Shown here in pieces: positions 1-64,000 of a stretch of 64,000 bases of DNA. The notes beneath the pieces are model-generated. The model ran no database searches, was not told the DNA's origin, and saw nothing but the letters and a program-made list of their open reading frames with translations. Numbering within the stretch: position 1 is the first letter of the stretch; the number at the start of each line of letters is the position of its first letter. The DNA comes from a virus: positions 38,269-102,268 of the IMG/VR virus record IMGVR_UViG_3300020203_000013; one strand, 5' to 3'. The translations under genes were made by a program, and so were the position numbers.

Positions 1-604
1 TTATTATAAGAGCCTCAGATGCGGGATCAACTGGTGTTGCATCTGGAGATAGTCCGTAAGTCCAACAAATAACTTGATACTTACACAGCTCTAGCAGTTC
101 AAAGTTATTATCATTTAAAAAATCTTCTGTGGACTTCCAAAGTTTATTACCAAATTCATCTACTATAAGCTCTGAAGTTAAAAAATTAATCTTATCTTCT
201 TCGGCTATTTGGTCTGCTGTATTAGCAAATACGTTATTCATAGATAAATCTTCTTGAATAACTCTTTGTTTATAAATAGTTAATAAGTTGGCATAGGTTT
301 CTAGCTCTTCTGGGCTGTTAGTTAGTTCGGATTGATCTTTAGCTAGATTATATTGATTAAGTAACTCGGTTCGTTTAATAATATAATCTTCAATTACATT
401 TATTTCACCAGACTTAAGTACTAGTTCTAACTTCTTCTTAGTATATATTCCACGTTTAATAGCTTCAGTGAAGCTTTTAGTATTTTCCATTTTTGCTTCC
501 CTAATTACTTTAGGGGAGGGCTTAACCATCTTTAAAACTTTATCATTGAATTTGAATTCAAATACTACATTTAAAACTGATGTTGACTGTGTTGTGTTTT
601 CCAT
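1..604 (-). CDS. Partial ORF (runs off window), probable tail assembly chaperone
   Basis: Hand-translated from ATG at 604: MENTTQSTSVLNVVFEFKFNDKVFKMVKPSPK...VFANTADQIAEEDKINFLTSELIVDEFGNKLWKS..., no stop before base 1; helical; lies downstream of the tail tube gene. Confidence 0.55.
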   Translation of the reverse strand, partial: MENTTQSTSVLNVVFEFKFNDKVLKMVKPSPKVIREAKMENTKSFTEAIKRGIYTKKKLELVLKSGEINVIEDYIIKRTELLNQYNLAKDQSELTNSPEELETYANLLTIYKQRVIQEDLSMNNVFANTADQIAEEDKINFLTSELIVDEFGNKLWKSTEDFLNDNNFELLELCKYQVICWTYGLSPDATPVDPASEALII

Positions 605-606
605 AA

Positions 607-930
607 TTACTTACCTGTTCCTAGTTTTCCATCTTCCCTGCGAGATGCTATTTCTGGGGCTGCCAGTTTTGTGGTAGCGAGGCGGGGAGATGGCTTTATC
701 TGTACAACGTCTTCTCGAATAACAGAAGGTTCATACTTTAAATTGTAGTTGGTTTCTAGCTCAGACTCAATATCCCTGAGGAGGTCATTAGTGGACCCTA
801 AAATCTTTGACCGAAACTGTATATAGTTATCTTGAGGTACTACAACCTCTGACAGGTCTAATACTCTTTTTTGAAGTGACTTTATTTGTTTTTCAACGAA
901 GTCTAAAAACTTTTCCTTGTGCTTATCCAT
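607..930 (-). CDS. Hypothetical protein in tail module
   Basis: 107-aa ORF, AAAGG SD-like sequence, GTACTAT motif upstream. Confidence 0.6.
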   Translation of the reverse strand: MDKHKEKFLDFVEKQIKSLQKRVLDLSEVVVPQDNYIQFRSKILGSTNDLLRDIESELETNYNLKYEPSVIREDVVQIKPSPRLATTKLAAPEIASRREDGKLGTGK

Positions 931-1002
931 AACCTTTACCTTTTACTCTATAGCTAACGCCCTAGAATCCTTACTTAAAAAATAGTACATTACGTATTTA
1001 TA

Positions 1003-2742
1003 CTAGATAGTAAGAGAGAACTTTATTTTTCCACAATCCCATATTCTTCTATACCTGGTGTAGTTAAATACTAACTCAGATTCAGTCAAACTAGAATCAT
1101 ATTTATCCCCTAATAATACCTTAAGTCTCTTCTTTTGGAAAGCCCTTCTGTGAAATAATTTCTTCCCTAAGACATAATAATATCTGGGATCTACTAAGGA
1201 TTCCTGGGTAAACCCTAAAGTCTTATATAGATTACCACTAGAATACCTTAAATCTGCAAATGAAACTATTTTTACTGGTTTATAGTTGTTTTTGAAATAA
1301 GAAAGGAGTTTGCCCGCGCCCCCTTGAACCCTATAACTACTTAGACTGCAAAACCTAACTAACTCCCAATTGCCATTTTTAGTATCTGAAAAGCTCATTA
1401 CAGAGACTAACTCCTCTTTAAAATAGAGTCCTAAGTGGGTAGTGGCCTTACAATACCCCTGAAGGTGGTTTAAATTATAGAAATTTCTAGTGCAGGTTGA
1501 ATCTCTTATTTCCAGTACTTGGCACTTTCTAGCATATATCGAAGGCAGGCTATTAGATACTTTATTTTTAAGTATATTCATCCAGATAGTCTTCTTACTG
1601 GAATCTAAAATCTCTGATTCAAGGACTGTTAACAGCTCAATTCCCTTTTCTCTACAAAGTTTGGTTTTTTTAGAGGACGCTCTTTTTTCGTCAAGAGTTT
1701 CCTGCCTGTTAAATGAGTGCCAGTACAGGCCATTGATCTCTATTGCTAGGTTTTTCTCTGGAATAAATAAGTCCAGTTCTCCGTCTATAATGTCCCTGGT
1801 GTTTGTTTCTATATTTGTAATTCCGAGAGATTTTAAATAAGTTTCAAATTCTAACTCATAAGAGGACCTAAAAAAGTACTCTACTTTTAATCCAAAGTCA
1901 GAGAAGTCTCTTATAACTTTAGTAGCAGATACCCCTAATATACCTGCTATAGAGGTCAAATCCCTCTTTAGGGTATTATGCATTATAAACAACCACTTCT
2001 TATACTTTGACTTATTTTCAAGAAACTTAAGAATCTTAAGGTCTATATGTTTTTGTTTAAAGTTTTTAACTCCATAGTTACTTATTGATGTTTTCTTTGA
2101 TTGCTCTTTAAACTTATCAGATAAGACGTAGTAATTTACTCCATATTTAAGATTAGTAGTACTCTTCTTTTTACTCTCGTACTGTTCCTTTTTAACAGGA
2201 TCTTGCATGGTTTCTTTAAAGGAGTTTGCTGCTTTCTTTTTTAGTTCTTCACTCTTTAAAGGACTTTCTACTCCATGGTTGCGTATCATAGAGGACTTAA
2301 ACTTTTCCTTAATTCTTAAACTTCTTAGTGCAGATTTAACTCCATGATTTGAATATAAAGTATCTAAAGATTTGCTATAAAACTCTGGTACTTGCAAGGC
2401 ATGTTCTGTATGATACCTCTCTAACATGGTTAACTTCATTCTTGACATGTTAGCTTTTCTAGACTCGGTGCAGTTGTTGCTACAGAATTCATTATATACG
2501 CCTGCTCTCCAGTAATTTACTAACTTTCCACATTTACATATCGGTGCGCTGAGCTGGTCATTAAGGATGCAATATACCCTTTCAGATATACTAGAGGTAG
2601 AGGATAAAAAACTAGTCTTTTCAAGTAGTTCTGAGTATAACTTAGGTTCATTGGCTTGGAGATAGGATTTTACGCATCGTGAACGATACAACGTACCATC
2701 CTCTCTGACCATCTTAGCCTTTAATTCTTCTTTAAAACTCAT
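1003..2742 (-). CDS. Free-standing homing endonuclease-like protein (PD-(D/E)XK nuclease, KYGV-type repeats, C-terminal GNAT/Mom-like domain)
   Basis: Zn knuckle CKCG..FCSNNC; repeats NHGV/KYGV/NYGV; ELDLFIPEKNLAIEINGLYWHS nuclease motif; IYARKC..NHLQG..ELVRFCS..SFADLRYS..LYKTLGF C-terminal domain; sits after a terminator inside the tail module. Confidence 0.75.
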   Translation of the reverse strand: MSFKEELKAKMVREDGTLYRSRCVKSYLQANEPKLYSELLEKTSFLSSTSSISERVYCILNDQLSAPICKCGKLVNYWRAGVYNEFCSNNCTESRKANMSRMKLTMLERYHTEHALQVPEFYSKSLDTLYSNHGVKSALRSLRIKEKFKSSMIRNHGVESPLKSEELKKKAANSFKETMQDPVKKEQYESKKKSTTNLKYGVNYYVLSDKFKEQSKKTSISNYGVKNFKQKHIDLKILKFLENKSKYKKWLFIMHNTLKRDLTSIAGILGVSATKVIRDFSDFGLKVEYFFRSSYELEFETYLKSLGITNIETNTRDIIDGELDLFIPEKNLAIEINGLYWHSFNRQETLDEKRASSKKTKLCREKGIELLTVLESEILDSSKKTIWMNILKNKVSNSLPSIYARKCQVLEIRDSTCTRNFYNLNHLQGYCKATTHLGLYFKEELVSVMSFSDTKNGNWELVRFCSLSSYRVQGGAGKLLSYFKNNYKPVKIVSFADLRYSSGNLYKTLGFTQESLVDPRYYYVLGKKLFHRRAFQKKRLKVLLGDKYDSSLTESELVFNYTRYRRIWDCGKIKFSLTI

Positions 2743-2761
2743 ATGTTACGTAGATGATAGC

Positions 2762-2798
2762 AAAAAAAAAGAGCCAGGTCTACACCTAGCTCTTTTTT
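2762..2798 (-). terminator. Rho-independent terminator after tail tube gene
   Basis: A9-GAGCCAGGT-CTAC-ACCTAGCTC-T6 hairpin with tracts on both sides. Confidence 0.8.
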
Positions 2799-2816
2799 CA
2801 GTCATGCGATTAGAAA

Positions 2817-5132
2817 TTACTCGCCTTGTGATTCAATAGTTTTAGTTACTAAATCTACTTCCGCAAATCCTCTAATTACTGTTACTTCGTTAGTTCCCCT
2901 GAAAGCAAATGTCTGAGTAGCGTTTCCTTCTAGAGGTGTATTTGTATTTTCTTCAGTAATTCTGAGATTATTACAAACAACAGTCTTTATTGGGTACTCT
3001 CTTAAAGAACCATCAGTAACGTCATATATACGTTTAATTCCGTTAACATAGTATTCATCACCAAACATATCTGGAGATAGAACTTTTCTGTCTAGCCCCG
3101 AACCACCAGCTTCCTGGTCAGTTTGTTGGTAAATCATAACTACTGCTGTAAGATTACTCTTAGCAAATAAGTCAACAATAGCAATGTCTGTTAATGTTCC
3201 AGACTTGTATTTATTAAGCTTTCCTGCAAAAGTGGCATACTGCTCTAAGTCACTTGCTGTAGCGTCCAAACTTACTGTAAACTTGATAGGCAAAGTCAAA
3301 GGTCTAGCGTAGTTGTTTAATCTACCTAGCTCTTTTAAAGGCTCTCTAGTTAGGCTTGAAGTAATAGTAGCTGTTTGAAGTCTTAATGCAGCCTCATAAT
3401 CCCCAATTAGGATTGTTGAGTTTACAGTAGGAGATGTATTTACTAATACCGCACTTCCGTCATCAATTGCTCCAGAAGCCGTAGTAGACAGATCGATTCT
3501 TCGACTAACTTCAGAGACTCCAGATATTGTAGTATTGAATGCGTTTCCTGATACCAATACTGTAATTGCTGATCCTACGTAGTCAGCGTCAACTCCGCAC
3601 AAGCTATTAACAAATGCTCCTGATGCTGTAGAAACTGCTGAACTAGATTCCCCTAGTCTTAGGTTCGGCCAAACCGAGCCTCCTAAGGTGATACTTCCAT
3701 TATTAAAGTTACCTGAAAGACTATTGCTTGCGCCGATAATCTCTCTAGATGGTCCATTTTTACCTGGGCCGTCTACAACTCTAACTTTTAATCCTACGAA
3801 TCTACCTAGATCTACTTTACTTTCAACGGTATTGTTAAAAGTAATACTTGCTCCACTGATTGCAGCGCCAGTTAGTACAGACTTAAGGAGTAAATCTGGA
3901 TCTACTAAGTAGACTTCAATTTGTCCTTGTCTTACTGAACCGACATCTTCTACGTCATCAGATGAGATTGGGGCAAAATATTTAGCTGAGACATAGCTAG
4001 AGTCTGCACCGCCTGGTCTCCCTGCTTCTCCAACTTCAACGGCATAACCGTTGGCAGCATAGAAAGCAAAAACTTTATCGCTGTTTTGAAAACTAGATCT
4101 TCCTGCTGGAAGAACGTTAGATAAAGCTGAGTTTGTACCATTTGAGTAAAAGGCTAAGGTATTTACACTAGAATCGTACAAAAAGTATTCAGTTACGTTT
4201 GTTGGAATACAATCATTTAAATCAAATACAGGAATGGCTTTACTTTCTCCAATGGCTAATCCACCAGTGGCAGAAAAGGTAAGGAGAACTGAAGGTCTAC
4301 CTGCTAGATCTTTCTTTAAAAATCCTAAAGTTTTATTGTCTAACTTAGGTACAGCCAAAGGAGATGCAAGAGACATCTTTAAAAATGTTTTTGCTCCTAA
4401 AGTAGCTGCTAGTATTTCTCCAGCTGCTGAGTTAGCTCCAACTCTCCACTCTTCCCACGAAAGGAATCTTGCAGAGTTAAGTAACCACTGTTTTTGCTCG
4501 GACTCAGCTGCATAGTCTTCGTTAGCCATGTCTGAGGTAGAGTAAGTTAGTGTAAGGTTGTTAACAAATACGTCTTTTAGAAGTTTAGTGAATTCAATAC
4601 TATCATTGGCAGAACCTAAAGAACATTCAGATTGAATAGGACTCCAGATATCTACACCTTTAGAGATTCCGCACTCTCTACCAAAATCTGGTAGTGCTAC
4701 TCCGTGAAGGTATGCTAAGGCAGTTCCACCAGGAGAGTCTTTAATGACGATGTTTGCTTTACCTGTGCCAGATGCAGCAGGTAATCCAGAAAAAGCGGTG
4801 GCATTTAAGTCACCCTCACTGGTATCTCCAAATCCACCAACAGTACCATTAAAGGTAACTCCATCAGATTGTCTGATGTTGTGATTAAGATTTTGAGTTG
4901 GCACTTTTGCTAAAGTCGCCATTGTATAAATTGATCCGTAATCGTGCCCTTCCAAAGTTATTGCAACTTCTGGAGAGTCATCAACGATGTCTGTTAGATT
5001 GAGGTCTCCTAACTGAAACACGTCCTCAGTATTAAAGGTTGTTGAACTTCCAAGAGTTCTAATTCTGTAAAGAATTCTACCTTCTGCTTGTACGGACTGA
5101 GAAGCATAAATAATCCTAGTTCTTCTTGCCAT
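2817..5132 (-). CDS. Major tail (tube) protein
   Basis: 771 aa, AGGAG SD, followed by a terminator, Ser/Gly/Thr-rich beta composition, located between tail completion and chaperone genes, two copies of a tube-like R-x-x-T...E-x-x-x-LG motif. Confidence 0.65.
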   Translation of the reverse strand: MARRTRIIYASQSVQAEGRILYRIRTLGSSTTFNTEDVFQLGDLNLTDIVDDSPEVAITLEGHDYGSIYTMATLAKVPTQNLNHNIRQSDGVTFNGTVGGFGDTSEGDLNATAFSGLPAASGTGKANIVIKDSPGGTALAYLHGVALPDFGRECGISKGVDIWSPIQSECSLGSANDSIEFTKLLKDVFVNNLTLTYSTSDMANEDYAAESEQKQWLLNSARFLSWEEWRVGANSAAGEILAATLGAKTFLKMSLASPLAVPKLDNKTLGFLKKDLAGRPSVLLTFSATGGLAIGESKAIPVFDLNDCIPTNVTEYFLYDSSVNTLAFYSNGTNSALSNVLPAGRSSFQNSDKVFAFYAANGYAVEVGEAGRPGGADSSYVSAKYFAPISSDDVEDVGSVRQGQIEVYLVDPDLLLKSVLTGAAISGASITFNNTVESKVDLGRFVGLKVRVVDGPGKNGPSREIIGASNSLSGNFNNGSITLGGSVWPNLRLGESSSAVSTASGAFVNSLCGVDADYVGSAITVLVSGNAFNTTISGVSEVSRRIDLSTTASGAIDDGSAVLVNTSPTVNSTILIGDYEAALRLQTATITSSLTREPLKELGRLNNYARPLTLPIKFTVSLDATASDLEQYATFAGKLNKYKSGTLTDIAIVDLFAKSNLTAVVMIYQQTDQEAGGSGLDRKVLSPDMFGDEYYVNGIKRIYDVTDGSLREYPIKTVVCNNLRITEENTNTPLEGNATQTFAFRGTNEVTVIRGFAEVDLVTKTIESQGE

Positions 5133-5162
5133 TTTGTATAAATGTACTCCTTAGCCTAAAAT

Positions 5163-6209
5163 TTACGATGTCTGTCCCTTCACTATTAATGAATCCAGAC
5201 CTCCTGGAGCTGCATCTAACCCATTAAATTTACCTACCAACTTGGGATCTCTATCTGTTTTAGAGCAAGTAGTTAAGCGAATTTTTCCCATGTGTCTCAT
5301 TGAGTCAGACATATTTCCACGAGGACTAGTATCGAACAAGACCTCTACTTTAATAAAGTACAATAAATTCCCATTACCAGGATTTAAAGTCAGGTAACTT
5401 CTATATGTTTTTCCATTAAAGTGAATGTCTTTTATAAAATCTTCATTGATTACCCCGTGTTGTTTTAGGGGTTGTCCAGATCTGTTAAAGTCTATGACTG
5501 GGGAGTGCTTGTTAAACAATCCAGACTCTATAACATCCAATAGGCTTCTCCTATTGGCTAAACTGGTAGCAAATACGTCTATACAGTAGCTACGTTCAAA
5601 TTTCACCCCTGGTCCAATTTGAAACCCGTGAAGTCCCTGTTTTTCAGGATATACTGCCACTATAGGGATGTTGGGGGTATTTTCTTGAGAAGGCCATCCG
5701 TCCAGGACAGCTACCATGTGAAATGAAAAATCTATACTGGTTGGGGTCAAAGTTGCCGCGATTCCTGATGGAGTCGTTGGGGCTGGATATCTTACCCTAC
5801 CCTTTTCATAGTCTATTTGATACCAGGACCTGTCCATCTCAGAACCTGACTGGTCATAGACCTTTATAGAAGTCAGCTCCCTTTCTGTAGGTATTGAGTA
5901 AGAGCTTTGGTCAAAAGGGGTCCCGTAGGTGGAGACATAAGCACTAGTAGTTACTTCATAAATATCACAAGAATTAATTGGGGACCTTTCAAAACTATTT
6001 AGACCTCTACCTTTGGTCTTATATAAAGAACCAAAGGGATTGCTGGGATCTATTACTTTATAATCTGTTCGTTGAATTCCATTATAAAGTTGGGAATCAT
6101 AGACTAAAGGTACATTCTGTACTTCTTGACTAAATTCTGGAGCTAGTATAGCTTCTTTTATATAGGAAATTAGTGATAGATGTTCTAGTTCTGTTCTGCT
6201 TAAGGACAT
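5163..6209 (-). CDS. Putative tail completion/terminator protein
   Basis: Directly upstream of tube gene; PIVAVY...ERSYCIDVFA...RRSLLDVI pattern typical of tail terminators. Confidence 0.5.
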   Translation of the reverse strand: MSLSRTELEHLSLISYIKEAILAPEFSQEVQNVPLVYDSQLYNGIQRTDYKVIDPSNPFGSLYKTKGRGLNSFERSPINSCDIYEVTTSAYVSTYGTPFDQSSYSIPTERELTSIKVYDQSGSEMDRSWYQIDYEKGRVRYPAPTTPSGIAATLTPTSIDFSFHMVAVLDGWPSQENTPNIPIVAVYPEKQGLHGFQIGPGVKFERSYCIDVFATSLANRRSLLDVIESGLFNKHSPVIDFNRSGQPLKQHGVINEDFIKDIHFNGKTYRSYLTLNPGNGNLLYFIKVEVLFDTSPRGNMSDSMRHMGKIRLTTCSKTDRDPKLVGKFNGLDAAPGGLDSLIVKGQTS

Positions 6210-6215
6210 TTACCT

Positions 6216-6575
6216 TTATAAAACAACTAACTTTATAACGACTACTGCAATTCCTGCTGCTGTCGTATACAGTGTAATTCTTCTCCACTTAGCTGCTGAT
6301 GCTTTATATATTAAAACATCTTGCTTAGCTGAGATTAACTGATCAGTTAAACCCTTAGCTTGATTATCTCTTTCATCCAGTTTGGAGTATAAATCCTTAA
6401 CCAGTAGTTCACAAGAACTTAAGGTAGATAAATCCCTTTCGGAAGCATCAAGTAAAGTAATTACATCTATTGAGTCTGAGTCTTTAATACAGACCTCTGC
6501 GTTAGCTATTCCTACTCCTATTTGATTTATCAAAAACAATACTAATATACTGTAAATAAAGTACTTTTTGGCCAT
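6216..6575 (-). CDS. Membrane protein with coiled coil (spanin-like)
   Basis: N-terminal signal/TM, central coiled coil, C-terminal hydrophobic segment. Confidence 0.45.
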   Translation of the reverse strand: MAKKYFIYSILVLFLINQIGVGIANAEVCIKDSDSIDVITLLDASERDLSTLSSCELLVKDLYSKLDERDNQAKGLTDQLISAKQDVLIYKASAAKWRRITLYTTAAGIAVVVIKLVVL

Positions 6576-6576
6576 A

Positions 6577-7026
6577 TTAGTCTTTAATTCCTCGTTTAGC
6601 TTTTATACGTTTAACGTCTTCCAACATTTTATCCTTTAATTCTTTAGATGTCAGTTTAGATAGGGACTTTCTAAGAACACTATTAGCTAGTGCATCTAAC
6701 TTCTTTTTACCATTTAAAGTATTAATTCTAGATAATAATAGTTCATTATCTTTCTTATTTTGATCTAAGGCCTGTTGTAGTATTTGAATTTGTCCCGCCA
6801 AAGCCTGAGCTTCTAGCTCTTTTTGATTCATATAAAGACTTAAGGAGTATAACCCTAAGGTTATTACTACAGTTAAAGCTATCCAGTTAGTTAGAGCCCA
6901 CTTAATCAATACCCCAAAGAAGGTAGAATTTTCTATATTAATAATTGCTGACTGTCTTCTAGTTTCAACAAAGTTGGAAATCTTTGACGATGGTTTTATG
7001 TTACTTGGTGTCTTTTTGGTGGCCAT
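6577..7026 (-). CDS. Single-TM coiled-coil protein (i-spanin-like)
   Basis: TM WIALTVVITLGLYSLSLY followed by long heptad region. Confidence 0.45.
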   Translation of the reverse strand: MATKKTPSNIKPSSKISNFVETRRQSAIINIENSTFFGVLIKWALTNWIALTVVITLGLYSLSLYMNQKELEAQALAGQIQILQQALDQNKKDNELLLSRINTLNGKKKLDALANSVLRKSLSKLTSKELKDKMLEDVKRIKAKRGIKD

Positions 7027-7028
7027 TT

Positions 7029-7442
7029 TTATTTACCCTGCTTTGGTAGAAATTTCTTTAAGTCTGCATTGGAAGTACCAGTATCCAACTTCTTAATTAC
7101 TTCTGAAGTGGATTTTCCGTCTGTATAATAACTGACACCTTTAATAGCTAAGATTCCTGTAATTACTGCTGTAGAAAATAGTAGCACATGGGACAAAGCT
7201 GAGTCGTAAAGAACAGTCTCGGTGTGGGTAATAATTGTCGCTAGGCCCTCTTTGGTCAGGTACCCTAGTTTATATAAGGCAGTTGATCTCTCTATTACTT
7301 CTAATAGGATCACTTTTAAACTTAGCCAAGCTCCGATCAGTAAAAATATAAAGGTCCAAAAGGCCAAGAACTTAAAGGATATTAATTGCCATTTAAGTTT
7401 ACCTAACCAGTTAGTCCAATCTTCCTTATCTAGTAGAGACAC
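7029..7442 (-). CDS. Holin-like membrane protein
   Basis: 137 aa, two predicted TM segments, basic C-terminal tail. Confidence 0.45.
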   Translation of the reverse strand: MSLLDKEDWTNWLGKLKWQLISFKFLAFWTFIFLLIGAWLSLKVILLEVIERSTALYKLGYLTKEGLATIITHTETVLYDSALSHVLLFSTAVITGILAIKGVSYYTDGKSTSEVIKKLDTGTSNADLKKFLPKQGK

Positions 7443-8425
7443 TAATACTTAGAAACGTCACGAATCCGCTTCTCTAACTCCTCTACAGTGTGTTGGTTTC
7501 CATTATCTGAATGGAAAACTCTGGCCATCTTAAGAACTGATTTGTCTCCACACATTCCTATCAACCTAGACAACTCTTTATGATCTTTTTCATTTATTAA
7601 ATCTTGAATGAATACTTCTCTTTTAACTGAAGCAGATGTCTGAGTCTGTGTGTACTTATTAACCTTTGTAGGGTCGTAGTTAACTCCAGCCGCGCTGGGG
7701 GCTTTGGATTTTTCGTCAGATCCAGAGACTACTTGAGATCCTTCCCTTGTAAGTTCGGGCGTTAGAACGTGGTGTCTTTTACTTAGATTTGCAGATTCGG
7801 CATTTCTTAAAGCTTGCTCTTCCTTAGAATTAACAATCCTAGTAACAGGTTCTCCATGTTCTGAGAGCATAATCACTCCAGCTTTTTTAGTACTTTTTGA
7901 TGCCTCTCTGCCTCTTTGTAGATCATCACCGCTGGTGACTTTAGCTGAGTCTAACTTGTTAGTTTCAACTAACTGTCTAATAGGATCTTTAGTTTGAATT
8001 GAATTATCAGGGTCTCTTTCTATAGACCCTACTGCATCTGGATGTCTCATTTTTCGAAGATTTTCTGTGGCATTTTTAGCAGATGTTGCTTTTTTCAAAG
8101 ATCCTGACTCTAAAGTTATAAGCTTTTTGCCTTTTACCTTAGGTTTAACAATTCCACCTTCATTCTCCTCAGTATCTTTTCCAGCCACGTCCTCATCATC
8201 TGCGATAGTCGAATTAGAATTTTCAACTAGAAAATCTTTGTCTGAAATAAAGTCAGATAGCCAAGTATTAAAGTCTGATCTGCTGATTCCCTTTTTTACA
8301 GAAGCTGTGACATGTTCGAATATAGACTCCAGAGACCTTGCTTGGCCCGATGCCCATTCTAGTTTTAATGACACCATAGGGAGGTTGCCAATAAATCTTA
8401 AATTCGATGTTGTACTTGTATGCAT
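7442..8425 (-). CDS. Hypothetical protein, largely charged/disordered
   Basis: 327-aa ORF coupled (TAATG) to the next gene. Confidence 0.6.
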   Translation of the reverse strand: MHTSTTSNLRFIGNLPMVSLKLEWASGQARSLESIFEHVTASVKKGISRSDFNTWLSDFISDKDFLVENSNSTIADDEDVAGKDTEENEGGIVKPKVKGKKLITLESGSLKKATSAKNATENLRKMRHPDAVGSIERDPDNSIQTKDPIRQLVETNKLDSAKVTSGDDLQRGREASKSTKKAGVIMLSEHGEPVTRIVNSKEEQALRNAESANLSKRHHVLTPELTREGSQVVSGSDEKSKAPSAAGVNYDPTKVNKYTQTQTSASVKREVFIQDLINEKDHKELSRLIGMCGDKSVLKMARVFHSDNGNQHTVEELEKRIRDVSKY

Positions 8426-8443
8426 AAACTATATTACCTTATA

Positions 8444-8827
8444 TTAATCTTCTCTAGATGTCCTATTATAATCAATTTTCTTCTTTAAATCAATATTATC
8501 AATTATAAAATGTAGAATATTACTAATCCTCTGACTTACTAGTATTATTACGAATAAGTTCAATGGGTTATAATTAACTAACTGAGGTAGCTCATCAAAG
8601 TACCAAAAAATTACGGACCAAATTAAAGAAACCCAGAAGCTCTTACAGTATCCACAGAATAATAAATAAGTTAAGTAATCGTTTAATTTCGTAAACCTTG
8701 TAGTTATATTTAATATAAAAGTTATAACTGGTTGAAATATAACACTTTTAGTTACTGAAACACTTATCTCTACTAAAAAAGATAGAAGGAGTAAACTACT
8801 TACTATTTGCATATCGGGCTTGAACAT
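8444..8827 (-). CDS. DUF1360-like membrane protein
   Basis: Multiple TM segments with CGYCKSFWVS motif. Confidence 0.55.
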   Translation of the reverse strand: MFKPDMQIVSSLLLLSFLVEISVSVTKSVIFQPVITFILNITTRFTKLNDYLTYLLFCGYCKSFWVSLIWSVIFWYFDELPQLVNYNPLNLFVIILVSQRISNILHFIIDNIDLKKKIDYNRTSRED

Positions 8828-9563
8828 ACTTTACTGCGTTTTCTACTGCGGGTTGTATTACCATGGATTGAATTTCTTCCTCACTTAATACTCCCGCAAA
8901 CCAGTTTTTTCCTGCCTTACCTGACTGTGGGTGCTTCAACTGCTCTAAGGAGTAGGAATATCCTGCTGACTTTAACCTAGAGTTTATACTCAACTTTTCT
9001 TCTCCAGATGTAATGGTCCATAAATGTCCATCTCCAAATCTCCCTAGCTGTCCTGGAGAACGACCTTTTATTGCTTCATAAGCATCTAAACTAATCCAAT
9101 ATAGATCGTTTCCAAAAGAACCGACTAAGAAGTAAACTAACCACTGTATTGGAGCCGTTCCAGTTACATCCCCTTCTTTTCCAAAACCGCAAAATCCATC
9201 CGATAACAGGACTAATTCTAACTCTGAGTCTGGAGACACGCTAGTAGCGGCTAGGGCAAAGTTATTCCTAATTTCCGTCTCTATAGAACTTATATACCCT
9301 CCTTGTAAGAAGGACGTTGGATCTTGTGAGGCTACAACACTGGAGCTAAAGTACTCCGCTTGTATTTCTGCAAAGACCTGTAGAGTTTTTGATATAAAAT
9401 AGTTTTGGACAGATGAAGTTAATAACTGCTTCTTTAACTCAGCGATGTAGGTAGTTTTAAGAGTTTTTTCTATGTCTTTGATGAGGGTATTTATTTGGCC
9501 GCCAATCGCTGCCTCTGCTTTTGTAGCATTTGCTTTTAATTTAACTTTAATTCCACTTACCAT
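8796..9563 (-). CDS. Putative neck/virion morphogenesis protein
   Basis: Position after head-closure gene; 255-aa ORF. Confidence 0.45.
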   Translation of the reverse strand: MVSGIKVKLKANATKAEAAIGGQINTLIKDIEKTLKTTYIAELKKQLLTSSVQNYFISKTLQVFAEIQAEYFSSSVVASQDPTSFLQGGYISSIETEIRNNFALAATSVSPDSELELVLLSDGFCGFGKEGDVTGTAPIQWLVYFLVGSFGNDLYWISLDAYEAIKGRSPGQLGRFGDGHLWTITSGEEKLSINSRLKSAGYSYSLEQLKHPQSGKAGKNWFAGVLSEEEIQSMVIQPAVENAVKYVQARYANSK

Positions 9564-10300
9564 ATGTCGTCACCAGAAGTTATTGGTGGAACTGTCGGTG
9601 TAACCACTGAGGCTTGATTAGAAACTTGCCCCTGCTCCGCCACATTTATTCTTGGATCTGCATCATAGCCCGTATCAACGCTTGAGTCAACCTGGGTTGT
9701 AGATAGGTATAACTGAGTAATATGTTTACTACCAAGGCCTTTTAGGTATGCAGGCACTTCGACTTTATAAGTTACTCCGTCAATTATGAATGACTTAGCA
9801 TCTCTACAGATGGGGTAGTGCTTTTCATAAGTTTTAAGTCTGGTTATTTGCATTCCATCTCTTCCAGCAGGCAAGTCTTCGAATCCAGGACTGTCCACTC
9901 CCCTAGATAATTTGTTTTCAGTAACTACGGCTTTTATGCATATGCTATTTGGGGACGTTAGTACTCCCGCGCCCGCACATACTGGACAAACGGCGGTGTT
10001 TAATACTCTAGGATTGGGAATGCTAGGATTATACTGTACACCACTGGCCGTTACTACGTTAAATGGTTGGGGATAAACGGTTGAAGCAAATCCAGTTGTA
10101 GGAAATATAGTTACTGGTCTTAAAAAGTTACTATCCCAGTTATTAGTTGAAGAATTCTGAATGTTATCAAATAAACAGTTTGGGCATTTAACAGAGTAAG
10201 GCTCTAAGTTAACCTGAATCTTTCGACCCATTTTATCTATGTACTCATTAAATCCTACCTTAAATTCCTTTTTAAGGGAGGTAGGTATATTTAAAGACAT
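9557..10300 (-). CDS. Putative head closure protein with Zn-binding insertion
   Basis: CPNC...CPVC pairs; SFIIDGVTYKV beta-barrel motif; position after adaptor. Confidence 0.5.
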   Translation of the reverse strand: MSLNIPTSLKKEFKVGFNEYIDKMGRKIQVNLEPYSVKCPNCLFDNIQNSSTNNWDSNFLRPVTIFPTTGFASTVYPQPFNVVTASGVQYNPSIPNPRVLNTAVCPVCAGAGVLTSPNSICIKAVVTENKLSRGVDSPGFEDLPAGRDGMQITRLKTYEKHYPICRDAKSFIIDGVTYKVEVPAYLKGLGSKHITQLYLSTTQVDSSVDTGYDADPRINVAEQGQVSNQASVVTPTVPPITSGDDIW

Positions 10301-10302
10301 AA

Positions 10303-10932
10303 TTATTCTACCTTGTATACAGGTAGTGACATAATTTTACACTTCAATCTGACTTCAATAGATTCTTTAAGCTGTCCACTTATTAACTTCATTAAATCAA
10401 GTAAAGTATTTGGTCTCCTAGACGCATCGAATTTAGAATCTGAATCCTCTAGACTAACTGCTGCATTTATATAGTTTTGTAATTTTTTGCTCATCAAAAT
10501 GTAGGCAGTAGCTAATAGTAGTAACTCGGGGCCTAAATCAGTAAAAGTTAAACTGCACTGAGATGTTAAGTAAGTTAATGCAGAAGAGTCGTAGGTGTCT
10601 AGTATCTCTAAATCAGAGTTATCAAAGTGATCATAGATGATTACTAAGCTGGAGTTGAGTCCAATAGTTCCAGGTTGGAATCTTATGTACTTATACCCCA
10701 TTACTTGTGCTCCAGGAGATCCACTAATCTCTACCCCATCGACATATATTTCTTTAGGATAGCCTTTTGGCTCTTGGAGAGCGTATATAGTCCCACTGGC
10801 TGTTAAATTTCCACAGGCAGTTGCATTATCAAACGAGTCTATAAATATCTCTTTAGTATCAGATATTAACTGTCTTATACGGAATATTATTTCTTGTTCC
10901 TGAACCTGAAAGATTGCTTCTGGTATATACAT
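10303..10932 (-). CDS. Putative head-tail adaptor
   Basis: IIFRIRQLISD..SDLEIL..LLLLATAY..SLEDSD helical adaptor-like pattern; downstream of MCP. Confidence 0.5.
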   Translation of the reverse strand: MYIPEAIFQVQEQEIIFRIRQLISDTKEIFIDSFDNATACGNLTASGTIYALQEPKGYPKEIYVDGVEISGSPGAQVMGYKYIRFQPGTIGLNSSLVIIYDHFDNSDLEILDTYDSSALTYLTSQCSLTFTDLGPELLLLATAYILMSKKLQNYINAAVSLEDSDSKFDASRRPNTLLDLMKLISGQLKESIEVRLKCKIMSLPVYKVE

Positions 10933-10939
10933 ATATATA

Positions 10940-11377
10940 TTAAAGACCCAATACTCCTTTAAAATCTGTTGCTATTGCACCTGCGCCTGCTAAAGCTCCC
11001 GTAAGTACTAGAGCTATTACTTTTATTATAAACATCACGTTATTATCTACTTTTGAATTAAAGCTATTTAGTTGTGCTTGCATCTCTGTTTGTTTCTCTG
11101 CTGATTCGTCTTTTGCATCTCTAAAATCTGTTTTGAAGTCTTCAAGATTTTCTTGAACAAATTTAATACTGTATTTGAGTCCGTCTAGCTGATCTTGCAT
11201 TCTTGCCCTGTCATATTTTGACTCTAACACACTCTCTCTGGCTTGGTCATTTCTATTACTAGATTCTGTTAGAAGCTGGTGAGTGAGGGATCTCTGCTCA
11301 GTTACTATATCCGAAAGATGAATAATCTGTTCTTCTACTCTAGCTAATGATACTTTAAGATCGTCAGATTCGGCCAT
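10940..11377 (-). CDS. Coiled-coil protein with C-terminal TM (XhlA/holin-like)
   Basis: LARVEEQI N-terminus, coiled coil, C-terminal VIALVLTGALAGAGAIA. Confidence 0.5.
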   Translation of the reverse strand: MAESDDLKVSLARVEEQIIHLSDIVTEQRSLTHQLLTESSNRNDQARESVLESKYDRARMQDQLDGLKYSIKFVQENLEDFKTDFRDAKDESAEKQTEMQAQLNSFNSKVDNNVMFIIKVIALVLTGALAGAGAIATDFKGVLGL

Positions 11378-11414
11378 TTACAAATACCTACCTATGCCTT
11401 TTAGTTTAAACTAT

Positions 11415-12113
11415 TTAAAAGTAGTTTAAATTTGTTCTGGCCCATCCTTGAGCTGTTTTTATATATAAAAAACTGTCATCCCATCTAAACTCTCCGATAG
11501 TACCAACTGCCCCTGAAGTAGCAGGAGGTAATCCTGGTGGTAAAACTACTGAACCACTTACGGTAAGTCTATTTTGTATAGAAACATTAACTCCATCTGA
11601 CCGAAGTCCAGTATTTGGAGCATAACTTGTTCCGTTATAGTAGACGGTATCTGTAAAAATACCAGACCCAGTTATACTTCCGGTTATTCCTGAGATAGTA
11701 GATAGAAACTCATTTACAGAATCAACAGCATCTGCTATAGACCCGCTAGGGTTAATAGTGGCTGCACCATCGACATAACTTCCATCCGTAGGGAGTCCTA
11801 TAATTCCAGCCCCGCCTAAACCACCTGTGATTGTTGCGGACCCTGAAGGTGCATATACTAACCACCTGTTATTTGCAGGATCACTGACCTCTAAACACAG
11901 AGTATCCTTATTTAAGATTACTATTCCAGGGGGAACATCTATTAGATTGGGTTTATCTAGTTCAGGAAACTCTTGAATTAAACCAATAGACTCTTTAGAT
12001 GTTCCAGTTTGAGCATAAGCGAATCCTCGATCTGAAAATTTAACGTCTGAGGTTTGTTTTACTGAAGATTTTCTTTTTTTTCTAGTAGTATTGTTAGGAC
12101 TTTGTTCTGACAT
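11415..12113 (-). CDS. Virion fiber/decoration-like protein
   Basis: Gly/Ser-rich; ends in GTIGEFRWDDSFLYIKTAQGWART, a typical fiber trimer motif. Confidence 0.55.
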   Translation of the reverse strand: MSEQSPNNTTRKKRKSSVKQTSDVKFSDRGFAYAQTGTSKESIGLIQEFPELDKPNLIDVPPGIVILNKDTLCLEVSDPANNRWLVYAPSGSATITGGLGGAGIIGLPTDGSYVDGAATINPSGSIADAVDSVNEFLSTISGITGSITGSGIFTDTVYYNGTSYAPNTGLRSDGVNVSIQNRLTVSGSVVLPPGLPPATSGAVGTIGEFRWDDSFLYIKTAQGWARTNLNYF

Positions 12114-12193
12114 TAATCTAAGGCCTTTTCGTTGTTTAATAGTTCATAGTATCTATAGTATATTCAGTCTTTTTTGATTACCCAAAGTCTAAT

Positions 12194-12220
12194 AAAAAAG
12201 CCCCGACAAGCGGGGCTTTT
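12194..12220 (-). terminator. Rho-independent terminator after MCP
   Basis: AAAAAAGCCCCG-ACAAG-CGGGGCTTTT. Confidence 0.85.
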
Positions 12221-12245
12221 AAATAACTTAGTAAACTAAATTATA

Positions 12246-13325
12246 TTATAGTGAGCGGTCGATAATACCCATAACGATCATTCGTGTATCAAGTACTGCC
12301 ATTCCAATTTCTTCCCAACCATAGAAACCTTGTTTCTGTGATCTGTGAAGAGCTGGATCTTCAAACAATTCTAAGTCAGCTCTAATAGGCATAACAAGTG
12401 AGTCATTAGCTGTTAGATCAAAACCATAGATTTGTGTTTCTCCTGCTGTAGTTACAAACCCGTCTGAATTTACTACGTTAGCATTACTAGGTGTATAGTC
12501 GTTGAACGATCCACCTGTTCCTACTTTGAATAGACCGAACTGAGATGAGTTCGAGTTGATGTTGTACTTTCCAGCTGCACCTAGATTGTGCAATGGATGA
12601 AGTTTAACACCATAGATTTCAGAAGTTCCACCACTTACATAGATTTCTCTACGTGTGACGTTATCTACTTGGGATTCTCCCCACTCTCTTACATCAGCTA
12701 GATCTTCTGGTGATAAATAAACATCAGTCAGAGTTCTTCGTTGACGTTCCATCTTAACAATCATTTGATTAAGGAGTTCTTTACTGAAAAATCCAGCAGA
12801 AGGACCACCATTAATTTCTACGATTGGAGCTGGACGTGGGCCCAAAAGGGCTTTACCCGCAAATGCAGAAGTAGCCGCTGGAGCCAAAAGTCTCCAAGCT
12901 GATTCTTCTTCATAGTCAATGATCGCACGAGCAGCGTTTCTCATAGCTCTCTGTGCAATATCGATTCTTCCGTCTCTTGCATACTGCAAAGACCAGTCAA
13001 ATGCTGTTCCGATTTTAAATGTCGGTACAAACACTTCTTCACCTGGAGCTTCGATGTAGTTCTGAGGAACTTGACCTAGCTTAGGTAGAATAAATACTGG
13101 AGCTTCAAAGTCATCTGCAATTGGATAAGAAGCTTGAGCACCAGGCTCAAGGTTCTGAGTTGCAAACAACTGTCTTGCAACAGATTGATCACGTACTTTC
13201 TGTAGGATAGGTACAGTGATTGCTTGTGCAACCGCTTTTTGTACTTCGGGTGACTGAACGGCACCTTCGGAAGCAGTTGCTTTTAGGAGTTCTTTTAACT
13301 CTTCTTTAATAACTATTTCATTCAT
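12246..13325 (-). CDS. Major capsid protein (HK97 fold)
   Basis: Start reassigned to ATG 13325 (MNEIVIKEEL) with GGAGG SD; 359 aa; follows scaffold and decoration genes; strong terminator; FYGWEEIGMAVLD-type C-terminus. Confidence 0.85.
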   Translation of the reverse strand: MNEIVIKEELKELLKATASEGAVQSPEVQKAVAQAITVPILQKVRDQSVARQLFATQNLEPGAQASYPIADDFEAPVFILPKLGQVPQNYIEAPGEEVFVPTFKIGTAFDWSLQYARDGRIDIAQRAMRNAARAIIDYEEESAWRLLAPAATSAFAGKALLGPRPAPIVEINGGPSAGFFSKELLNQMIVKMERQRRTLTDVYLSPEDLADVREWGESQVDNVTRREIYVSGGTSEIYGVKLHPLHNLGAAGKYNINSNSSQFGLFKVGTGGSFNDYTPSNANVVNSDGFVTTAGETQIYGFDLTANDSLVMPIRADLELFEDPALHRSQKQGFYGWEEIGMAVLDTRMIVMGIIDRSL

Positions 13326-13345
13326 ATTAATATATCGCCTCCGTA

Positions 13346-13831
13346 TTATAGTGCCAACTTGATAACTAGATTCTCGCCTGCTGCTGCTTGTGCCGCACTC
13401 AAAGAATTTTGAGCAATGGCGCAAACTTTAGGTACTCCACCTTCAAGAGCGCCTGAAGCAGATACGTTAGTAAGTCTGCCTTGAGTTGCACTTGCATAAA
13501 GTGGGGCACCGGCTGCTAGCGAACCTGATACCAAATAGTGTGTTGTTTCAAAAATTCCACCGGATTGGAAACATAAAACTGGGTCACCTACGTGAGCGTC
13601 AGAGTTTCCGATCTCTCCTGGAAATTGAAAGTTTTGTGGAAGACCTGCGGCTTGTGCCTTAACTCTCTGAGCAAGTAGAGCATAAGGTGCTCCACCTGAG
13701 ATGCTAGTAATAGCAGCTAATTTATTTTCTCCTGAAAGTCTTACGATAGCACCTGCCTCGGCAGTTCCACTGTTCTCGTCATGACGACAGAGAGCATTTT
13801 CTTGTACGATGTGTCTTGGGGTTAAAGCCAT
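13346..13831 (-). CDS. Capsid decoration/cement protein
   Basis: 161 aa Ala/Gly-rich, GIFETT...AGAPLYAS..GRLT motif, between scaffold and MCP. Confidence 0.7.
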   Translation of the reverse strand: MALTPRHIVQENALCRHDENSGTAEAGAIVRLSGENKLAAITSISGGAPYALLAQRVKAQAAGLPQNFQFPGEIGNSDAHVGDPVLCFQSGGIFETTHYLVSGSLAAGAPLYASATQGRLTNVSASGALEGGVPKVCAIAQNSLSAAQAAAGENLVIKLAL

Positions 13832-13837
13832 AGCTTA

Positions 13838-14578
13838 TTATAACCATCCTTTATTTTTGCTATCTTGTTTTAATTCGGCAGACATAATCTTTTTAAAACC
13901 CTCGGTCATGCGTAGAACGTCTGACTTTGAGTTTACGGTAGATGCTGCCTCTTTAGAAGACATTTCTGTCTTCTCTTCTGTCTCAGCAGCCGCTGGTTTA
14001 GCTAAACTTTCTAGTACTTTTGATACTAGATTATCTTCGCTAACAGATATACTCTCTGATGCTACAACTTCTTCTGCCTTAACTGCATCTGTAGCTTCTA
14101 CGTTCTCTTGAACTACTTCTACTGGTTTAGTAAAAGAATTGACTGTTTGAATTTTTACATCAAGTAAATCTTCTAAGTAGGAAGTAAAATCTTCCTCAGT
14201 CATAGCTCTTACCTTTTCAGCTTGTTTAATTCGAGAACTTTCTTCTGTCTTAAGAAGGCCTTCGCCCTCTAGTTTAGAAATTCTTTCTCTCAGCATTGCT
14301 TCTTCTTTCATCTGATTAATCTCAGATTGTGCTAACTCACGTGCTTTTTCGGCATCTGCAAGTTTGGTGTTCAAAGACTCATTCTCTGAACGAAGTGCTG
14401 CTAGTTCCTCTTGAAAGGCTTTTTCCTGCTCAAGTGCTACAGTATGTAGATCTTCAACTTCAGCAGCGCGATCTAGGATTGCGGCCTTTAGTTGTTCAAC
14501 TTGTGCTGCGGTTTCACTAAGGTTATCCTTAGTCATGCCCTCAGGGGTAATCTTATCTTCGTTATTAGTTTCACTCAT
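13838..14578 (-). CDS. Capsid scaffolding protein
   Basis: Acidic long coiled coil, GGAGG SD, upstream of decoration/MCP. Confidence 0.7.
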   Translation of the reverse strand: MSETNNEDKITPEGMTKDNLSETAAQVEQLKAAILDRAAEVEDLHTVALEQEKAFQEELAALRSENESLNTKLADAEKARELAQSEINQMKEEAMLRERISKLEGEGLLKTEESSRIKQAEKVRAMTEEDFTSYLEDLLDVKIQTVNSFTKPVEVVQENVEATDAVKAEEVVASESISVSEDNLVSKVLESLAKPAAAETEEKTEMSSKEAASTVNSKSDVLRMTEGFKKIMSAELKQDSKNKGWL

Positions 14579-14615
14579 TAAAAGAAACCTCCTAGTCGTC
14601 TATCGCAAAAAGTAT

Positions 14616-14939
14616 TTATAAATACTGACCGTATTTAGTCTTAAATCCCATAGTACATATTTTAAATTTATCAGCATGGGATAGTATTTTATAGAATGCT
14701 TCCTTTTTTTCGTCTTCTGAGCAGGAGGCAACATTTCCAAAATGGTTTAATGCTGATAGAATCTGTCTGTCACTTTCTAGAGGTAGTTTCCTCAGTCTGG
14801 CAAAGGCATAGGTTTGATTTGGGCTTAAGTTCTTACTTTTATTGGGCTTATTAGGTTTATTAGATTTAAAGCCTGTTAGCTTACTCTGCATTACTTGGTC
14901 TTGTAATTCAATAGGAAATAGGTCAAAAAGTTTGGTCAT
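14616..14939 (-). CDS. DUF6582-like small protein
   Basis: RLRKLPL..QILSALNHF..EKKEAFYKIL..ADKFKI matches the repeats at the end of the upstream protease. Confidence 0.55.
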   Translation of the reverse strand: MTKLFDLFPIELQDQVMQSKLTGFKSNKPNKPNKSKNLSPNQTYAFARLRKLPLESDRQILSALNHFGNVASCSEDEKKEAFYKILSHADKFKICTMGFKTKYGQYL

Positions 14940-14951
14940 TTTTAGGAATCT

Positions 14952-17060
14952 TTAATTGGAGGGTCTAGCTTTAGTCCTGAACGAGCTGGTATCGATATGG
15001 AATTTACCTGCTGCCCTGAGAATGCTTGCTATCAAGTGGGCCTTCTCGTGATCTGTAATTTCGGATTTTAGAAAAGAGTATCTACTCATTGCAGCTAATA
15101 CTTGTTCTTTGCTGTTTAAAGGGAACTGCTTTAACCTAGGTATTCCGTAATCTTCGGAAAACTCTAATCCAGGTTTAATGGAGAATCCTAAAGACTTTCC
15201 TTGCTTTTCGAAGTCCTCTGTGGAGACTCCTAGGCTATCAGATGCCAGTAAGATGTTCTTGTAGAGTTCCTTTTGTTCTTTAATTTTTAGAGTCTTAGTA
15301 GCTCCAACAAACATCTGCATAGTAGAAGCTACTGACTCTTTAGAGTGGATTGGAAATTTTCTAGATTCTGGTAATCCAAAGTCTTTATTTGATAGAGATT
15401 TCCTAGCTTCAAAGCTAATTGAAGCTACTTGTATAGGAAACTGTTTAGCAGGATCAGTAATAACTAATCCTTTTTTAGATTTAAATAATACACCTTGAGG
15501 TATAAACTCACTATCTGTGATTAAAACTCCTGGAGTATTTAAATCATCCTTAATCTTATTAGCTGCTGGACCTTGTTTTATTTTAGAAGGTAAGGGTTGA
15601 GAATCAACGCTTGGCTTGTTGTTTAATATTTGTTGTTCTGTGTCAGTACTTGGTAACTCATCTGAGCTTAATAGTTCTGTATCTCTTAAGTCTACTCTAG
15701 GGTTATAAGGTGCCGGACGAATTGCATTTCCATGAAGATTATCATCTTTAACTAGTCTGGAGTATTTATTCCTTAAACATGAGGAGTCATGTGCATCAGC
15801 GCCCAAAACTGGGCAAGACTTGTTAAATAGTTTACACCAATGTGTAGCAACTATCCTTCCAGGATTTGGATTATTAGGGTACTGTGTTACATATTTTTCA
15901 AAGCTTATACATATTCCAGCTGACTGCTCTGCTGGTCCGTATTTAGCGGCTAGGAATGATTTTTCTTTATTAGCTAATCCAAAAGAGTGAACCTCTAATA
16001 CATCGCCTTTATCGTCTGTTGAGTAGAGCACAGCATCACTAGATTGGTTAATTGGAGTAATTGATTTAGGTGTGAAAATGCTATTCGCTGCTACAATTAG
16101 GAACTTAGAACTCTTATTTTGTGCGGAGAGTTTTATTGCTTCCTTGGAGACCGTGTTATAGTTAGAGTCAAAAACACCATCTACTAACTTCGATTCTCCT
16201 GACTCGGAAACTTCTAGTAGGTAATAACCTGCTGCTTCAATCTGAACTACTTCATTTTTAATTGGGTTTGGAATTTGAGTAAAGCCTTCTGGATTCTCTG
16301 TTACACTGGCAGTTGCTTGGTCTAACGATTCCATTGTTTTTTCTAGATTCATGGAAGCAGCTTCGACAATGATTGATCTTTCGTTAGCTGGATTTTTTAC
16401 AATCCCTACGCCACAGAATCTAATATCTTTTAATACTCTTGACACTTGGCTTGTTCCTATGGATTTTCCCGATAGAACTAAGCTTAAGTCTGTTTCCTCA
16501 GCTTTGCTAAGTTTTACTAATTTTTTAGCTACCAGTTGTTTTGGAATTACTACACTTCCTATTTTAAGATCATAGTCCTCATAGTAGCACTCCATTGAAA
16601 CTTTCCATTCGCCTTTTTCAATTTCGGCGGCTAGGTCTGGAAATCGGTCTTTATAAATAACAGACACAATTCCTATGTCCATACTCATATCGTCTAGTGT
16701 TTTTGCTACTTCTGAGGCATTTTCAGAATTCGATAGCTCTTTATATAAATCTTCATCGTCTATGACATTACCTGACCAGTCCATATACATGGCTGAAGCT
16801 ATGTGTCCGATAATTTCTTGTTCTTTATGTTCTAGGTTAACAGCTTTTTGAGATATACTATCTCTAGCTTTAATTAACTCTGACCCTATAAACGTGGCCC
16901 CGTTTTTATTAGTCCCTGTTGATACTAAAATAGCAGACATGAATAAAAGATCTGCTTGATCATTTTCCGGTAGGGATAGTTTACTAGCCATTGCCTTGGC
17001 TTGTGCAGGCTTAAGCCTTCTTAGAACTAATGGGGCTTCTAGTAATATCTTATGTTTCAT
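14952..17060 (-). CDS. Prohead protease-like protein with Cys-rich domain and two C-terminal DUF6582-like repeats
   Basis: NKNGATF, VNLEH..IIGHI, KVSMEC, FCGVGIVKNPA motifs; between portal and scaffold. Confidence 0.7.
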   Translation of the reverse strand: MKHKILLEAPLVLRRLKPAQAKAMASKLSLPENDQADLLFMSAILVSTGTNKNGATFIGSELIKARDSISQKAVNLEHKEQEIIGHIASAMYMDWSGNVIDDEDLYKELSNSENASEVAKTLDDMSMDIGIVSVIYKDRFPDLAAEIEKGEWKVSMECYYEDYDLKIGSVVIPKQLVAKKLVKLSKAEETDLSLVLSGKSIGTSQVSRVLKDIRFCGVGIVKNPANERSIIVEAASMNLEKTMESLDQATASVTENPEGFTQIPNPIKNEVVQIEAAGYYLLEVSESGESKLVDGVFDSNYNTVSKEAIKLSAQNKSSKFLIVAANSIFTPKSITPINQSSDAVLYSTDDKGDVLEVHSFGLANKEKSFLAAKYGPAEQSAGICISFEKYVTQYPNNPNPGRIVATHWCKLFNKSCPVLGADAHDSSCLRNKYSRLVKDDNLHGNAIRPAPYNPRVDLRDTELLSSDELPSTDTEQQILNNKPSVDSQPLPSKIKQGPAANKIKDDLNTPGVLITDSEFIPQGVLFKSKKGLVITDPAKQFPIQVASISFEARKSLSNKDFGLPESRKFPIHSKESVASTMQMFVGATKTLKIKEQKELYKNILLASDSLGVSTEDFEKQGKSLGFSIKPGLEFSEDYGIPRLKQFPLNSKEQVLAAMSRYSFLKSEITDHEKAHLIASILRAAGKFHIDTSSFRTKARPSN

Positions 17061-17335
17061 TATTTACTTGCTTTAGCTTTATCTATACTAGCAAATACTT
17101 GAACTTTTATATCTTCTATAACTTGATACATTTTATCTAAGTCCCTGTATGCTTGGGCTATTTCATTATTTATACTCATTTGGTGCTCTAAAAGCATATT
17201 AATTGAATCACTTCCGAGTGGTGGCAAATATACTCGATCCATATCATTGGCGAGCGCAGCGGCAACGGAGTTAAATATTACATGCATTGCCTGCAACTGT
17301 TGGTTTAATTTATAGATTTCATCACTCAGAGCCAT
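17060..17335 (-). CDS. Hypothetical coiled-coil protein
   Basis: 91-aa ORF coupled to protease gene. Confidence 0.55.
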   Translation of the reverse strand: MALSDEIYKLNQQLQAMHVIFNSVAAALANDMDRVYLPPLGSDSINMLLEHQMSINNEIAQAYRDLDKMYQVIEDIKVQVFASIDKAKASK

Positions 17336-17357
17336 ATAACTTAAATAAAGTACAATA

Positions 17358-19475
17358 CTAATCTAAAATCTCATCTAAAGTCGATTTAGAGATATCTACT
17401 TCTGTTCCTTCTTCTATTGTACTTTTGTCTGCTTTTATAGACAATCTTTCTTTTAATTCTGTTAGGGAGACTGGATCTAGAGATCTTAAGATGTCAATTA
17501 ACTCGTCTACTCCAAGGCTAGCCTTACTAGGCGCTTTAACTTTAGTGGTGTCCTTCACTACCTTGACTGAATCTATTGGTTTTTGGGCTAGAGGGGGTTG
17601 TCCTACCGGCCTTCCAGAGTCTCCCGAAGGAGATGTTGCTACTTGATTGTAAGGGCTTCCTGCTCTTAAAACGTCTTCTTGGATGAGAGGAAGTTCTTCT
17701 CTTAATCTTTGCAACTCTGTATCATAATCGAAGTCCATCTCTCTCATGTACGATTGCACCGATATTGCCTTTCTATCTAGCATCTGCATAAAGGAGGCAC
17801 GAGTAACTGCGTCACTGTCTGTACTAATCACTGATTCTTTCCATCTTACGACTGGATAAGAGTTAAATCCTGCCAGCTTAGCAAGCTCTCTGTACTGACT
17901 GTAAACCCAATCTTCTACTTTAATTCTTGCTGCTGTTATTTCACTCTTTAAGCTTTTAGTAACTAATACCCCGCCATCTCCAGATAAACCCTTGCCGTCA
18001 ATTAAGACCCTAGAAAACCCTAGAGAGTTTGTAATTTCATCATCTACTGGCTCGTACTTAGCTTTACCTAGTATTTCTCCAACATCTCCAGCTGAAGTTA
18101 TCTTTTCAATCTTAAGAGTGTCGTTCCAAACTACTGTAAACGCTTTTTGAGGGGTGTTAAAAGCTTCAGCTAAATCTGCTAATACCTTTTCATCCTGAAT
18201 AGGTCTCTCCGCGTCTCCGACAGTTACTTTTAAAATATAATTGGTAATGCCATCAATAGTGGCATAATCTGCTTTCTTAAGCTCATCCCTATAATCAAAA
18301 GCGTCAAACGCTCTTGAAGCTCTGGGCTTGGCATATACATCAGAGTCTCTCTTCCTCAAAAAGATTACAGAAACTTCTTCGTCTTTAAAGGTGTACTCTT
18401 GGTTGCTCTGAGCTGCTGTTTTCATTCCAGACGGTATATTAGTTAAAGAATCTTTTACTGACTTAGATACTTTACTAGGATCTGATTTAATCTTCTCTAA
18501 TATCTTTTTAAGAGGTAGGAGGCCTTTTTTAGTTATGGTAAGGCTTGTTCCACCAAAAAATCCTGAGGAATCTAACCTAATCTCTTCAGGAGGCAGTAGC
18601 GTATAGGCTATAGGATAGCCACCTGCTGCGGCAGTTTCAGAGGTAAGAGACTTATATTTGGTAGAAAATTTACTATAGTCTAGGTCTTTCCCTAATTCGG
18701 CCCTAATTCTCTCTTTAATTAGATGGGCTAATTGAGCTTTTTTACCCGCCTTAGTATTTGAGGGGGCTCTTCCTGGTATGGATGATATTCCATCTGGATG
18801 GGCCTCATATGGGCCTTTAGCGTTTAAGATATAACAAACGGAGTATTTAAATAGATCATTAAAAATTTTACTAACTACTCCAGTAAATCCAGTATCACGA
18901 GTCCAAGCATCATAAAACTCTTTAACTTCCTGATCATTGATTTCATTATAAAACCCTGTAGCTGAGAAGTTAGATAGAACATCTATTTGAGTTCCATATA
19001 TTCCTGTCCTGTAATACTCTTCATTAGATCTAGTATATAATTTTAAGGCTGCAAGTTCATCTGAAGGCTTTCCTCTTAAATCTAAATAAGAACTATCTAG
19101 TGCATCTCTATACTGAGTGTTTAGTTTGGCTGTTTCAATTCCTTTAGTACTAGTCTCCACTCTAGCTTTTTCTCTAAGAGCTTCTAGTTTTTCATTTAAA
19201 TTAAAAAGTTCTTTTTCAGCCTGTAGCTTACCCATCAAGGTATTGGAGTTATTAATAGGTTTAATTCTGGAGCGGAAAGTTTCTTTCTGATCTGTGGGAA
19301 AGAAGAGCGCGTCGATAGTTTCTTCACTCGTTTGAACGGTTAGCTCATACTTTCCATCTTTCGTCTTAGTAGCCTCAAGGAATTTGGCGTTACCTTTGGT
19401 AATCCGACTGTTTAGCTGATCTACTAGCTCTGGGGCTGGTCCTGCGGGCTTATTAATATCTTTTCTTCTTGCCAT
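17358..19475 (-). CDS. Portal protein
   Basis: 705 aa immediately downstream of TerL; ITNYILKVTVG, ITNSLGFSRVLIDG, AISVQSYMREMDFDYDTELQR portal-like pattern. Confidence 0.8.
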   Translation of the reverse strand: MARRKDINKPAGPAPELVDQLNSRITKGNAKFLEATKTKDGKYELTVQTSEETIDALFFPTDQKETFRSRIKPINNSNTLMGKLQAEKELFNLNEKLEALREKARVETSTKGIETAKLNTQYRDALDSSYLDLRGKPSDELAALKLYTRSNEEYYRTGIYGTQIDVLSNFSATGFYNEINDQEVKEFYDAWTRDTGFTGVVSKIFNDLFKYSVCYILNAKGPYEAHPDGISSIPGRAPSNTKAGKKAQLAHLIKERIRAELGKDLDYSKFSTKYKSLTSETAAAGGYPIAYTLLPPEEIRLDSSGFFGGTSLTITKKGLLPLKKILEKIKSDPSKVSKSVKDSLTNIPSGMKTAAQSNQEYTFKDEEVSVIFLRKRDSDVYAKPRASRAFDAFDYRDELKKADYATIDGITNYILKVTVGDAERPIQDEKVLADLAEAFNTPQKAFTVVWNDTLKIEKITSAGDVGEILGKAKYEPVDDEITNSLGFSRVLIDGKGLSGDGGVLVTKSLKSEITAARIKVEDWVYSQYRELAKLAGFNSYPVVRWKESVISTDSDAVTRASFMQMLDRKAISVQSYMREMDFDYDTELQRLREELPLIQEDVLRAGSPYNQVATSPSGDSGRPVGQPPLAQKPIDSVKVVKDTTKVKAPSKASLGVDELIDILRSLDPVSLTELKERLSIKADKSTIEEGTEVDISKSTLDEILD

Positions 19476-21276
19476 TGCTTAGAATTAGTCCTCCCCCTCT
19501 TATAGTAATAACATTTTTACTAGAATCCCCATTCATTGTATCAACACCTGCCGATCTAGTCAAGGTCGGGTCTATTGAGACTACTTGATTCCTTTGTGTT
19601 GGGCTAATCTCTTGTATTACGCCTCTCTCTACTGCGGGAGTTACCTCCCTGTGTTTCCATTGAAGGTCATAAACACACTTACAGGCTAGAATGAAAGAGG
19701 TATATAAATCCTTCTTTTTAGGTTTTCCTGAGTTAGTTGACCCTTTAGGTAGATCATAGTGCAGTTTACCTGTTGTTGTTTGAGTAACTACTATAGAAGA
19801 TATTTGGTTTATAAGCTCTTGAACTAGATCGACTTCTTTACTCTGTCCTTTAAGATTAGCTTTTCTATGGCCATCAATTGGATTAGATGCAGATGGTATC
19901 TTTATGGCTCTCTGCTCTAGTAAGGTTTTAGTGTTGTTATTAGCATCTTCAATAAATACTGGGTTAAAGTTACATAGGGTTAATATCCTAGATCCTCTTA
20001 AGTTAGGAGCTGAGTCTGAGGTTATTACTGTTTCAGTTACTGAATATCCAACTGTAGAGGGATCTGCTAGATGATCTCTGATAGTTTGGCCTCCGCCGAA
20101 TTCATCCATATAAATTGCTACTGGATTAAATCTCCTTATTAAATCGAAGATGTGTTTCGATTGGTCTTGAAAACGGGTCTGCTCAAGTTCTGATATAAAA
20201 ACTAGTTTACTTGGATACCCTAACTCAACTACTGTAACAGCTGTGGAGTCTCTTTCTCTTGCTACGTCAATTCCAAAAACGTATTTCTTACCTTTATCTG
20301 TATCGGGATCTCTACCCATCTTAGGGATTACTTTATCGTCTCTACAGGACTCCAATAAGCTCATCGGAAAAGCTCCATCAGAGTCTGATATCCATTCCGC
20401 CATCCACTCTGTCAAGAACATGTGGCGAGGTGCATTTATCTGAGCGTCTGTAACAGTATCTACGTCATAAAACCCATCTGGTAGCTCTAAGTAAGGAGTG
20501 AATCTTAGGTTATAGTGCTTAGACCCCTTCTTTATTTGGTCATAGAAGTTTAAAATTTCTTGCCACCAATAGTTGAATTGATAATATCCAGATGTAATTC
20601 CAATATATCCGTTATCACTTAGGATAAGATCTTCTGGTATTATTCCACCATATTGTTCTTTTAATTTCTCAAGTTGTTTAACCTTTTGCATTGGATTAAC
20701 AGCTGTACTCATCATAGGCTGAATTGAGGACCTGAATATTATTTCAGGCATATGTGGGATTTCATCTAATATGACTTTTCTAAAACGCTCCCCTCTTATT
20801 TTTCCTCCATCAGATCCTACTGGCAAGGCTTTAATTTCACTGGGGGCTAACCCTCTACCTGTAGATTTAAAAATACATAAACATTGATCATTCTGTTGAG
20901 TCGGATCTTTGTCTACTGCCTCTTGAAGCAGAGGACTCTCTGCATGTAATCTAGTAAATTCTTTAAAGATAAGTTTAGATTGACGAAATGCTGGAGCAAA
21001 GATTCCTATCTTAGTTCCTGGATATAAAGTAGCCTGTAAAGAGGCATAGACTGCGGCCAAAAAAGACTTACCCATACCTCTGGAAGCGGTATTTAATGAG
21101 AATTTAGAATACCACCATTCCGTAAGAACTATCTCTTGAATAGGTGCTAAAGTTAATGGTTCACCATCTCTTTTAAGTAAATGATTAGCAGCAATAACTG
21201 GATTCTTTCTCCAGTAATCTACTATACTACTAGAGTATTTTTCATCTAGTTGTTTATTTATTTTTATTAGAACCAA
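19453..21276 (-). CDS. terL: Terminase large subunit
   Basis: Walker A ASRGMGKS, IRGERFRKVILDE Walker B, RNase H-like FGIDVAR..D and KKDLYTS. Confidence 0.92.
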   Translation of the reverse strand: MVLIKINKQLDEKYSSSIVDYWRKNPVIAANHLLKRDGEPLTLAPIQEIVLTEWWYSKFSLNTASRGMGKSFLAAVYASLQATLYPGTKIGIFAPAFRQSKLIFKEFTRLHAESPLLQEAVDKDPTQQNDQCLCIFKSTGRGLAPSEIKALPVGSDGGKIRGERFRKVILDEIPHMPEIIFRSSIQPMMSTAVNPMQKVKQLEKLKEQYGGIIPEDLILSDNGYIGITSGYYQFNYWWQEILNFYDQIKKGSKHYNLRFTPYLELPDGFYDVDTVTDAQINAPRHMFLTEWMAEWISDSDGAFPMSLLESCRDDKVIPKMGRDPDTDKGKKYVFGIDVARERDSTAVTVVELGYPSKLVFISELEQTRFQDQSKHIFDLIRRFNPVAIYMDEFGGGQTIRDHLADPSTVGYSVTETVITSDSAPNLRGSRILTLCNFNPVFIEDANNNTKTLLEQRAIKIPSASNPIDGHRKANLKGQSKEVDLVQELINQISSIVVTQTTTGKLHYDLPKGSTNSGKPKKKDLYTSFILACKCVYDLQWKHREVTPAVERGVIQEISPTQRNQVVSIDPTLTRSAGVDTMNGDSSKNVITIRGGGLILSNGKKKRY

Positions 21277-21281
21277 GTAAT

Positions 21282-21935
21282 TTAATCTTCTTCTTTTATA
21301 AGGTTTATAGTAGAGCCTATGTGATCTTCCATGTAATCAGCAGTATTCGTAAAATGTTTTTTATTCTGTGTAATTAATAGTTGTTTTTCTCCAGCTTCTA
21401 TCTCAAATGATTTTTTATCTTCAACATACTTACCAATTAATTCCATTAAAGTTCCAACATTACTTTCTTTTCTTTTTTTACCCCTGTCAATGAATCTAGA
21501 ACCTAGGTTAGTTTTTCTTTGTTCTAGTCCTTTATTTAATTTCTCCAGCTGTAAGACCATTGTAGAGTCCATGACTCCATCAGCTTGAGCAAAAGATTCG
21601 TACATCTTATCGCAGTAAATTCTATCCCTATAGTATAGGGTAATTTCTTCTAAATCACTTTCAGACACTGAGTCGGACCCTAAGTCCTTTATCATAGCAT
21701 CACATAAGTTTATATACCTATCTAAGTCGCTAGTTGGTATGGTGTGCTTGGGAACATAGTTAAATATGTCGTCTTTTGTATACTTACCATTTTTTAAAGT
21801 CTGATCTACTTTGCGCCAGCCTTTTTTCTTTCCACCTATCCTAGCTTGTTTAGGTTTATCTAATGGGTTTGTAATTGCAGGAGATCCGGCAACTCTACTA
21901 TCTTCTGGCTCTAAATCGTTGTTTTTATTTGACAT
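21282..21935 (-). CDS. Putative terminase small subunit
   Basis: 217-aa helical protein directly upstream of TerL (synteny only). Confidence 0.45.
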   Translation of the reverse strand: MSNKNNDLEPEDSRVAGSPAITNPLDKPKQARIGGKKKGWRKVDQTLKNGKYTKDDIFNYVPKHTIPTSDLDRYINLCDAMIKDLGSDSVSESDLEEITLYYRDRIYCDKMYESFAQADGVMDSTMVLQLEKLNKGLEQRKTNLGSRFIDRGKKRKESNVGTLMELIGKYVEDKKSFEIEAGEKQLLITQNKKHFTNTADYMEDHIGSTINLIKEED

Positions 21936-21938
21936 CTA

Positions 21939-22280
21939 TTAACCAAACTTTTTAACAGTGAATTCTTCTGTTAGTCTATCTACTGTTACAAAATATCCTG
22001 TTTTACAATTACTGCACTGTATAGAAGCAGTATTCCTATTAACGGGCATTGAATTACTACAGCCCTCGGCCTCACAAAGAAATCCTCCAATACTTAAACC
22101 ACTAGATATTTTGGACTTTCTAGGATCTGTAAAATCTATTTTATGGTACATAGCCCCTGTCTTAGGGTCTCGGGTTCCAACTTTTTTATCATACTCTTTG
22201 TTCTGTTTCTCGACGCGAGCTTGATATTTTGCTGGACCTAGGTCCTGCTTTAGGACACTTTCTGGTACTCTCTTAATCAT
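21939..22280 (-). CDS. Zn-ribbon protein
   Basis: CEAEGC...CSNC. Confidence 0.55.
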   Translation of the reverse strand: MIKRVPESVLKQDLGPAKYQARVEKQNKEYDKKVGTRDPKTGAMYHKIDFTDPRKSKISSGLSIGGFLCEAEGCSNSMPVNRNTASIQCSNCKTGYFVTVDRLTEEFTVKKFG

Positions 22281-22341
22281 AAGTTATAGCCTCTCACTAT
22301 GGGTTATATAGTATTATAGAGGTTAGACGTGTAATTGTCTA

Positions 22342-22974
22342 TTAATTGTGCTCAGATTGGGTGAGCTTTTTTGAACCACTCTCTAGGGCCCCATTAGATG
22401 GGGTATATTTAGCACTTTCACAACGGCCCCAGATTACATTATCATGGCGGCCATTGCCGTCACCAGTTTTTAGATCTAGAAAATAATGCCCTAGTTCGTG
22501 CCTAAGTATTTCACTTTGATCGTAGTTTTCCACAATAAACATGGTTTTAATCTGATCTTCATAGAATCCTAAAACTCTATCTAGGTTTAAGAAGGTAGGA
22601 CTTATATAACTAAAAGACTTATCTTCTGACTCCATGACATCTGCGGAGCTTGTCTTGATGACGTAGCATTCTGGAATTGGTGGGTCGATTAACTTATCTT
22701 CTGGAAATCCCACTTGATTGAAACAGGACAAGGCAGTTAAGTACTCAGTTTTAAAGTCAAATACATCCTGACACCTAACTAGGTCTGATTTTTTAGTAAA
22801 AGGGATTAAATAATGAGCCTCATAGTCTCTAAAAATAACCTTTATAGCTTTGTAGAAATCTCTTTTAGTTAGGGTTGAGGTGTGTAGGTTACTTGTTATT
22901 GATGTAGGACTGAATTTAGATGGACCTGAAAAGGACAAAACTAAAGTAACATATAAAAGAGAAAAAAACCTCAT
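22342..22974 (-). CDS. Putative exported zinc metallopeptidase
   Basis: N-terminal hydrophobic signal; ILRHELGHYFL (HExxH) plus downstream H. Confidence 0.55.
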   Translation of the reverse strand: MRFFSLLYVTLVLSFSGPSKFSPTSITSNLHTSTLTKRDFYKAIKVIFRDYEAHYLIPFTKKSDLVRCQDVFDFKTEYLTALSCFNQVGFPEDKLIDPPIPECYVIKTSSADVMESEDKSFSYISPTFLNLDRVLGFYEDQIKTMFIVENYDQSEILRHELGHYFLDLKTGDGNGRHDNVIWGRCESAKYTPSNGALESGSKKLTQSEHN

Positions 22975-23018
22975 AATATTACAAAGTACTGTAATTAATG
23001 AAGTTTGTAGTATTTTTA

Positions 23019-23252
23019 CTATGCTCTAGACGAGCCGACTCGTTTTTGTCTTGCATTTTCGGTCGTTGGATAGTCACCTGGGCTAACTATTCTATAATCT
23101 ACAGCCCCCGAATAAGCTGCCAGAGATGAGAGATTAATATTTTGACCGTCAATTACTATAACCCCAGATACTGCTAGAGGTGGAGGTAAGATTCCTCCGT
23201 ATTCACTGGAGTTTACTCCAGAACTTACTAAAAAATGGAACGCTGCTGTCAT
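23019..23252 (-). CDS. Hypothetical small protein (possibly virion)
   Basis: 77 aa, GAGG SD, TACTAT motif upstream. Confidence 0.55.
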   Translation of the reverse strand: MTAAFHFLVSSGVNSSEYGGILPPPLAVSGVIVIDGQNINLSSLAAYSGAVDYRIVSPGDYPTTENARQKRVGSSRA

Positions 23253-23307
23253 GTATTATACCTCTAACTTTTAACTGTTTTCCTTAATATAAATAGTATA
23301 TTAACTA

Positions 23308-23922
23308 TTACTTAAATTTTCTCTTCCTTATAGCCCCGTTTGGAAACCTAACTTTAGGTTCAGTTGGGTTATCAAACTCTGGCTTAATGAGCCACTCAAA
23401 TCTACCTACATTTGGGTTATAAGAGTAGATATAATCGTTCTTAGGTCTCTGACTCTCAGTTCTAGTGTTATTGGCTATTATAAACTCGGACGATGGGGAG
23501 TTGGATACATCCTCAAAGTCGGTAATAGTGTTAGGGTTATCAGAGGGTGGACCCTGAGTGAAGGGGACAAAATCTATAGGAAAAATACCACTCTCCGTAG
23601 CGTAAAACCCTTGAGGCACATTACTAATATTTGGAGCATTATTAACATAGCGGTACTTAGCGTCCATTATCGTTAGGGGTCTTCTCGTAGATAGGTTAGC
23701 GTAATCTACCCCGTCTCCAGGTAGATCTCCCCTATAAGACCTAGCGTAGTCTTCGGATCTATAATCTAAGTTAACCGCTTTGCGATCATCAATTAAAGGG
23801 AATTTAACCTTAATTCTTTCGTATTTAGAAAATTTTACATCCTCGTGCCAAGCCTCTGCCCACGAGGAGTCGGTGGAAGAATACTCTGGTCCATCCTCAA
23901 AATTTCTTTTAGCCACTATCAT
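23308..23922 (-). CDS. Hypothetical protein
   Basis: 204 aa, GAGG SD, GTACTAT motif upstream. Confidence 0.6.
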   Translation of the reverse strand: MIVAKRNFEDGPEYSSTDSSWAEAWHEDVKFSKYERIKVKFPLIDDRKAVNLDYRSEDYARSYRGDLPGDGVDYANLSTRRPLTIMDAKYRYVNNAPNISNVPQGFYATESGIFPIDFVPFTQGPPSDNPNTITDFEDVSNSPSSEFIIANNTRTESQRPKNDYIYSYNPNVGRFEWLIKPEFDNPTEPKVRFPNGAIRKRKFK

Positions 23923-23962
23923 ACCTCTAATGTGTTGTATACATTAGAGAAATAGTACTAAG

Positions 23963-24640
23963 TTAGGTGTGCAAGGTAGCAAGTAAGGATGTTACTTTGT
24001 CTCCGAAGCTCACTAAAGTGGAATTATTATCTAGGGTATAATGCCACTTAGAGAATGTATTCAAATCATTTTCACTAATATCATTAGCACCAGATCTGGC
24101 TATTACATCTCTTTTAATATTAATTAATTTTAAATCTATATCTGGTCTTGTTTCTGACCAGCGTAATGCAACGTCTGCTTCATTTCTAAATCTAAAATCT
24201 GTTATAACAATTTTGGTATGTCCTTGGGAAATCAACTCTGGAACTTTGGTATTAAATATGTAGGATGCCCATATGTCTGGAAATAGTTTTCTTTGATCTT
24301 GTCCAAAAATCTGAAGAACCCTGCGGGGAGTTAAAAACTTCTTATAGTCTGGGTTGGGAATCTCAATGGGCGGGCCAACTCCCCTAACCCCTACCCCTAA
24401 GTGACCAAAAACTGTTATTGTCTTGGGGTCTACTAGATTCAGGTAACGAGTATCCTCCACGTCCTTATAATCCCCATGCATCTGCTCATGTGAAAAGTTA
24501 TACAAGTCTGCTACAGTATCTTTAAGGCAGTCAGCAAATGCTAATCTTTTATAGTCTAAGTCTTTTGCGAAAGAAAAGAATGTATCTTTTCCTGTTAAAG
24601 ACCTGTACCCTAGCATAATTACTGTAGTCTTATTACTCAT
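23963..24640 (-). CDS. Deoxynucleoside monophosphate kinase
   Basis: GYRSLTGKDT P-loop, AFADCLK, TPRRVLQIFG, ITDFRFRNE motifs of T4 gp1-like kinases. Confidence 0.85.
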   Translation of the reverse strand: MSNKTTVIMLGYRSLTGKDTFFSFAKDLDYKRLAFADCLKDTVADLYNFSHEQMHGDYKDVEDTRYLNLVDPKTITVFGHLGVGVRGVGPPIEIPNPDYKKFLTPRRVLQIFGQDQRKLFPDIWASYIFNTKVPELISQGHTKIVITDFRFRNEADVALRWSETRPDIDLKLINIKRDVIARSGANDISENDLNTFSKWHYTLDNNSTLVSFGDKVTSLLATLHT

Positions 24641-24641
24641 A

Positions 24642-24872
24642 TTATTTTTGTACCTTTCTTATAGCCTCGGTTAGGCTTTTTAACTCTCGTTTAATTTTTC
24701 TAGTGTGATCAATTATAGCATTTTTTAATCCTGCATGTCTATCTTCTTTAATAATTTTTATTGAAATAATACAAAGTTTTTTATCCTTGGATTCATTGGG
24801 ATTTGTAGTGATTACAGGATGAACTAAGTCTTCATTCCAATAGCCTACAAATTTTATATCTTCTTCGTCCAT
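24642..24872 (-). CDS. Hypothetical protein
   Basis: 76-aa tightly packed ORF. Confidence 0.55.
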   Translation of the reverse strand: MDEEDIKFVGYWNEDLVHPVITTNPNESKDKKLCIISIKIIKEDRHAGLKNAIIDHTRKIKRELKSLTEAIRKVQK

Positions 24873-25253
24873 TTAAGCTCCAGTAAAGACTTTTTCGTAT
24901 TTAAGTATTTTATCCTGTACTTCCTCTATTAGTTTTTTAGTGGTAACTAGCCTAACTACTTGATCCGTAGTGGTTAGAGATATTAAAGTGAATAATACTT
25001 TTTGAATGATAGTAGCCCTAAAGTCTTTAAAGAATAGTAAATTTTCTGGGCTTTGCCCACTTACTAAACTACTTATTACATCTAACTCTCTAAATACAGA
25101 TTCAATAGTAGCTTGAACAGTGCTAGATAAGGCTTCAATATACTTTAACTCTTCCTTAGAGGGTGAAGTATTTGATTTAATTGATAAAAGTAGTTGAAGG
25201 TAATTAGATAAGTTACTTATATGATAAGATAAGTGATGAAGGGCTAGTAACAT
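24873..25253 (-). CDS. Hypothetical helical protein
   Basis: Start moved to ATG 25253 because the GTG at 25283 lies inside a terminator. Confidence 0.5.
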   Translation of the reverse strand: MLLALHHLSYHISNLSNYLQLLLSIKSNTSPSKEELKYIEALSSTVQATIESVFRELDVISSLVSGQSPENLLFFKDFRATIIQKVLFTLISLTTTDQVVRLVTTKKLIEEVQDKILKYEKVFTGA

Positions 25254-25268
25254 CCTCCTATTATACAC

Positions 25269-25301
25269 AAAATAAAACCCCACATCAAGTGGGGCTTTAT
25301 T
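25269..25301 (-). terminator. Rho-independent terminator
   Basis: Minus strand AAAGCCCCAC-TTGAT-GTGGGGTTTTATTTT. Confidence 0.75.
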
Positions 25302-25326
25302 ATACAGATCCTAACTAACTTAAGTT

Positions 25327-25656
25327 CTACTTAGCGATAGTTGATGGACTGGTTCTAACCGAACTCGTTGGAGCTGGGAAAGGGTTACTCATTGGGGCAG
25401 TTGTTTGGGCTGTCTTTTGAATCATTCCACGTCCTGAAACGTTTCCTGAACGACCTTTACCTGTAACTGGACCAGCAAGATTTGGCTTTGCGCCCATTGC
25501 GCCCATTGCGCCGTCTGGGTTACCAAACATACCGAAATCTTGAGCTTGTAAAAGCGCAGTACCTGGCGCTGTAGCCAAGTTTTCGATTCCGAGTTGGTTA
25601 TCTGATCCGTCTAATTCTACGACTGAACCTGATTTATGTGGTTTTGCAACAAACAT
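25327..25656 (-). CDS. Small Gly/Ala/Pro-rich protein in its own transcription unit
   Basis: AGGAG SD, GTACTAT upstream, terminator downstream. Confidence 0.65.
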   Translation of the reverse strand: MFVAKPHKSGSVVELDGSDNQLGIENLATAPGTALLQAQDFGMFGNPDGAMGAMGAKPNLAGPVTGKGRSGNVSGRGMIQKTAQTTAPMSNPFPAPTSSVRTSPSTIAK

Positions 25657-25759
25657 ATTTATATATCTCCTGTTAACTTTATATTATACTTCACCTTAAG
25701 GTATCACGGATAGATAATTAGCCTATCCACCTTAATTCATAGTACATTTTGGTAAGGTT

Positions 25760-26578
25760 TTATATAGTTAGGATTATTGGTCCAGTCTCTGATAGGTAGA
25801 CATGGTTTTCATAATGTGCTGAAGGGGACTTATCCCTAGTTTTAAACTTTAGGAAGCCTGACGGCAGTTCCTCCTTTATTATGTCTTTTGTATCTAAAGA
25901 CCTATCTAAATGGTTAAAAATTAACACAGGCTCTATACAAAAGGACATGCCGACTTTAAACGCTAAGCCCCCCTCTTTAAATCCAAAGTTAGGTATGCCT
26001 GGGGACTCATGTAGTTTTAAGCCTATTCCATGTCCTTGAAAGGGGGGAAATACATTAAAGAGGGCCTTGTTATGTTCTTGTTGAGAGATTACATGTTTCT
26101 GAATAGTATAGCCTATCAATCCTGTAGTAACGTCCGGTTTCATTACCCCTAAGGCCTTGTAGAAAGATTCTTCTGCTACCTCTATTAGTCTCTGATGCTT
26201 AAGGTCTTTGGGTTGGCCGATTATAATAGTTCTAGCCATATCGGAACAAAATCCTTGATAATTAACCCCCAAGTCTAGGGATATAACGTCTCCCTCCTGT
26301 ATGGCATCATCATCTGGTGTTCCATGTACGATATACTCATTCTTAGAGTAACAAATTGAATGAGGGAAACCGTTATAATTTAGAAAAGCTGGAGTAGCTC
26401 CACTATCTTTAATAAAAGTATTTATTTCTTTTTCAACTTGATTGCCTGTGTTTAGTTGCTTCAAAAGGCTGAGACCAAGATCCATAGATCCTTTAGCTAT
26501 ACTTGCGGCCTTAGTAAGTTTCTCCAAGGCTTCATCAAAGTATAGATTAATTCCATTCCTTTGGGTTATAACGGTCAT
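25760..26578 (-). CDS. map: Methionine aminopeptidase type I
   Basis: GFPHSIC, IVHG.P, ISLDLG, SDMART, GHGIG..LHE.P, CIEP, SAHYENH. Confidence 0.93.
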   Translation of the reverse strand: MTVITQRNGINLYFDEALEKLTKAASIAKGSMDLGLSLLKQLNTGNQVEKEINTFIKDSGATPAFLNYNGFPHSICYSKNEYIVHGTPDDDAIQEGDVISLDLGVNYQGFCSDMARTIIIGQPKDLKHQRLIEVAEESFYKALGVMKPDVTTGLIGYTIQKHVISQQEHNKALFNVFPPFQGHGIGLKLHESPGIPNFGFKEGGLAFKVGMSFCIEPVLIFNHLDRSLDTKDIIKEELPSGFLKFKTRDKSPSAHYENHVYLSETGPIILTI

Positions 26579-27631
26579 TTACTCTTCTGACATCAATGCA
26601 ATTAGGCATCCTTGAGCTACTGACTCAAGTGCGTTCTTTGAGTGTCTAACTTCTTTAACTTTAAACGGTAGTTTATTTTCTACTAACTTAAGTTCTGAAT
26701 TAAATACCTCTATAAAGCCTTTAGCTAGAGAAGTTCCACCTGCAATAACTATAGGAACTGGTTTAACAAATTTAACCGAAGTTTGATGATTGGAAAATTG
26801 GTCTACTAAGTTACTGATTAAGTATTTAATTAAGTTCCTATAGTGAGCAGCAATACCTATCTGAATTTTATCATTAGGATCTGGATTTAAAATATCTACT
26901 CCAGCTTCTTTAGTAAAAGTTATTAAATTAGGAGTATATGCATTTGATTTAGATGTGGAATCAAAACCTAAACTAGTTGCTGTTCCATGATCTATATAGT
27001 CTCCACCTTTGGCAATAGAAAAACTGAAGAGAAGGTCTGCCGCATTTACGGCAGCCACATTAGTCATACCGCTTCCGAAAGAAATGGAAATTCCACTATA
27101 ATCGTCGTTTTCTAGTTCTGAAAATGCTAGAGCGTGAGCTTCATTAATAGATTTTCCTGCAAACCCTAAATCTTTTAAGATGCTTTCAATTACGGCTGTA
27201 TGGTATATGACATCAAACTGTCCGTCTACTGGGGGCGCGGGCACTGTAAATACTATTTTTTCATTTTCTACTTTGGGGGCTCCTAGTAATTCCTTTAGAA
27301 GAGCTTTAAACATTGGTAAAGCTTTTGCCTCTTTAGGGGATATAACCCCCTTTGACATTGGCCTTTTTAAAACCGCCTGCCTCTCGACCGACTGTTGTAA
27401 AGAGTCTTGGCCAAGAATTATGATACTATCCTCATCCTCTAGAAAAGATATTCCAGACTTAATAAGTCCTTTCCTCATTGTAGATTGGACTAGCTTGTTA
27501 GGTGTTATGATTTCTAAAAAACAATCACGAACTGATTTTAATTGAGTCTCTCCGTCTTGTTTAGACCTGGCCGAAACTAAAAATCCAGTCCCACAATCTA
27601 AACCAATACCTGCCTTGAATTCATTTTTCAT
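26579..27631 (-). CDS. Actin-like ATPase (MreB/MamK/FtsA superfamily)
   Basis: Phosphate-1 GIGLDCGTG, RPMSKGVI, connect-1 INEAHA, phosphate-2 ISFGSGMTN, GGDYID, adenosine IAGGTS, VAQG. Confidence 0.85.
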   Translation of the reverse strand: MKNEFKAGIGLDCGTGFLVSARSKQDGETQLKSVRDCFLEIITPNKLVQSTMRKGLIKSGISFLEDEDSIIILGQDSLQQSVERQAVLKRPMSKGVISPKEAKALPMFKALLKELLGAPKVENEKIVFTVPAPPVDGQFDVIYHTAVIESILKDLGFAGKSINEAHALAFSELENDDYSGISISFGSGMTNVAAVNAADLLFSFSIAKGGDYIDHGTATSLGFDSTSKSNAYTPNLITFTKEAGVDILNPDPNDKIQIGIAAHYRNLIKYLISNLVDQFSNHQTSVKFVKPVPIVIAGGTSLAKGFIEVFNSELKLVENKLPFKVKEVRHSKNALESVAQGCLIALMSEE

Positions 27632-27643
27632 AGTTAATTATTC

Positions 27644-28036
27644 CTAACTTTCATCTAAAGATCTAAAAATTTCCTGTGCAACTCTTTGTATCATCGTGAC
27701 CGGCACTGAGTTTCCCACTTGTTTATAGGAGTTACTATTAGCTGATTTTTGGGGAAAGTTAAAAGACTCGGGAAATCCCTGCAATCTCAGGCATTCCCTA
27801 ACTGAAAGTTTTCTTACTCCAAAGTTATCTAAAAGTAGAGGAACATTATGTCCTCCACTTCCCATATTTGCAGTTAGAGTCGGGCAAATCTGTTCTTTGG
27901 TATGTCCTGAACCATAAACCATATCAATCGAAAACTTTCTACTTTTGTCTAGGTCTTGTTGGGATATAATAACATTCCCTTTAAACGGGGGCTGGATTTT
28001 CTTTTTTAAATTATTAAATACTTCTTGACTATCCAT
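27644..28036 (-). CDS. C5-cytosine methyltransferase C-terminal fragment (TRD end plus motifs IX and X)
   Basis: CPTLTANMG.GG, RKLSVRECLRLQGFP, YKQVGNSVPV; no FxGxG or PC motif. Confidence 0.8.
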   Translation of the reverse strand: MDSQEVFNNLKKKIQPPFKGNVIISQQDLDKSRKFSIDMVYGSGHTKEQICPTLTANMGSGGHNVPLLLDNFGVRKLSVRECLRLQGFPESFNFPQKSANSNSYKQVGNSVPVTMIQRVAQEIFRSLDES

Positions 28037-28037
28037 A

Positions 28038-28421
28038 CTAGTATAACTTAAATATTAGTTTTCCTGACTTTATATCCTTGATAGTATTGTATATTATTGT
28101 AGGTATAATTTCAATGTTATCTTTGATAAAACATTCCCTAAACCTTAACATATTAACTTTCCTGTACTTATGGTACATGTTACAGGCTTTATCTCTACGT
28201 GCTTGAAACTTTTGCCTAGCATGGTGCTTCTTATCCACGTTACAATCACTACAGAAGTGGTGCCAGCAACCATCGACTTGTATTGAAAGGTTGGCCGACT
28301 TTATATGGAAGTCTACTGGATAATTACCTATTCTGGTTTGTTGAGAGTATTTAATGCCTGCCCCAGACATTACATTTCCAACTTCTTTTTCTAAGTCAGA
28401 ACCAAACTTGGACTTAGCCAT
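28038..28421 (-). CDS. Vsr/DUF559-family endonuclease
   Basis: S.LE, YPVDF, IQVDGCWHH, RD..., MLRFREC. Confidence 0.7.
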   Translation of the reverse strand: MAKSKFGSDLEKEVGNVMSGAGIKYSQQTRIGNYPVDFHIKSANLSIQVDGCWHHFCSDCNVDKKHHARQKFQARRDKACNMYHKYRKVNMLRFRECFIKDNIEIIPTIIYNTIKDIKSGKLIFKLY

Positions 28422-29002
28422 TACAGCTTATCTTGTTTCAGTTTTTTAAGTTTATCCAGTTTATCTGATATGTTACTAGACTTTTTCTCTTCTATTGAAA
28501 CTTTACCTTTAAGGTTATTAAACTTGTTTTCGTCTATAGGATTAACAAATACTGTATCCATTTTACTTGTAGGGGGGTCTTGTAACTCCTCTTCTGCCCA
28601 TTTTGAAAACTTTGTAATGTCCTGAGTAGTTATCTGTCCGTTTCTAGCTTGAGCTAGACCCTTACTGACCGATTTGGCTACCTCTTCAGATAGTCCTTCT
28701 TTCATGGCCCTCATAAAGTCCATAAGTTCTTGATTATTATTATTATTACTTTGACTAAGCTGTTGAGTTACTGTGGAGGGGACTTCTGCTAATCCATTTT
28801 TTAGGTTTTGTAATAGAAAGTCTATAGTTAATAAGTTTTTAGATGAAAATAAATCGGCAGTACTCTTATCTAAGGTAGTTAGTGTAGAGTCAAATCTAAC
28901 TATTAAATCAGGATTTCCCTGAGCCCTAGTTTGTAAGTCATGTAGAGCACTCGCGTCTACCCCTAGAGCTTCAACCTTAGATATAATTGATCGTATGTCC
29001 AT
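28421..29002 (-). CDS. Hypothetical protein
   Basis: 193 aa, basic amphipathic C-terminus DKLDKLKKLK; GTACTAT upstream. Confidence 0.6.
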   Translation of the reverse strand: MDIRSIISKVEALGVDASALHDLQTRAQGNPDLIVRFDSTLTTLDKSTADLFSSKNLLTIDFLLQNLKNGLAEVPSTVTQQLSQSNNNNNQELMDFMRAMKEGLSEEVAKSVSKGLAQARNGQITTQDITKFSKWAEEELQDPPTSKMDTVFVNPIDENKFNNLKGKVSIEEKKSSNISDKLDKLKKLKQDKL

Positions 29003-29019
29003 AGATGTAAGATAGTACC

Positions 29020-29895
29020 TTAGAGGTTTAGTGCCCGAAATCTAACTAACTCTGTTAAGAATATACAGGCAGAAGAGTTTTCAGGGTAACCATCTAGTCT
29101 ATTGTAAATATAGTTATAAAAGGTAAGAAGCCTTTTAATTCCTAGCTCCTTAGCTAGCTTTAATCTCTTAGTCACGATGAAAGGTGGGGCGTTTATTACT
29201 ATCTTGGCTGATGAGTTTGCTGAGACTAGTGTAATTAAAAAAAATATACTTCTGAGTAGTAGGGATCTTAAAGCAAATAGGTTTGTTGATTCTTCTACCT
29301 TTAGGGCGTAGTCGTAAGCTAGGATTGAGTTATTCTCTAGAAGGTGGTCAATGAATACAAAAATATCGTCATCGGCGTTGAATCTACAGGGTACTTTGTA
29401 TATCTCTTCCCCCTCAACAAATTCCATAGCTTTGAAACACTTCTCTACTTCTGATCTTATAATAGACCTAGACTCCGAAGCATTAGTTAATAGAATCTTA
29501 TATAACCTTCTATCTTTTAGATTTAAACCACTATAAAAAGTATCCAAGGATTGCTTTCTATTATTTAAATACTTTAAAGGTTCAATGGCTTCAATACTAG
29601 TTAAGCCTTTTATTTTCTTATAGATATTAGTATTGGACCTCAAGGTTTTAAAGCACCAGATATATTTCAGAGGGCTTGTATCTAATACTTGAGTCAGTTC
29701 CTTAGAGTCGATGTCCTCTACATTAGTAAAGACTTTAATCTCTTTTCTATTGAATAGATTAGCGCAGTGTTCTATAGAAAAAGAGCTTTCTAAATCTTCT
29801 GAGTTTTTAAATACTAGCTTTTCTGATTTAAAATCCTCAGTTACTATTTGTCTTATGTTTTCAGACTCAGGGCAAATATAACATTTAAGTATCAT
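29020..29895 (-). CDS. DNA polymerase III delta (HolA)-like clamp loader subunit
   Basis: NLF, IRSEVEK, DIFVFIDHLL pattern; abuts dnaX. Confidence 0.6.
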   Translation of the reverse strand: MILKCYICPESENIRQIVTEDFKSEKLVFKNSEDLESSFSIEHCANLFNRKEIKVFTNVEDIDSKELTQVLDTSPLKYIWCFKTLRSNTNIYKKIKGLTSIEAIEPLKYLNNRKQSLDTFYSGLNLKDRRLYKILLTNASESRSIIRSEVEKCFKAMEFVEGEEIYKVPCRFNADDDIFVFIDHLLENNSILAYDYALKVEESTNLFALRSLLLRSIFFLITLVSANSSAKIVINAPPFIVTKRLKLAKELGIKRLLTFYNYIYNRLDGYPENSSACIFLTELVRFRALNL

Positions 29896-30942
29896 TTACT
29901 GGTGGGCTTCTATTGTTTTAATTATAAAGCGACTAAGTAGTGCATCTTTATTGGTTGTTCTTTTTACATTTGATTCTAGCTCTAAAAGCAAATCGTATAA
30001 CTTATCTAAAAGCTTGCCCGCTTTCTTTTTATCAAACGCAGTTCCAGCCTTATCTACATATGTAGTAAAATAACTAACATCAGATTTGGTAGACGTTTTT
30101 AAGTCTGGAAGGACTAGGCAAAGACGGCAGTCTGTGGTTAACTGCTGTAGATCACTAATTGATCTAGATATATCGGACTTATCTGTATTAAATATTTCTG
30201 ATATAGAAAACAACTGGTTATAATCTGCTACCAAATAGGATAATAGAAATTTAGTTAACTTCTTCGGGCTAACTAGTCCTAGTATAGACTCTATAGTAGC
30301 TTCAGCATCTGATGGATCTAAGTTTAATACTTCCTCTAGAGTTACTAGGGCGTTTCTTAGAGAGCCCGAACTCGAACCAACTATGAGGTTTAGAATGCTA
30401 TCAGGTACTAGTTTTTTCTCATCCTTTACTACCTGCTCTAATAATAGTTTAATCTTTTTAGTATTTATTTTCGCTAAACAGTGACACTCAGACCTGGACC
30501 TAATACTTAGAGGTATCTTTTCAAAATCCGTTGTTAGGAATATAAAAGTAACATGTGGTGGCGGTTCTTCTGTAACCTTTAGGAGAGACGAGAATGCCTG
30601 TCTTGTTAGCTCTTGCGCTTCATCAAATACATAAGTCTTGTGCTCTCCTACCATTGGAGTATTAGATACACTACTCACAATGCTTTGTATCCTTTCTTTC
30701 CCTCCATCTTCGGCAGAGTCTAGTTCTATTATACCGTGATCACTCTCATTTAAGTGTTTAGCGATAATTCTAGATATAGTGGTCTTGCCTGTCCCAGGGG
30801 GACCGTACAGTATTATTGACTTAGGTAATTGTTTTTTGTCTAAGTAACCTTGGATAACTTTAGTGACGTGTTCCTGTCCTATGACGTGTTTAAGGTCAGT
30901 TGGTCTAACCTTATTATAGAGGCTAATTTTTGATGTGGTCAT
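29896..30942 (-). CDS. dnaX: DNA polymerase III gamma/tau-like clamp loader ATPase
   Basis: LYNKVRP, VIGQEH, GPPGTGKTT, FDEAQ, LLKVTEEPP, IRSRS, GSLRNAL. Confidence 0.9.
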   Translation of the reverse strand: MTTSKISLYNKVRPTDLKHVIGQEHVTKVIQGYLDKKQLPKSIILYGPPGTGKTTISRIIAKHLNESDHGIIELDSAEDGGKERIQSIVSSVSNTPMVGEHKTYVFDEAQELTRQAFSSLLKVTEEPPPHVTFIFLTTDFEKIPLSIRSRSECHCLAKINTKKIKLLLEQVVKDEKKLVPDSILNLIVGSSSGSLRNALVTLEEVLNLDPSDAEATIESILGLVSPKKLTKFLLSYLVADYNQLFSISEIFNTDKSDISRSISDLQQLTTDCRLCLVLPDLKTSTKSDVSYFTTYVDKAGTAFDKKKAGKLLDKLYDLLLELESNVKRTTNKDALLSRFIIKTIEAHQ

Positions 30943-31416
30943 CTAGTTTAAATCGGTTAAATAATCTGGTAAAATATCCTCTGGGCTAAATCTCAATACA
31001 TATATTGGATGTCCCTGTGCTGTCACATTAGTATTATCACCCGATTTAGTGTTAATGTCAACGCATTTTAGTTTTAAATAAGTCTCGTCTGGATCAAAGA
31101 AGATATCTAACTTACGTTCTTTATCTGTACCAAAACTACCGTTATTTTTTAAACAAAGAGTATACAGATCTAACTTTTTCTTCTTGAATAACTCACTTAA
31201 GGTTTTGTAATCACTAGAGTAGCTTCCTATCCAGTTACTAATTTTGTCTTCTTTTATTAGGTACTGTGCCGTTGCTACCTCTAAGAATAAGGGGCCGACT
31301 ACTAAAATGAAGGGGATAAAGCTTTTAGCGTGGGCTTGCGATACTAGTTCTTCAATATCGTCTATCACCTGTTGGTGCAGATTTTTTGAGCCAAGATCTT
31401 TTATAGATATATTCAT
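30943..31416 (-). CDS. Hypothetical protein
   Basis: 157-aa ORF abutting dnaX. Confidence 0.55.
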   Translation of the reverse strand: MNISIKDLGSKNLHQQVIDDIEELVSQAHAKSFIPFILVVGPLFLEVATAQYLIKEDKISNWIGSYSSDYKTLSELFKKKKLDLYTLCLKNNGSFGTDKERKLDIFFDPDETYLKLKCVDINTKSGDNTNVTAQGHPIYVLRFSPEDILPDYLTDLN

Positions 31417-31422
31417 TCTTTA

Positions 31423-31665
31423 TTAATTATTTAATAAGTCTTTAATCCAGCCTTTCTCTAAAAAATTGTTATATGTTTTTGGAGAAAGCTGCCATATTTT
31501 TTTCATTTTATCTCTACAAAATATTCCGTTGCAATTTTCACACTTATACCATTTCTTAGTTCCATCATTAGTGTGGACAGATAAATAATACTCTTGATCG
31601 CCTATTTCTAGTACAGACATTGATTTTTCAACTTCTGGACAACAAAAAGGACAATCTAGTTTCAT
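31423..31665 (-). CDS. Zn-finger protein
   Basis: CPFC...CENC. Confidence 0.6.
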   Translation of the reverse strand: MKLDCPFCCPEVEKSMSVLEIGDQEYYLSVHTNDGTKKWYKCENCNGIFCRDKMKKIWQLSPKTYNNFLEKGWIKDLLNN

Positions 31666-31675
31666 AATTTATAAT

Positions 31676-31705
31676 AAAAATAGCCCCTGCAAGCAGGGGC
31701 TAAAA
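31676..31705 (-). terminator. Rho-independent terminator
   Basis: AAAAATAGCCCCTGC-AA-GCAGGGGCTAAAA. Confidence 0.8.
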
Positions 31706-31707
31706 CC

Positions 31708-31941
31708 CTAGTTAGCTAGAACCCATGATCCAGCTTTAGAAATTTTCAACTTGTTAACAGTCGTGTCGAATGCCAAGCATCCATCTTCTACGTGAGCCGC
31801 ATTTGGCAATGCTGCTGTAACGTAAAAAGGGACTAAGCCTGTAGCTTTCGAAGACTTGCCGCCTAAACCTTTAGCAAGCTTATTGATAAGCTTAACTGAT
31901 TGTTCTGGTCGGACTTGTTGTTTAACTTTATTTGATGACAT
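31708..31941 (-). CDS. Small fiber-motif protein in its own transcription unit
   Basis: LP...EDGCLAFDTTVNKLKISKAGSW fiber-type motif; GAGG SD, GTACTAT upstream, terminator downstream. Confidence 0.6.
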   Translation of the reverse strand: MSSNKVKQQVRPEQSVKLINKLAKGLGGKSSKATGLVPFYVTAALPNAAHVEDGCLAFDTTVNKLKISKAGSWVLAN

Positions 31942-32009
31942 GTCTGTACCTCTTAATGCTATATTTATAATTATAAATGGGCCGAGCCCTTATCTATAAG
32001 ATAGTACTT

Positions 32010-32255
32010 TTATTTGGTATTTTCCATATTTAGCCTTTTAGAAACCTCATGGTCTACAGAATCAGAAACGGTCTCTTTAAGCTTAAGTAGTTCCTGATCG
32101 GTTAGAGCTTTTAAAAAAAGGATATGTGTAGTAATTTTTAAAACAGTTCCAGCTGGAATTAGATTTCCTTCTGGGTCTTTTACGTAAGCTGTAGAATCGA
32201 ACCAGTCGAAGTCTGGTTCGATAAACTCTTTGATGGATTCTTTTTTGTTTATCAT
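32010..32255 (-). CDS. Hypothetical protein
   Basis: 81-aa ORF. Confidence 0.55.
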   Translation of the reverse strand: MINKKESIKEFIEPDFDWFDSTAYVKDPEGNLIPAGTVLKITTHILFLKALTDQELLKLKETVSDSVDHEVSKRLNMENTK

Positions 32256-32287
32256 TAGAATCTATATTCTAACAAGAATAAATCAAA

Positions 32288-32446
32288 CTAGCAACTTATT
32301 AGTTTGTATATAACAAAGCAGGCAAGCACTACGATAGTTATTTTTTTATTTTTCTTTGCTAATTCTATTAATTTGCAAGTTAAATTGGCTACTTCTTTTA
32401 AAGTGCAAAGCGAAAGTTCTTTTAATCTGTCTATAGGCAGTTTCAT
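32288..32446 (-). CDS. Small membrane protein (52 aa, below the ORF-track cutoff)
   Basis: Hand-translated MKLPIDRLKELSLCTLKEVANLTCKLIELAKKNKKITIVVLACFVIYKLISC; ATG 1 nt after upstream stop. Confidence 0.45.
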   Translation of the reverse strand: MKLPIDRLKELSLCTLKEVANLTCKLIELAKKNKKITIVVLACFVIYKLISC

Positions 32447-32447
32447 A

Positions 32448-32708
32448 TTAATTGTCCTTTACAGACTCTTTATTGATTAAAGAGCTTTTAGTGTTGGTAT
32501 CTATCATATCTATTGTATAAGCCACTGGAGATAAACCAGGAGACTGTCGTAGGTAAAAATCTAGATTTCTAATGATTTGCTTTTTGAGTAATTCTATAGA
32601 GTTTAAATCTAATTGAAGATCTGATGTAGATATATTAATAGCAATGGTTGCTTGGATTAATATCTCTTCATTGATTTGGTACTTCTTTCCAGACTTTTTC
32701 ATGTGCAT
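32448..32708 (-). CDS. Hypothetical protein
   Basis: 86 aa, AGGAG SD. Confidence 0.55.
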   Translation of the reverse strand: MHMKKSGKKYQINEEILIQATIAINISTSDLQLDLNSIELLKKQIIRNLDFYLRQSPGLSPVAYTIDMIDTNTKSSLINKESVKDN

Positions 32709-32758
32709 TCTCCTACCTATTAAATAATACAGTTACTTAAGGGTGAATGATTATTCAA

Positions 32759-32787
32759 TTGACTTATAGCCCAGAGTGATTTAAAGT
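32759..32787 (+). promoter_or_regulatory. Putative sigma70-type promoter for plus-strand block
   Basis: TTGACT-17 nt-TAAAGT in a divergent intergenic region. Confidence 0.45.
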
Positions 32788-32835
32788 AGTAAAATCGGGT
32801 CTATAAGGGGCCTCGTCTTCACATGGATTATAGTT

Positions 32836-33519
32836 ATGTTAAAATTAAACCTTCCTGGGCCCGTAATTGTATTCGACACTGAGACGGGTGGATTAAACCC
32901 AGATATTGAGGTATCTTGGTCTGTTGACCCAAAAAAGTACGTCTTAGGGGAGTCCATTCAAGGTAACTTAACTAAACTTGCTTCTCCTATTTTAGAGATT
33001 GGAGCTGTTGTTTTGAATCCTTTGAACTTAAAAGAGGAGGAGGAGTTTCATAGGATCTGTGGAAAAAGTGAAGAAGAAACTTTTAAAGATTTTATGTCTC
33101 GATGCTCTGATAAGGCATTAGAGGTTAATGGGTTCGCTAACCGACTGGAAGATTTAGAGAAAGCTCTGCCTTTAAAGAAAGCTTTGGAAGATTTTGTTAA
33201 GTGGATAAGAAAAGCTGAAGACAGGTTTGGCGGTAGAGCCATTGCTTCAGGTCAAAATGTAAGGTTCGACATAGAGATGGTTAACTTTGCATGTAAAAGG
33301 CTTGGGGTAGATTATCAACTGCAAAGTCATCCATTAGAGTTAACTAGTTATTCTCAACTATATTTTGCTTTGCCTAATACTCCTACTGTAGCTAACTATA
33401 AACTCACAACTGTGGCTTCGGCTTTAAATTTAAGCACTGAGAATGCCCATTCAGCTTTAGCTGACGTAAGAATGACCGCTGAGTGTATTAGACGAATGTT
33501 TAGAAAATTCTGCCCTTAG
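32836..33519 (+). CDS. DEDDh 3'-5' exonuclease (DnaQ/RNase T-like)
   Basis: VFDTETGG, GQNVRFD, AHSALADV. Confidence 0.85.
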   Translation: MLKLNLPGPVIVFDTETGGLNPDIEVSWSVDPKKYVLGESIQGNLTKLASPILEIGAVVLNPLNLKEEEEFHRICGKSEEETFKDFMSRCSDKALEVNGFANRLEDLEKALPLKKALEDFVKWIRKAEDRFGGRAIASGQNVRFDIEMVNFACKRLGVDYQLQSHPLELTSYSQLYFALPNTPTVANYKLTTVASALNLSTENAHSALADVRMTAECIRRMFRKFCP

Positions 33520-33602
33520 TGTAAATATATCTAAAGTATTATTTAAAAACAGCCGATACTATAAACTTGAGATTAACTTTTTATCAACTTTTTATTGAGA
33601 TT

Positions 33603-35186
33603 ATGAGTAAAACTAAACAAGACCTTACTAAGTATACTGGAGACAGTGTTGGATTAATCGGATTAAATCGGGAGTGGAAACTTTGCCACATTCCTTTCTT
33701 AATCGAGCACGATGTTTTTGGTGCTTTAGCTTTACAGGGCTCTTCTGGGACAGGTAAAACTACCATTGTTAAGAAGCTAGGTATACTAAATGAACTTGCT
33801 ACTGGAGAGGGGTGGGGTATTTACTCTGCCGATAAAGCTAGGTATGAAGATTTCGTAGGGTGTCCGATTCCTAATAAAGAGACGCACAAGATGGACATCT
33901 TTACGATGCCTAATTCTATTGCCACTAAGTCTGTAATTTTGATAGATGAAATTAATAGAGCTACATATGAGAACCAAGAAAAATGGTTATCTTTAATTGC
34001 AGGTAGAGAGATTGACGGTTTTAAGACTAAAATTAGATACGTATTTACTGCAATGAATCCTGTTATGGGAACTGATAATGACGTTTATGAGGGGGTGCAG
34101 CCTTTGGATAAAGCTCTCGGAGAGAGAATGATAGGCTTAATAGATATTCCCTCTCTAGGTAGTATGGAAGATTCTGAAAAAAGAAAAATGATTTTAAAAA
34201 GTGCCGTCAATCAAACTCGCTGGCACCCAACTGAGGAGTTAGTGCAGTTGCACATTGACTTCATCTCTAGAGCTAGAGAGCACTACGAGGAAGCTAAGTA
34301 TATGTTTTTAGAGCAAGTTGCTGAGTATGTAGATATTGTTCAATCTGATTTGAGGAAAGAAACTAAAAATACCCTTAAGATTGAGGCTAGACGTGCTCAA
34401 TTTATGTTGATGAACATTCTGGCTACTTATGCTCTTGAAGCGGCTTCAAAAGCTGGGACAAATGAGTCTAAAGTTCTTGAGTCGGCGGCTGAAGCTGCAT
34501 TGCTCTCTAGCTTTCCAAATACCCTATGGGAGCAGAACGTAAATAAGGCCCAACTGTCTGAGGCTCATAAGCGAGCCAAGGGGTGTTTAACTATTAGCCT
34601 TGAAGCATTGAAATCAGGTATTCATAATCAAACTGATTTACTTAAGGCCATATCTGAGGTTCTCTCAGCGGTAAGTGAAGGTAAACCTAAAGAAGTTGTA
34701 TCTAAGATGATTAACGTTAACTTACCTCTTAAAGAATCCAATGTATTTAATTACTTTTCTTATGTAGCATCAGTAGTTGATGGATTAACTGATAGTGGTA
34801 AACAGAAACAGACGCTAATGAAGGAGCAAGAGTTTTCTAGATTTGAGAAAATATATAATGAGATTATTGAATCTCCTGAGATGACTAAATATAAAGCACT
34901 CTCTAGTGAGTTGTCTACAATACATGAGCCTCTGAAGAAGGAACAGTTTATTGCAAAGAACTACCCTGATTTTGTTCTCAAGGATTTGGACTCCAGTGAA
35001 AGTGACCAAGTTTCCCAATTAAACTGCGTACTAGAGAACGGATATTTTAATGTTCCATTAGCAATGATTGAAATGAATAAGATTAAAATGGAATCTATAA
35101 ATGATCTTATGACTTTTGTTGATAGTATTTCAGAGGGAAGTGCTAAGTTTCATAGCATCAGAGAGTCATATGCCGCTACAAAGTAA
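33603..35186 (+). CDS. MoxR-like AAA+ ATPase
   Basis: GSSGTGKT, LIDEINRA, TAMNP, LDKALGER; start set at ATG 33603. Confidence 0.8.
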   Translation: MSKTKQDLTKYTGDSVGLIGLNREWKLCHIPFLIEHDVFGALALQGSSGTGKTTIVKKLGILNELATGEGWGIYSADKARYEDFVGCPIPNKETHKMDIFTMPNSIATKSVILIDEINRATYENQEKWLSLIAGREIDGFKTKIRYVFTAMNPVMGTDNDVYEGVQPLDKALGERMIGLIDIPSLGSMEDSEKRKMILKSAVNQTRWHPTEELVQLHIDFISRAREHYEEAKYMFLEQVAEYVDIVQSDLRKETKNTLKIEARRAQFMLMNILATYALEAASKAGTNESKVLESAAEAALLSSFPNTLWEQNVNKAQLSEAHKRAKGCLTISLEALKSGIHNQTDLLKAISEVLSAVSEGKPKEVVSKMINVNLPLKESNVFNYFSYVASVVDGLTDSGKQKQTLMKEQEFSRFEKIYNEIIESPEMTKYKALSSELSTIHEPLKKEQFIAKNYPDFVLKDLDSSESDQVSQLNCVLENGYFNVPLAMIEMNKIKMESINDLMTFVDSISEGSAKFHSIRESYAATK

Positions 35187-36744
35187 AAAGAAGCTAAAGT
35201 TTGATCTTCCAGAAAGTGCTGAAGATTTAACTCTCAAGATCCTAGACAACTATCCTAGGGAGAGGGATTCTGCCTCTCTAAAGAAAGTTCTAGGGGTAGG
35301 TCAGATTAAATATGCTGATCTAGTAGGGGGTCAAAAAGTAACTGCTGCGGTCGTAAACACAAAACCCTATACTTTACTTTTTGGGAAAGAGTTTATTGAA
35401 GAGAACTTAGAGGATATGGATGATTTAGTTTATCTTCTAAGTCATGAGTTAACCCACTTAGTTCTAGACCACTTTGCTGATGATATTCTAAAAGAATTTA
35501 AAGATAGAAAATTAGGACAACCTGCTATGCATATCATAGTAGATTGTCAGGTAAATGCTACTGTATATAACTCTTTAAAGGAAGAGAAGTACCTTAAGTT
35601 TATTAAAGACTACTACTATAAAGATATTGTTCCATATTGTTTTTTTAGACCTGATGGTGATCCTAAGTACGTATCTGAGGGTATAAATGAGGAGGCCAAG
35701 AAGAGACTAGGAAATACAGATGACCCTAGATCGAATATCAGTCACGAAGATTTAATATTAAAAGAGCTTGATCCTGAGTTGAGAAAAAGCTTTACTGATG
35801 CTCACGCAAAGCTATACTCTGAAGGTGGAATTTCCAATAAAGAGTTAATAGATGTGTTGATGCCTTGGTTTGAGCAAGAACAACAAAAGCAGGATGCCTT
35901 TCAAGAGATACTAGAAAAGTTGCTTGGTAATCACAGTGATCTAGGTAAAGGTAAGAGTTGTGGATCTCCTGGTCTGTCCGATTTAACTGAGACTGTGGCC
36001 AACAACTACCTTAACAGGGATAAAAAAGAAGAGGCGGGGAATGGGGAGGAAGGCGGAGGAAGCTCTGAAAAAGACGGGGGACGTAAAGCTGGAGAGGGGG
36101 GCCCAAAGAGGGACCAGATGGTTGAGATTGTTATTGAGTCTGCTGAACATGCTAGGCACGTCAGGAAGCAGATCAAGGACGTGAGAACCATTAGTCCTAG
36201 TGCCAGAATTTATAGAGCTATAGATCAGTATAGCCCTAAAACAGCTACTAGAAGCGTAGTGCCTAATTTTTATGATAGAAGGACTTCTGCAATCTATTCA
36301 ACTACAGGGGAAGTTCCCGTCTTTCATAAAATAACAAACTTAGGATCTAAAGTTCTAGTCCCTTGTTATTTGGACGTTTCTGGGTCTCAGGGTCATGTTA
36401 TCCCACACACTATACCCGTGGTAAGTAAGCTAAAAAAATTGATAGGTAATGTGGTTTTCTGTTTTTCTACTTATGTTAGCGATACCAACATCAACGTACT
36501 TAAAACTGGTAGCTATGACACCAGTGGTGGAACTGACTTTAATCCAGTACTAGAGCATATACTTAAAAATAGGTATAAACAGGCCGTAATACTAACAGAT
36601 GGAGAAGCTTATGCCGACCCAAAACTGTTAGATCGGATTAAAAAAATGAGGGTTAAGATTACTGTAGGTTGGACTTGTAGTAAACCCTCTCTTTTTCCAC
36701 TATCTGAGATAGCTGAAAAAACATTCTTTGTATTTGATAACTAA
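35170..36744 (+). CDS. Metallopeptidase-VWA protein (DUF2201-like), MoxR partner
   Basis: LSHELTHL (HExxH), DCQVN, acidic/Gly linker, MIDAS LDVSGS, GGTDF, ILTDG. Confidence 0.8.
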   Translation: MPLQSKKKLKFDLPESAEDLTLKILDNYPRERDSASLKKVLGVGQIKYADLVGGQKVTAAVVNTKPYTLLFGKEFIEENLEDMDDLVYLLSHELTHLVLDHFADDILKEFKDRKLGQPAMHIIVDCQVNATVYNSLKEEKYLKFIKDYYYKDIVPYCFFRPDGDPKYVSEGINEEAKKRLGNTDDPRSNISHEDLILKELDPELRKSFTDAHAKLYSEGGISNKELIDVLMPWFEQEQQKQDAFQEILEKLLGNHSDLGKGKSCGSPGLSDLTETVANNYLNRDKKEEAGNGEEGGGSSEKDGGRKAGEGGPKRDQMVEIVIESAEHARHVRKQIKDVRTISPSARIYRAIDQYSPKTATRSVVPNFYDRRTSAIYSTTGEVPVFHKITNLGSKVLVPCYLDVSGSQGHVIPHTIPVVSKLKKLIGNVVFCFSTYVSDTNINVLKTGSYDTSGGTDFNPVLEHILKNRYKQAVILTDGEAYADPKLLDRIKKMRVKITVGWTCSKPSLFPLSEIAEKTFFVFDN

Positions 36745-37388
36745 TGGACTCCAATAAAGACCTGCAAAATTTAAAGAGGGTATACAAGTCCTGCTTATTA
36801 AAGATTGAAGGTCTTTACTCAGATGCAACTGTTTTACCCTCTAAGGATAAAATAATTAGATGCATGGAGGGAGTAAAGTTAGAGGATATAAAGGTTGTTA
36901 TTATAGGTCAGGACCCCTTCCATGGTCAGGGCCAAGCTAACGGGTTAGCCTTTTCAGTTGATGAGGGTATTGAATTGCCACCACCTTTAAAGAACATATT
37001 CAAAGAAATTAAATCAGATTTAAACATAAGTAACTCTTCTGGTAACTTAATAAAGTGGAAAAATCAAGGAGTTCTTCTACTTAATAAGGTCTTAACCGTA
37101 GAGCTTGATAAGGCTGGGTCTCATAAAGAGGTGATTGGCTGGGAAAGCTTTACTGAGGAATTAGTTAGTATCATATCTAAGGTAGGCTCTAATGTGGTAT
37201 TTATGCTATGGGGCAATGATGCTAAAAGCCTTCAACCTTTAGTAGATGAGAAAAGGCATTTAGTTCTCACCGCTACCCACCCCTCTCCTTTATCGGCTAG
37301 TAAGGGGTTTTTTGGCTGCAAACACTTCTCTAAAGCTAATAAGTATTTAATTGAAAATAAAAGAAGTGCTATTGATTGGTCGGTGTGA
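36744..37388 (+). CDS. ung: Uracil-DNA glycosylase family 1
   Basis: GQDPFH, ANGLAFSV, GVLLLN, FMLWG, HPSPLS. Confidence 0.93.
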   Translation: MDSNKDLQNLKRVYKSCLLKIEGLYSDATVLPSKDKIIRCMEGVKLEDIKVVIIGQDPFHGQGQANGLAFSVDEGIELPPPLKNIFKEIKSDLNISNSSGNLIKWKNQGVLLLNKVLTVELDKAGSHKEVIGWESFTEELVSIISKVGSNVVFMLWGNDAKSLQPLVDEKRHLVLTATHPSPLSASKGFFGCKHFSKANKYLIENKRSAIDWSV

Positions 37389-37400
37389 TATAACTAGACT

Positions 37401-37904
37401 ATGCCTATTTACGAATATGAATGCAGTAGGTGTAGTTATTTTGAAGTAACTCAGTCCATAAAGGATGGAGTCCTACTAAAATGTATTAACCCTGAGTGTG
37501 ATGGATCAGTTAATAAATTAATATCTAGCGGTAATTTTATTCTAGAAGGATCGGGCTTTACTCAACGGATTGTAAAAATGCCAAAAAAGCAAAGCAGAAG
37601 TAATCAGAATAACTTAATTCTTGCAGAGCAACTTATAACTCTGTTGCTAGTTTTTCAAATAGTCGATGGTATCTTAACCTATGTGGGAGTGTCTGGAGGA
37701 TTTTCCGATGAAGAAAATCCACTAGTTAGGTCCGTTGTTGACTTAGTAGGGCTGGGATTAGGGTTGTTTTTAGTTAAGTCTTGTGCTATAATGGTGCTGT
37801 TGAAGATTAGAAAATATGCTGTTAATTTTATTGGTTTTCTTTTCTGCGCTGCTCTGGCGTACACCTTTGCAGTTCTATCTTGGATTTATATAATTTTTTC
37901 TTAA
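37401..37904 (+). CDS. FmdB-type Zn ribbon fused to DUF5658-like membrane domain
   Basis: MPIYEYECSRC..C...C..LIS..FILEGSGF, then DGILTY.G....EENP..K membrane domain. Confidence 0.65.
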   Translation: MPIYEYECSRCSYFEVTQSIKDGVLLKCINPECDGSVNKLISSGNFILEGSGFTQRIVKMPKKQSRSNQNNLILAEQLITLLLVFQIVDGILTYVGVSGGFSDEENPLVRSVVDLVGLGLGLFLVKSCAIMVLLKIRKYAVNFIGFLFCAALAYTFAVLSWIYIIFS

Positions 37905-37913
37905 AGGAACAAT

Positions 37914-38492
37914 ATGAAAGATTTTTTTAGTAAACTGTTTAATCAAGTTAAAGAGGCGATTAGAAGGTTCTTGGATACTAATGCTAGTAGTCCTAGTCCC
38001 ACTCCAGTTGTTACTCCTATACAGCTACCTATCCCGACTCCTACCCCAACGCTTTCACCCGTACCGCCAGTATTAACTCCAAGTGAGGAAGAGGAGCCTG
38101 CTGTAAGTGATCCTTATGGATTCATCACTTCTTTTCTATGGAAACCGGAATCTGATACTACTCCAAAGGGCATAGTAATTAGTGTAAGTTCTGATACTCT
38201 TAGGGCAGAAGATGTCAGAGTCACTCTGAAAGACTCTTTTGGTAAGATTATTAAAGCCAATGATAAGTATAATATGGGTGGACTATTACGGGGCAATAAA
38301 CTTCCAGGTCATAAGTATGGAAGATTTAACTTTAAACCTGGTGGAAGTGCTGAATCCTACTCACCATCAAAACCTCTTACTGTCTCCTTTACTTTAGTGT
38401 TAAATGGTAAATCCACTCCTATTAAGGTAATGGATAAGTTTTCAATAGAAATTAAAGATCCCTCAAAAAGACTTGATTCAAGGTCAAGGTAA
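37914..38492 (+). CDS. Hypothetical protein with Pro/Thr linker and FLWKP domain
   Basis: AAAGGA SD; PSPTP repeats; FLWKPESD. Confidence 0.6.
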   Translation: MKDFFSKLFNQVKEAIRRFLDTNASSPSPTPVVTPIQLPIPTPTPTLSPVPPVLTPSEEEEPAVSDPYGFITSFLWKPESDTTPKGIVISVSSDTLRAEDVRVTLKDSFGKIIKANDKYNMGGLLRGNKLPGHKYGRFNFKPGGSAESYSPSKPLTVSFTLVLNGKSTPIKVMDKFSIEIKDPSKRLDSRSR

Positions 38493-38520
38493 AAAGAAAG
38501 GGAGCCTAGGCTCCCTTTTT
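38491..38520. terminator. Bidirectional terminator between convergent genes
   Basis: AAAAAGAAAGGGAGCC-TA-GGCTCCCTTTTT. Confidence 0.8.
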
Positions 38521-38543
38521 ATTATCTGTAATAAGCTTATTAA

Positions 38544-38777
38544 TTAACTAGGAAATTTAGTAGAGATACAAAAAGCTAAAGCTTCTCGTTTATCAGTTCC
38601 GCTACCATCAAAAGTTCTAGAACTATTTGAGGCTAAATGACATCTAACAACGTATTGATCATTAGCTAGTCGTTTAATAAAGTCTAAGTCAGTGGAACAG
38701 TCATAATTAGCTGCTGTATAATTTAACATAGCAGTGCATGACTTGAAGTTATTTAAAAGATACTGTTTACTAGGCAT
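38544..38777 (-). CDS. Small hypothetical protein
   Basis: 77 aa, GGAG SD, GTACTAT upstream, terminator downstream. Confidence 0.6.
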   Translation of the reverse strand: MPSKQYLLNNFKSCTAMLNYTAANYDCSTDLDFIKRLANDQYVVRCHLASNSSRTFDGSGTDKREALAFCISTKFPS

Positions 38778-38834
38778 AGTAGGTATTAGTCTCCGTAAGT
38801 ATTGGATATTTTTACACCTTTTAAATAGTACAAC

Positions 38835-39932
38835 TTAACTGTTGACTACTTCAAGTGCCGAATTTACAATGTACTTTAGCTGATTTTCATTTAAGTCTGG
38901 GAAACTTGGAAGATTAAAACCTAGTTTATAGATTTCTTCACAGTTAGTAAGGGGAACTGGTGTCTTTATATCAAACCCCTTCATGAGGTGGATTGGAGTA
39001 AACACTGACCTAGTATCTACATTCTTTTTTGACATCTCACTTTGAAACTTAGAGTAGTTAATAGTGTTTGGTAATTTAAATACAGGCATCCACTCAGAAC
39101 TGTCTATAGATGGCCATACGTTGGTGATAGGGGAACCTTCAAATCGTGTCCTATAGAATGATGCTAGGGCTTTCTTTTTATGGGTTATTCCGGCTAGCTC
39201 TTCTAACTGTGCAGTACCTATAGCGGCCTGAATGTTGGTCATCCTAAAGTTATGACCTGGACCATCGTGGATAAAACCACCAATATGAGATTGGCTCTTC
39301 AGAAGTCTAAGTTTTTTACTTAACTCCAGGTTATTAGTGCAAACACATCCACCCTCTCCTGTTGTAATATTTTTGTTAGCGAAGAAAGAAAAAGATGATG
39401 CTACTCCTAAACTGCCGACAGCTTTACCATCGGGCATAAAGCAGTTGAATGCCTCTGCACTATCCTCAATTAAGTGAATGGAATTTGAATTACAGAAGTC
39501 TATTAAGTAATTCATATCAGGTGCATCACTATAAAGTTCGGGCACCATAATAGCTTTAGTCTTTTTACTTAAGCATTGTTTTAGTTTATCTAAATCCATT
39601 TGAAAGTTATTATCAGAATCTACTAGCACCGCTGTGGAGCCAGATAGGTTGATAGAGCTTATAGTTGCTGCATAAGTTAAGCTGGGAGTAATTACCTCGT
39701 CACCGTAACCTATATTCAAGCCCCTGAGGATGAGTAATAAGGAAACTGATCCATTAAAGGTACTAAGAGTGTTACTAATTCCTAAAGCCTTAGATATGGA
39801 TTTTTCAAACTTGTCTATGTAATCTCCCCTAGAACTAATCCAATTAGAGTCTATACAATCCAGAACATACTTTCTTTGGTTCTTAGCTTTATGAGGTTCG
39901 TATACTGGTATTAAACTCTTTGGCTTATACAT
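38835..39932 (-). CDS. DegT/DnrJ/EryC1/StrS aminotransferase (perosamine synthase-like)
   Basis: NWISSRG, IEDSAEA, SFSFFANKNITTGEGG, NFRMTNIQAAIG, NLPSFP; start set at ATG 39932. Confidence 0.9.
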   Translation of the reverse strand: MYKPKSLIPVYEPHKAKNQRKYVLDCIDSNWISSRGDYIDKFEKSISKALGISNTLSTFNGSVSLLLILRGLNIGYGDEVITPSLTYAATISSINLSGSTAVLVDSDNNFQMDLDKLKQCLSKKTKAIMVPELYSDAPDMNYLIDFCNSNSIHLIEDSAEAFNCFMPDGKAVGSLGVASSFSFFANKNITTGEGGCVCTNNLELSKKLRLLKSQSHIGGFIHDGPGHNFRMTNIQAAIGTAQLEELAGITHKKKALASFYRTRFEGSPITNVWPSIDSSEWMPVFKLPNTINYSKFQSEMSKKNVDTRSVFTPIHLMKGFDIKTPVPLTNCEEIYKLGFNLPSFPDLNENQLKYIVNSALEVVNS

Positions 39933-40975
39933 TATAGGCTCTCCAAAAACTCTTTCCAATCCGACCGAACTTTATCCTTAGAGAACTCTTTCAAGACTAA
40001 CTCCCTGCCATTCTTGGATATATACTCAGCCAATTGCCTATTGTTTAACAGTTCTTTTAGAATTGAATTCAGTTCTCCTAGGTTATCTGAGAAAAATGCA
40101 TGTACCCCGTTTGTAATTAAGTCGGAAGGTTCGTAGGTTCCATCCCACTTACTGCCTCTCCAGTTGCCCAGATCTGGGCCCCAAGTAACTGTAGGTGTTC
40201 CTGTAAGCATGGCCTCTAGCATGTTATAAGTCAAGGATGCTGGTTTAGAGCCTAAGGCGAAGTATGCCTTAGCCTTCCTGTACGCCAGCCTCTGATCTTC
40301 CCAGGAAAGATGTCCTATGACCTCAGGATGCCCATCAGAGGTACCGCCATATGTCTTATGGGGAATGTCGGAAACTACCTGTAGATACTGAGGGGTATTA
40401 CTGATAAAGGATCGGCGGGCGAAAAAGTTATTAAAGGTTAACACGTAGTTATCTGTACCTTCCCAACCAAAGTAATCCTTTTCATTTACAAAGGGCCTGA
40501 TAACTCTAGTCATAGGTAAAGATCCTAGAATATTCTGCTCTTTAGGGGAACCTCTGACAACTTTAAGTCCTTGAGATATTAAAGGGGCCATAGCCACCTC
40601 TATCTCAGGCTGTTGTTGGGTATAAGTATGCCATATTACCGGCTTATGTTTAATTGCATCCCAGTTAGCTAATACCCCATAAGGCCAAGGACAACAGTGA
40701 CTTACTAGAACAATATCAAACTGATCTACTAGTTCTTTTGATACAATAGATGCCCCATGTATTTGCTTATTGGGACAGGACTTTCTAAATGAATCGATCC
40801 ACTCTTGATTGGCTGTCTTATTAATTGACTGTCTATATAATCCATCTGCTGGAATTGGATTTTGTGGGTCTAGGAAATGGCCAGTCGAAAACCAGTCATA
40901 TCCTAGCTCTGTAAAAAGAGTCATCAAGTCGAACTCCATAATTATGTGGTCGGAGCTAATGTGTAAAATCTTCAT
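39932..40975 (-). CDS. GT-B (GT4-like) glycosyltransferase
   Basis: NMLEAMLTGTPTV, ITNGVHAF, ISKNGRELVLKEFS. Confidence 0.8.
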   Translation of the reverse strand: MKILHISSDHIIMEFDLMTLFTELGYDWFSTGHFLDPQNPIPADGLYRQSINKTANQEWIDSFRKSCPNKQIHGASIVSKELVDQFDIVLVSHCCPWPYGVLANWDAIKHKPVIWHTYTQQQPEIEVAMAPLISQGLKVVRGSPKEQNILGSLPMTRVIRPFVNEKDYFGWEGTDNYVLTFNNFFARRSFISNTPQYLQVVSDIPHKTYGGTSDGHPEVIGHLSWEDQRLAYRKAKAYFALGSKPASLTYNMLEAMLTGTPTVTWGPDLGNWRGSKWDGTYEPSDLITNGVHAFFSDNLGELNSILKELLNNRQLAEYISKNGRELVLKEFSKDKVRSDWKEFLESL

Positions 40976-40981
40976 AGACCT

Positions 40982-41041
40982 ATTATACCTTATTAATTGA
41001 TAATTTCAAATGTAGACTTCTATCTAAATAGTTGATAAAAT
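40982..41041. promoter_or_regulatory. Back-to-back sigma70-type promoters
   Basis: Plus: TAGACT(41013)-17-TAAAAT(41036) with extended TG; minus: TTGAAA-16-TATAAT ending 6 nt before ATG 40975. Confidence 0.6.
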
Positions 41042-41051
41042 ACACTCATCT

Positions 41052-42035
41052 ATGAGAATAATTGCACATCGGGGGAACTTAACGGGGCCAAACCCAGAAA
41101 TGGAGAATAATCCTTCTTACTTACTAAAGGCTTTGGGTGAGGGATATGACGTAGAAGTTGATGTATGGAAGACTCCAGATGGTCTATTTCTAGGTCATGA
41201 TATTCCAGATTATAAAATAGAAAGATCTTTTCTTTGTAATAAACGAGTTTGGTCTCATGCTAAGACTATAGAAACCTTTTACTTTTTGTCTCAGTTTAAA
41301 GACATAAATACCTTTTATCAAACTGAAGAAGATGTGGTGTTAACTAGTAGAGGTTTTTTCTGGTCTCATTCTAAAAATAAAGTATTTAATGAAAAAACTA
41401 TCTGTACTGATTTAAATCCTAATCCTAGTCATCTAAGTGGTCGTATAGATATTTATGGATTTTGCACAGATTACTGTTTAGAGGCCAGTTCTTACTTACC
41501 TAAGGAAAACAAATCCTTTCCGTTCAAACTATTGATACTAGATATTGATGGGGTAATGACTGACGGTACTAAAACATATGGACTATTAGGGGAAGTTTTA
41601 TCTAAGAAGTATTGTGACTTAGACTTTACCGCAATAAAAAGATTTAAGTCTGCTGGAATTAAAGTATGTTTTTTATCAGGAGATACTACAGTCAATGAGG
41701 AGATGGCGGAGTCTAGGAAGATAGACTTTTTTCATGCGCGGGCAGATAATGGAAACATAGATAAATCCGATTTTGTAAATAAACTTACCAATCACTATGG
41801 AGTTCATAAATCAGAAATGGCTTATGTAGGGGATGACTATTACGATTTAAGTATAATAGAGTCTCTTAAATTTACTTACTGTCCTTCTACCGCAAATGGT
41901 TGCATTAAAGAAAGATGTTCTAGGGTTCTAGACTCTCCTGGTGGTCATGGAGTAGTTGCTGAGTTGTATGAAATCCTTAAGGATGGGTTAGATTATGCCT
42001 TTCCAATAGACTCAATAGAGGTAAACCCTAAGTGA
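41052..42035 (+). CDS. Fusion: GDPD-like phosphodiesterase domain plus KdsC-type HAD phosphatase
   Basis: IAHRGN..EN..DVEVDVW..LGHD; then LDIDGVMTDG, LSGD, YVGDDYYD, GGHGVVAE. Confidence 0.8.
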   Translation: MRIIAHRGNLTGPNPEMENNPSYLLKALGEGYDVEVDVWKTPDGLFLGHDIPDYKIERSFLCNKRVWSHAKTIETFYFLSQFKDINTFYQTEEDVVLTSRGFFWSHSKNKVFNEKTICTDLNPNPSHLSGRIDIYGFCTDYCLEASSYLPKENKSFPFKLLILDIDGVMTDGTKTYGLLGEVLSKKYCDLDFTAIKRFKSAGIKVCFLSGDTTVNEEMAESRKIDFFHARADNGNIDKSDFVNKLTNHYGVHKSEMAYVGDDYYDLSIIESLKFTYCPSTANGCIKERCSRVLDSPGGHGVVAELYEILKDGLDYAFPIDSIEVNPK

Positions 42036-42949
42036 TTAAAATAGATTTACATCTTATCGGTAACTCAATAGTTGACCAAGTATTTGAAATTAAAAAATCT
42101 AAGTCAGATAGTAAAGGCTTCCTTCCAGGAAGTTCCAACAGTTATTCATCTAGCAGAGTGTGTTTTGGGGGTTTAGGAAATTTACTTTCAGTATTTAAGA
42201 AGTCAAAACTAAACTTTCATGTATCTACTCATATAGGTAAAGACCAGAATGGTCAGAAGCTTAAGGACTATTTCTTAAAGAATAAAATAAATTTTAGCCC
42301 TTACGGTATAAAAGAAACTAGCTCTGCGTTACTCCTATCAGAAACTCTTGAAAACAACATTAAAGAGAAGACTAGTTTTGTAAGGTGGGGAGATGTTTCT
42401 GATTTGAAGAATTTTAAACCAGTAAAAGCGAGATGGGCTCATATTTCCTACCTAGATGTTGTACATAACTTAGACTTATCAGAATTAAGAAAACAATACG
42501 ATTACATGTCCGCTGATTTGTGCCTTAATGACCCAAAAAAGTCTGTAATAAATAAAGTTTTAAAAAGTCTTAAGTATTTAGATTTTCTTTTTATCTCTAC
42601 CAATGAGGCTTACACTTATACTAACTTAGTAACCAGGGAGAGTGGGGTTCTTTATATAGGAGATTTTTTAACTAAGCTTCTTAGAGATAAAAAGTCAGAT
42701 ACTAAAGTAATACTACATTCCCCTTACTTCTGTTCTGTATGCGAAAGGAGTGAAGAGCCTGTACATATAAGCTACCCTAATGCTAGAGGAAACGTATCTG
42801 TTGTGGGGGCGGGAGATAAGTTCTGTGCTAACTTCATCTCTTTTCTACTATATAATTGTAAGGAAATTACAAAACGAAATATACTTCTAGCTTGTGAGCG
42901 GTCTCATAAAAAAACTAAAAGTAGTTTAGAAACTTATGAAGAAATATAA
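42032..42949 (+). CDS. PfkB-family carbohydrate kinase
   Basis: GGLGN, IGKDQNG, STNEA, VVGAGDKF. Confidence 0.8.
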   Translation: MIKIDLHLIGNSIVDQVFEIKKSKSDSKGFLPGSSNSYSSSRVCFGGLGNLLSVFKKSKLNFHVSTHIGKDQNGQKLKDYFLKNKINFSPYGIKETSSALLLSETLENNIKEKTSFVRWGDVSDLKNFKPVKARWAHISYLDVVHNLDLSELRKQYDYMSADLCLNDPKKSVINKVLKSLKYLDFLFISTNEAYTYTNLVTRESGVLYIGDFLTKLLRDKKSDTKVILHSPYFCSVCERSEEPVHISYPNARGNVSVVGAGDKFCANFISFLLYNCKEITKRNILLACERSHKKTKSSLETYEEI

Positions 42950-44093
42950 CTTATTGGTGCCTTTGGCTGGGAAGGGGCAAAGAATGGTGGATGGGGGTTA
43001 CTCCTTTCCAAAGCCAATGATTATGGCTGGGGATCGGCATATTCTAGATTACGGTTTAGACTCTATTGATTACTCTGAGTGTAATTTAATATTCGTAGTC
43101 AGGAGAGATCATATCTGTAATTTTGCAATAGATAAGTTCCTAGAGAAGTATGGATCAGATATTAAAATTATTGTTGCAGAAGAAGACACTAAAGGATCAG
43201 TCTCTACTTGCCTCCTAGCTAAAGACGAAATCAATAGTGATATACCTCTTATTATATTCTGCCCTGACATATATTTTGAGGATAAGTTTAAGCCTACGGA
43301 CGATTCCTTTAAACACGAAGGACTTATATTAACCTTTAAAGCTAACTCTGCTAACTATAGTTACGTCTGTGAAGACCAAGACGGCTTTGTAGAGCGTACC
43401 GCAGAGAAACTTGTTATCAGCGATAATGCCTCTGTTGGAGTCTATTGCTTTAAATCTGGTAAGAGTTTTGTAAACTTAGCAGAGCTTGCAACCACCAATG
43501 ACCTTAAAACTAAAAATGAGTTTTATATCTGCCCGCTTTATAATTTGCTAATTGCCGGTGGGGGTAAAGTTAAATCCCAACAAGTACGAGTCATGTACGT
43601 TATGGGAACTCCCGATGAAATGAGTTTCTTTAAGGAAGTTATATATCCTTACTTTTTAAAAAGAAAGATTATCTTATGTGCAGACCATTCTGGTTTCGAA
43701 ACTAAAGAAAGAATTAAAGATTACTTGATAGAGTTGGAGTACGATTTTCTTGATTGTGGCACTTACTCTAAATCCGATTGTGATTACAGCGACTACATTG
43801 ATCAAGCAGTAGAGTCCAAGAGGTTTTTTCCAGGAGCTTTAATTATTGGGTGTTGTAGATCGGCTCAGGGTATTAACATGTGCGCCAATAAACATTCTGG
43901 TATTAGATCTGCTATGATCTCTACAGCCGAGGCTGCATCTTTAGCTATAAGACATAACGCAGCTAACTTCTTTGCAATTCCAGTAGGTATAGATGCTGTA
44001 GAACTAGAGTCTATGATTGATACCCTCCTCTCTGAGAAGTTTGAAGGCGGAAGATTTCAAAATAGATTGCAAAAACTTAAACGAATACTTTAA
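42936..44093 (+). CDS. Fusion: sugar nucleotidyltransferase-like domain plus RpiB-type sugar-phosphate isomerase
   Basis: LAGKGQRM..PKPMI, AEK, EFYICPLYN, MGTP; then ADHSGFETK, DY, ANKHSGIRSA, HNAAN, FEGGR. Confidence 0.85.
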   Translation: MKKYNLLVPLAGKGQRMVDGGYSFPKPMIMAGDRHILDYGLDSIDYSECNLIFVVRRDHICNFAIDKFLEKYGSDIKIIVAEEDTKGSVSTCLLAKDEINSDIPLIIFCPDIYFEDKFKPTDDSFKHEGLILTFKANSANYSYVCEDQDGFVERTAEKLVISDNASVGVYCFKSGKSFVNLAELATTNDLKTKNEFYICPLYNLLIAGGGKVKSQQVRVMYVMGTPDEMSFFKEVIYPYFLKRKIILCADHSGFETKERIKDYLIELEYDFLDCGTYSKSDCDYSDYIDQAVESKRFFPGALIIGCCRSAQGINMCANKHSGIRSAMISTAEAASLAIRHNAANFFAIPVGIDAVELESMIDTLLSEKFEGGRFQNRLQKLKRIL

Positions 44094-44413
44094 TGAAAGT
44101 CTCTAAATTATCTGATTTCAGTAATGGGTGGTTTATAGGGGACTTTGAACCTACCTTACTTAAGACAAGTCAATTTGAAGTTGCTCATCATAAATACATT
44201 AAGGGGTATAAGGGTATACCACATACTCACAAGGTTTCTACTGAATATAACTATGTAATTAGTGGAAAACTTATTGCTTCAGGTGAAGAGGTTAATTCAG
44301 GGGAGATATTTACTTACTTTCCTAATGAAGTCTCTGATGTAACATTCTTAGAAGACACTGACCTCATAATAATAAAGTCCCCTTCAATACCTAATGATAA
44401 GTTTAACTGCTAA
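44093..44413 (+). CDS. Cupin-fold protein
   Basis: GWFIGDFEP, HTHK..TE.N.VISG. Confidence 0.75.
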   Translation: MKVSKLSDFSNGWFIGDFEPTLLKTSQFEVAHHKYIKGYKGIPHTHKVSTEYNYVISGKLIASGEEVNSGEIFTYFPNEVSDVTFLEDTDLIIIKSPSIPNDKFNC

Positions 44414-45425
44414 GGACTAGTTTCCATTGTTGTAGTTTATCTTCTTTTGAAAATAATTTAATAGCTAATTTTCTAGCTTCTACAGATATACTCTTTGCTA
44501 GCTTTTCATTCGAGACGAGTTCTTTAGCTATATCTACCAGTTCCCCTGAATTATCAGAATAGAATCCATTTATACCGTTTTCTATTACATCTGGTAAGGT
44601 GTAAGTTCCTCCGTAGTGGGGATGTTTAGATCCTCCCAAATTTGGGCCAAAGTTGATTGTAGGCATTCCAGTCATTAAAGCCTCCATTAAATTGTAAGTA
44701 TACCAAGAAGGTTTAGTACCTAAAGAGAAGTAAGCTCTGTGAGACTTATACATCTCTTTTTGTGTGGTCCAGTCTACGGGTGGGGATGAGTATGAAACTT
44801 GATTATTATATCCAACTAGTTTAAATGGAAAATCTTTTATAATACTGGAGTAAACCTCATAATTATCATAGACTCTAATTCCAACCTCATCTACATGAGA
44901 TAATCTAGTCCTGAAGTCATTTTGAAAAGTTAAGACGGCTAACTCATTTCCTGCCCAGCCTTTATAGGTATCTTTATCTACGTAGTGGGATATTACATAA
45001 TCGGATTTGGTAGAAAAAGATAAATTATTTTCCCAATCAAACATTCTAACTAGGATTAAGCCCTCTAACTGACAAGATCTTAGTAAGTTTTCAGTCTTAT
45101 GGGTAGGATTATCGTGAGACCTATAAATTACTTTTTTATTTTTCAGGATTGGCCAAAATTGTTCTAAATAGGCCGGTGAATTACTTATAAATATTATATC
45201 AAAATTATTTAAGGTATTTATAAGGGGGTCAAAGTCACTTCTAAGTATTTCACTGTATAGACTAGGTTCTATTATTTTATCTATAGGAGGTCTCATCGTT
45301 GATGTAGGAATTTGAGGATTAAAGTAATGACTCATCGATAGCCAATCGTAACCTAGTTCTGTAAACAAAGTTAAATCATCGAATTCCAAGACTGGATGTC
45401 CTGATCCTATATATAATATTTTCAT
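44403..45425 (-). CDS. GT-B (GT4-like) glycosyltransferase, paralog of 39932-40975
   Basis: Shared EFDxxTLFTELGYDW, AYFxLGxKP, TYNxxEAxxTGxPT. Confidence 0.8.
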   Translation of the reverse strand: MKILYIGSGHPVLEFDDLTLFTELGYDWLSMSHYFNPQIPTSTMRPPIDKIIEPSLYSEILRSDFDPLINTLNNFDIIFISNSPAYLEQFWPILKNKKVIYRSHDNPTHKTENLLRSCQLEGLILVRMFDWENNLSFSTKSDYVISHYVDKDTYKGWAGNELAVLTFQNDFRTRLSHVDEVGIRVYDNYEVYSSIIKDFPFKLVGYNNQVSYSSPPVDWTTQKEMYKSHRAYFSLGTKPSWYTYNLMEALMTGMPTINFGPNLGGSKHPHYGGTYTLPDVIENGINGFYSDNSGELVDIAKELVSNEKLAKSISVEARKLAIKLFSKEDKLQQWKLVLSS

Positions 45426-46373
45426 TTATTTAACTCTTCCAATTAGATTTTCAAATTTCAAAAAGAATTCCGACTCTTTCCACTTTAACAGATATGGCTC
45501 CAACACGCTAGGGCCTCGATCTATTATGTCTTGTATTTTATTACTATCTAGGCAGATTAAGTGCTTTACATCTAAGAGATGATCAAACATGGGAGATGAA
45601 CTAATTCCTATAGGTCTTCTTGCTGATAAGGCAAAGTCCACTGAGCTAGATATTCCTATTTTATTCTTCTCTTGGTATAGGAAAAGATTAACAGTGTTCT
45701 GACCTAACCATTCAACTACCTGACTTGTACTTAAAAAATCATGAGTTATTTTTAAAGTTATTCCTGGCTTGAGGGTTTTTTCATTACAGAGTTTTTCAGT
45801 ATTCAATGCATGAGTTTTACCGTCCAGGTCTACGACTGAGTTAAAAGGCATATGAAAACATATATCAGCTGTATCAAATTCATCTTGAACTCTATCTATA
45901 GTTTGTAACCAGCCTCTACTTAAAAATCCAAAGCCAAATGCTCCAATTTTAGGGACATCTTTATTAACATACTCTACTGCGTTCAAAGGTGGTATTAATC
46001 TAGGTAATGGAAAAAAACCAGGCTCTTCTTTTAATGTCGTATTAGCGTAGAAACCGTGAGAAAAGTAATAAGGATTACAGGAGGACTTTAAGTGTTGAAA
46101 TTGTCCTGGTTCATGTATTATATTGATATAGATTTTTGCAGGGCATGGAACGTGGTTATGAACATAAGACATTAGTCCTGGGACATAGTTAATTACAACT
46201 ATGTCTGCTTTAGTCCTGTTTAAGGCTAGTTGAAAGTCTTCTAAGTTTCCTGGTTCTTCATAGAAGTACTCATTAGTGTTGCTGGTAAAGTTAGTTAAGA
46301 CCTTTCCAATATTATATCCAAATTGGTATATTCCACATTGCTTACTATTAGTATTGACAAGTAAAACTCTCAT
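45426..46373 (-). CDS. Glycosyltransferase (GT-B-like)
   Basis: CGIYQFG, IGAFGF, GISSSVDFALSARRPI; start set at ATG 46373. Confidence 0.65.
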   Translation of the reverse strand: MRVLLVNTNSKQCGIYQFGYNIGKVLTNFTSNTNEYFYEEPGNLEDFQLALNRTKADIVVINYVPGLMSYVHNHVPCPAKIYINIIHEPGQFQHLKSSCNPYYFSHGFYANTTLKEEPGFFPLPRLIPPLNAVEYVNKDVPKIGAFGFGFLSRGWLQTIDRVQDEFDTADICFHMPFNSVVDLDGKTHALNTEKLCNEKTLKPGITLKITHDFLSTSQVVEWLGQNTVNLFLYQEKNKIGISSSVDFALSARRPIGISSSPMFDHLLDVKHLICLDSNKIQDIIDRGPSVLEPYLLKWKESEFFLKFENLIGRVK

Positions 46374-46377
46374 ATGT

Positions 46378-47178
46378 TTACCAAGACTCCTCATACCAGT
46401 ACTCACTTAGGACTTCTCCCACATGAAAATGATAATTTTTTAAGTTGTGTTTTGGCCAGGAGAAGTCAATTCTAGGAAAAACCTTGAATACTTTGTCCCT
46501 AAGGTTGTTATATATATTAAGTGCCTCTTCTTTTTTAGGACTGACATCTGTTAAATACTCTGCATAGTTCTCCATCATTATAGATACTCTAGAGTCAAAT
46601 AGAGAGTAGTAATGACCTCCTATATAACTTTCAGGTCTGACAACATGGTTCCAATAAGACTCTGATCCTATAGGTTTTCCGACAACTTCCTTAGGTTGCA
46701 TAAGAAAGGGAATATCAAATAGTTTTTTAAGGTCTTTAGTGCTTCCCCAAAATATATGATCTCTTGGGTGAAACGGAAAGTCTTTATACATTCCTAAAAC
46801 AAAGATAGGGGAAGATGGGCCAGAAATACCTTGATAGTGTATTTCGTTTTTAGAAAACTTTCGATAAAAACTGTCCATAGTGTCCAAAGCGGAGTGGGAA
46901 AATACCTGGTCTGTTCTCATCTTAGCACAGTAGTCGAGGCTTACATGCTTTAGTCCTTCCCTTGATGAGTGAATCTGTCTGTTTATATTTCCAACGCCTG
47001 GATACTCTACATCTTCATTCTTAACTAGTATAACTCTATTAGATTCTAGAACTGGAATGTTGCAGGATTTCCAACAGGATATTATGACATTATTTACTAG
47101 AGGATGAAGTAGATATTTAGAAACTATATCTTGAGTATAACTATAGAGAGGTCCTTGTAACACGAGATCAATTTTCAT
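46378..47178 (-). CDS. wavE: WavE-family polysaccharide synthesis protein
   Basis: DLVLQGP, IISCW, NINRQIHSS..GL, KMRTD, HPRDHIFWG, PESY. Confidence 0.75.
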   Translation of the reverse strand: MKIDLVLQGPLYSYTQDIVSKYLLHPLVNNVIISCWKSCNIPVLESNRVILVKNEDVEYPGVGNINRQIHSSREGLKHVSLDYCAKMRTDQVFSHSALDTMDSFYRKFSKNEIHYQGISGPSSPIFVLGMYKDFPFHPRDHIFWGSTKDLKKLFDIPFLMQPKEVVGKPIGSESYWNHVVRPESYIGGHYYSLFDSRVSIMMENYAEYLTDVSPKKEEALNIYNNLRDKVFKVFPRIDFSWPKHNLKNYHFHVGEVLSEYWYEESW

Positions 47179-47191
47179 GTATCGTAAAACC

Positions 47192-47905
47192 TTATCTCTT
47201 TATTAAAGTCTTAGCTGGAGAACCTACTACTGTTATATTTTCTGGAACATCTTTAGTTACTACCGCGCCCGCGCCTACTACCGCGCCCGCGCCTATGTTC
47301 TTCTTTTCTAGAATGGTACTTCCAGTTCCCAGGTAAGAACCTTCCCCTACGTGACAGTTACCTGATAGCTTTACTCCTGGACTGATCACGACATAATCAT
47401 CAATAACACAGTCGTGACCTATAGTAGAGTTCCAATTAATCATCACATGGTTTCCAATAGTAATATTGCATGTCAAAATGTTACCTGCTGTAATTAGATT
47501 ACCTACACCAATCTTATTAAAATTACGTATGCTATGGTAACGATTCTGAGGATGATCTTCTATTCCTATTACGGAGGGGTGAATTAGGTTAGGGAACGTA
47601 CAGTAATCTTTAATTTCGTTAACTATAGACTTCTTTACACTTGGAGAGCCAATTCCGATAGCTACGGATAGGGTAATCCAGTAGGGTGACCTATCTCCCT
47701 TGGTTTCATGGTAGTCCTTTATCCAAGACTCGTTCCCTAAGACTTTAATTCCATTAACTTCAGTTCCCCACTTACTTGAGTCTTTATCTATAAATCCTAA
47801 CAAGTTAAAACACGCGCCAGGATTAGATCTATTAATATCTTCTATTAATCCTACCACTTCCCTAGCAAAGCCACCCGCCCCTACAATTACTATGTCTCTA
47901 GGCAT
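47192..47905 (-). CDS. NeuD/PglD-family sugar acetyltransferase
   Basis: GAGGFAREV, AIGIG, LIHP, IGHDC, hexapeptide repeats, VVGSPAK. Confidence 0.88.
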   Translation of the reverse strand: MPRDIVIVGAGGFAREVVGLIEDINRSNPGACFNLLGFIDKDSSKWGTEVNGIKVLGNESWIKDYHETKGDRSPYWITLSVAIGIGSPSVKKSIVNEIKDYCTFPNLIHPSVIGIEDHPQNRYHSIRNFNKIGVGNLITAGNILTCNITIGNHVMINWNSTIGHDCVIDDYVVISPGVKLSGNCHVGEGSYLGTGSTILEKKNIGAGAVVGAGAVVTKDVPENITVVGSPAKTLIKR

Positions 47906-49188
47906 TACTTCTTTACCTTTGGTTCTTCCTTAGAAATCACTTCTAACTTAGGTAACGGGAATACTACTCTACCGCCTTGTTCTATAAACTTTTTAACTTT
48001 AGGGTTGTTTAATATATTAGTGCGAAAGTGGTAAGGCCCAATAATTAAAACATCACTATTTTTTCTATCTAGTATCTTATCTTGTTTTACAATAGGTATA
48101 TTAGTTCCTGGAGTTACTTTACCAAACTTAGTTGGATTTACTTCTCCAATCTCTTTCATTAAATTAGAGTCTACATTACAGTATTGAAGTAGTACGTTTA
48201 ACTTAGTGCTTGCGCCAAATCCATTTACCTTAAGTCCTTGAACCTTACAAGTATTTAACAATGCAACAAAATCTGCCTTAAAATTAGAACATTTATAAGC
48301 AAACTTATCGTATGTTTTGCTATCGTTAATCCACCTACCTTCTTTGAAGAACTCTTTCCCTACTTTAATACGTTGTCTAACTGTTGGTCTTCTTTTAGAA
48401 AGCACTACTCTAAAGCTTCCTCCATTACAATCGTTATAAGTTACGTCTAGTATATTTAGCTTACACTTCTTAGCTATATTATGAATATCCCTTAGGGAGT
48501 AGTAACTTAAGTGCTCATGCACGAAACCATCGACACATATTTTATCCAGTATCGCGCCTAGATATGCGGCCTCCATTACCCAGACCCCATCTTTAGTTAA
48601 CACCTTAGTAACATCCTTGGCAAACTTAATAGGGTCATCTAGATCGTAAAAACAGGCTATACTCGTCACTAAATGAACAGAGTTCATATATTTTTGCAGT
48701 GCTGGTGTTCTTGTTAGGTCGAAAAAATCGGGGAAAGTTTCTATATTTTCCTCGTGATTTTCATAAGCTTTCTCAAAGTTAATTATAGAAGGATCAACTG
48801 CTATTAGTTTCTTCCCTTCTCTACCAAAGAATGATAGAAAGGTTCCATCATTTGCACCAATGTCTAGAACCTTGTCTTGCCCTTTTGCAGGAAATTTAGC
48901 AAACTTTCGAGAGTAATTTGATAACTCTTCAAGGTGAGATACCATCTGAGAGTTTAAAGCTGAAGAGTACCCATAACTCTGCCCAAACATTTGATTAGCG
49001 TCCGTGGTTTCTTTGAGTTGAACCAGACCACAAGACTTACATTTAATAACGGTTACTGGAACCTTTTCAACGTATTCCCCTTTCTTTGGGAAATTACCTG
49101 TTAGACTCTGTACACCTAAGTCCAATAAGACCCTTGAATCTTTTATCGACTTGTTACAAATCCTACAACTAGTTCTAATAGTATACAT
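47905..49188 (-). CDS. NDP-hexose C-methyltransferase (class I SAM, Zn-binding N-terminus)
   Basis: CRIC..LDLG, CKSCGLVQL, LDIGANDGT, HEHLSYY, GFGASTK, GKVTPGTNIPI, FPLP. Confidence 0.88.
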   Translation of the reverse strand: MYTIRTSCRICNKSIKDSRVLLDLGVQSLTGNFPKKGEYVEKVPVTVIKCKSCGLVQLKETTDANQMFGQSYGYSSALNSQMVSHLEELSNYSRKFAKFPAKGQDKVLDIGANDGTFLSFFGREGKKLIAVDPSIINFEKAYENHEENIETFPDFFDLTRTPALQKYMNSVHLVTSIACFYDLDDPIKFAKDVTKVLTKDGVWVMEAAYLGAILDKICVDGFVHEHLSYYSLRDIHNIAKKCKLNILDVTYNDCNGGSFRVVLSKRRPTVRQRIKVGKEFFKEGRWINDSKTYDKFAYKCSNFKADFVALLNTCKVQGLKVNGFGASTKLNVLLQYCNVDSNLMKEIGEVNPTKFGKVTPGTNIPIVKQDKILDRKNSDVLIIGPYHFRTNILNNPKVKKFIEQGGRVVFPLPKLEVISKEEPKVKK

Positions 49189-49197
49189 AGTGGTATA

Positions 49198-49608
49198 TTA
49201 TACACTATCTTTGATAAAAGTTAAATACCAGTTTGTTTTATACTCTGATATTGAGTATGTTTTGGCAGGAGTCCTAACGTCTACTGAATAACCGTTGGCA
49301 TTTTCTAATTTAGGAAATAAAACTTTATATTTACTACTACTACTCTTCTTCTTGCTATCTTCGATTATGTTCTGTATTAACACTAACTTATCTCCGATAA
49401 CATTACTTACAACTACTAACCTACTAGTAAAGGAAGGGGTTCCATTAGGATTCCACTCGTTAATTACCAACGGTTCTATGAAAAAATCCATATCCGCTAC
49501 CGTCATCTGAGATTTATAAACTTTTAAATAGCTATTTAAATCTACACAAGACTTTAGTTGAGAGGATAGGTATATCTTCCTTAGAACTCCTTTACTAGAT
49601 TCTTCCAT
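49198..49608 (-). CDS. Array-family small protein
   Basis: N-term VLRKIYL, C-term SEYKTNWYL. Confidence 0.6.
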   Translation of the reverse strand: MEESSKGVLRKIYLSSQLKSCVDLNSYLKVYKSQMTVADMDFFIEPLVINEWNPNGTPSFTSRLVVVSNVIGDKLVLIQNIIEDSKKKSSSSKYKVLFPKLENANGYSVDVRTPAKTYSISEYKTNWYLTFIKDSV

Positions 49609-49619
49609 TAATTGAAGTC

Positions 49620-50024
49620 TTAGGCTGGAGTTAAAGCTTCTTGTACGCTAGCTTCCTGACTATTATCTCTCGTGGACTCTGAGTTTTGGTCGCTTTTGTT
49701 TTTTGATAGAGCTTGAACTGTTGAAGCTTTAATTTCAAAAGCTTTAACCTTAGTACCATCTTTAAGATTGTACTCTCTAGCTTGAAGTTTTCCTTCTACC
49801 AGTACTTCTCTTCCTTTCTTAAGGTACTTAAGAGCAAATTCGGCATTACTACCAAAACATACTACATCAAACCACTCAGTTACTTTTTCTACTTTACCGT
49901 TGAAGTTGGTAGTTTCATGGGTAGCGATACTAAAGGCGGCGATTGAACTCTGCGCGTCTTCTTTAGAAATCTTTACTGGATCTTTTCCTAGATTACCAAC
50001 AATAATTACTTTATTAAAACTCAT
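49620..50024 (-). CDS. ssb: Single-stranded DNA-binding protein
   Basis: NKVIIVGNLGKDP, TEWFDVVCFG, YLKKG.EVLVEGKL; AAGGA SD; lacks the DDDIPF tail. Confidence 0.92.
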   Translation of the reverse strand: MSFNKVIIVGNLGKDPVKISKEDAQSSIAAFSIATHETTNFNGKVEKVTEWFDVVCFGSNAEFALKYLKKGREVLVEGKLQAREYNLKDGTKVKAFEIKASTVQALSKNKSDQNSESTRDNSQEASVQEALTPA

Positions 50025-50081
50025 ATTATTTTTCCTTACTAAATTACACAAAATATTGTTACAGATCAGATCCTACAGTAT

Positions 50082-50411
50082 TTACTTTTGTGAGTCAAGA
50101 ACAGGGGACTTAAATAAAGAATATAAGATTTGATTACCTTGTATAGGTAATACTACAACCTTATCATAATTAATGTCGTGAATTTTAAAATGTAGGTCTC
50201 TACCTATAGAGCACAAGAATCTAATTTTTTTAACACCGTGAGGGGACTGTAGCTCTCTCACTGTAAGTTTGTCATTAAATTTAAGGTGTTGGATTTCTAA
50301 ATTATCCAGCTCCAGATTCTTAATAGACTTATAGTTAATTTTTAACCTTATTACCAAATGGAGGAGGTAATCTAGAGAACGCAACGCTATTGATGGTCTT
50401 TCGTACAACAT
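50082..50411 (-). CDS. Hypothetical protein (possibly a distant array-family member)
   Basis: 109-aa ORF; TATAAT 7 nt upstream of ATG. Confidence 0.5.
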   Translation of the reverse strand: MLYERPSIALRSLDYLLHLVIRLKINYKSIKNLELDNLEIQHLKFNDKLTVRELQSPHGVKKIRFLCSIGRDLHFKIHDINYDKVVVLPIQGNQILYSLFKSPVLDSQK

Positions 50412-50534
50412 TTTATATATTATATATGATCTTTTAGATCTATCAACTAATGAGTTAACTAATTAATAGTTTAAAAAAGTTTAATAACCATCTAATATTA
50501 CTAAATCTCTTAAAGTGTTATAGTTTAGATTGGA

Positions 50535-50970
50535 TAGAGGGCGAGTTCTTCCCTTTTTACAGGGAAAAATAGAAAAAGTTTGAGTTATCAATCAGTTTTT
50601 GCAAAATACAACCTTGGATTTTCATCTAGGTTCTCGACGGGGTTATCCTGTCGCCGTTTTATGTAAGATATTCACGGGTACAACTTTATTCCCTACCTTG
50701 CAGTCAGAGGGAGTTGACAGGAGTGGTTACCTGTTCCTTCGGCCTATGGAGTACTAACCTAAAGCACTCTGTAAATTAATCTTGCACTGTCTAAAGCAAC
50801 AAGAAATTAATCATTTTTATACAGCCAACCTTTGGCTGTGATCTTTCTTCCCCTCACCCTTTCAAAACCTGGAAACAGGCAAACAGGACTAGCTCTATAT
50901 TAGCAGGAAGAGTTATGGTCATGTCCTGATATTTAGATCAGAACATCTTAGGTCTGCCAGCAAGTTATCA
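50535..50970. other. Highly structured non-coding element (candidate ncRNA or replication origin)
   Basis: About 10 near-contiguous inverted repeats, GC-richer than flanks, no ORF of 60 aa or more, adjacent to an AT-rich stretch at 50412-50520. Confidence 0.6.
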
Positions 50971-50987
50971 TTAAAGTATAACAGGAG

Positions 50988-51221
50988 TCAAGTGACTATC
51001 TCGTATGAGGACCAAGTTTTATTATATTCTGAGATCTTTAGTATTAAAAGTTCGTCCCCAGTTCCACTTAAAAGTTCTATAACATCAGTATTAAAGTTAA
51101 TAAAGTCAGAAGTAAAAGAGTCAGATAAATCAGAAAGGTCTAAATCAGGATCTCCTTTATTTATAATAATAAAAGGATGGCCCTTAATTATAAAGTCTGG
51201 AAGGGTTTTATTTTTCAACAT
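50988..51221 (-). CDS. Array-family small protein
   Basis: C-term ISEYNKTWSS. Confidence 0.6.
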   Translation of the reverse strand: MLKNKTLPDFIIKGHPFIIINKGDPDLDLSDLSDSFTSDFINFNTDVIELLSGTGDELLILKISEYNKTWSSYEIVT

Positions 51222-51489
51222 ACCATGTTAATCCATAAGTAGTTAAGACTTCGTGGTGGACTATATCGGACCTTACCCCAGTAAAGCCGTTCATTAGCTC
51301 TCCTGTCTTCTGGTGTCCAATGAATATTAAAGTTACAACTCCCCCTTTTAACTCGACAAAAGAGACTTTAAAAGGCCCCCCAAAGTCTTTCGTATAAACG
51401 TTTACAAAATCCCTAGGAGGTATATTTAAAAGCTCCTTCTTACTTTTTCCAAGACTCTGAGCTATTACTTTGAAAAAAATGGCGCTCAT
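51208..51489 (-). CDS. Array-family small protein
   Basis: N-term IFFKVI, C-term TTYGLTWYV. Confidence 0.6.
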   Translation of the reverse strand: MSAIFFKVIAQSLGKSKKELLNIPPRDFVNVYTKDFGGPFKVSFVELKGGVVTLIFIGHQKTGELMNGFTGVRSDIVHHEVLTTYGLTWYVEK

Positions 51490-51511
51490 ACTAAGGGACG
51501 AAACTAAGTTA

Positions 51512-52243
51512 TTAAATTTGTTTAACTAAATCCCCAAACAAATCCGGCGCATCTTCTAAGTTTGTATCTAAAGAAGCACAAGTTAAGAGGGTATTAGAGA
51601 CTAAAATGGTATTAGAACTGAATGAGCCACCAGAAGTTCCTCTCTCAGCCAAATCCCCGCTAGGTATTTTTATTGTCTGACTACCCCAAGAGTTCGTCTG
51701 AGTGGCAGTCCCGATTTTAGGCCCAAAAGGATTAGTTGGGTAAGAAGGTCCAGGGTATGTACCAGGGCCTATAACGCCAGGGTATATGTTAGGTATTCCA
51801 GGGCCTATAACACCAGGGTGTACACCGCCAGGGTATATGTTAGGTATTCCAGGACCAAAAGGACCCTTACTGATCTTTTTTATAATGTCTTGCATCTCTT
51901 CGTCGGTTAACCCAACGATAGCTTTATGTACTTTGGTTATGTTTTCACTAGTCCTGGTAACTGAGATATTGGCTTCGCATATAACCCAGCTAACTTTATA
52001 CTCCAAAGAACTTAAAGATTCTACGTTCTTTCCATCATGAATTTTAATAACCTTTCTAACTGGATTAAGTTCTTCTACTATAGACCGAACCTTAATATCT
52101 ACAATTTGGACATTTTTTTTATCGTCCTGTAAGGCCAAAAGATAGAACCTATTAACTGAGATGTCGTCAAAAGGAATAGCCTTGCTCTTTAAGAACCCCC
52201 AATGGATAGATTTTAACATGCCAGGAACGTCAGGAATTTTCAT
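51512..52243 (-). CDS. Array-family domain plus Gly/Pro repeat tail
   Basis: MLKSIHW..LEYKVSWVI, then GPGIPNIYPG repeats. Confidence 0.6.
   Translation of the reverse strand: MKIPDVPGMLKSIHWGFLKSKAIPFDDISVNRFYLLALQDDKKNVQIVDIKVRSIVEELNPVRKVIKIHDGKNVESLSSLEYKVSWVICEANISVTRTSENITKVHKAIVGLTDEEMQDIIKKISKGPFGPGIPNIYPGGVHPGVIGPGIPNIYPGVIGPGTYPGPSYPTNPFGPKIGTATQTNSWGSQTIKIPSGDLAERGTSGGSFSSNTILVSNTLLTCASLDTNLEDAPDLFGDLVKQI
51762..51853. repeat. Coding repeats (GPGIPNIYPG / PGVIGPG)
   Basis: CGCCAGGGTATATGTTAGGTATTCCAGG at 51775 and 51826; CCAGGGCCTATAAC at 51762 and 51798. Confidence 0.8.
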
Positions 52244-52250
52244 ATTTTTT

Positions 52251-52598
52251 CTAAATTAACACTTTTATAAGTCCGTACTTAATACCATAATCTACTATCG
52301 GAATGACAAAGTAAGGACAATCAGTTGAAGAATCTGATAATATTATTGCTTTATCAGTGATAGAGTGAATATATAGTTTTTTATTTAATCTCCTAAAAGA
52401 GACCACATCGTCCTGCTTCTTTAATAGATGGACCTTAAACTCTATAGTGCTATCTTCTTTATACTCTCGAAGAGAACTCAATGGCTCTAAGTGCCTCAGT
52501 GACAGTTTGATAGTGAGTTGGTGGAGCCTATCAGCTACAGAGATTCTTTTAGCTTTTGCCGCCTCTGAAAGGGCTGCACTTATATCTGTGTCCTTCAT
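52251..52598 (-). CDS. Array-family small protein
   Basis: C-term IVDYGIKYGLI. Confidence 0.6.
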   Translation of the reverse strand: MKDTDISAALSEAAKAKRISVADRLHQLTIKLSLRHLEPLSSLREYKEDSTIEFKVHLLKKQDDVVSFRRLNKKLYIHSITDKAIILSDSSTDCPYFVIPIVDYGIKYGLIKVLI

Positions 52599-52999
52599 AC
52601 TAAAACCCCTGCTAAGTAAAAATAGCCAATCTCATACCTATCTCTATCGAAGTAGTTCTCAATATTGAAAGTTTTTATAACTTCAGTTCCTCTTTTTAAA
52701 ACAAACAACTGGAATTTGCTATTATACCCTATTCCATCTATAAAGCATATATCGATTAAAGCATTGTTAGGTTTTTTACTAACCAATAAGTAACGTTTAA
52801 ACCTAGAGGTGTAGTAGTCATCAACCAGGTAATCATAAGAATCCCCATAAGTATCCCACAAAAAAGGCGACATCTGAGTACTGTTCGACGGCAAAAAAGG
52901 CAAATCAATTAAGGAGTTAGTGAAAAAAACTAAATCTTCTTTTAATATTTGGGTACTAAAGGACAGAATTATTTTTGTAAGCTGTCTTTTATCGTGCAT
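52595..52999 (-). CDS. Array-family-like small protein
   Basis: N-term QLTKII, C-term NIENY..YEIGYFYL. Confidence 0.55.
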   Translation of the reverse strand: MHDKRQLTKIILSFSTQILKEDLVFFTNSLIDLPFLPSNSTQMSPFLWDTYGDSYDYLVDDYYTSRFKRYLLVSKKPNNALIDICFIDGIGYNSKFQLFVLKRGTEVIKTFNIENYFDRDRYEIGYFYLAGVLV

Positions 53000-53384
53000 T
53001 TTTCTTTTTAATCCTCTTTATAGCTCTATCTAAGTGCTCGTCTACATTAGGTTTTGCTGACTGAGTTAGTAACCAATTTATCAACTTAGGGTTATTTTTT
53101 ATGATATAAAACAATCCTATGGAGATGTCGGTTACTAACCGCTCTTCTGTCCTATTGTTGATGTTTATATCATAGTTATAAAATATACTGTGAAGTAATT
53201 CGTGAAGAATAGTTTCTTCCATGTCTCCAGGTTTAAGATTTTTAGTATAAGAGATGATTTGCTTTTCGGATCTTTCAAACATACCTGCTGCTCTATTTTT
53301 AGATCCCCAATATGAGGACCTCTGTTCTATAAGAACAGGGTCGAAATCTGGATGAACCTTAACGGTCTTAGGAAGCTTTGCCAT
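52989..53384 (-). CDS. HExxH metallopeptidase-like phage protein
   Basis: ETILHELLHSIF..EERLV; unrelated to the flanking array family. Confidence 0.65.
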   Translation of the reverse strand: MAKLPKTVKVHPDFDPVLIEQRSSYWGSKNRAAGMFERSEKQIISYTKNLKPGDMEETILHELLHSIFYNYDININNRTEERLVTDISIGLFYIIKNNPKLINWLLTQSAKPNVDEHLDRAIKRIKKKNAR

Positions 53385-53775
53385 TTATCCTATGCCCTCT
53401 CCCAATACATAACAACCAAGTTGAATTATAAAAGAGTAAATCTTCTAAGGTATACTTCTCCTCAAGATTTTTAAGTGGGGACTTAAACAAGATTAACCCT
53501 TTGTCAATTCCAAGACTCATATTACTATAGCTTGAATACCTGCCTACCTTATAAATCGCGAAAGCTTTCCCGTTCACATCCAGTCTAATGTAAAACAAGT
53601 TTTCAGGTAATCTAGGTAAAGAGCCTATAAAGGGGATTCCCGTCTCGTAAACGCATCGAGTAACCTTGTATACTGGGCCGAACTTTTTCTCATAGAAATT
53701 CATTAGGTCTTCTACATCAGAACGTGGAAGAACTCTATACATTGATTTTATCAGACTAGAACTAAGCTTAACCAC
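53368..53775 (-). CDS. Array-family small protein
   Basis: N-term SLIKSMY, C-term LFYNSTWLL. Confidence 0.6.
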   Translation of the reverse strand: MVKLSSSLIKSMYRVLPRSDVEDLMNFYEKKFGPVYKVTRCVYETGIPFIGSLPRLPENLFYIRLDVNGKAFAIYKVGRYSSYSNMSLGIDKGLILFKSPLKNLEEKYTLEDLLFYNSTWLLCIGRGHRINGKAS

Positions 53776-54097
53776 CTTTAACCCACCAAGTTCTTTTATA
53801 ATCTTCTATTGAAAAAGACATTAGTTGTCCCAAGTTTTTTACATCAAGGTCTCTTACCGTAACTGTTTTTTCTTGAATCAATTCAACTACTTTAACCATT
53901 TTAAATTCTAGTTTACCTTCATTTTTAAAGAGTAAGTGAACTGGAACTTTAGCTTTTATCTTTTTGCCTGACCACCTAATTAAGTAGTCAGAGGTAACAG
54001 AGAGGACTTTAAAGTAAACATCAAAACTATCAGCCTTATTAGCCTTAATTCTTCTATCTGCTTCTATCTTTGCCCAATTATGTTTATACGGTTGCAT
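53768..54097 (-). CDS. Array-family small protein
   Basis: C-term IEDYKRTWWV. Confidence 0.6.
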   Translation of the reverse strand: MQPYKHNWAKIEADRRIKANKADSFDVYFKVLSVTSDYLIRWSGKKIKAKVPVHLLFKNEGKLEFKMVKVVELIQEKTVTVRDLDVKNLGQLMSFSIEDYKRTWWVKGG

Positions 54098-54128
54098 ACC
54101 TTATACTACAATAACTAATCCCAACTGT

Positions 54129-54545
54129 CTATTTAATAAATAAAAAAGACCCACCCACTCCTGTGCCAAGTTCCCCAGAAGACTTCAGAGTAACCTCAAA
54201 GTTAAAAGAAAAAGATGACTGAGGGCAAGGATGAATGAGGGTAAACCTAATTATAGAGTTGTCTTTTCCTAATAACCTAATTAAGTGGACTGGAGCATCT
54301 CCAGATAGTTTTAAAACCTTACCAGTTGGGTAATGATAGTACCTTAAATTACTCATTTTATCATTAGATAGGGTAATAGATCCACTAGAACCAATACTTT
54401 TGAGGTGCCTCCTAACCTCCTCAGCACTACTATCATCTGAAACTTTAAGACCTTTATAGTAAAAGGAAAAGGGTGCAAGGTCATCTAAGTGCCTGACCCG
54501 ATTATAATAACTAAACCTTTTGTTGAGTTTCTTTAAAAGATCCAT
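54129..54545 (-). CDS. Array-family-like small protein
   Basis: N-term LLKKLNKR. Confidence 0.55.
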   Translation of the reverse strand: MDLLKKLNKRFSYYNRVRHLDDLAPFSFYYKGLKVSDDSSAEEVRRHLKSIGSSGSITLSNDKMSNLRYYHYPTGKVLKLSGDAPVHLIRLLGKDNSIIRFTLIHPCPQSSFSFNFEVTLKSSGELGTGVGGSFLFIK

Positions 54546-54558
54546 ATAAATACTATCG

Positions 54559-54993
54559 TCAGGTTAATTCAGAATCTTTAATTTTATTTGCTGAAACTAA
54601 AGACCACGAAACACAAAGCTGCGTAGTCTCAAGCATTAAGGTTTTTTTGCGCGACCAAGGTGTTAACTTTAATAACGACTCTTCGTCTAACTGAATAGCA
54701 ATCCAATTGGGACCTATATAGGGATATGCCACCCCCTTCAATAGCTTAAATCCGTCGAAAAAACCATGAAAGTGTACATCATGTACACACATTGCGGTGT
54801 CATTCTCAGACATTTTTACTCTAGTGTGGTTAGCAATAAAAACCTCTACCTCCATAAATCTTAAGGCGTAAGTATCTGCTATCATATTACGCCCTACGGG
54901 CGGAGTTAGATCCGTTAACGGACTATGCCTCAGTAAGTTCTTATCTAAAAACCGCTTAGTTAATCTATTGGTAAAATTGAAAATACTACTCAA
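54559..54993 (-). CDS. Array-family small protein
   Basis: N-term FTNRLTKR, C-term TQLCVSWSLV. Confidence 0.55.
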   Translation of the reverse strand: MSSIFNFTNRLTKRFLDKNLLRHSPLTDLTPPVGRNMIADTYALRFMEVEVFIANHTRVKMSENDTAMCVHDVHFHGFFDGFKLLKGVAYPYIGPNWIAIQLDEESLLKLTPWSRKKTLMLETTQLCVSWSLVSANKIKDSELT

Positions 54994-55666
54994 TACCTAC
55001 TCCAAGAACAAAGCCTCTACCACTTTTAATACCCTTAAACTCCCTTCCCCCGTCTTGCTTTACTATTCCTTCTTCGGTGCGATTAAGGTCTTCAGGAAAG
55101 AAGGGGTTCTCAATAAAAATACCCTGATTCTCTCCAGATAGGTGAGCATCAGGGTCTGAAGAAGGACTAACGGTGAGCGCATCTGTAACGTCCTCGTAAG
55201 AGGACGGGTAGGAGAAGGTTCCAATACCTATTATAGCCCAAGTTATATTATAATCATCGCGACAGAGACAAAAACTTGAGTAATTCCGTCCACTAGCAAA
55301 AGGCCTATAAAACGTAATAAGCTGTGGAATAGAACTAGACCTATCACTCCCTTGTTCACAGGATTCTTGTCTAGCTAGAACAACTCCCTTAAAGGGATCT
55401 TCTCTTTGACTATAGCTTCGACAATCTGCGGCTGAATTCTCATGATCCATAATCCCCCAAGGACCTAAAACTATCATTTTATAAAATATACGACCGAATT
55501 GATAGTCTGGGTAATTTCTTTGAGTATACCCTAAAGCAAGTTTTAGAGGCGGGGCAAGTGTAACTAACCGACTAGCACCCTCTAGAAACTTTCTCTGTTG
55601 ATCATCTTTTAATTTTTTTTCTATATTGATAGTAAATTTATTTAAAAGTTCTCTGTTAGATTTCAT
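54986..55666 (-). CDS. Array-family protein with C-terminal extension
   Basis: N-term ELLNKF, internal RDDYNITWAII. Confidence 0.6.
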   Translation of the reverse strand: MKSNRELLNKFTINIEKKLKDDQQRKFLEGASRLVTLAPPLKLALGYTQRNYPDYQFGRIFYKMIVLGPWGIMDHENSAADCRSYSQREDPFKGVVLARQESCEQGSDRSSSIPQLITFYRPFASGRNYSSFCLCRDDYNITWAIIGIGTFSYPSSYEDVTDALTVSPSSDPDAHLSGENQGIFIENPFFPEDLNRTEEGIVKQDGGREFKGIKSGRGFVLGVGIE

Positions 55667-56097
55667 TTAATCTCCCAAGCAGTCTTATAATTTTTAAGAT
55701 CTAATTTTATATAATAACCCCACCAAGTTTTGCCTACTTTATTCCCGAATAGGGTATACTTTCCCAAAAGAGTGTCTTCAGTTATTGAGTCTAAGTAAAA
55801 AGTATTCCATCGTGGGGAGTAGTTAAGATGGCCATAGACGGTAGAGCCTGAAAACATTCTACCAATTGCAGGGCTCTTTATCTCGACATTATCATAGGTA
55901 AATATAAGGATTGCCGTGTTCAATGTAATATACCGCCAGCGACCGTATTCTTCTAGTTTATACTCTAAGTTTGCAATAACATCGTCTCTAGGCATTTCAC
56001 TTTCGTAACTTAATAAACTTTCAAAAGATCTTTTAATCTCGTAATTCCTAGCTTTCTTAGCCAAAATAGTTAATATATTTTTAGATGTTTGAAGCAT
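55663..56097 (-). CDS. Array-family small protein
   Basis: Two tandem motif copies: NKVGKTWWG and KNYKTAWEI. Confidence 0.6.
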   Translation of the reverse strand: MLQTSKNILTILAKKARNYEIKRSFESLLSYESEMPRDDVIANLEYKLEEYGRWRYITLNTAILIFTYDNVEIKSPAIGRMFSGSTVYGHLNYSPRWNTFYLDSITEDTLLGKYTLFGNKVGKTWWGYYIKLDLKNYKTAWEIK

Positions 56098-56100
56098 AGA

Positions 56101-56490
56101 CTAAAGTGTAAATCCTTTTTCAGATAAATAGTCAACTATTACACTATTATTTCTAATAATTGCAGAGACATGTAAGGACTGTGTTGATATTCTAGTTACA
56201 ACCCAGCCCTCACCCCAGCTCTCACCATAATCGCTATGTTGTAACCATATCATTGGCTCCACCATACGTTCCGTAAAGCTAAACATGTAGCTACCCCCAC
56301 TACTAAAGGATAGTCTACCCATCTCAAACTTTCTAGACTCTCCAAGTTTCAATAAAATTCTGGCCTCAACTGATTCTTCTACGGAGTGATCCATAACCCA
56401 CTTAACGTAACCAAAAGGAATATACTTTCCAGAATTTAAAATGTCGTCTACTGTTTTATTGTACAGTATCTGTAGGGTACTCTTTACCAT
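56101..56490 (-). CDS. Array-family small protein
   Basis: N-term TLQILYNK, HSDYGESW. Confidence 0.6.
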   Translation of the reverse strand: MVKSTLQILYNKTVDDILNSGKYIPFGYVKWVMDHSVEESVEARILLKLGESRKFEMGRLSFSSGGSYMFSFTERMVEPMIWLQHSDYGESWGEGWVVTRISTQSLHVSAIIRNNSVIVDYLSEKGFTL

Positions 56491-56492
56491 AT

Positions 56493-57026
56493 TTAATATA
56501 CTCTTATTAGCTCCTCGTTTGTTTTTTTAATAAAAGAAACTAATCTACCTGTATCGTCTAAATCTACATGAGATGAAACCTCATTTGAAGTTATATACCA
56601 CTTAATTATATACTGCTTTTCATCGAAAAACATGTGCAAAGGAACCTTTTCTCCATTTATATATTGCACTAGATTGAAACTACTTTCAGGGTTTGATATA
56701 AGACATGGAAGTGTGTCGGAGTGCAAACTAAGATCAGACAAAAAATCTCCCCCAAACTTAGCATCTCCTCTATAAGCGGTAAGTAAAGCAGGAAACTTAA
56801 ACATCCCAATAATATGATCATCATCTACCCAGTCATGCTGTGTTCGGCTTTTAATGGGACAATGTAAAATAGCTATAATATCTACTACGGGATAAAATCT
56901 TCTCCCAGAAGATAATTTAAAGAACTCTTCAAGCATGACATATGCAGATTCAAAAGGGACAGAGGGATACTTATCAAAGACCCCCTTTACTACTTTTCTA
57001 TGTATCTTTAAAAGTTTATAATTCAT
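56493..57026 (-). CDS. Array-family small protein
   Basis: N-term KLLKIHRK, KQYIIKWYI. Confidence 0.6.
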   Translation of the reverse strand: MNYKLLKIHRKVVKGVFDKYPSVPFESAYVMLEEFFKLSSGRRFYPVVDIIAILHCPIKSRTQHDWVDDDHIIGMFKFPALLTAYRGDAKFGGDFLSDLSLHSDTLPCLISNPESSFNLVQYINGEKVPLHMFFDEKQYIIKWYITSNEVSSHVDLDDTGRLVSFIKKTNEELIRVY

Positions 57027-57568
57027 TTCTGTATCTCTAATATGACCACATCTTGTGGGTCTATGAAATCACCATAGTCTTCCTCTTTAGTTGACTGTTT
57101 AATTTCATTTATAAACCATAGCGTGTTATAGGTATTTTCATTATAAATTTTATCTAAATTTATTGCGTTTAGACAGTTAAGATCCTTAGTATCATGAAAG
57201 CATTGGATGGGATTTATCTGCATCTTCAGGTCCGTATGATGCTGATTAATATTCGACCAATAAGACATCCATACAGATATATTATCTATTGAAACTACTC
57301 TAGACTTCGTATTTAACTGATACGGGCAGAGAAAGCTTTCGTCTATTTTTCCAACTAAGTATCGCCTAAAGAGTTCTGTATCCCATATAAAGGTAACCTT
57401 AGCTCTGTAGAAATCCCCAAATCCCATACCAGAACCTCCGCCCTCTTCTTCATCTCGGTCTCTTAAAAAGTTAAATATTGCGGTAGGGGACTTGCGGTCC
57501 CCTATTAAGGTTTTTAATTGTCTATTTTTTAACTTAAGCCAGAACTCACCTATGGAATTAATCGACAT
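57023..57568 (-). CDS. Array-family small protein
   Basis: ENTYNTLWFI. Confidence 0.6.
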   Translation of the reverse strand: MSINSIGEFWLKLKNRQLKTLIGDRKSPTAIFNFLRDRDEEEGGGSGMGFGDFYRAKVTFIWDTELFRRYLVGKIDESFLCPYQLNTKSRVVSIDNISVWMSYWSNINQHHTDLKMQINPIQCFHDTKDLNCLNAINLDKIYNENTYNTLWFINEIKQSTKEEDYGDFIDPQDVVILEIQK

Positions 57569-57938
57569 ATTCCAAGCCCTTTAAGTAAGTATGGTCTATG
57601 CCGTGTAAGTAAGTTTCCTGCGTTAAATATAATCCGAAGTTATCCTTAAAATTAAGGGTCGGATGAATACAAATACTTATATAAAAGACCGTCTCCGGTC
57701 CCGATCTGTTAAAGTATCTAAAAAATCCAATTATATCTTCTCCACTAAAGTTAATAGTAACTTGGATTTTTTCTAAGTGCTGTCCAAGGTTAGGCATACT
57801 CTTACTATCCGTAAAATCTACTAAATCGTTTAAGGCTTTTTGATAGTCGTAAGAAAGCTCTAGGTTTATAAGTTCAACCTTATTAATAATCATCCTACGC
57901 AAATTATCGTTATATATCTTACTTAATAAATTCTTCAT
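57558..57938 (-). CDS. Array-family small protein
   Basis: N-term NLLSKIYND. Confidence 0.6.
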   Translation of the reverse strand: MKNLLSKIYNDNLRRMIINKVELINLELSYDYQKALNDLVDFTDSKSMPNLGQHLEKIQVTINFSGEDIIGFFRYFNRSGPETVFYISICIHPTLNFKDNFGLYLTQETYLHGIDHTYLKGLEYVD

Positions 57939-57958
57939 ACAATAAGTCTGTCGGCATA

Positions 57959-58318
57959 TTAGGGTAAATTCTTTAGTAAATTTTCATCGTACTTGAGAAT
58001 GCTCCATTGGTCCCCGTAAGTACTTATGCGGGCCCTATACCTCCTAGGCCGTACCTTTCCTGGCCGTACCTCCTTAGGATGAAAATTTAAATATGCAGCA
58101 CCTACCGATTCATCACTTACCGACGATAGCTCTCCTTCAAGAAAGTGGCACCTACAGGGCTCGGTTCTCCAGGGTACACGTTTAATCTTTAGTAGGACAT
58201 TTATTCTAGCAGAAGGAACAGATTTTAAGTAGCTTATTATACCCTCAAGCCCTTCAACAGGTAAAGGTTTAAAGGCACCATCCATCATCTTTTCAAGCAG
58301 TCTAGCTGATATTGACAC
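57959..58318 (-). CDS. Array-family small protein
   Basis: Start reassigned to GTG 58318 (GGAGG 6 nt upstream) giving MSISARLLEKM; C-term ISTYGDQWSIL. Confidence 0.6.
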   Translation of the reverse strand: MSISARLLEKMMDGAFKPLPVEGLEGIISYLKSVPSARINVLLKIKRVPWRTEPCRCHFLEGELSSVSDESVGAAYLNFHPKEVRPGKVRPRRYRARISTYGDQWSILKYDENLLKNLP

Positions 58319-58400
58319 TAGTAACCTCCAGAACTTCCCAACTTTTACCATACCCTTCAAGCAAGACTATATCTGATAGTTTTTTCAATAGGTAACTCAT
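58302..58400 (-). CDS. 32-aa mini-member of array family (internal deletion product)
   Basis: Hand-translated MSYLLKKLSDIVLLEGYGKSWEVLEVTSVNIS*; ATGA overlap with upstream gene. Confidence 0.5.
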   Translation of the reverse strand: MSYLLKKLSDIVLLEGYGKSWEVLEVTSVNIS

Positions 58401-58717
58401 TTTAGCGCCGCCCAAACTTTACCATAATCTTTAGTATTAAAAACAAAAGTACTTATATGTACTCCTTTCTCATTAATATACTTCTCTACTGGGACTGCAT
58501 AAATACTGGTCCCGTCCGTTAAGAAGATAGATATGTTAGATAGAAATATCCTAGACTCTTCAAGGTTAACCATTTTAAGTTGAGGGCTTACATCGCTAGT
58601 ACTGGCGTTAAGCCATATATCTACTACCCTACAAAATGAGTAGACATCATGAGCTTTCTCGGTGTTTACCAGATGGAGGAGGCTTTTCCTATAGAATTTG
58701 TTTAATAGATAATTCAT
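58397..58717 (-). CDS. Array-family small protein (recent duplicate, copy A)
   Basis: MNYLLNKFY...KDYGKVWAALK. Confidence 0.7.
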   Translation of the reverse strand: MNYLLNKFYRKSLLHLVNTEKAHDVYSFCRVVDIWLNASTSDVSPQLKMVNLEESRIFLSNISIFLTDGTSIYAVPVEKYINEKGVHISTFVFNTKDYGKVWAALK

Positions 58718-59067
58718 TTTTTAAGTACCCACCATGACGTTGTGTACGAAGACTCTTCAAAAAAAAGAGGCTGGCCTTCCTCGTAGTAAAGCACGTGAAA
58801 CCTAAAGTAGACACGATCTCTGTACAACCTGTTGGCAGTACATTGGCTAATAAGGGTACCAGTCGTTTTTACCAAAATCCCATCTTCCATTCTTTGTATT
58901 ATAGTTACATTCCGTAAATAGCCATAATCATTAAACGAACTATAATAAAATGCTTTTTTTACTCTATGTAAATCCTCTATCATTTTTCGGTCAGTGATCT
59001 CTCTTTCTAATCCTTTCTGATTTAAAGCAGTTAATCCTTTAGTTAATCCTTCAGTTATGTAACTCAT
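58714..59067 (-). CDS. Array-family small protein
   Basis: Start ATG 59067 (ATGA overlap); C-term ESSYTTSWWVL. Confidence 0.6.
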   Translation of the reverse strand: MSYITEGLTKGLTALNQKGLEREITDRKMIEDLHRVKKAFYYSSFNDYGYLRNVTIIQRMEDGILVKTTGTLISQCTANRLYRDRVYFRFHVLYYEEGQPLFFEESSYTTSWWVLKK

Positions 59068-59393
59068 TTTAGCGCCGCCCAAACTTTACCATAATCTTTA
59101 GTATTTAAAACAAAACAACTTATATGTACTCCTTGCGTATCAATATACTTCTCTACTGTGCCTGCATAAAAACGGGTCCCGTCCGTTAAATCAATAGATA
59201 TGTTAGATAGAAATACCCGACCCTCGGCAAGATGAACAATTTTAAGTTGGATATAGGTAAATTTGTAGTCCCCACCGTCACCTTTATACCATATATCTAC
59301 TACCCTACAAAATGAGTAGACATCATGAGCTTTCTCGGTGTTTACCAGATGGAGGAGGCTTTTCCTATAGAATTTGTTTAATAAATAATTCAT
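59064..59393 (-). CDS. Array-family small protein (recent duplicate, copy B)
   Basis: MNYLLNKFY...KDYGKVWAALK. Confidence 0.7.
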   Translation of the reverse strand: MNYLLNKFYRKSLLHLVNTEKAHDVYSFCRVVDIWYKGDGGDYKFTYIQLKIVHLAEGRVFLSNISIDLTDGTRFYAGTVEKYIDTQGVHISCFVLNTKDYGKVWAALK

Positions 59394-59394
59394 T

Positions 59395-59787
59395 TTAGTG
59401 TATTTTTATAATATCCCATCCTATTCCTAGATCAGATATTCTTAATTTAACTCTATGTAAGTTAGGACTAGTTGGGCAGTATACGTCTGTTATCCATAAA
59501 TGGTCCCCAAACACTGCCACGTCCCCAAAAAACTCATCCGTGTTACGAGAATGCAAGGTAAAATCCCTATATACGTAAAATAAATTACTATTACTACTAT
59601 CTCTATACTCTACTATGCTCATTTTAATCAGTCTGTCAGTTAAAAATCTTCTGTAAAGTCCATACGGCATAATAGCCTTATCCTTAGACCTAAGACCTAT
59701 TAGATTTTTTATTTCGCTTGAAGTATACCCTTTAAATAGATCAACCAGTCTCCAGGTAAATACTTTCTCTAGTAGTCTATTCTTCAT
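59395..59787 (-). CDS. Array-family small protein
   Basis: RLLEKVF; ISDLGIGWDII. Confidence 0.6.
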   Translation of the reverse strand: MKNRLLEKVFTWRLVDLFKGYTSSEIKNLIGLRSKDKAIMPYGLYRRFLTDRLIKMSIVEYRDSSNSNLFYVYRDFTLHSRNTDEFFGDVAVFGDHLWITDVYCPTSPNLHRVKLRISDLGIGWDIIKIH

Positions 59788-60148
59788 CTTCTAAAATTAC
59801 CCACCACTGCTCTTTATAAGTTCTTTCGGAATACTCTTTACTCTCTTGCTTTCCCCCACCAGATTCCTTGCCTACAAAAGAGTAATACCTGTACGTAAAT
59901 CCTATTAATAAGTCTTCATAGTTATCTTTTAAAGACCCCTTTAATATTCTATACGGCCTCTCTTTACTTCTAGTTTTATTGACTAAAGTAACTTTAATTG
60001 GCAACTTACTTTCTAATCTTCTATCAATATCATTTAAACTAGCTACTCTAGACCTCTCCCCTGATATTAAATCCAGAATAGACTCCTGATAGGAATCCTG
60101 CACCCTCTTTAAGTGATTAGTATATAGCCGGTTCAGTAATAAGTTCAT
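59777..60148 (-). CDS. Array-family small protein
   Basis: LLLNRLY; RTYKEQWWVI. Confidence 0.6.
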   Translation of the reverse strand: MNLLLNRLYTNHLKRVQDSYQESILDLISGERSRVASLNDIDRRLESKLPIKVTLVNKTRSKERPYRILKGSLKDNYEDLLIGFTYRYYSFVGKESGGGKQESKEYSERTYKEQWWVILEDEE

Positions 60149-60462
60149 TTAATCTCCGTAAAGTCAGTTATCCACCAGTCTACCCCGTATGTATGCTCAT
60201 CAAACCTTAAACCACACTTACTACCTAACATTAGAGAATCTTCTAACACATACTCGTTCCCTATTGGATCAAATATAAGTTTACCCTTACGTAATATTCC
60301 AACTCGGAAATAACTCTTATCCAGAATAGTAGCTTGACAATTTATACCTTGACTTAAATATGACTTTCTAATCATAATTATAGGCACAACTATAGGTAAG
60401 ACATTAATCTTAGTTTCTCCTAAACACTTGAGGTACAATTTTAATAGTAGTGATGAGTTCAT
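60145..60462 (-). CDS. Array-family small protein
   Basis: SLLLKLY; HTYGVDWWIT. Confidence 0.6.
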   Translation of the reverse strand: MNSSLLLKLYLKCLGETKINVLPIVVPIIMIRKSYLSQGINCQATILDKSYFRVGILRKGKLIFDPIGNEYVLEDSLMLGSKCGLRFDEHTYGVDWWITDFTEIK

Positions 60463-60836
60463 TTATCTAGGTGAACCTTAAAAATAAAAACCGTTTTACC
60501 TATCTGATCTAACTCAAATCCTACATAATTTAAGTCCGTACTAGTATTATAAAAATAAGCCCCACCTGGGCCAGAGTTTATGGCAAATTCCACAGCGTCA
60601 ACAACAGCTAAACGAGCTACTTCTATAGGGAGTTCCCATAGACCAAAGATTGAATCTCCGCCAGTCTGAAATCGAATTGGAATATGAACAAAGGAGAGAG
60701 TAATCTTTCCATCCACCATCAAAGACCTTATCGAGTCTTCATCAAACCCCAAAGCGTAAGTACTCATAACCCTTTTTATTTCGGAGTATGTTAAAGATTT
60801 TATATATTGCAAAAAAACTTTATTTAAGAGGGTCAT
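60459..60836 (-). CDS. Array-family small protein
   Basis: Start ATG 60836 (MTLLNKVF, ATGA overlap); DQIGKTVFIF. Confidence 0.6.
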   Translation of the reverse strand: MTLLNKVFLQYIKSLTYSEIKRVMSTYALGFDEDSIRSLMVDGKITLSFVHIPIRFQTGGDSIFGLWELPIEVARLAVVDAVEFAINSGPGGAYFYNTSTDLNYVGFELDQIGKTVFIFKVHLDK

Positions 60837-61318
60837 ATATTTCCCGCCGTTCCCGTTGTTGGCGCTGTTGTTAAAGGGTCCCATCCTGAGAGAAGCCACG
60901 CTCCAGACTCAACTAAACTCAAAATTTCTGCCAGAGTTAAAATTAGATAGTATCGAAAGCCATCTCCATTCAGGCTATAAAAAGTTATATTGTATTCTAT
61001 TTCCTCTAAAGGTTTAGTTAACTCCGCAAAAACTCCTCCTACCTTAATTTTTACAGTGTTAATATATACGTACCCCTCAGTATACGCAACGGCAAAAGGG
61101 ATTTGACTAACTGGAGGGGGTACCCAATCTCCTGTTTTAAGCATAAAAGTTATAGCATTGGAATTTAGTATCTTCTTCCTAACAAAATAGCTTTTTAATC
61201 CAAACTTCCTCTGAGCCTGTAAGCTTATCTGCTGTAGCCGTGTTGGGCGAAGGGGTATTAGTTTATAAGTCATACGGATACTATCGGCAGGGGCCTTCCA
61301 AACCTTGAGCCTTTTCAA
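60833..61318 (-). CDS. Hypothetical protein
   Basis: TTG start with AGGAGG SD upstream; family motifs weak or absent. Confidence 0.5.
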   Translation of the reverse strand: MKRLKVWKAPADSIRMTYKLIPLRPTRLQQISLQAQRKFGLKSYFVRKKILNSNAITFMLKTGDWVPPPVSQIPFAVAYTEGYVYINTVKIKVGGVFAELTKPLEEIEYNITFYSLNGDGFRYYLILTLAEILSLVESGAWLLSGWDPLTTAPTTGTAGNI

Positions 61319-61476
61319 CCGAGTGCCCTCCTAAAAACCCCGCACTCAACCGATTTTTTTTGGGGCTCCCTCTAATAGTTTAACTATGGGTTAGTAGTCA
61401 ATTATATCTTGTAATATCAAGTAGTTAGAGTACTTATACCCATTCATAATTTTATAATTAAGCATATAATCAATAG

Positions 61477-61848
61477 TTAATTAAACTTATGTTCCGATAA
61501 TCTAGATAAAACCCATTCAGCACCATAACTTTCTCTTCTGTATATACCCATCGTACCTAAAACCCCGCCTACTAAACATATTGATTGCCACTGACCTACT
61601 TTAAAAAATCCAGAGGGCATATTACCTATTATAAATTTACCTATTATATTTTCAGGGGGGAGTGTTTGCCTGGAACGTGCTACAATTACGTCCAGCTTTA
61701 TGCCATATTCACCGTAATACTGATAGTCTAAATACCTATCTAATTCTTGTAGAGTATATGCATAAACTTCTTTCCCACAGAACTTTGTAGGAAGATAATC
61801 CTTTAATACATGCTTATCATATAACTTATCTAATAGCTTATTTCTCAT
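61477..61848 (-). CDS. Array-family small protein
   Basis: KLLDKLY; ESYGAEWVL. Confidence 0.6.
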   Translation of the reverse strand: MRNKLLDKLYDKHVLKDYLPTKFCGKEVYAYTLQELDRYLDYQYYGEYGIKLDVIVARSRQTLPPENIIGKFIIGNMPSGFFKVGQWQSICLVGGVLGTMGIYRRESYGAEWVLSRLSEHKFN

Positions 61849-62258
61849 TTAAAATATAACGGCTCAGGCTTCTTAATAGTATCAATACTAAATTTCAATA
61901 TAAAAACAGTTCTACTTAAATTAAGGACACTAAAAGATTGCAAATCAGAATTATATATATCAGTTACAAAATAACGTCCACTATCTAGATGACCTAGATA
62001 AGTACCTCTACGTTCATATTCCACCTGGAAGGGTTGGTTTATCATTATATATTTAATTTTACCTTTTGGTTCAGTTAATACTACTACTGTTAATTTTATT
62101 TCTTTATAGGGGGATAAGTCTTTATCAAAGTAAAGCTTGTTCAGTGCTTCCCCATCTACACAAACTTGATTCCTATTCAAGAAAGAATGTAACTCTTTAG
62201 TCCCCAAATTTTTAAGGAAGTTAATATATACTTTTTCCATTGACATGGATTTATACAT
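61845..62258 (-). CDS. Array-family small protein
   Basis: MEKVYINFL; LNLSRTVFIL; exact start uncertain. Confidence 0.55.
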   Translation of the reverse strand: MYKSMSMEKVYINFLKNLGTKELHSFLNRNQVCVDGEALNKLYFDKDLSPYKEIKLTVVVLTEPKGKIKYIMINQPFQVEYERRGTYLGHLDSGRYFVTDIYNSDLQSFSVLNLSRTVFILKFSIDTIKKPEPLYFK

Positions 62259-62640
62259 GGTGTATCTCAACTATAAACCAGGTATTACCTAAGTCGTCTA
62301 GCCTTAATCTGGTAGGTTTTTTAGTAAGACGATCAATCCTTTCTAGGTAATCAGGGTGATTAGGGCAATTATCACCATTACCACAAGCAGGACTTACTAA
62401 ATCCCAGGGTTCTTTATATACGAAGACCTGGGGATGAATACCCGACTCATGTACGTAAGCGGGAGAGGAGAGGGTTAAGTTAATTGGTCCAATATATTTA
62501 GTATACCCTTCTTTAGTTTTATAGAATGAGTTAATTATAGTTTCCCTTGTTATACCTTTAGCAAGGAATTCATCTTTTGCATCCTTATTAATACCTTCTA
62601 CAATCCTTATACACATTTTTTTTAAAATGGGGTTATGCAT
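62251..62640 (-). CDS. Array-family small protein
   Basis: PILKKM; DDLGNTWFIV. Confidence 0.6.
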   Translation of the reverse strand: MHNPILKKMCIRIVEGINKDAKDEFLAKGITRETIINSFYKTKEGYTKYIGPINLTLSSPAYVHESGIHPQVFVYKEPWDLVSPACGNGDNCPNHPDYLERIDRLTKKPTRLRLDDLGNTWFIVEIHHV

Positions 62641-62989
62641 CGTATACCTTAAGTATAAACCAAGTAAGATCCTGTTCCGATAGGGGAAACCTTTTACAAT
62701 CAGAAAACTCTCCCTGAGGAAGTCTTACTCGCAGATGACCTTCCTGTATAGTAAACTGTTGATTTATCAATAAGATAGGTCCCACAGCATCTGTAGGATA
62801 TTTTTTACCCTTAATAATAGTTAGGTTCCTAAACCCAGTTAGACCACCTAAGTAATCAAAAGTAAATAACTTTGTTAGTTCTAGTAAAGGTAGAATAATC
62901 CTATTCTTATTAATAAAAGCTAGAAAATCTGTATGATCCATCCCCTCTATACAAGATTTATATATATTATTTAATATATGGGTGTTCAT
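62633..62989 (-). CDS. Array-family small protein
   Basis: HILNNIY; SEQDLTWFIL. Confidence 0.6.
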   Translation of the reverse strand: MNTHILNNIYKSCIEGMDHTDFLAFINKNRIILPLLELTKLFTFDYLGGLTGFRNLTIIKGKKYPTDAVGPILLINQQFTIQEGHLRVRLPQGEFSDCKRFPLSEQDLTWFILKVYDA

Positions 62990-63136
62990 GTCTTTAACCT
63001 ATAATTCATTAAGTAGTCTATCGACACTAAGTCTAAATAACTTTATATATATATATTTATTTCACTATGGGGTAGAACATATATTAAGTGCCCAAAATTA
63101 TTTCTGATTCTATTGGTATTAAATATAAGGGGTTTA

Positions 63137-63514
63137 TCACCAGTGCTTAGAAAAGTTTAATATCCAATAAGTCTTGTTAACATCTTCAATTAGAAATTGT
63201 GTCGCGATCCCCTTATTATGTTCGAAGCGGGAGATCACTGTAAAACTACCCTTCTCAAAACTGTTATTGCCATACAAGTGTGCAAAACCATAACCTAGTT
63301 TATAACACACTATTCCCTCTAAAGAGGTAGATATTGCTGCATAGGTAACAACTTGATAAGAATCAAAACGTAATTCAGTCTTGAATATACTAAATAATTG
63401 CTCAGAGTCTAAGGGTTTACTAGAATTCTTACAAAGACTTTTAATACCATCGGAGTCTAGTCCATGTAAAAACTTCCAATAAAGCCTCTTTAATAGTTCT
63501 TTATTCATGGACAT
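63137..63514 (-). CDS. Array-family small protein
   Basis: MSMNKELLKRLY; EDVNKTYWIL. Confidence 0.6.
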   Translation of the reverse strand: MSMNKELLKRLYWKFLHGLDSDGIKSLCKNSSKPLDSEQLFSIFKTELRFDSYQVVTYAAISTSLEGIVCYKLGYGFAHLYGNNSFEKGSFTVISRFEHNKGIATQFLIEDVNKTYWILNFSKHW

Positions 63515-63920
63515 TTAGTATCCACCAGTGAATGTTCAAATCACCAACTAGCAGTTCGTTCATTTGAACGTGAGGTATGTAGTCCTTCTCCCAATAACGA
63601 AGTTGTTGCGCCTTCTTCCCCCAATAACGAAGTTGTTGCCCCTTACCCGTGATGTGTATCTCTTGGTCTAGATAAAGATGGTAGTTAAGGTCATCCCAGT
63701 TCCAACATACAAATGTAGCCTTGAAAGACGTGAAGTGCGGGTTATGTATTGCTTTTTTTCGTACTGTCTCTAAAAATGCCTTCATTTTCTCAGGCCTTGA
63801 AGACTTCTTATAGCAATCAATATGATTCTCCAACTTTAGATATATGCTATCTCCCTTTTTATAAAGATCCGTCAGCGTTCTAAAGTATATTTTATCTAAT
63901 AGTTCTTTATTCATGGACAT
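63501..63920 (-). CDS. Array-family small protein
   Basis: MSMNKELLDKIY; GDLNIHWWIL; internal QQLRYW duplication. Confidence 0.6.
   Translation of the reverse strand: MSMNKELLDKIYFRTLTDLYKKGDSIYLKLENHIDCYKKSSRPEKMKAFLETVRKKAIHNPHFTSFKATFVCWNWDDLNYHLYLDQEIHITGKGQQLRYWGKKAQQLRYWEKDYIPHVQMNELLVGDLNIHWWILNVHE
63590..63639. repeat. 30-nt-period tandem duplication (QQLRYW x2)
   Basis: CCCAATAACGAAGTTGTTGC at 63590 and 63620. Confidence 0.85.
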
Positions 63921-64000
63921 TTAGTATCCACCAGTCAATGTTCAAACCAGAAACTGACAGGTCGTTCATTGGAGCGTGAGGCATGTCCTTATCCCAATAA
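63907..64000 (-). CDS. 3' end of another array-family gene (close paralog of 63501-63920)
   Basis: Hand-translated ...YWDKDMPHAPMNDLSVSGLNIDWWILNVHE*. Confidence 0.7.
   Translation of the reverse strand, partial: YWDKDMPHAPMNDLSVSGLNIDWWILNVHE

Follow-up and report, generated by a model that had tools for sequence, protein, structure and literature searches.

Phage T4 gene 32 encodes a single-stranded-DNA-binding protein and has an autoregulatory leader that combines a structured element with an A/U-rich unstructured tract. ColE1 RNA II and RNA I form a primer-antisense system that works in the context of RNase H and Pol I. Phage ncRNAs of ~400-600 nt, such as GOLLD, ROOL and similar families, are represented in Rfam. 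In the Lactococcus Ceduovirus c2, the origin lacks ORFs and an RBS, is flanked by the early promoters PE1 and PE2, which have the same orientation, and sits between the divergent early and late modules (PMC7150918). Its non-coding transcript PE1-T is needed for the initiation of replication, and the c2-type ori types are without sequence similarity to one another (PMC7150918).

The locus described here is a non-coding gap upstream of an ssb gene in an uncultured phage. A sequence-only reading had proposed that its core holds a large structured ncRNA or a replication origin formed of hairpins. Like the Ceduovirus c2 origin, the gap extends over several hundred nt free of ORFs and of an RBS, is bounded by two same-direction promoter-like sites, heads a set of genes whose promoters are host-type (sigma70-like) and is lineage-specific; unlike that origin, with which it shares no sequence similarity, it has only an extended -10 as its upstream promoter and lies in a co-directional block. 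The resemblance to ColE1 RNA II / RNA I, a ~0.5-kb untranslated transcript (putative in this phage, as are its multiple hairpins) beside a potential target site, and possibly a short convergent antisense RNA, is an analogy of layout only, the gap having neither homology to that system nor an RNase H / Pol I context. GOLLD, ROOL and similar RNAs share with the gap their length range, the phage location and the multi-stem prediction, but the gap has no match to such a covariance model at E<=10, no adjacent tRNA genes and no conserved relatives, and its thermodynamic signal is weak. As in the T4 gene 32 leader, a predicted structured element is followed by an A/U-rich tract upstream of a gene for an ssDNA-binding protein; in this phage, however, a promoter and a 109-aa ORF separate the structures from ssb, and no pseudoknot was identified. 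The minus-strand hairpin at 50839-50821 matches the first stem-loop of the Rfam family Chlorobi-RRM (RF01697) almost base for base, but it scores 19.9 bits (E 0.22; gathering threshold 45), lacks the second stem and has no RRM-protein gene downstream.

Genome and gene neighbourhood

The window, i.e. the whole stretch of DNA that was analysed, comprises the final 64 kb of a viral record of 102 kb from IMG/VR. The completeness of the record is ~36% (CheckV), and the phage is therefore, on this estimate, jumbo-sized. Identical copies of the record are found in microbial-mat and freshwater metagenomes. In four DNA runs the contigs of the region are fragmented but identical to the record, with zero variants. 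The terminase protein TerL shows at most 28% identity to that of any cultured phage; its best relatives in IMG/VR are 47-60% identical, and the record at 60% (G001) is the nearest relative that was compared. Judged from sequence comparison, the lineage is deep-branching and almost unsampled.

The genes around the gap all lie on the minus strand, so that both flanks are co-directional. Their order on that strand is small-ORF array, 77-aa ORF, gap, 109-aa ORF, ssb, 136-aa ORF and sugar-modification cluster. The 77-aa ORF (50988-51221, minus strand; codon-usage z 4.3) is the last gene of the upstream array, and no canonical terminator was found after it, or after the array as a whole, on the minus strand. 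On the other side of the gap lies an orphan ORF of 109 aa (50082-50411, minus strand), which is not preceded by a Shine-Dalgarno motif and is a candidate for the leaderless first gene of an orf109-ssb unit. It has zero relatives among 5.8 billion proteins, a metagenome (JGI) scan with it yielded nothing usable, and its predicted structure is poor (pLDDT 0.37, Atlas). The codon-usage signal of this ORF (z 3.2) is below that of its neighbours, especially in its 5' half. An IS remnant, considered on the basis of the protein-atlas neighbours of the same ORF, was rejected, the similarity being within the chance range.

The ssb gene (49620-50051, minus strand; Pfam SSB, 9e-26) lies 360 nt downstream of the gap. 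Its longest ORF comprises 143 aa with a TTG start; the public gene call comprises 134 aa and begins at an internal ATG, placed at about 50024. The shorter form is favoured because the nearest ssb relatives all begin MSFN. These relatives are 65-71% identical and are all located on Logan contigs, as is the nearest relative of the 243-aa ORF (62% identical). No tRNA or tmRNA genes were detected with ARAGORN.

Extent and coding content of the gap

ORF-free stretches were defined by the absence of any ORF of at least 60 aa. By this measure the gap (50412-50987) has a length of 576 nt and is the longest in the 102-kb record, followed by one of 192 nt; within the window it is the only one of at least 200 nt. 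The earlier statement that it is the longest ORF-free gap is thus borne out record-wide. Its reported location between ssb and a paralog array requires a correction: the gap is real, but the 109-aa ORF separates it from ssb.

Stop-to-stop frames within the gap reach a maximum of 57 codons, and its ten stop-to-stop peptides match zero Pfam families at E<=10. The core of the gap (50535-50970, 436 nt) carries no codon-usage signal (z 0.5, as compared with 3.2, 4.3 and 8.0 for the neighbouring ORFs of 109, 77 and 243 aa, respectively). The gap is genuinely non-coding. The G+C content of the core is 40.4%, a coding-like value, vs 29.1% pooled over the other intergenic DNA of the record. The predicted fold of the core is modest and is better on the minus strand.

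Searches for relatives and known RNA families

A scan of the whole 64-kb window with Rfam 15, the check suggested together with the sequence-only reading, gave zero matches at the gathering threshold. At E<=10, the best sub-threshold matches in the region scored 14-20 bits (E 0.22-6.6), which is chance level. No similarity to GenBank phages was found with blastn. Scans of IMG/VR with the 109-aa ORF, a 93-aa ORF, ssb and an ssb alignment gave nothing usable, and a scan of viral contigs with a 22-base motif pattern gave nothing. A single IMG/VR hit (L002) was discarded as spurious, as it lies antisense inside an 1130-aa ORF.

Searches of the four TerL-related records with blastn, tblastx and nhmmer revealed no homologue of the gap, and single-sequence covariance models of an 81-nt Y-shaped domain and of the three-hairpin middle part matched only their own source across the five records. 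No second copy of the region exists in the record (tblastn, blastn). A paralog or pseudogene remnant was rejected, given that there is no similarity to the rest of the record and no Pfam match at E<=10, and a DGR template repeat was rejected in the absence of any match longer than 16 nt elsewhere in the record.

In G001, ssb is preceded by ~550 nt with two small, unrelated ORFs and a similar leaderless-type promoter. This stretch (L018, 5249-5798) is about as long as the gap, and its two ORFs, of ~66 aa on the minus and 75 aa on the plus strand, are convergent. The small genes neighbouring the position are not detectably homologous. The position upstream of ssb looks like a fast-evolving, variable hot spot in this phage group.

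Hairpins and folding statistics

Every inverted repeat of the sequence-only reading was located where it had been reported, and AGTTATCA was found near both ends, at 50583 and 50963. The description of the region as tiled with stem-loops is too strong: hairpins exist, but they barely go beyond chance, whether judged by fold z or by stem counts against shuffles. The proposed equivalence of the two strands does not hold either, as the minus-strand RNA folds 11.5 kcal/mol better than the plus-strand RNA at equal shuffle means.

Fold z values compare the MFE with that of dinucleotide shuffles. For the originally proposed core, 50535-50970, the value is -1.8 on the minus and -1.2 on the plus strand, which is not clearly better than shuffles, and the ensemble diversity is ordinary (z -0.9 vs shuffles). 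The stretch 50520-50975 gives -2.5 (minus) and -1.2 (plus), the whole gap 50412-50987 gives -2.9 (minus) and -1.3 (plus), and a 348-nt domain, the boundaries of which were picked from the fold itself, gives -3.19 on the minus strand. The minus-strand z therefore ranges from -1.8 to -3.2 depending on the boundaries chosen. The background, determined on 320 minus-strand windows of 200 nt from the 64-kb window, is -0.38 +/- 1.24, and nine of these windows (about 3%) score -2.9 or below. The three 200-nt windows of the gap itself score -2.9, -0.45 and -1.7, the central one being that with -0.45, and 100-nt windows over the core mostly fall between -2.3 and +1. Folds computed with DNA parameters are unremarkable (z -1.7 and -2.3).

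The strongest minus-strand fold z values of the window, -4.4 and -5.3, belong to 2601-2800 and 3801-4000, in and beside a 771-aa ORF and directly upstream of a 579-aa HNH homing-endonuclease gene (1003-2742). These two peaks may represent a structured element or an intron-like feature; no match to them was found in Rfam.

Counts of stems lead to a similar picture. Watson-Crick stems of at least 5 bp number 12 vs 7.4 +/- 2.6 in shuffles (P 0.07), and neither longer perfect Watson-Crick stems nor 9-mer inverted repeats are enriched over shuffles. When G-U pairs are admitted, the minus strand has 59 stems of at least 5 bp vs 42 (P 0.007) and 12 stems of at least 7 bp vs 6 (P 0.03). Several minus-strand helices use G-U pairs, which correspond to A-C mismatches on the plus strand. 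The core hairpins are close to the chance expectation for the base composition and are largely incidental; hand-listed hairpins of 5-10 bp in DNA of 36-40% G+C are by themselves no evidence of a structured RNA.

The predicted elements are as follows. On the minus strand, an 81-nt Y-shaped domain at 50878-50958 is predicted with pair probabilities of 0.66-0.97 (z -2.1) and includes a 10-bp hairpin (50946-50921) with a minus-strand G-U pair that turns into a mismatched A-C on the opposite strand. The 348-nt domain mentioned above (50522-50869, minus strand) is predicted as a closed multibranch domain, in which purine-rich 50859-50851 pairs with pyrimidine-rich 50541-50532. A perfect 8-bp hairpin with a 3-nt loop at 50821-50839 was called terminator-like on the plus strand, and a sequence scan also found a terminator-like hairpin followed by a T-run at 50635-50653 (plus strand); two terminator-like sites vs 1.0 +/- 1.2 in shuffles are no enrichment. 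An 18-bp AU-rich hairpin with four G-U pairs, located at 50470-50514 within the AT-rich tract, is predicted on the minus strand only, where the window 50420-50519 has a fold z of -2.3 (+1.5 on the plus strand). The purine-rich core segment 50849-50867 contains a 9-nt perfect complement to 50228-50246 inside the 109-aa ORF; this was treated as chance, several such complements being expected in 1.7 kb by estimate.

Predicted promoter of the 109-aa ORF and edge motifs

The AT-rich tract reported at 50412-50520 is present; among all 100-nt windows of the 102-kb record, 50413-50512 within it has the lowest G+C content (17%). Promoter calls were made as consensus matches (sigma70-type). A promoter of this type, TTGATA-16 nt-TATAAT, lies on the minus strand at 50446-50419, with the -35 at 50446-50441 and the -10 at 50424-50419, and agrees with the consensus at 11 of 12 positions. 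Only six matches of this quality or better occur in the record (204 kb on both strands), this one included. The promoter ends 7 nt before the ATG at 50411, which is itself without a Shine-Dalgarno motif. Its -35 hexamer is abutted by an 18-bp near-perfect, operator-like palindrome (50448-50465), which is unique in the window.

The arrangement of promoter, 6 to 8 nt and ATG recurs at 40975 and 49188, and is also found before the ssb of G001. Near-consensus -10 hexamers located 6-8 nt before ATGs without a Shine-Dalgarno motif head several transcription units (40975, 49188 and 50411). SD-like motifs were found for 45 of the 132 ORFs of at least 90 aa. The recurrent promoter-to-ATG layout suggests leaderless mRNAs. 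Accordingly read, 50412-50530 would consist of a promoter and an operator that fire a leaderless orf109-ssb mRNA. Promoter and operator would account for the AT-rich tract, with no need for an origin to explain it.

The extended -10 motif TGTTATACT that had been reported on the minus strand exists, at 50983-50975, one base off the position first given. It marks the 5' edge of the core, with the stop of the 77-aa ORF 5 nt before it, and is the only intergenic one among the 19 such extended -10 motifs of the record. No usable -35 accompanies it, and no SD-like motif or ORF follows it. An inverted copy, TGTTATAGT, lies on the plus strand at 50516-50524, i.e. at the opposite edge of the core and facing inward; the sites at 50516 and 50983 form a 12-nt inverted repeat with 11 of 12 matches. 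The pattern TGTTATA[CG]TTT, chosen post hoc, occurs in four copies in the record vs 0.5 expected from shuffles. The other copies are located at record positions ~13550 (plus strand) and ~26717 (minus strand). The copy at 13550 shares 16 nt plus TTGCTG with that at 50983 and is antisense inside a 634-aa ORF; owing to this location the 16-nt repeat was set aside as a curiosity.

Origin-type features

GC skew, including the cumulative curve, shows no switch or inflection at the locus. Iterons were not found in the region, where the repeats are 8-10-nt sequences in two copies each and no array of at least three exists, and neither were DnaA boxes with up to one mismatch. Direct 9-mers are mildly enriched (20 vs 12.3 +/- 4.6). 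The stretch 50413-50512 would pass as an AT-rich unwinding element, a composition that its promoter explains equally well. When compared with the c2-type origin, the gap likewise is a stretch without ORF or RBS. Of the two co-directional promoters, the downstream one is the 11/12 match, and the upstream one is represented only by TGTTATACT without a -35. Divergent early and late modules are not found at the gap, both flanks being on the minus strand.

Interpretation

A large structured ncRNA or a hairpin origin, as first proposed, is a possible but unsupported reading, in view of the fold z of -1.8 and the absence of a skew switch, iterons and DnaA boxes. The gap is interpreted here, tentatively and somewhat short of even confidence, as the boundary between transcription units, consisting of a promoter and a lineage-specific non-coding spacer. 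Boundary and control region in one, it would lie between two transcription units that run co-directionally on the minus strand. The near-consensus promoter would start a leaderless mRNA at or next to the ATG at 50411, for the 109-aa ORF and ssb, with the operator-like palindrome beside its -35. The 436-nt core would be a lineage-specific non-coding spacer and a member of no described RNA family. Minus-strand transcription of this core is probable; it would come either from the extended -10 at 50983-50975 or from polymerases reading through out of the upstream array. Several observations argue against a mere spacer. A functionless spacer of 436 nt is odd where the other intergenic gaps do not exceed 192 nt, and its 40.4% G+C vs 29.1% in the other intergenic DNA is equally out of line. 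The minus-strand bias amounts to 11.5 kcal/mol, with z -2.9 for the whole gap and -3.2 for the 348-nt domain, and minus-strand G-U hairpins are enriched (P 0.007-0.03). The core is framed by a pair of extended -10 motifs that face inward, and no intrinsic terminator of the upstream array was found on the minus strand. Against the promoter part it can be said that all of its calls are consensus matches.

Some of these observations could be accommodated by a stand-alone, lineage-specific structured ncRNA of ~430-550 nt on the minus strand, started from the extended -10 at 50983-50975, with the Y-shaped domain at its 5' end followed by the closed multibranch domain, and acting in trans or as a scaffold in early infection. 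Such an RNA is possible although unlikely. It would explain why the minus strand reaches z -2.5 to -3.2 where the plus strand stays at -1.2, why the plus-strand counterparts of its G-U pairs are A-C mismatches, why the core without coding signal has a G+C content well above that of other intergenic DNA, and why the only intergenic extended -10 motif of the record stands at its 5' edge. The z value, however, depends on the boundaries and drops to -1.8 for 50535-50970, where the ensemble diversity is ordinary; a value like -2.9 is reached by about 3% of the ordinary 200-nt windows of the window; the central 200 nt are at about -0.45; and the minus strand lacks a terminator, Rfam a match and the four related records a homologue. 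A transcribed non-coding element would be consistent with the core G+C content, the minus-strand fold bias and the promoter-like motifs at the two edges. A rather unlikely proposal is that the core, ~50520-50970, encodes an undescribed lineage-specific RNA of ~450 nt from the extended -10, possibly opposed by a ~130-nt antisense RNA, and that this RNA would be a trans-acting ncRNA or a primer or activator transcript of an origin beside ssb. The antisense RNA on its own, which would run on the plus strand from TGTTATAGT (50516-50524) as far as the hairpin called terminator-like at 50635-50653, could pair with the convergent minus-strand transcript in the manner of ColE1 RNA I/RNA II or of a type I antitoxin. 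The order and spacing of extended -10, hairpin and T-run are correct on the plus strand, and TGTTATA[CG]TTT is over-represented (4 vs 0.5 expected), but the motif was defined post hoc, the fold z is -1.3, terminator-like sites are not enriched (2 vs 1.0 +/- 1.2) and no plus-strand promoter reached the threshold of the -35/-10 scan. This RNA is highly improbable.

A c2-like transcription-activated origin, placed beside the most easily melted AT-rich DNA and ssb, would by analogy draw together the non-coding character of the gap, the lack of an RBS after the first promoter and the two flanking promoter-like sites (PMC7150918), and also the 100-nt stretch of lowest G+C content in the record and the ssb gene 360 nt downstream. 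The lack of homologues would be expected, the ori types being mutually unrelated (PMC7150918). This origin is nevertheless improbable. For the upstream promoter there is no more than an extended -10 match; iterons, DnaA boxes and a GC-skew inflection are absent; the flanking genes share one direction, unlike the divergent modules on either side of the c2 origin; GenBank phages show no similarity; folds computed with DNA parameters do not stand out (z -1.7 / -2.3); and in a record of ~36% of the genome, better candidates may lie elsewhere. Still less probable is dead DNA, left over from a lost gene or a small mobile element (MITE or IS fragment) and no longer functional. The coding-like G+C content would suit such a remnant, as would the 12-nt terminal inverted repeat (11/12) at 50516 and 50983, the variable position in G001 and the short transposase-fragment clusters that are the language-model neighbours of the 109-aa ORF. 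Those neighbours, however, share 114-150 of 256 features in the Atlas scores, within the chance range stated for the tool, and chance alone would, by estimate, give about one single-mismatch inverted repeat of 12 nt here. No frame retains a coding signal or similarity to a protein, and there is neither a second copy in the record nor a target-site duplication in the flanks.

On the boundary reading, the more solid, if modest, result is the placement of a strong, host-type promoter for a leaderless mRNA, which helps to annotate the transcription units of the phage. The leaderless layout also hints at the translation habits of the host. If a functional RNA or an RNA-dependent origin were to prove true, a non-coding element would be added to a jumbo-phage lineage without cultured relatives, and it would offer a way into the start of replication or early regulation in such phages.

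Follow-up and report, generated by a model that had tools for sequence, protein, structure and literature searches.

Two small neighboring genes in a phage genome are nearly identical at both ends and clearly different in the middle. How did such a pair come about? The initial annotation regarded it as a recent duplicate pair that diverged almost only by amino-acid-changing substitutions. It proposed either strong diversifying selection or gene conversion that homogenized the ends while the core was swapped. We analyzed the pair (copies A and B) within a window that covers the final 64 kb of a linear IMG/VR virus record of 102,268 bp. The completeness of the record is 36% (CheckV), which implies a phage genome of roughly 280 kb. 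The genes of the window include a large terminase, a capsid protein, an SSB gene and other phage genes, and the terminase is ~27% identical to the terminases of the Bacillus phage Stills/Slash group. The DNA was found in microbial-mat metagenomes (2018) and in part in freshwater metagenomes (2017). Searches of the GenBank phages by blastn gave no match. A search for related loci and scans for exact DNA patterns among viral and metagenome contigs were also empty, and near-identical records may lie outside this set.

Some other parts of the window were characterized by domain matches. On the plus strand (33567-36744), an AAA_5 (MoxR/dynein-like) ATPase precedes a protein that weakly matches the VWA-like DUF2201; this pairing is common in cellular MoxR-VWA systems. 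Positions 38835-49188 hold a sugar-modification gene cluster with a DegT/DnrJ aminotransferase (E = 9e-81) and a C-methyltransferase with a zinc-binding N-domain (E = 1e-32). This cluster may serve glycan or DNA-sugar modification. From ~51 kb to the contig end, nearly all genes are small, closely packed and on the minus strand. A 51-nt tandem repeat (82% identity) was observed at 51761-51862, within a 243-aa ORF (51512-52243), and is Pro/Gly-rich as read on the coding strand.

Copies A and B belong to an array of at least 16 tandem, translationally coupled genes on the minus strand, which encode small proteins of about 105-145 aa. The 16 array genes can be aligned, and their products, copy A excepted, are 13-22% identical to copy B. 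They share an N-terminal helix (M..LL.K.Y...L), a central strand and a C-terminal motif (F....YG..W.ILK). Copies A and B are the youngest pair in the array. In an all-against-all BLASTP of the ORFs in the record, they were the sole pair of small array genes that BLAST recognized, with 82 of 109 residues identical (75%, E = 3e-59). When a profile of the family was searched against 1.84 billion representative proteins, it recovered 15 proteins. All of them were the array's own genes or near-identical variants, plus P0019, and the search found no relatives of the family outside the lineage of this roughly 280-kb phage. P0019 (124 aa) shares 64% identity with the product of 63504-63920, and its C-terminus closely resembles that of the truncated gene at 63907-64000. 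That gene, which lies on the minus strand and is truncated by the contig end, resembles the gene at 63501-63920 in its C-terminus; the MSMNKELL start that follows is also repeated. Gene 63501-63920 contains a 30-nt tandem repeat (63585-63644, 93% identity) encoding QQLRYWGKKAQQLRYWEKD, and P0019 lacks one of the units.

The two minus-strand ORFs of the pair were present as initially annotated (Table 1). Their first 35 residues are identical, and the only difference in codons 1-35 is a synonymous one at codon 4 (CTA/TTA). The two copies also share codons 97-109 and the next 11 nt, which include the ATGA overlap and ATGAGTTAC of the following gene. Between these ends, the loop (codons 36-48) was indeed wholly replaced: 21 of 30 aligned nucleotides differ, and a 9-nt indel leaves 10 codons in copy A and 13 in copy B. 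The rest of the core (codons 49-96) can be aligned and has 24 nucleotide differences across 17 codons. Thus, 1 of 144 nucleotides differs in the ends vs. 24 of 144 in the alignable core (Fisher's test, P = 6e-7), and the contrast is stronger when the loop is added to the core (P = 4e-12). The core differences comprise six transitions and 18 transversions (kappa about 0.7), so they have no transition bias. Sharply bounded micro-patches on a near-identical background were also considered as a description of the core. This candidate was weakened, because the clustering within the core was mild (permutation tests, P = 0.02-0.035, uncorrected).

Table 1. Features of the A/B pair and its surroundings (positions in the window), and proteins of the A/B type
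Feature	Position	Strand	Description
Mini-gene after copy A	58302-58400	-	32 aa; start (21/25 nt) and end (14/16 nt) match those of copy A, P about 0.01 each
Copy A	58397-58717	-	106 aa, intact ORF; stop overlaps the mini-gene start (ATGA)
Identical 3' tract, copy A	58389-58438	-	equals 59056-59105 of copy B
Alignable diverged core, copy A	58439-58582	-	codon alignment
Replaced segment, copy A	58583-58612	-	codons 36-45, LNASTSDVSP
Near-identical 5' tract, copy A	58613-58720	-	one synonymous difference from copy B (59289-59396)
Gene X	58714-59067	-	117 aa from ATG 59067 (MSY...); diverged family member between A and B; P0007
Copy B	59064-59393	-	109 aa, intact ORF; stop overlaps the following gene's start (ATGA)
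Identical 3' tract, copy B	59056-59105	-	last 13 codons, stop and first 9 nt of the next gene (ATGAGTTAC); repeat D1
Alignable diverged core, copy B	59106-59249	-	alignment codons 49-96
Replaced segment, copy B	59250-59288	-	codons 36-48, YKGDGGDYKFTYI
Near-identical 5' tract, copy B	59289-59396	-	codons 1-35 and 3 nt upstream; repeat D2, 97%
Polymorphic block at the 5'-tract edge, copy B	59292-59300	-	codons 32-34; GTAGATATA in the window (VDI, as copy A), ATGAGCCTA in other samples (MSL)
Second young duplication, gene junction	63491-63580	-	90 nt, 89% identical to 63897-63986; repeat D3
P0004			identical to copy B of the window
P0001			copy B with VDI -> MSL at residues 32-34; 97% variant
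P0003			sequence of P0001 called from the MSL methionine
P0002			identical to copy A of the window; on 4 contigs
P0005			copy A with R30K and A104V

A further small ORF adjoins the pair. The start of this mini-gene sits in the ATGA overlap with the stop of copy A. As judged from the similarity of both its ends to those of copy A, it is probably a third copy that lost its core. The gene that follows it probably starts at GTG 58318, behind GGAGG.

If selection for amino acid changes shaped the core, dN/dS should reveal it. By the Nei-Gojobori method (NG86), dN/dS was 0.885 over the whole gene and 0.94 once the loop was left out, and the core alone gave 1.28 (one-sided Fisher's test, P = 0.34). 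Pairwise maximum likelihood estimates of omega (GY94) were 0.87, 0.79 and 1.08, respectively, and these fits differed from omega = 1 by a 2dlnL of at most 0.19 in each case. With a neutral age shared by the ends and the core, the omega of the core was 1.89 (P = 0.24 against 1). With separate ages, the core was four times older than the ends (t = 0.52 vs. 0.13) and its omega was 1.1. The separate-age model was preferred weakly. The loop codons align doubtfully; a likelihood ratio test gave P = 0.012 with them and P = 0.175 for the secure core alone. Synonymous differences amounted to 1 in 28 sites of the ends vs. 4.5 in 32 sites of the core, and with so few sites the test of age is underpowered. 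The strong diversifying selection proposed for this pair was thus not supported, as dN/dS was ~1 by both NG86 and maximum likelihood, reached 1.9 at most and was never significantly above 1. The omega of the core was significantly higher than 0.2 (P = 0.002) and 0.3 (P = 0.02). Therefore, the constraint on the core is weak or mixed, and a core omega of ~1 is no proof of positive selection.

The pair looks nonsynonymous-only by eye because ~78% of the sites are nonsynonymous and because 2.5 synonymous steps hide in multi-hit codons. Pure synonymous differences are visible in only two core codons, R59 (AGG/CGG) and I67 (ATC/ATT). The synonymous share of the core differences equals the chance expectation, given that 22% of the sites are synonymous. 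All the residue changes listed in the initial annotation were present in codons 49-96, but the claim that the copies differ almost only by amino-acid-changing substitutions failed, as 4.5 of the 24 core differences are synonymous by Nei-Gojobori counting. This case is a caution: the residue changes, read by eye, resembled strong positive selection, while the computed dN/dS was ~1.

We also surveyed the variation of the pair across samples. Among 5.8 billion protein clusters (about 15 billion proteins), sequences of the A/B type were found in two clusters, one B-type and one A-type, with five distinct sequences in all (Table 1). The MSL variant of copy B was carried by contigs of 11.3 kb and 53.8 kb. 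Contigs from four other runs (X4, X6, X7 and X9) were compared with the window over 57900-59900. The A core had no differences in X6 and X7, and the B core had none in X4, X6 and X7; each core recurred without change in contigs from other microbial-mat and freshwater samples. The only variants of the pair in these contigs were the MSL block in copy B (X4 and X7) and the A104V SNP in copy A (X9). Three single-base variants occurred over the compared stretch, A104V and two in the flanking genes, and all of them were transitions. As far as the contigs show, within-population hypervariability was not seen: there were five sequences, and the cores were invariant between samples.

The MSL block changes six of nine nucleotides, from GTAGATATA to ATGAGCCTA on the coding strand (59294-59300 of the plus strand), and was found in X4, X7, P0001 and P0003. 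It lies precisely on the boundary of the 5' tract of identity, and the VDI allele equals the sister copy A. Every copy A carries GTAGATATA, the same as copy B of the window. Such a block polymorphism is a classical footprint of interlocus gene conversion. In one contig of X7, the B core and the MSL block were connected to gene X and the CTA codon, which form the upstream context at the A locus. This contig could be a true recombinant or a path taken by the assembler, considering the 81-nt exact repeat and a depth of ~3, and we treat it as weak evidence. The last codons of the 5' tract form the 3' arm of a ~9-bp hairpin with codons 25-28 (59290-59325 and 58614-58650, both on the minus strand). 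The VDI block belongs to this arm, and the hairpin would be disrupted in the MSL allele. Another source of the block change could be template switching in this quasi-palindrome. Some contigs had holes upstream of copy B (59307-59775 in X7 and 59291-59668 in X6) or over the A core (X4). These may be strain differences in gene content or assembly breaks induced by repeats. As contigs can drop or collapse repeat-flanked variants, the holes were not counted as evidence.

Could the pair still stem from a recent duplication, after which positive diversifying selection acted on a binding surface? In that case, the ends and the core would have the same age, the ends would be held by purifying selection, and the variable codons would change because new specificities are favored. 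We consider this possible but doubtful. The core omega of 1.89 under a shared neutral age, the significant excess of omega over 0.3 (P = 0.02) and the excess of transversions in the core all speak for it. The distribution of the changes does so too: 6 of the 17 changed codons carry two or three differences, the number of changed codons is lower than expected by random placement (17 vs. 20.3; permutation test, P = 0.024), and residues 52, 54, 56, 58 and 60 are changed while 51, 53, 55, 57, 59 and 61 are conserved, as on one face of a beta-hairpin. However, omega was never significantly above 1 (P = 0.24 to 0.9), and the pure synonymous codons 59 and 67 lie inside or beside the changed patches. 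The loops are unrelated in sequence, with 21 of 30 nucleotides differing and a 9-nt indel, so they did not come from point mutation; nor is the MSL block, with 6 of 9 nucleotides changed, a product of point mutations. Moreover, both cores were identical in all other samples examined, and no ongoing diversification is visible. It is quite unlikely, in our opinion, that one redundant copy is instead drifting neutrally to loss under relaxed constraint, with nothing adaptive or recombinational except one indel event. An omega of ~1 is the neutral expectation, and the probable core-deleted relic of a further copy next to copy A suggests that copies decay in the array. But neutral drift would strike the ends too, yet they have 1 difference vs. 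24 per 144 nt. Both ORFs are also intact and translationally coupled, and each core was unchanged across several samples.

Two further explanations concern the machinery behind the differences and the assembly itself. Targeted hypermutation by a diversity-generating retroelement (DGR) or a similar system produces variable regions such as that of Mtd in the Bordetella phage BPP-1, which is a DGR target. As in Mtd, the differences between A and B are confined to a bounded region within an otherwise identical phage coding sequence. An invariant 3' stretch that is locally GC-rich (TGGGCGGCGC) comes next and bears a superficial resemblance to a homing signal. The pair differs from Mtd in having an indel and in lacking adenine specificity and a cloud of population variants: at 9 of the 24 core differences adenine is absent from both copies, 37 core adenines are invariant, only five distinct A/B-type sequences exist among about 15 billion proteins, and the cores do not vary between samples. 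In the 102,268 bp of the record (~36% of the genome), we found neither a reverse transcriptase domain (PF00078, E <= 1) nor a third, template-like copy (E <= 10). This explanation is largely refuted, and we hold it to be very improbable. An assembly artefact, in which two strain alleles of one gene were stitched into one contig, is scarcely credible at all. The shared ends of 50-105 nt do confuse short-k assemblers, and Logan contigs break or collapse there. However, a unique gene (gene X) lies between the copies, and both proteins are recorded on several contigs. Independent contigs of other runs link the copies to flanks like those of the window: X6 record 7 holds gene X together with the B core, and X7 record 10 holds the A core together with its downstream flank. 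This rules out a chimera between strains.

We therefore return to the second proposal of the initial annotation, recombination or gene conversion with a swapped middle. It fits better than selection, considering the mosaic of identical and divergent parts (P = 6e-7), the unrelated loop with its indel and the polymorphism of the edge block. In the reading that we favor, the pair is the youngest of a fast-turnover, lineage-restricted family and has become a mosaic through end recombination or gene conversion, block replacement and near-neutral or mixed divergence of the core. We put the chance that this full account is right at about even. A and B would have arisen within a family whose evolution proceeds through the birth and loss of genes. 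Recombination or gene conversion between the copies, whose identical ends are 667-676 nt apart, would have preserved or created the identity of the 5' 105 nt and the 3' 50 nt. The middle third would have had a separate history, in which the segment of codons 32/36-48 was replaced wholesale. In the remaining 48 codons (17% different), the rates of amino-acid-changing and silent differences are about equal (omega ~1). We infer that conversion, rather than recency plus selection, lies behind the identical ends.

Several observations bear on this mosaic account. The core differences have no transition bias, unlike the three isolated strain SNPs of the region, which counts for it. The identical ends encode the conserved N-terminal helix and the C-terminal YGxxW strand of the family. 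The RNA folds of the ends were not unusual (z from -0.5 to 1.2); therefore, structural constraint at the nucleotide level does not explain their identity. A donor for either core or for the MSL block was not found in the 102 kb, where a 12-mer search of the variable patches gave matches at chance level. The protein libraries searched held no orthologs beyond near-identical variants. The array is actively rearranging, as indicated by a second young duplicate whose repeat is centred on a gene junction (63491-63580 and 63897-63986) and by the core-deleted relic after copy A.

What these proteins do was approached through their folds. Pfam had no match at E <= 1 for A, B or the 16 family members, PHROG gave no significant profile match (best E = 0.013), and the PDB sequences had no match at E <= 10. 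AlphaFold2 models built with the family alignment had pLDDT values of 57.7 (B) and 47.2 (A), and the features common to both are limited to two N-terminal helices with beta strands after them. Fold searches from these low-confidence models retrieved generic small beta-barrels at best (Z <= 5.1), with nothing above background, and nothing in BFVD at E <= 0.001. The ESM Atlas provided no lead for copy B or P0006, and its models had pLDDT values of 0.41 and 0.38. The alternation of varied and conserved residues at 51-61 hints, at the level of sequence, at one exposed face of a hairpin. By analogy with tandem arrays of small early genes in other large phages, such as the PeSL-bounded ORFan blocks of T4-type phages (PMC2839356), the proteins are probably variable-surface binders aimed at host components, for take-over or counter-defence. 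Reading the A/B core as an arms-race binding surface, as the initial annotation did, is a guess.

Multigene families and "gene accordions" are known in large DNA viruses, for example the amplification of poxvirus K3L and the ASFV families MGF360/505. The array resembles them in the tandem expansion of a lineage-specific family of small proteins, in its very fast divergence and in a presumed anti-host role, although it has no sequence or fold relation to K3L or MGF360/505. The internal-protein (IP) locus of T-even phages encodes unrelated proteins with a common conserved N-terminal peptide for capsid targeting. It is likewise a cluster of small variable proteins with a short conserved N-terminal motif, but the C-terminus is also conserved in the array family, which points to a shared fold rather than a leader peptide. 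Population-genetic models of interlocus gene conversion between young paralogs that stay diverged in part of the gene were reportedly developed by Innan and Teshima for cellular genomes. The pair has the features of such paralogs: the copies are close and in tandem, their identity tracts are bounded by divergent sequence, and a polymorphism of copy B has an allele equal to copy A. The setting differs, as those models concern cellular genomes and the synonymous-distance test is underpowered here (P = 0.175). A and B are an ordinary pair of young paralogs whose history is mosaic.

The hyperplastic regions of T4-type phages diversify by modular shuffling mediated by PeSLs (Arbiol et al. 2010, PMC2839356; PMC4122927), which are intergenic cassettes of an early promoter and a stem-loop terminator (PMC2839356; PMC4122927). 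In both systems, a large phage of the virulent type carries small, non-essential ORFan genes in blocks. Short conserved sequences at gene boundaries, the recombination points for gene-sized gain, loss and replacement in T4-type phages, would act likewise in the array. In contrast to the PeSL system, the genes of the pair overlap (ATGA) with no intergenic space, and the shared sequences are the coding 5' and 3' ends of the genes. We did not find PeSL-type cassettes in the array: promoter- or terminator-like sites were not in excess, and the junction folds had z values of -0.5 to 1.2. It is conceivable, though we think it unlikely, that the conserved coding ends serve as recombination handles and that the array is a cassette-exchange library of binding proteins, with variable cores exchanged one gene at a time between copies and between co-infecting strains. 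Under this cassette-exchange reading, the A/B pair, the VDI/MSL edge and the joining contig of X7 would be a snapshot of one exchange. If true, it would be a counterpart, in coding sequence, of PeSL shuffling. Provided that exchange does occur at the ends, the array would offer a natural system in which binding modules are shuffled.

Tandem arrays of hyper-divergent small genes are frequent in large phages, and how they diversify is poorly documented. The A/B pair represents a rare young stage of this process. In this pair, early divergence took place in the middle of the gene, partly by block replacement, while the ends stayed identical.
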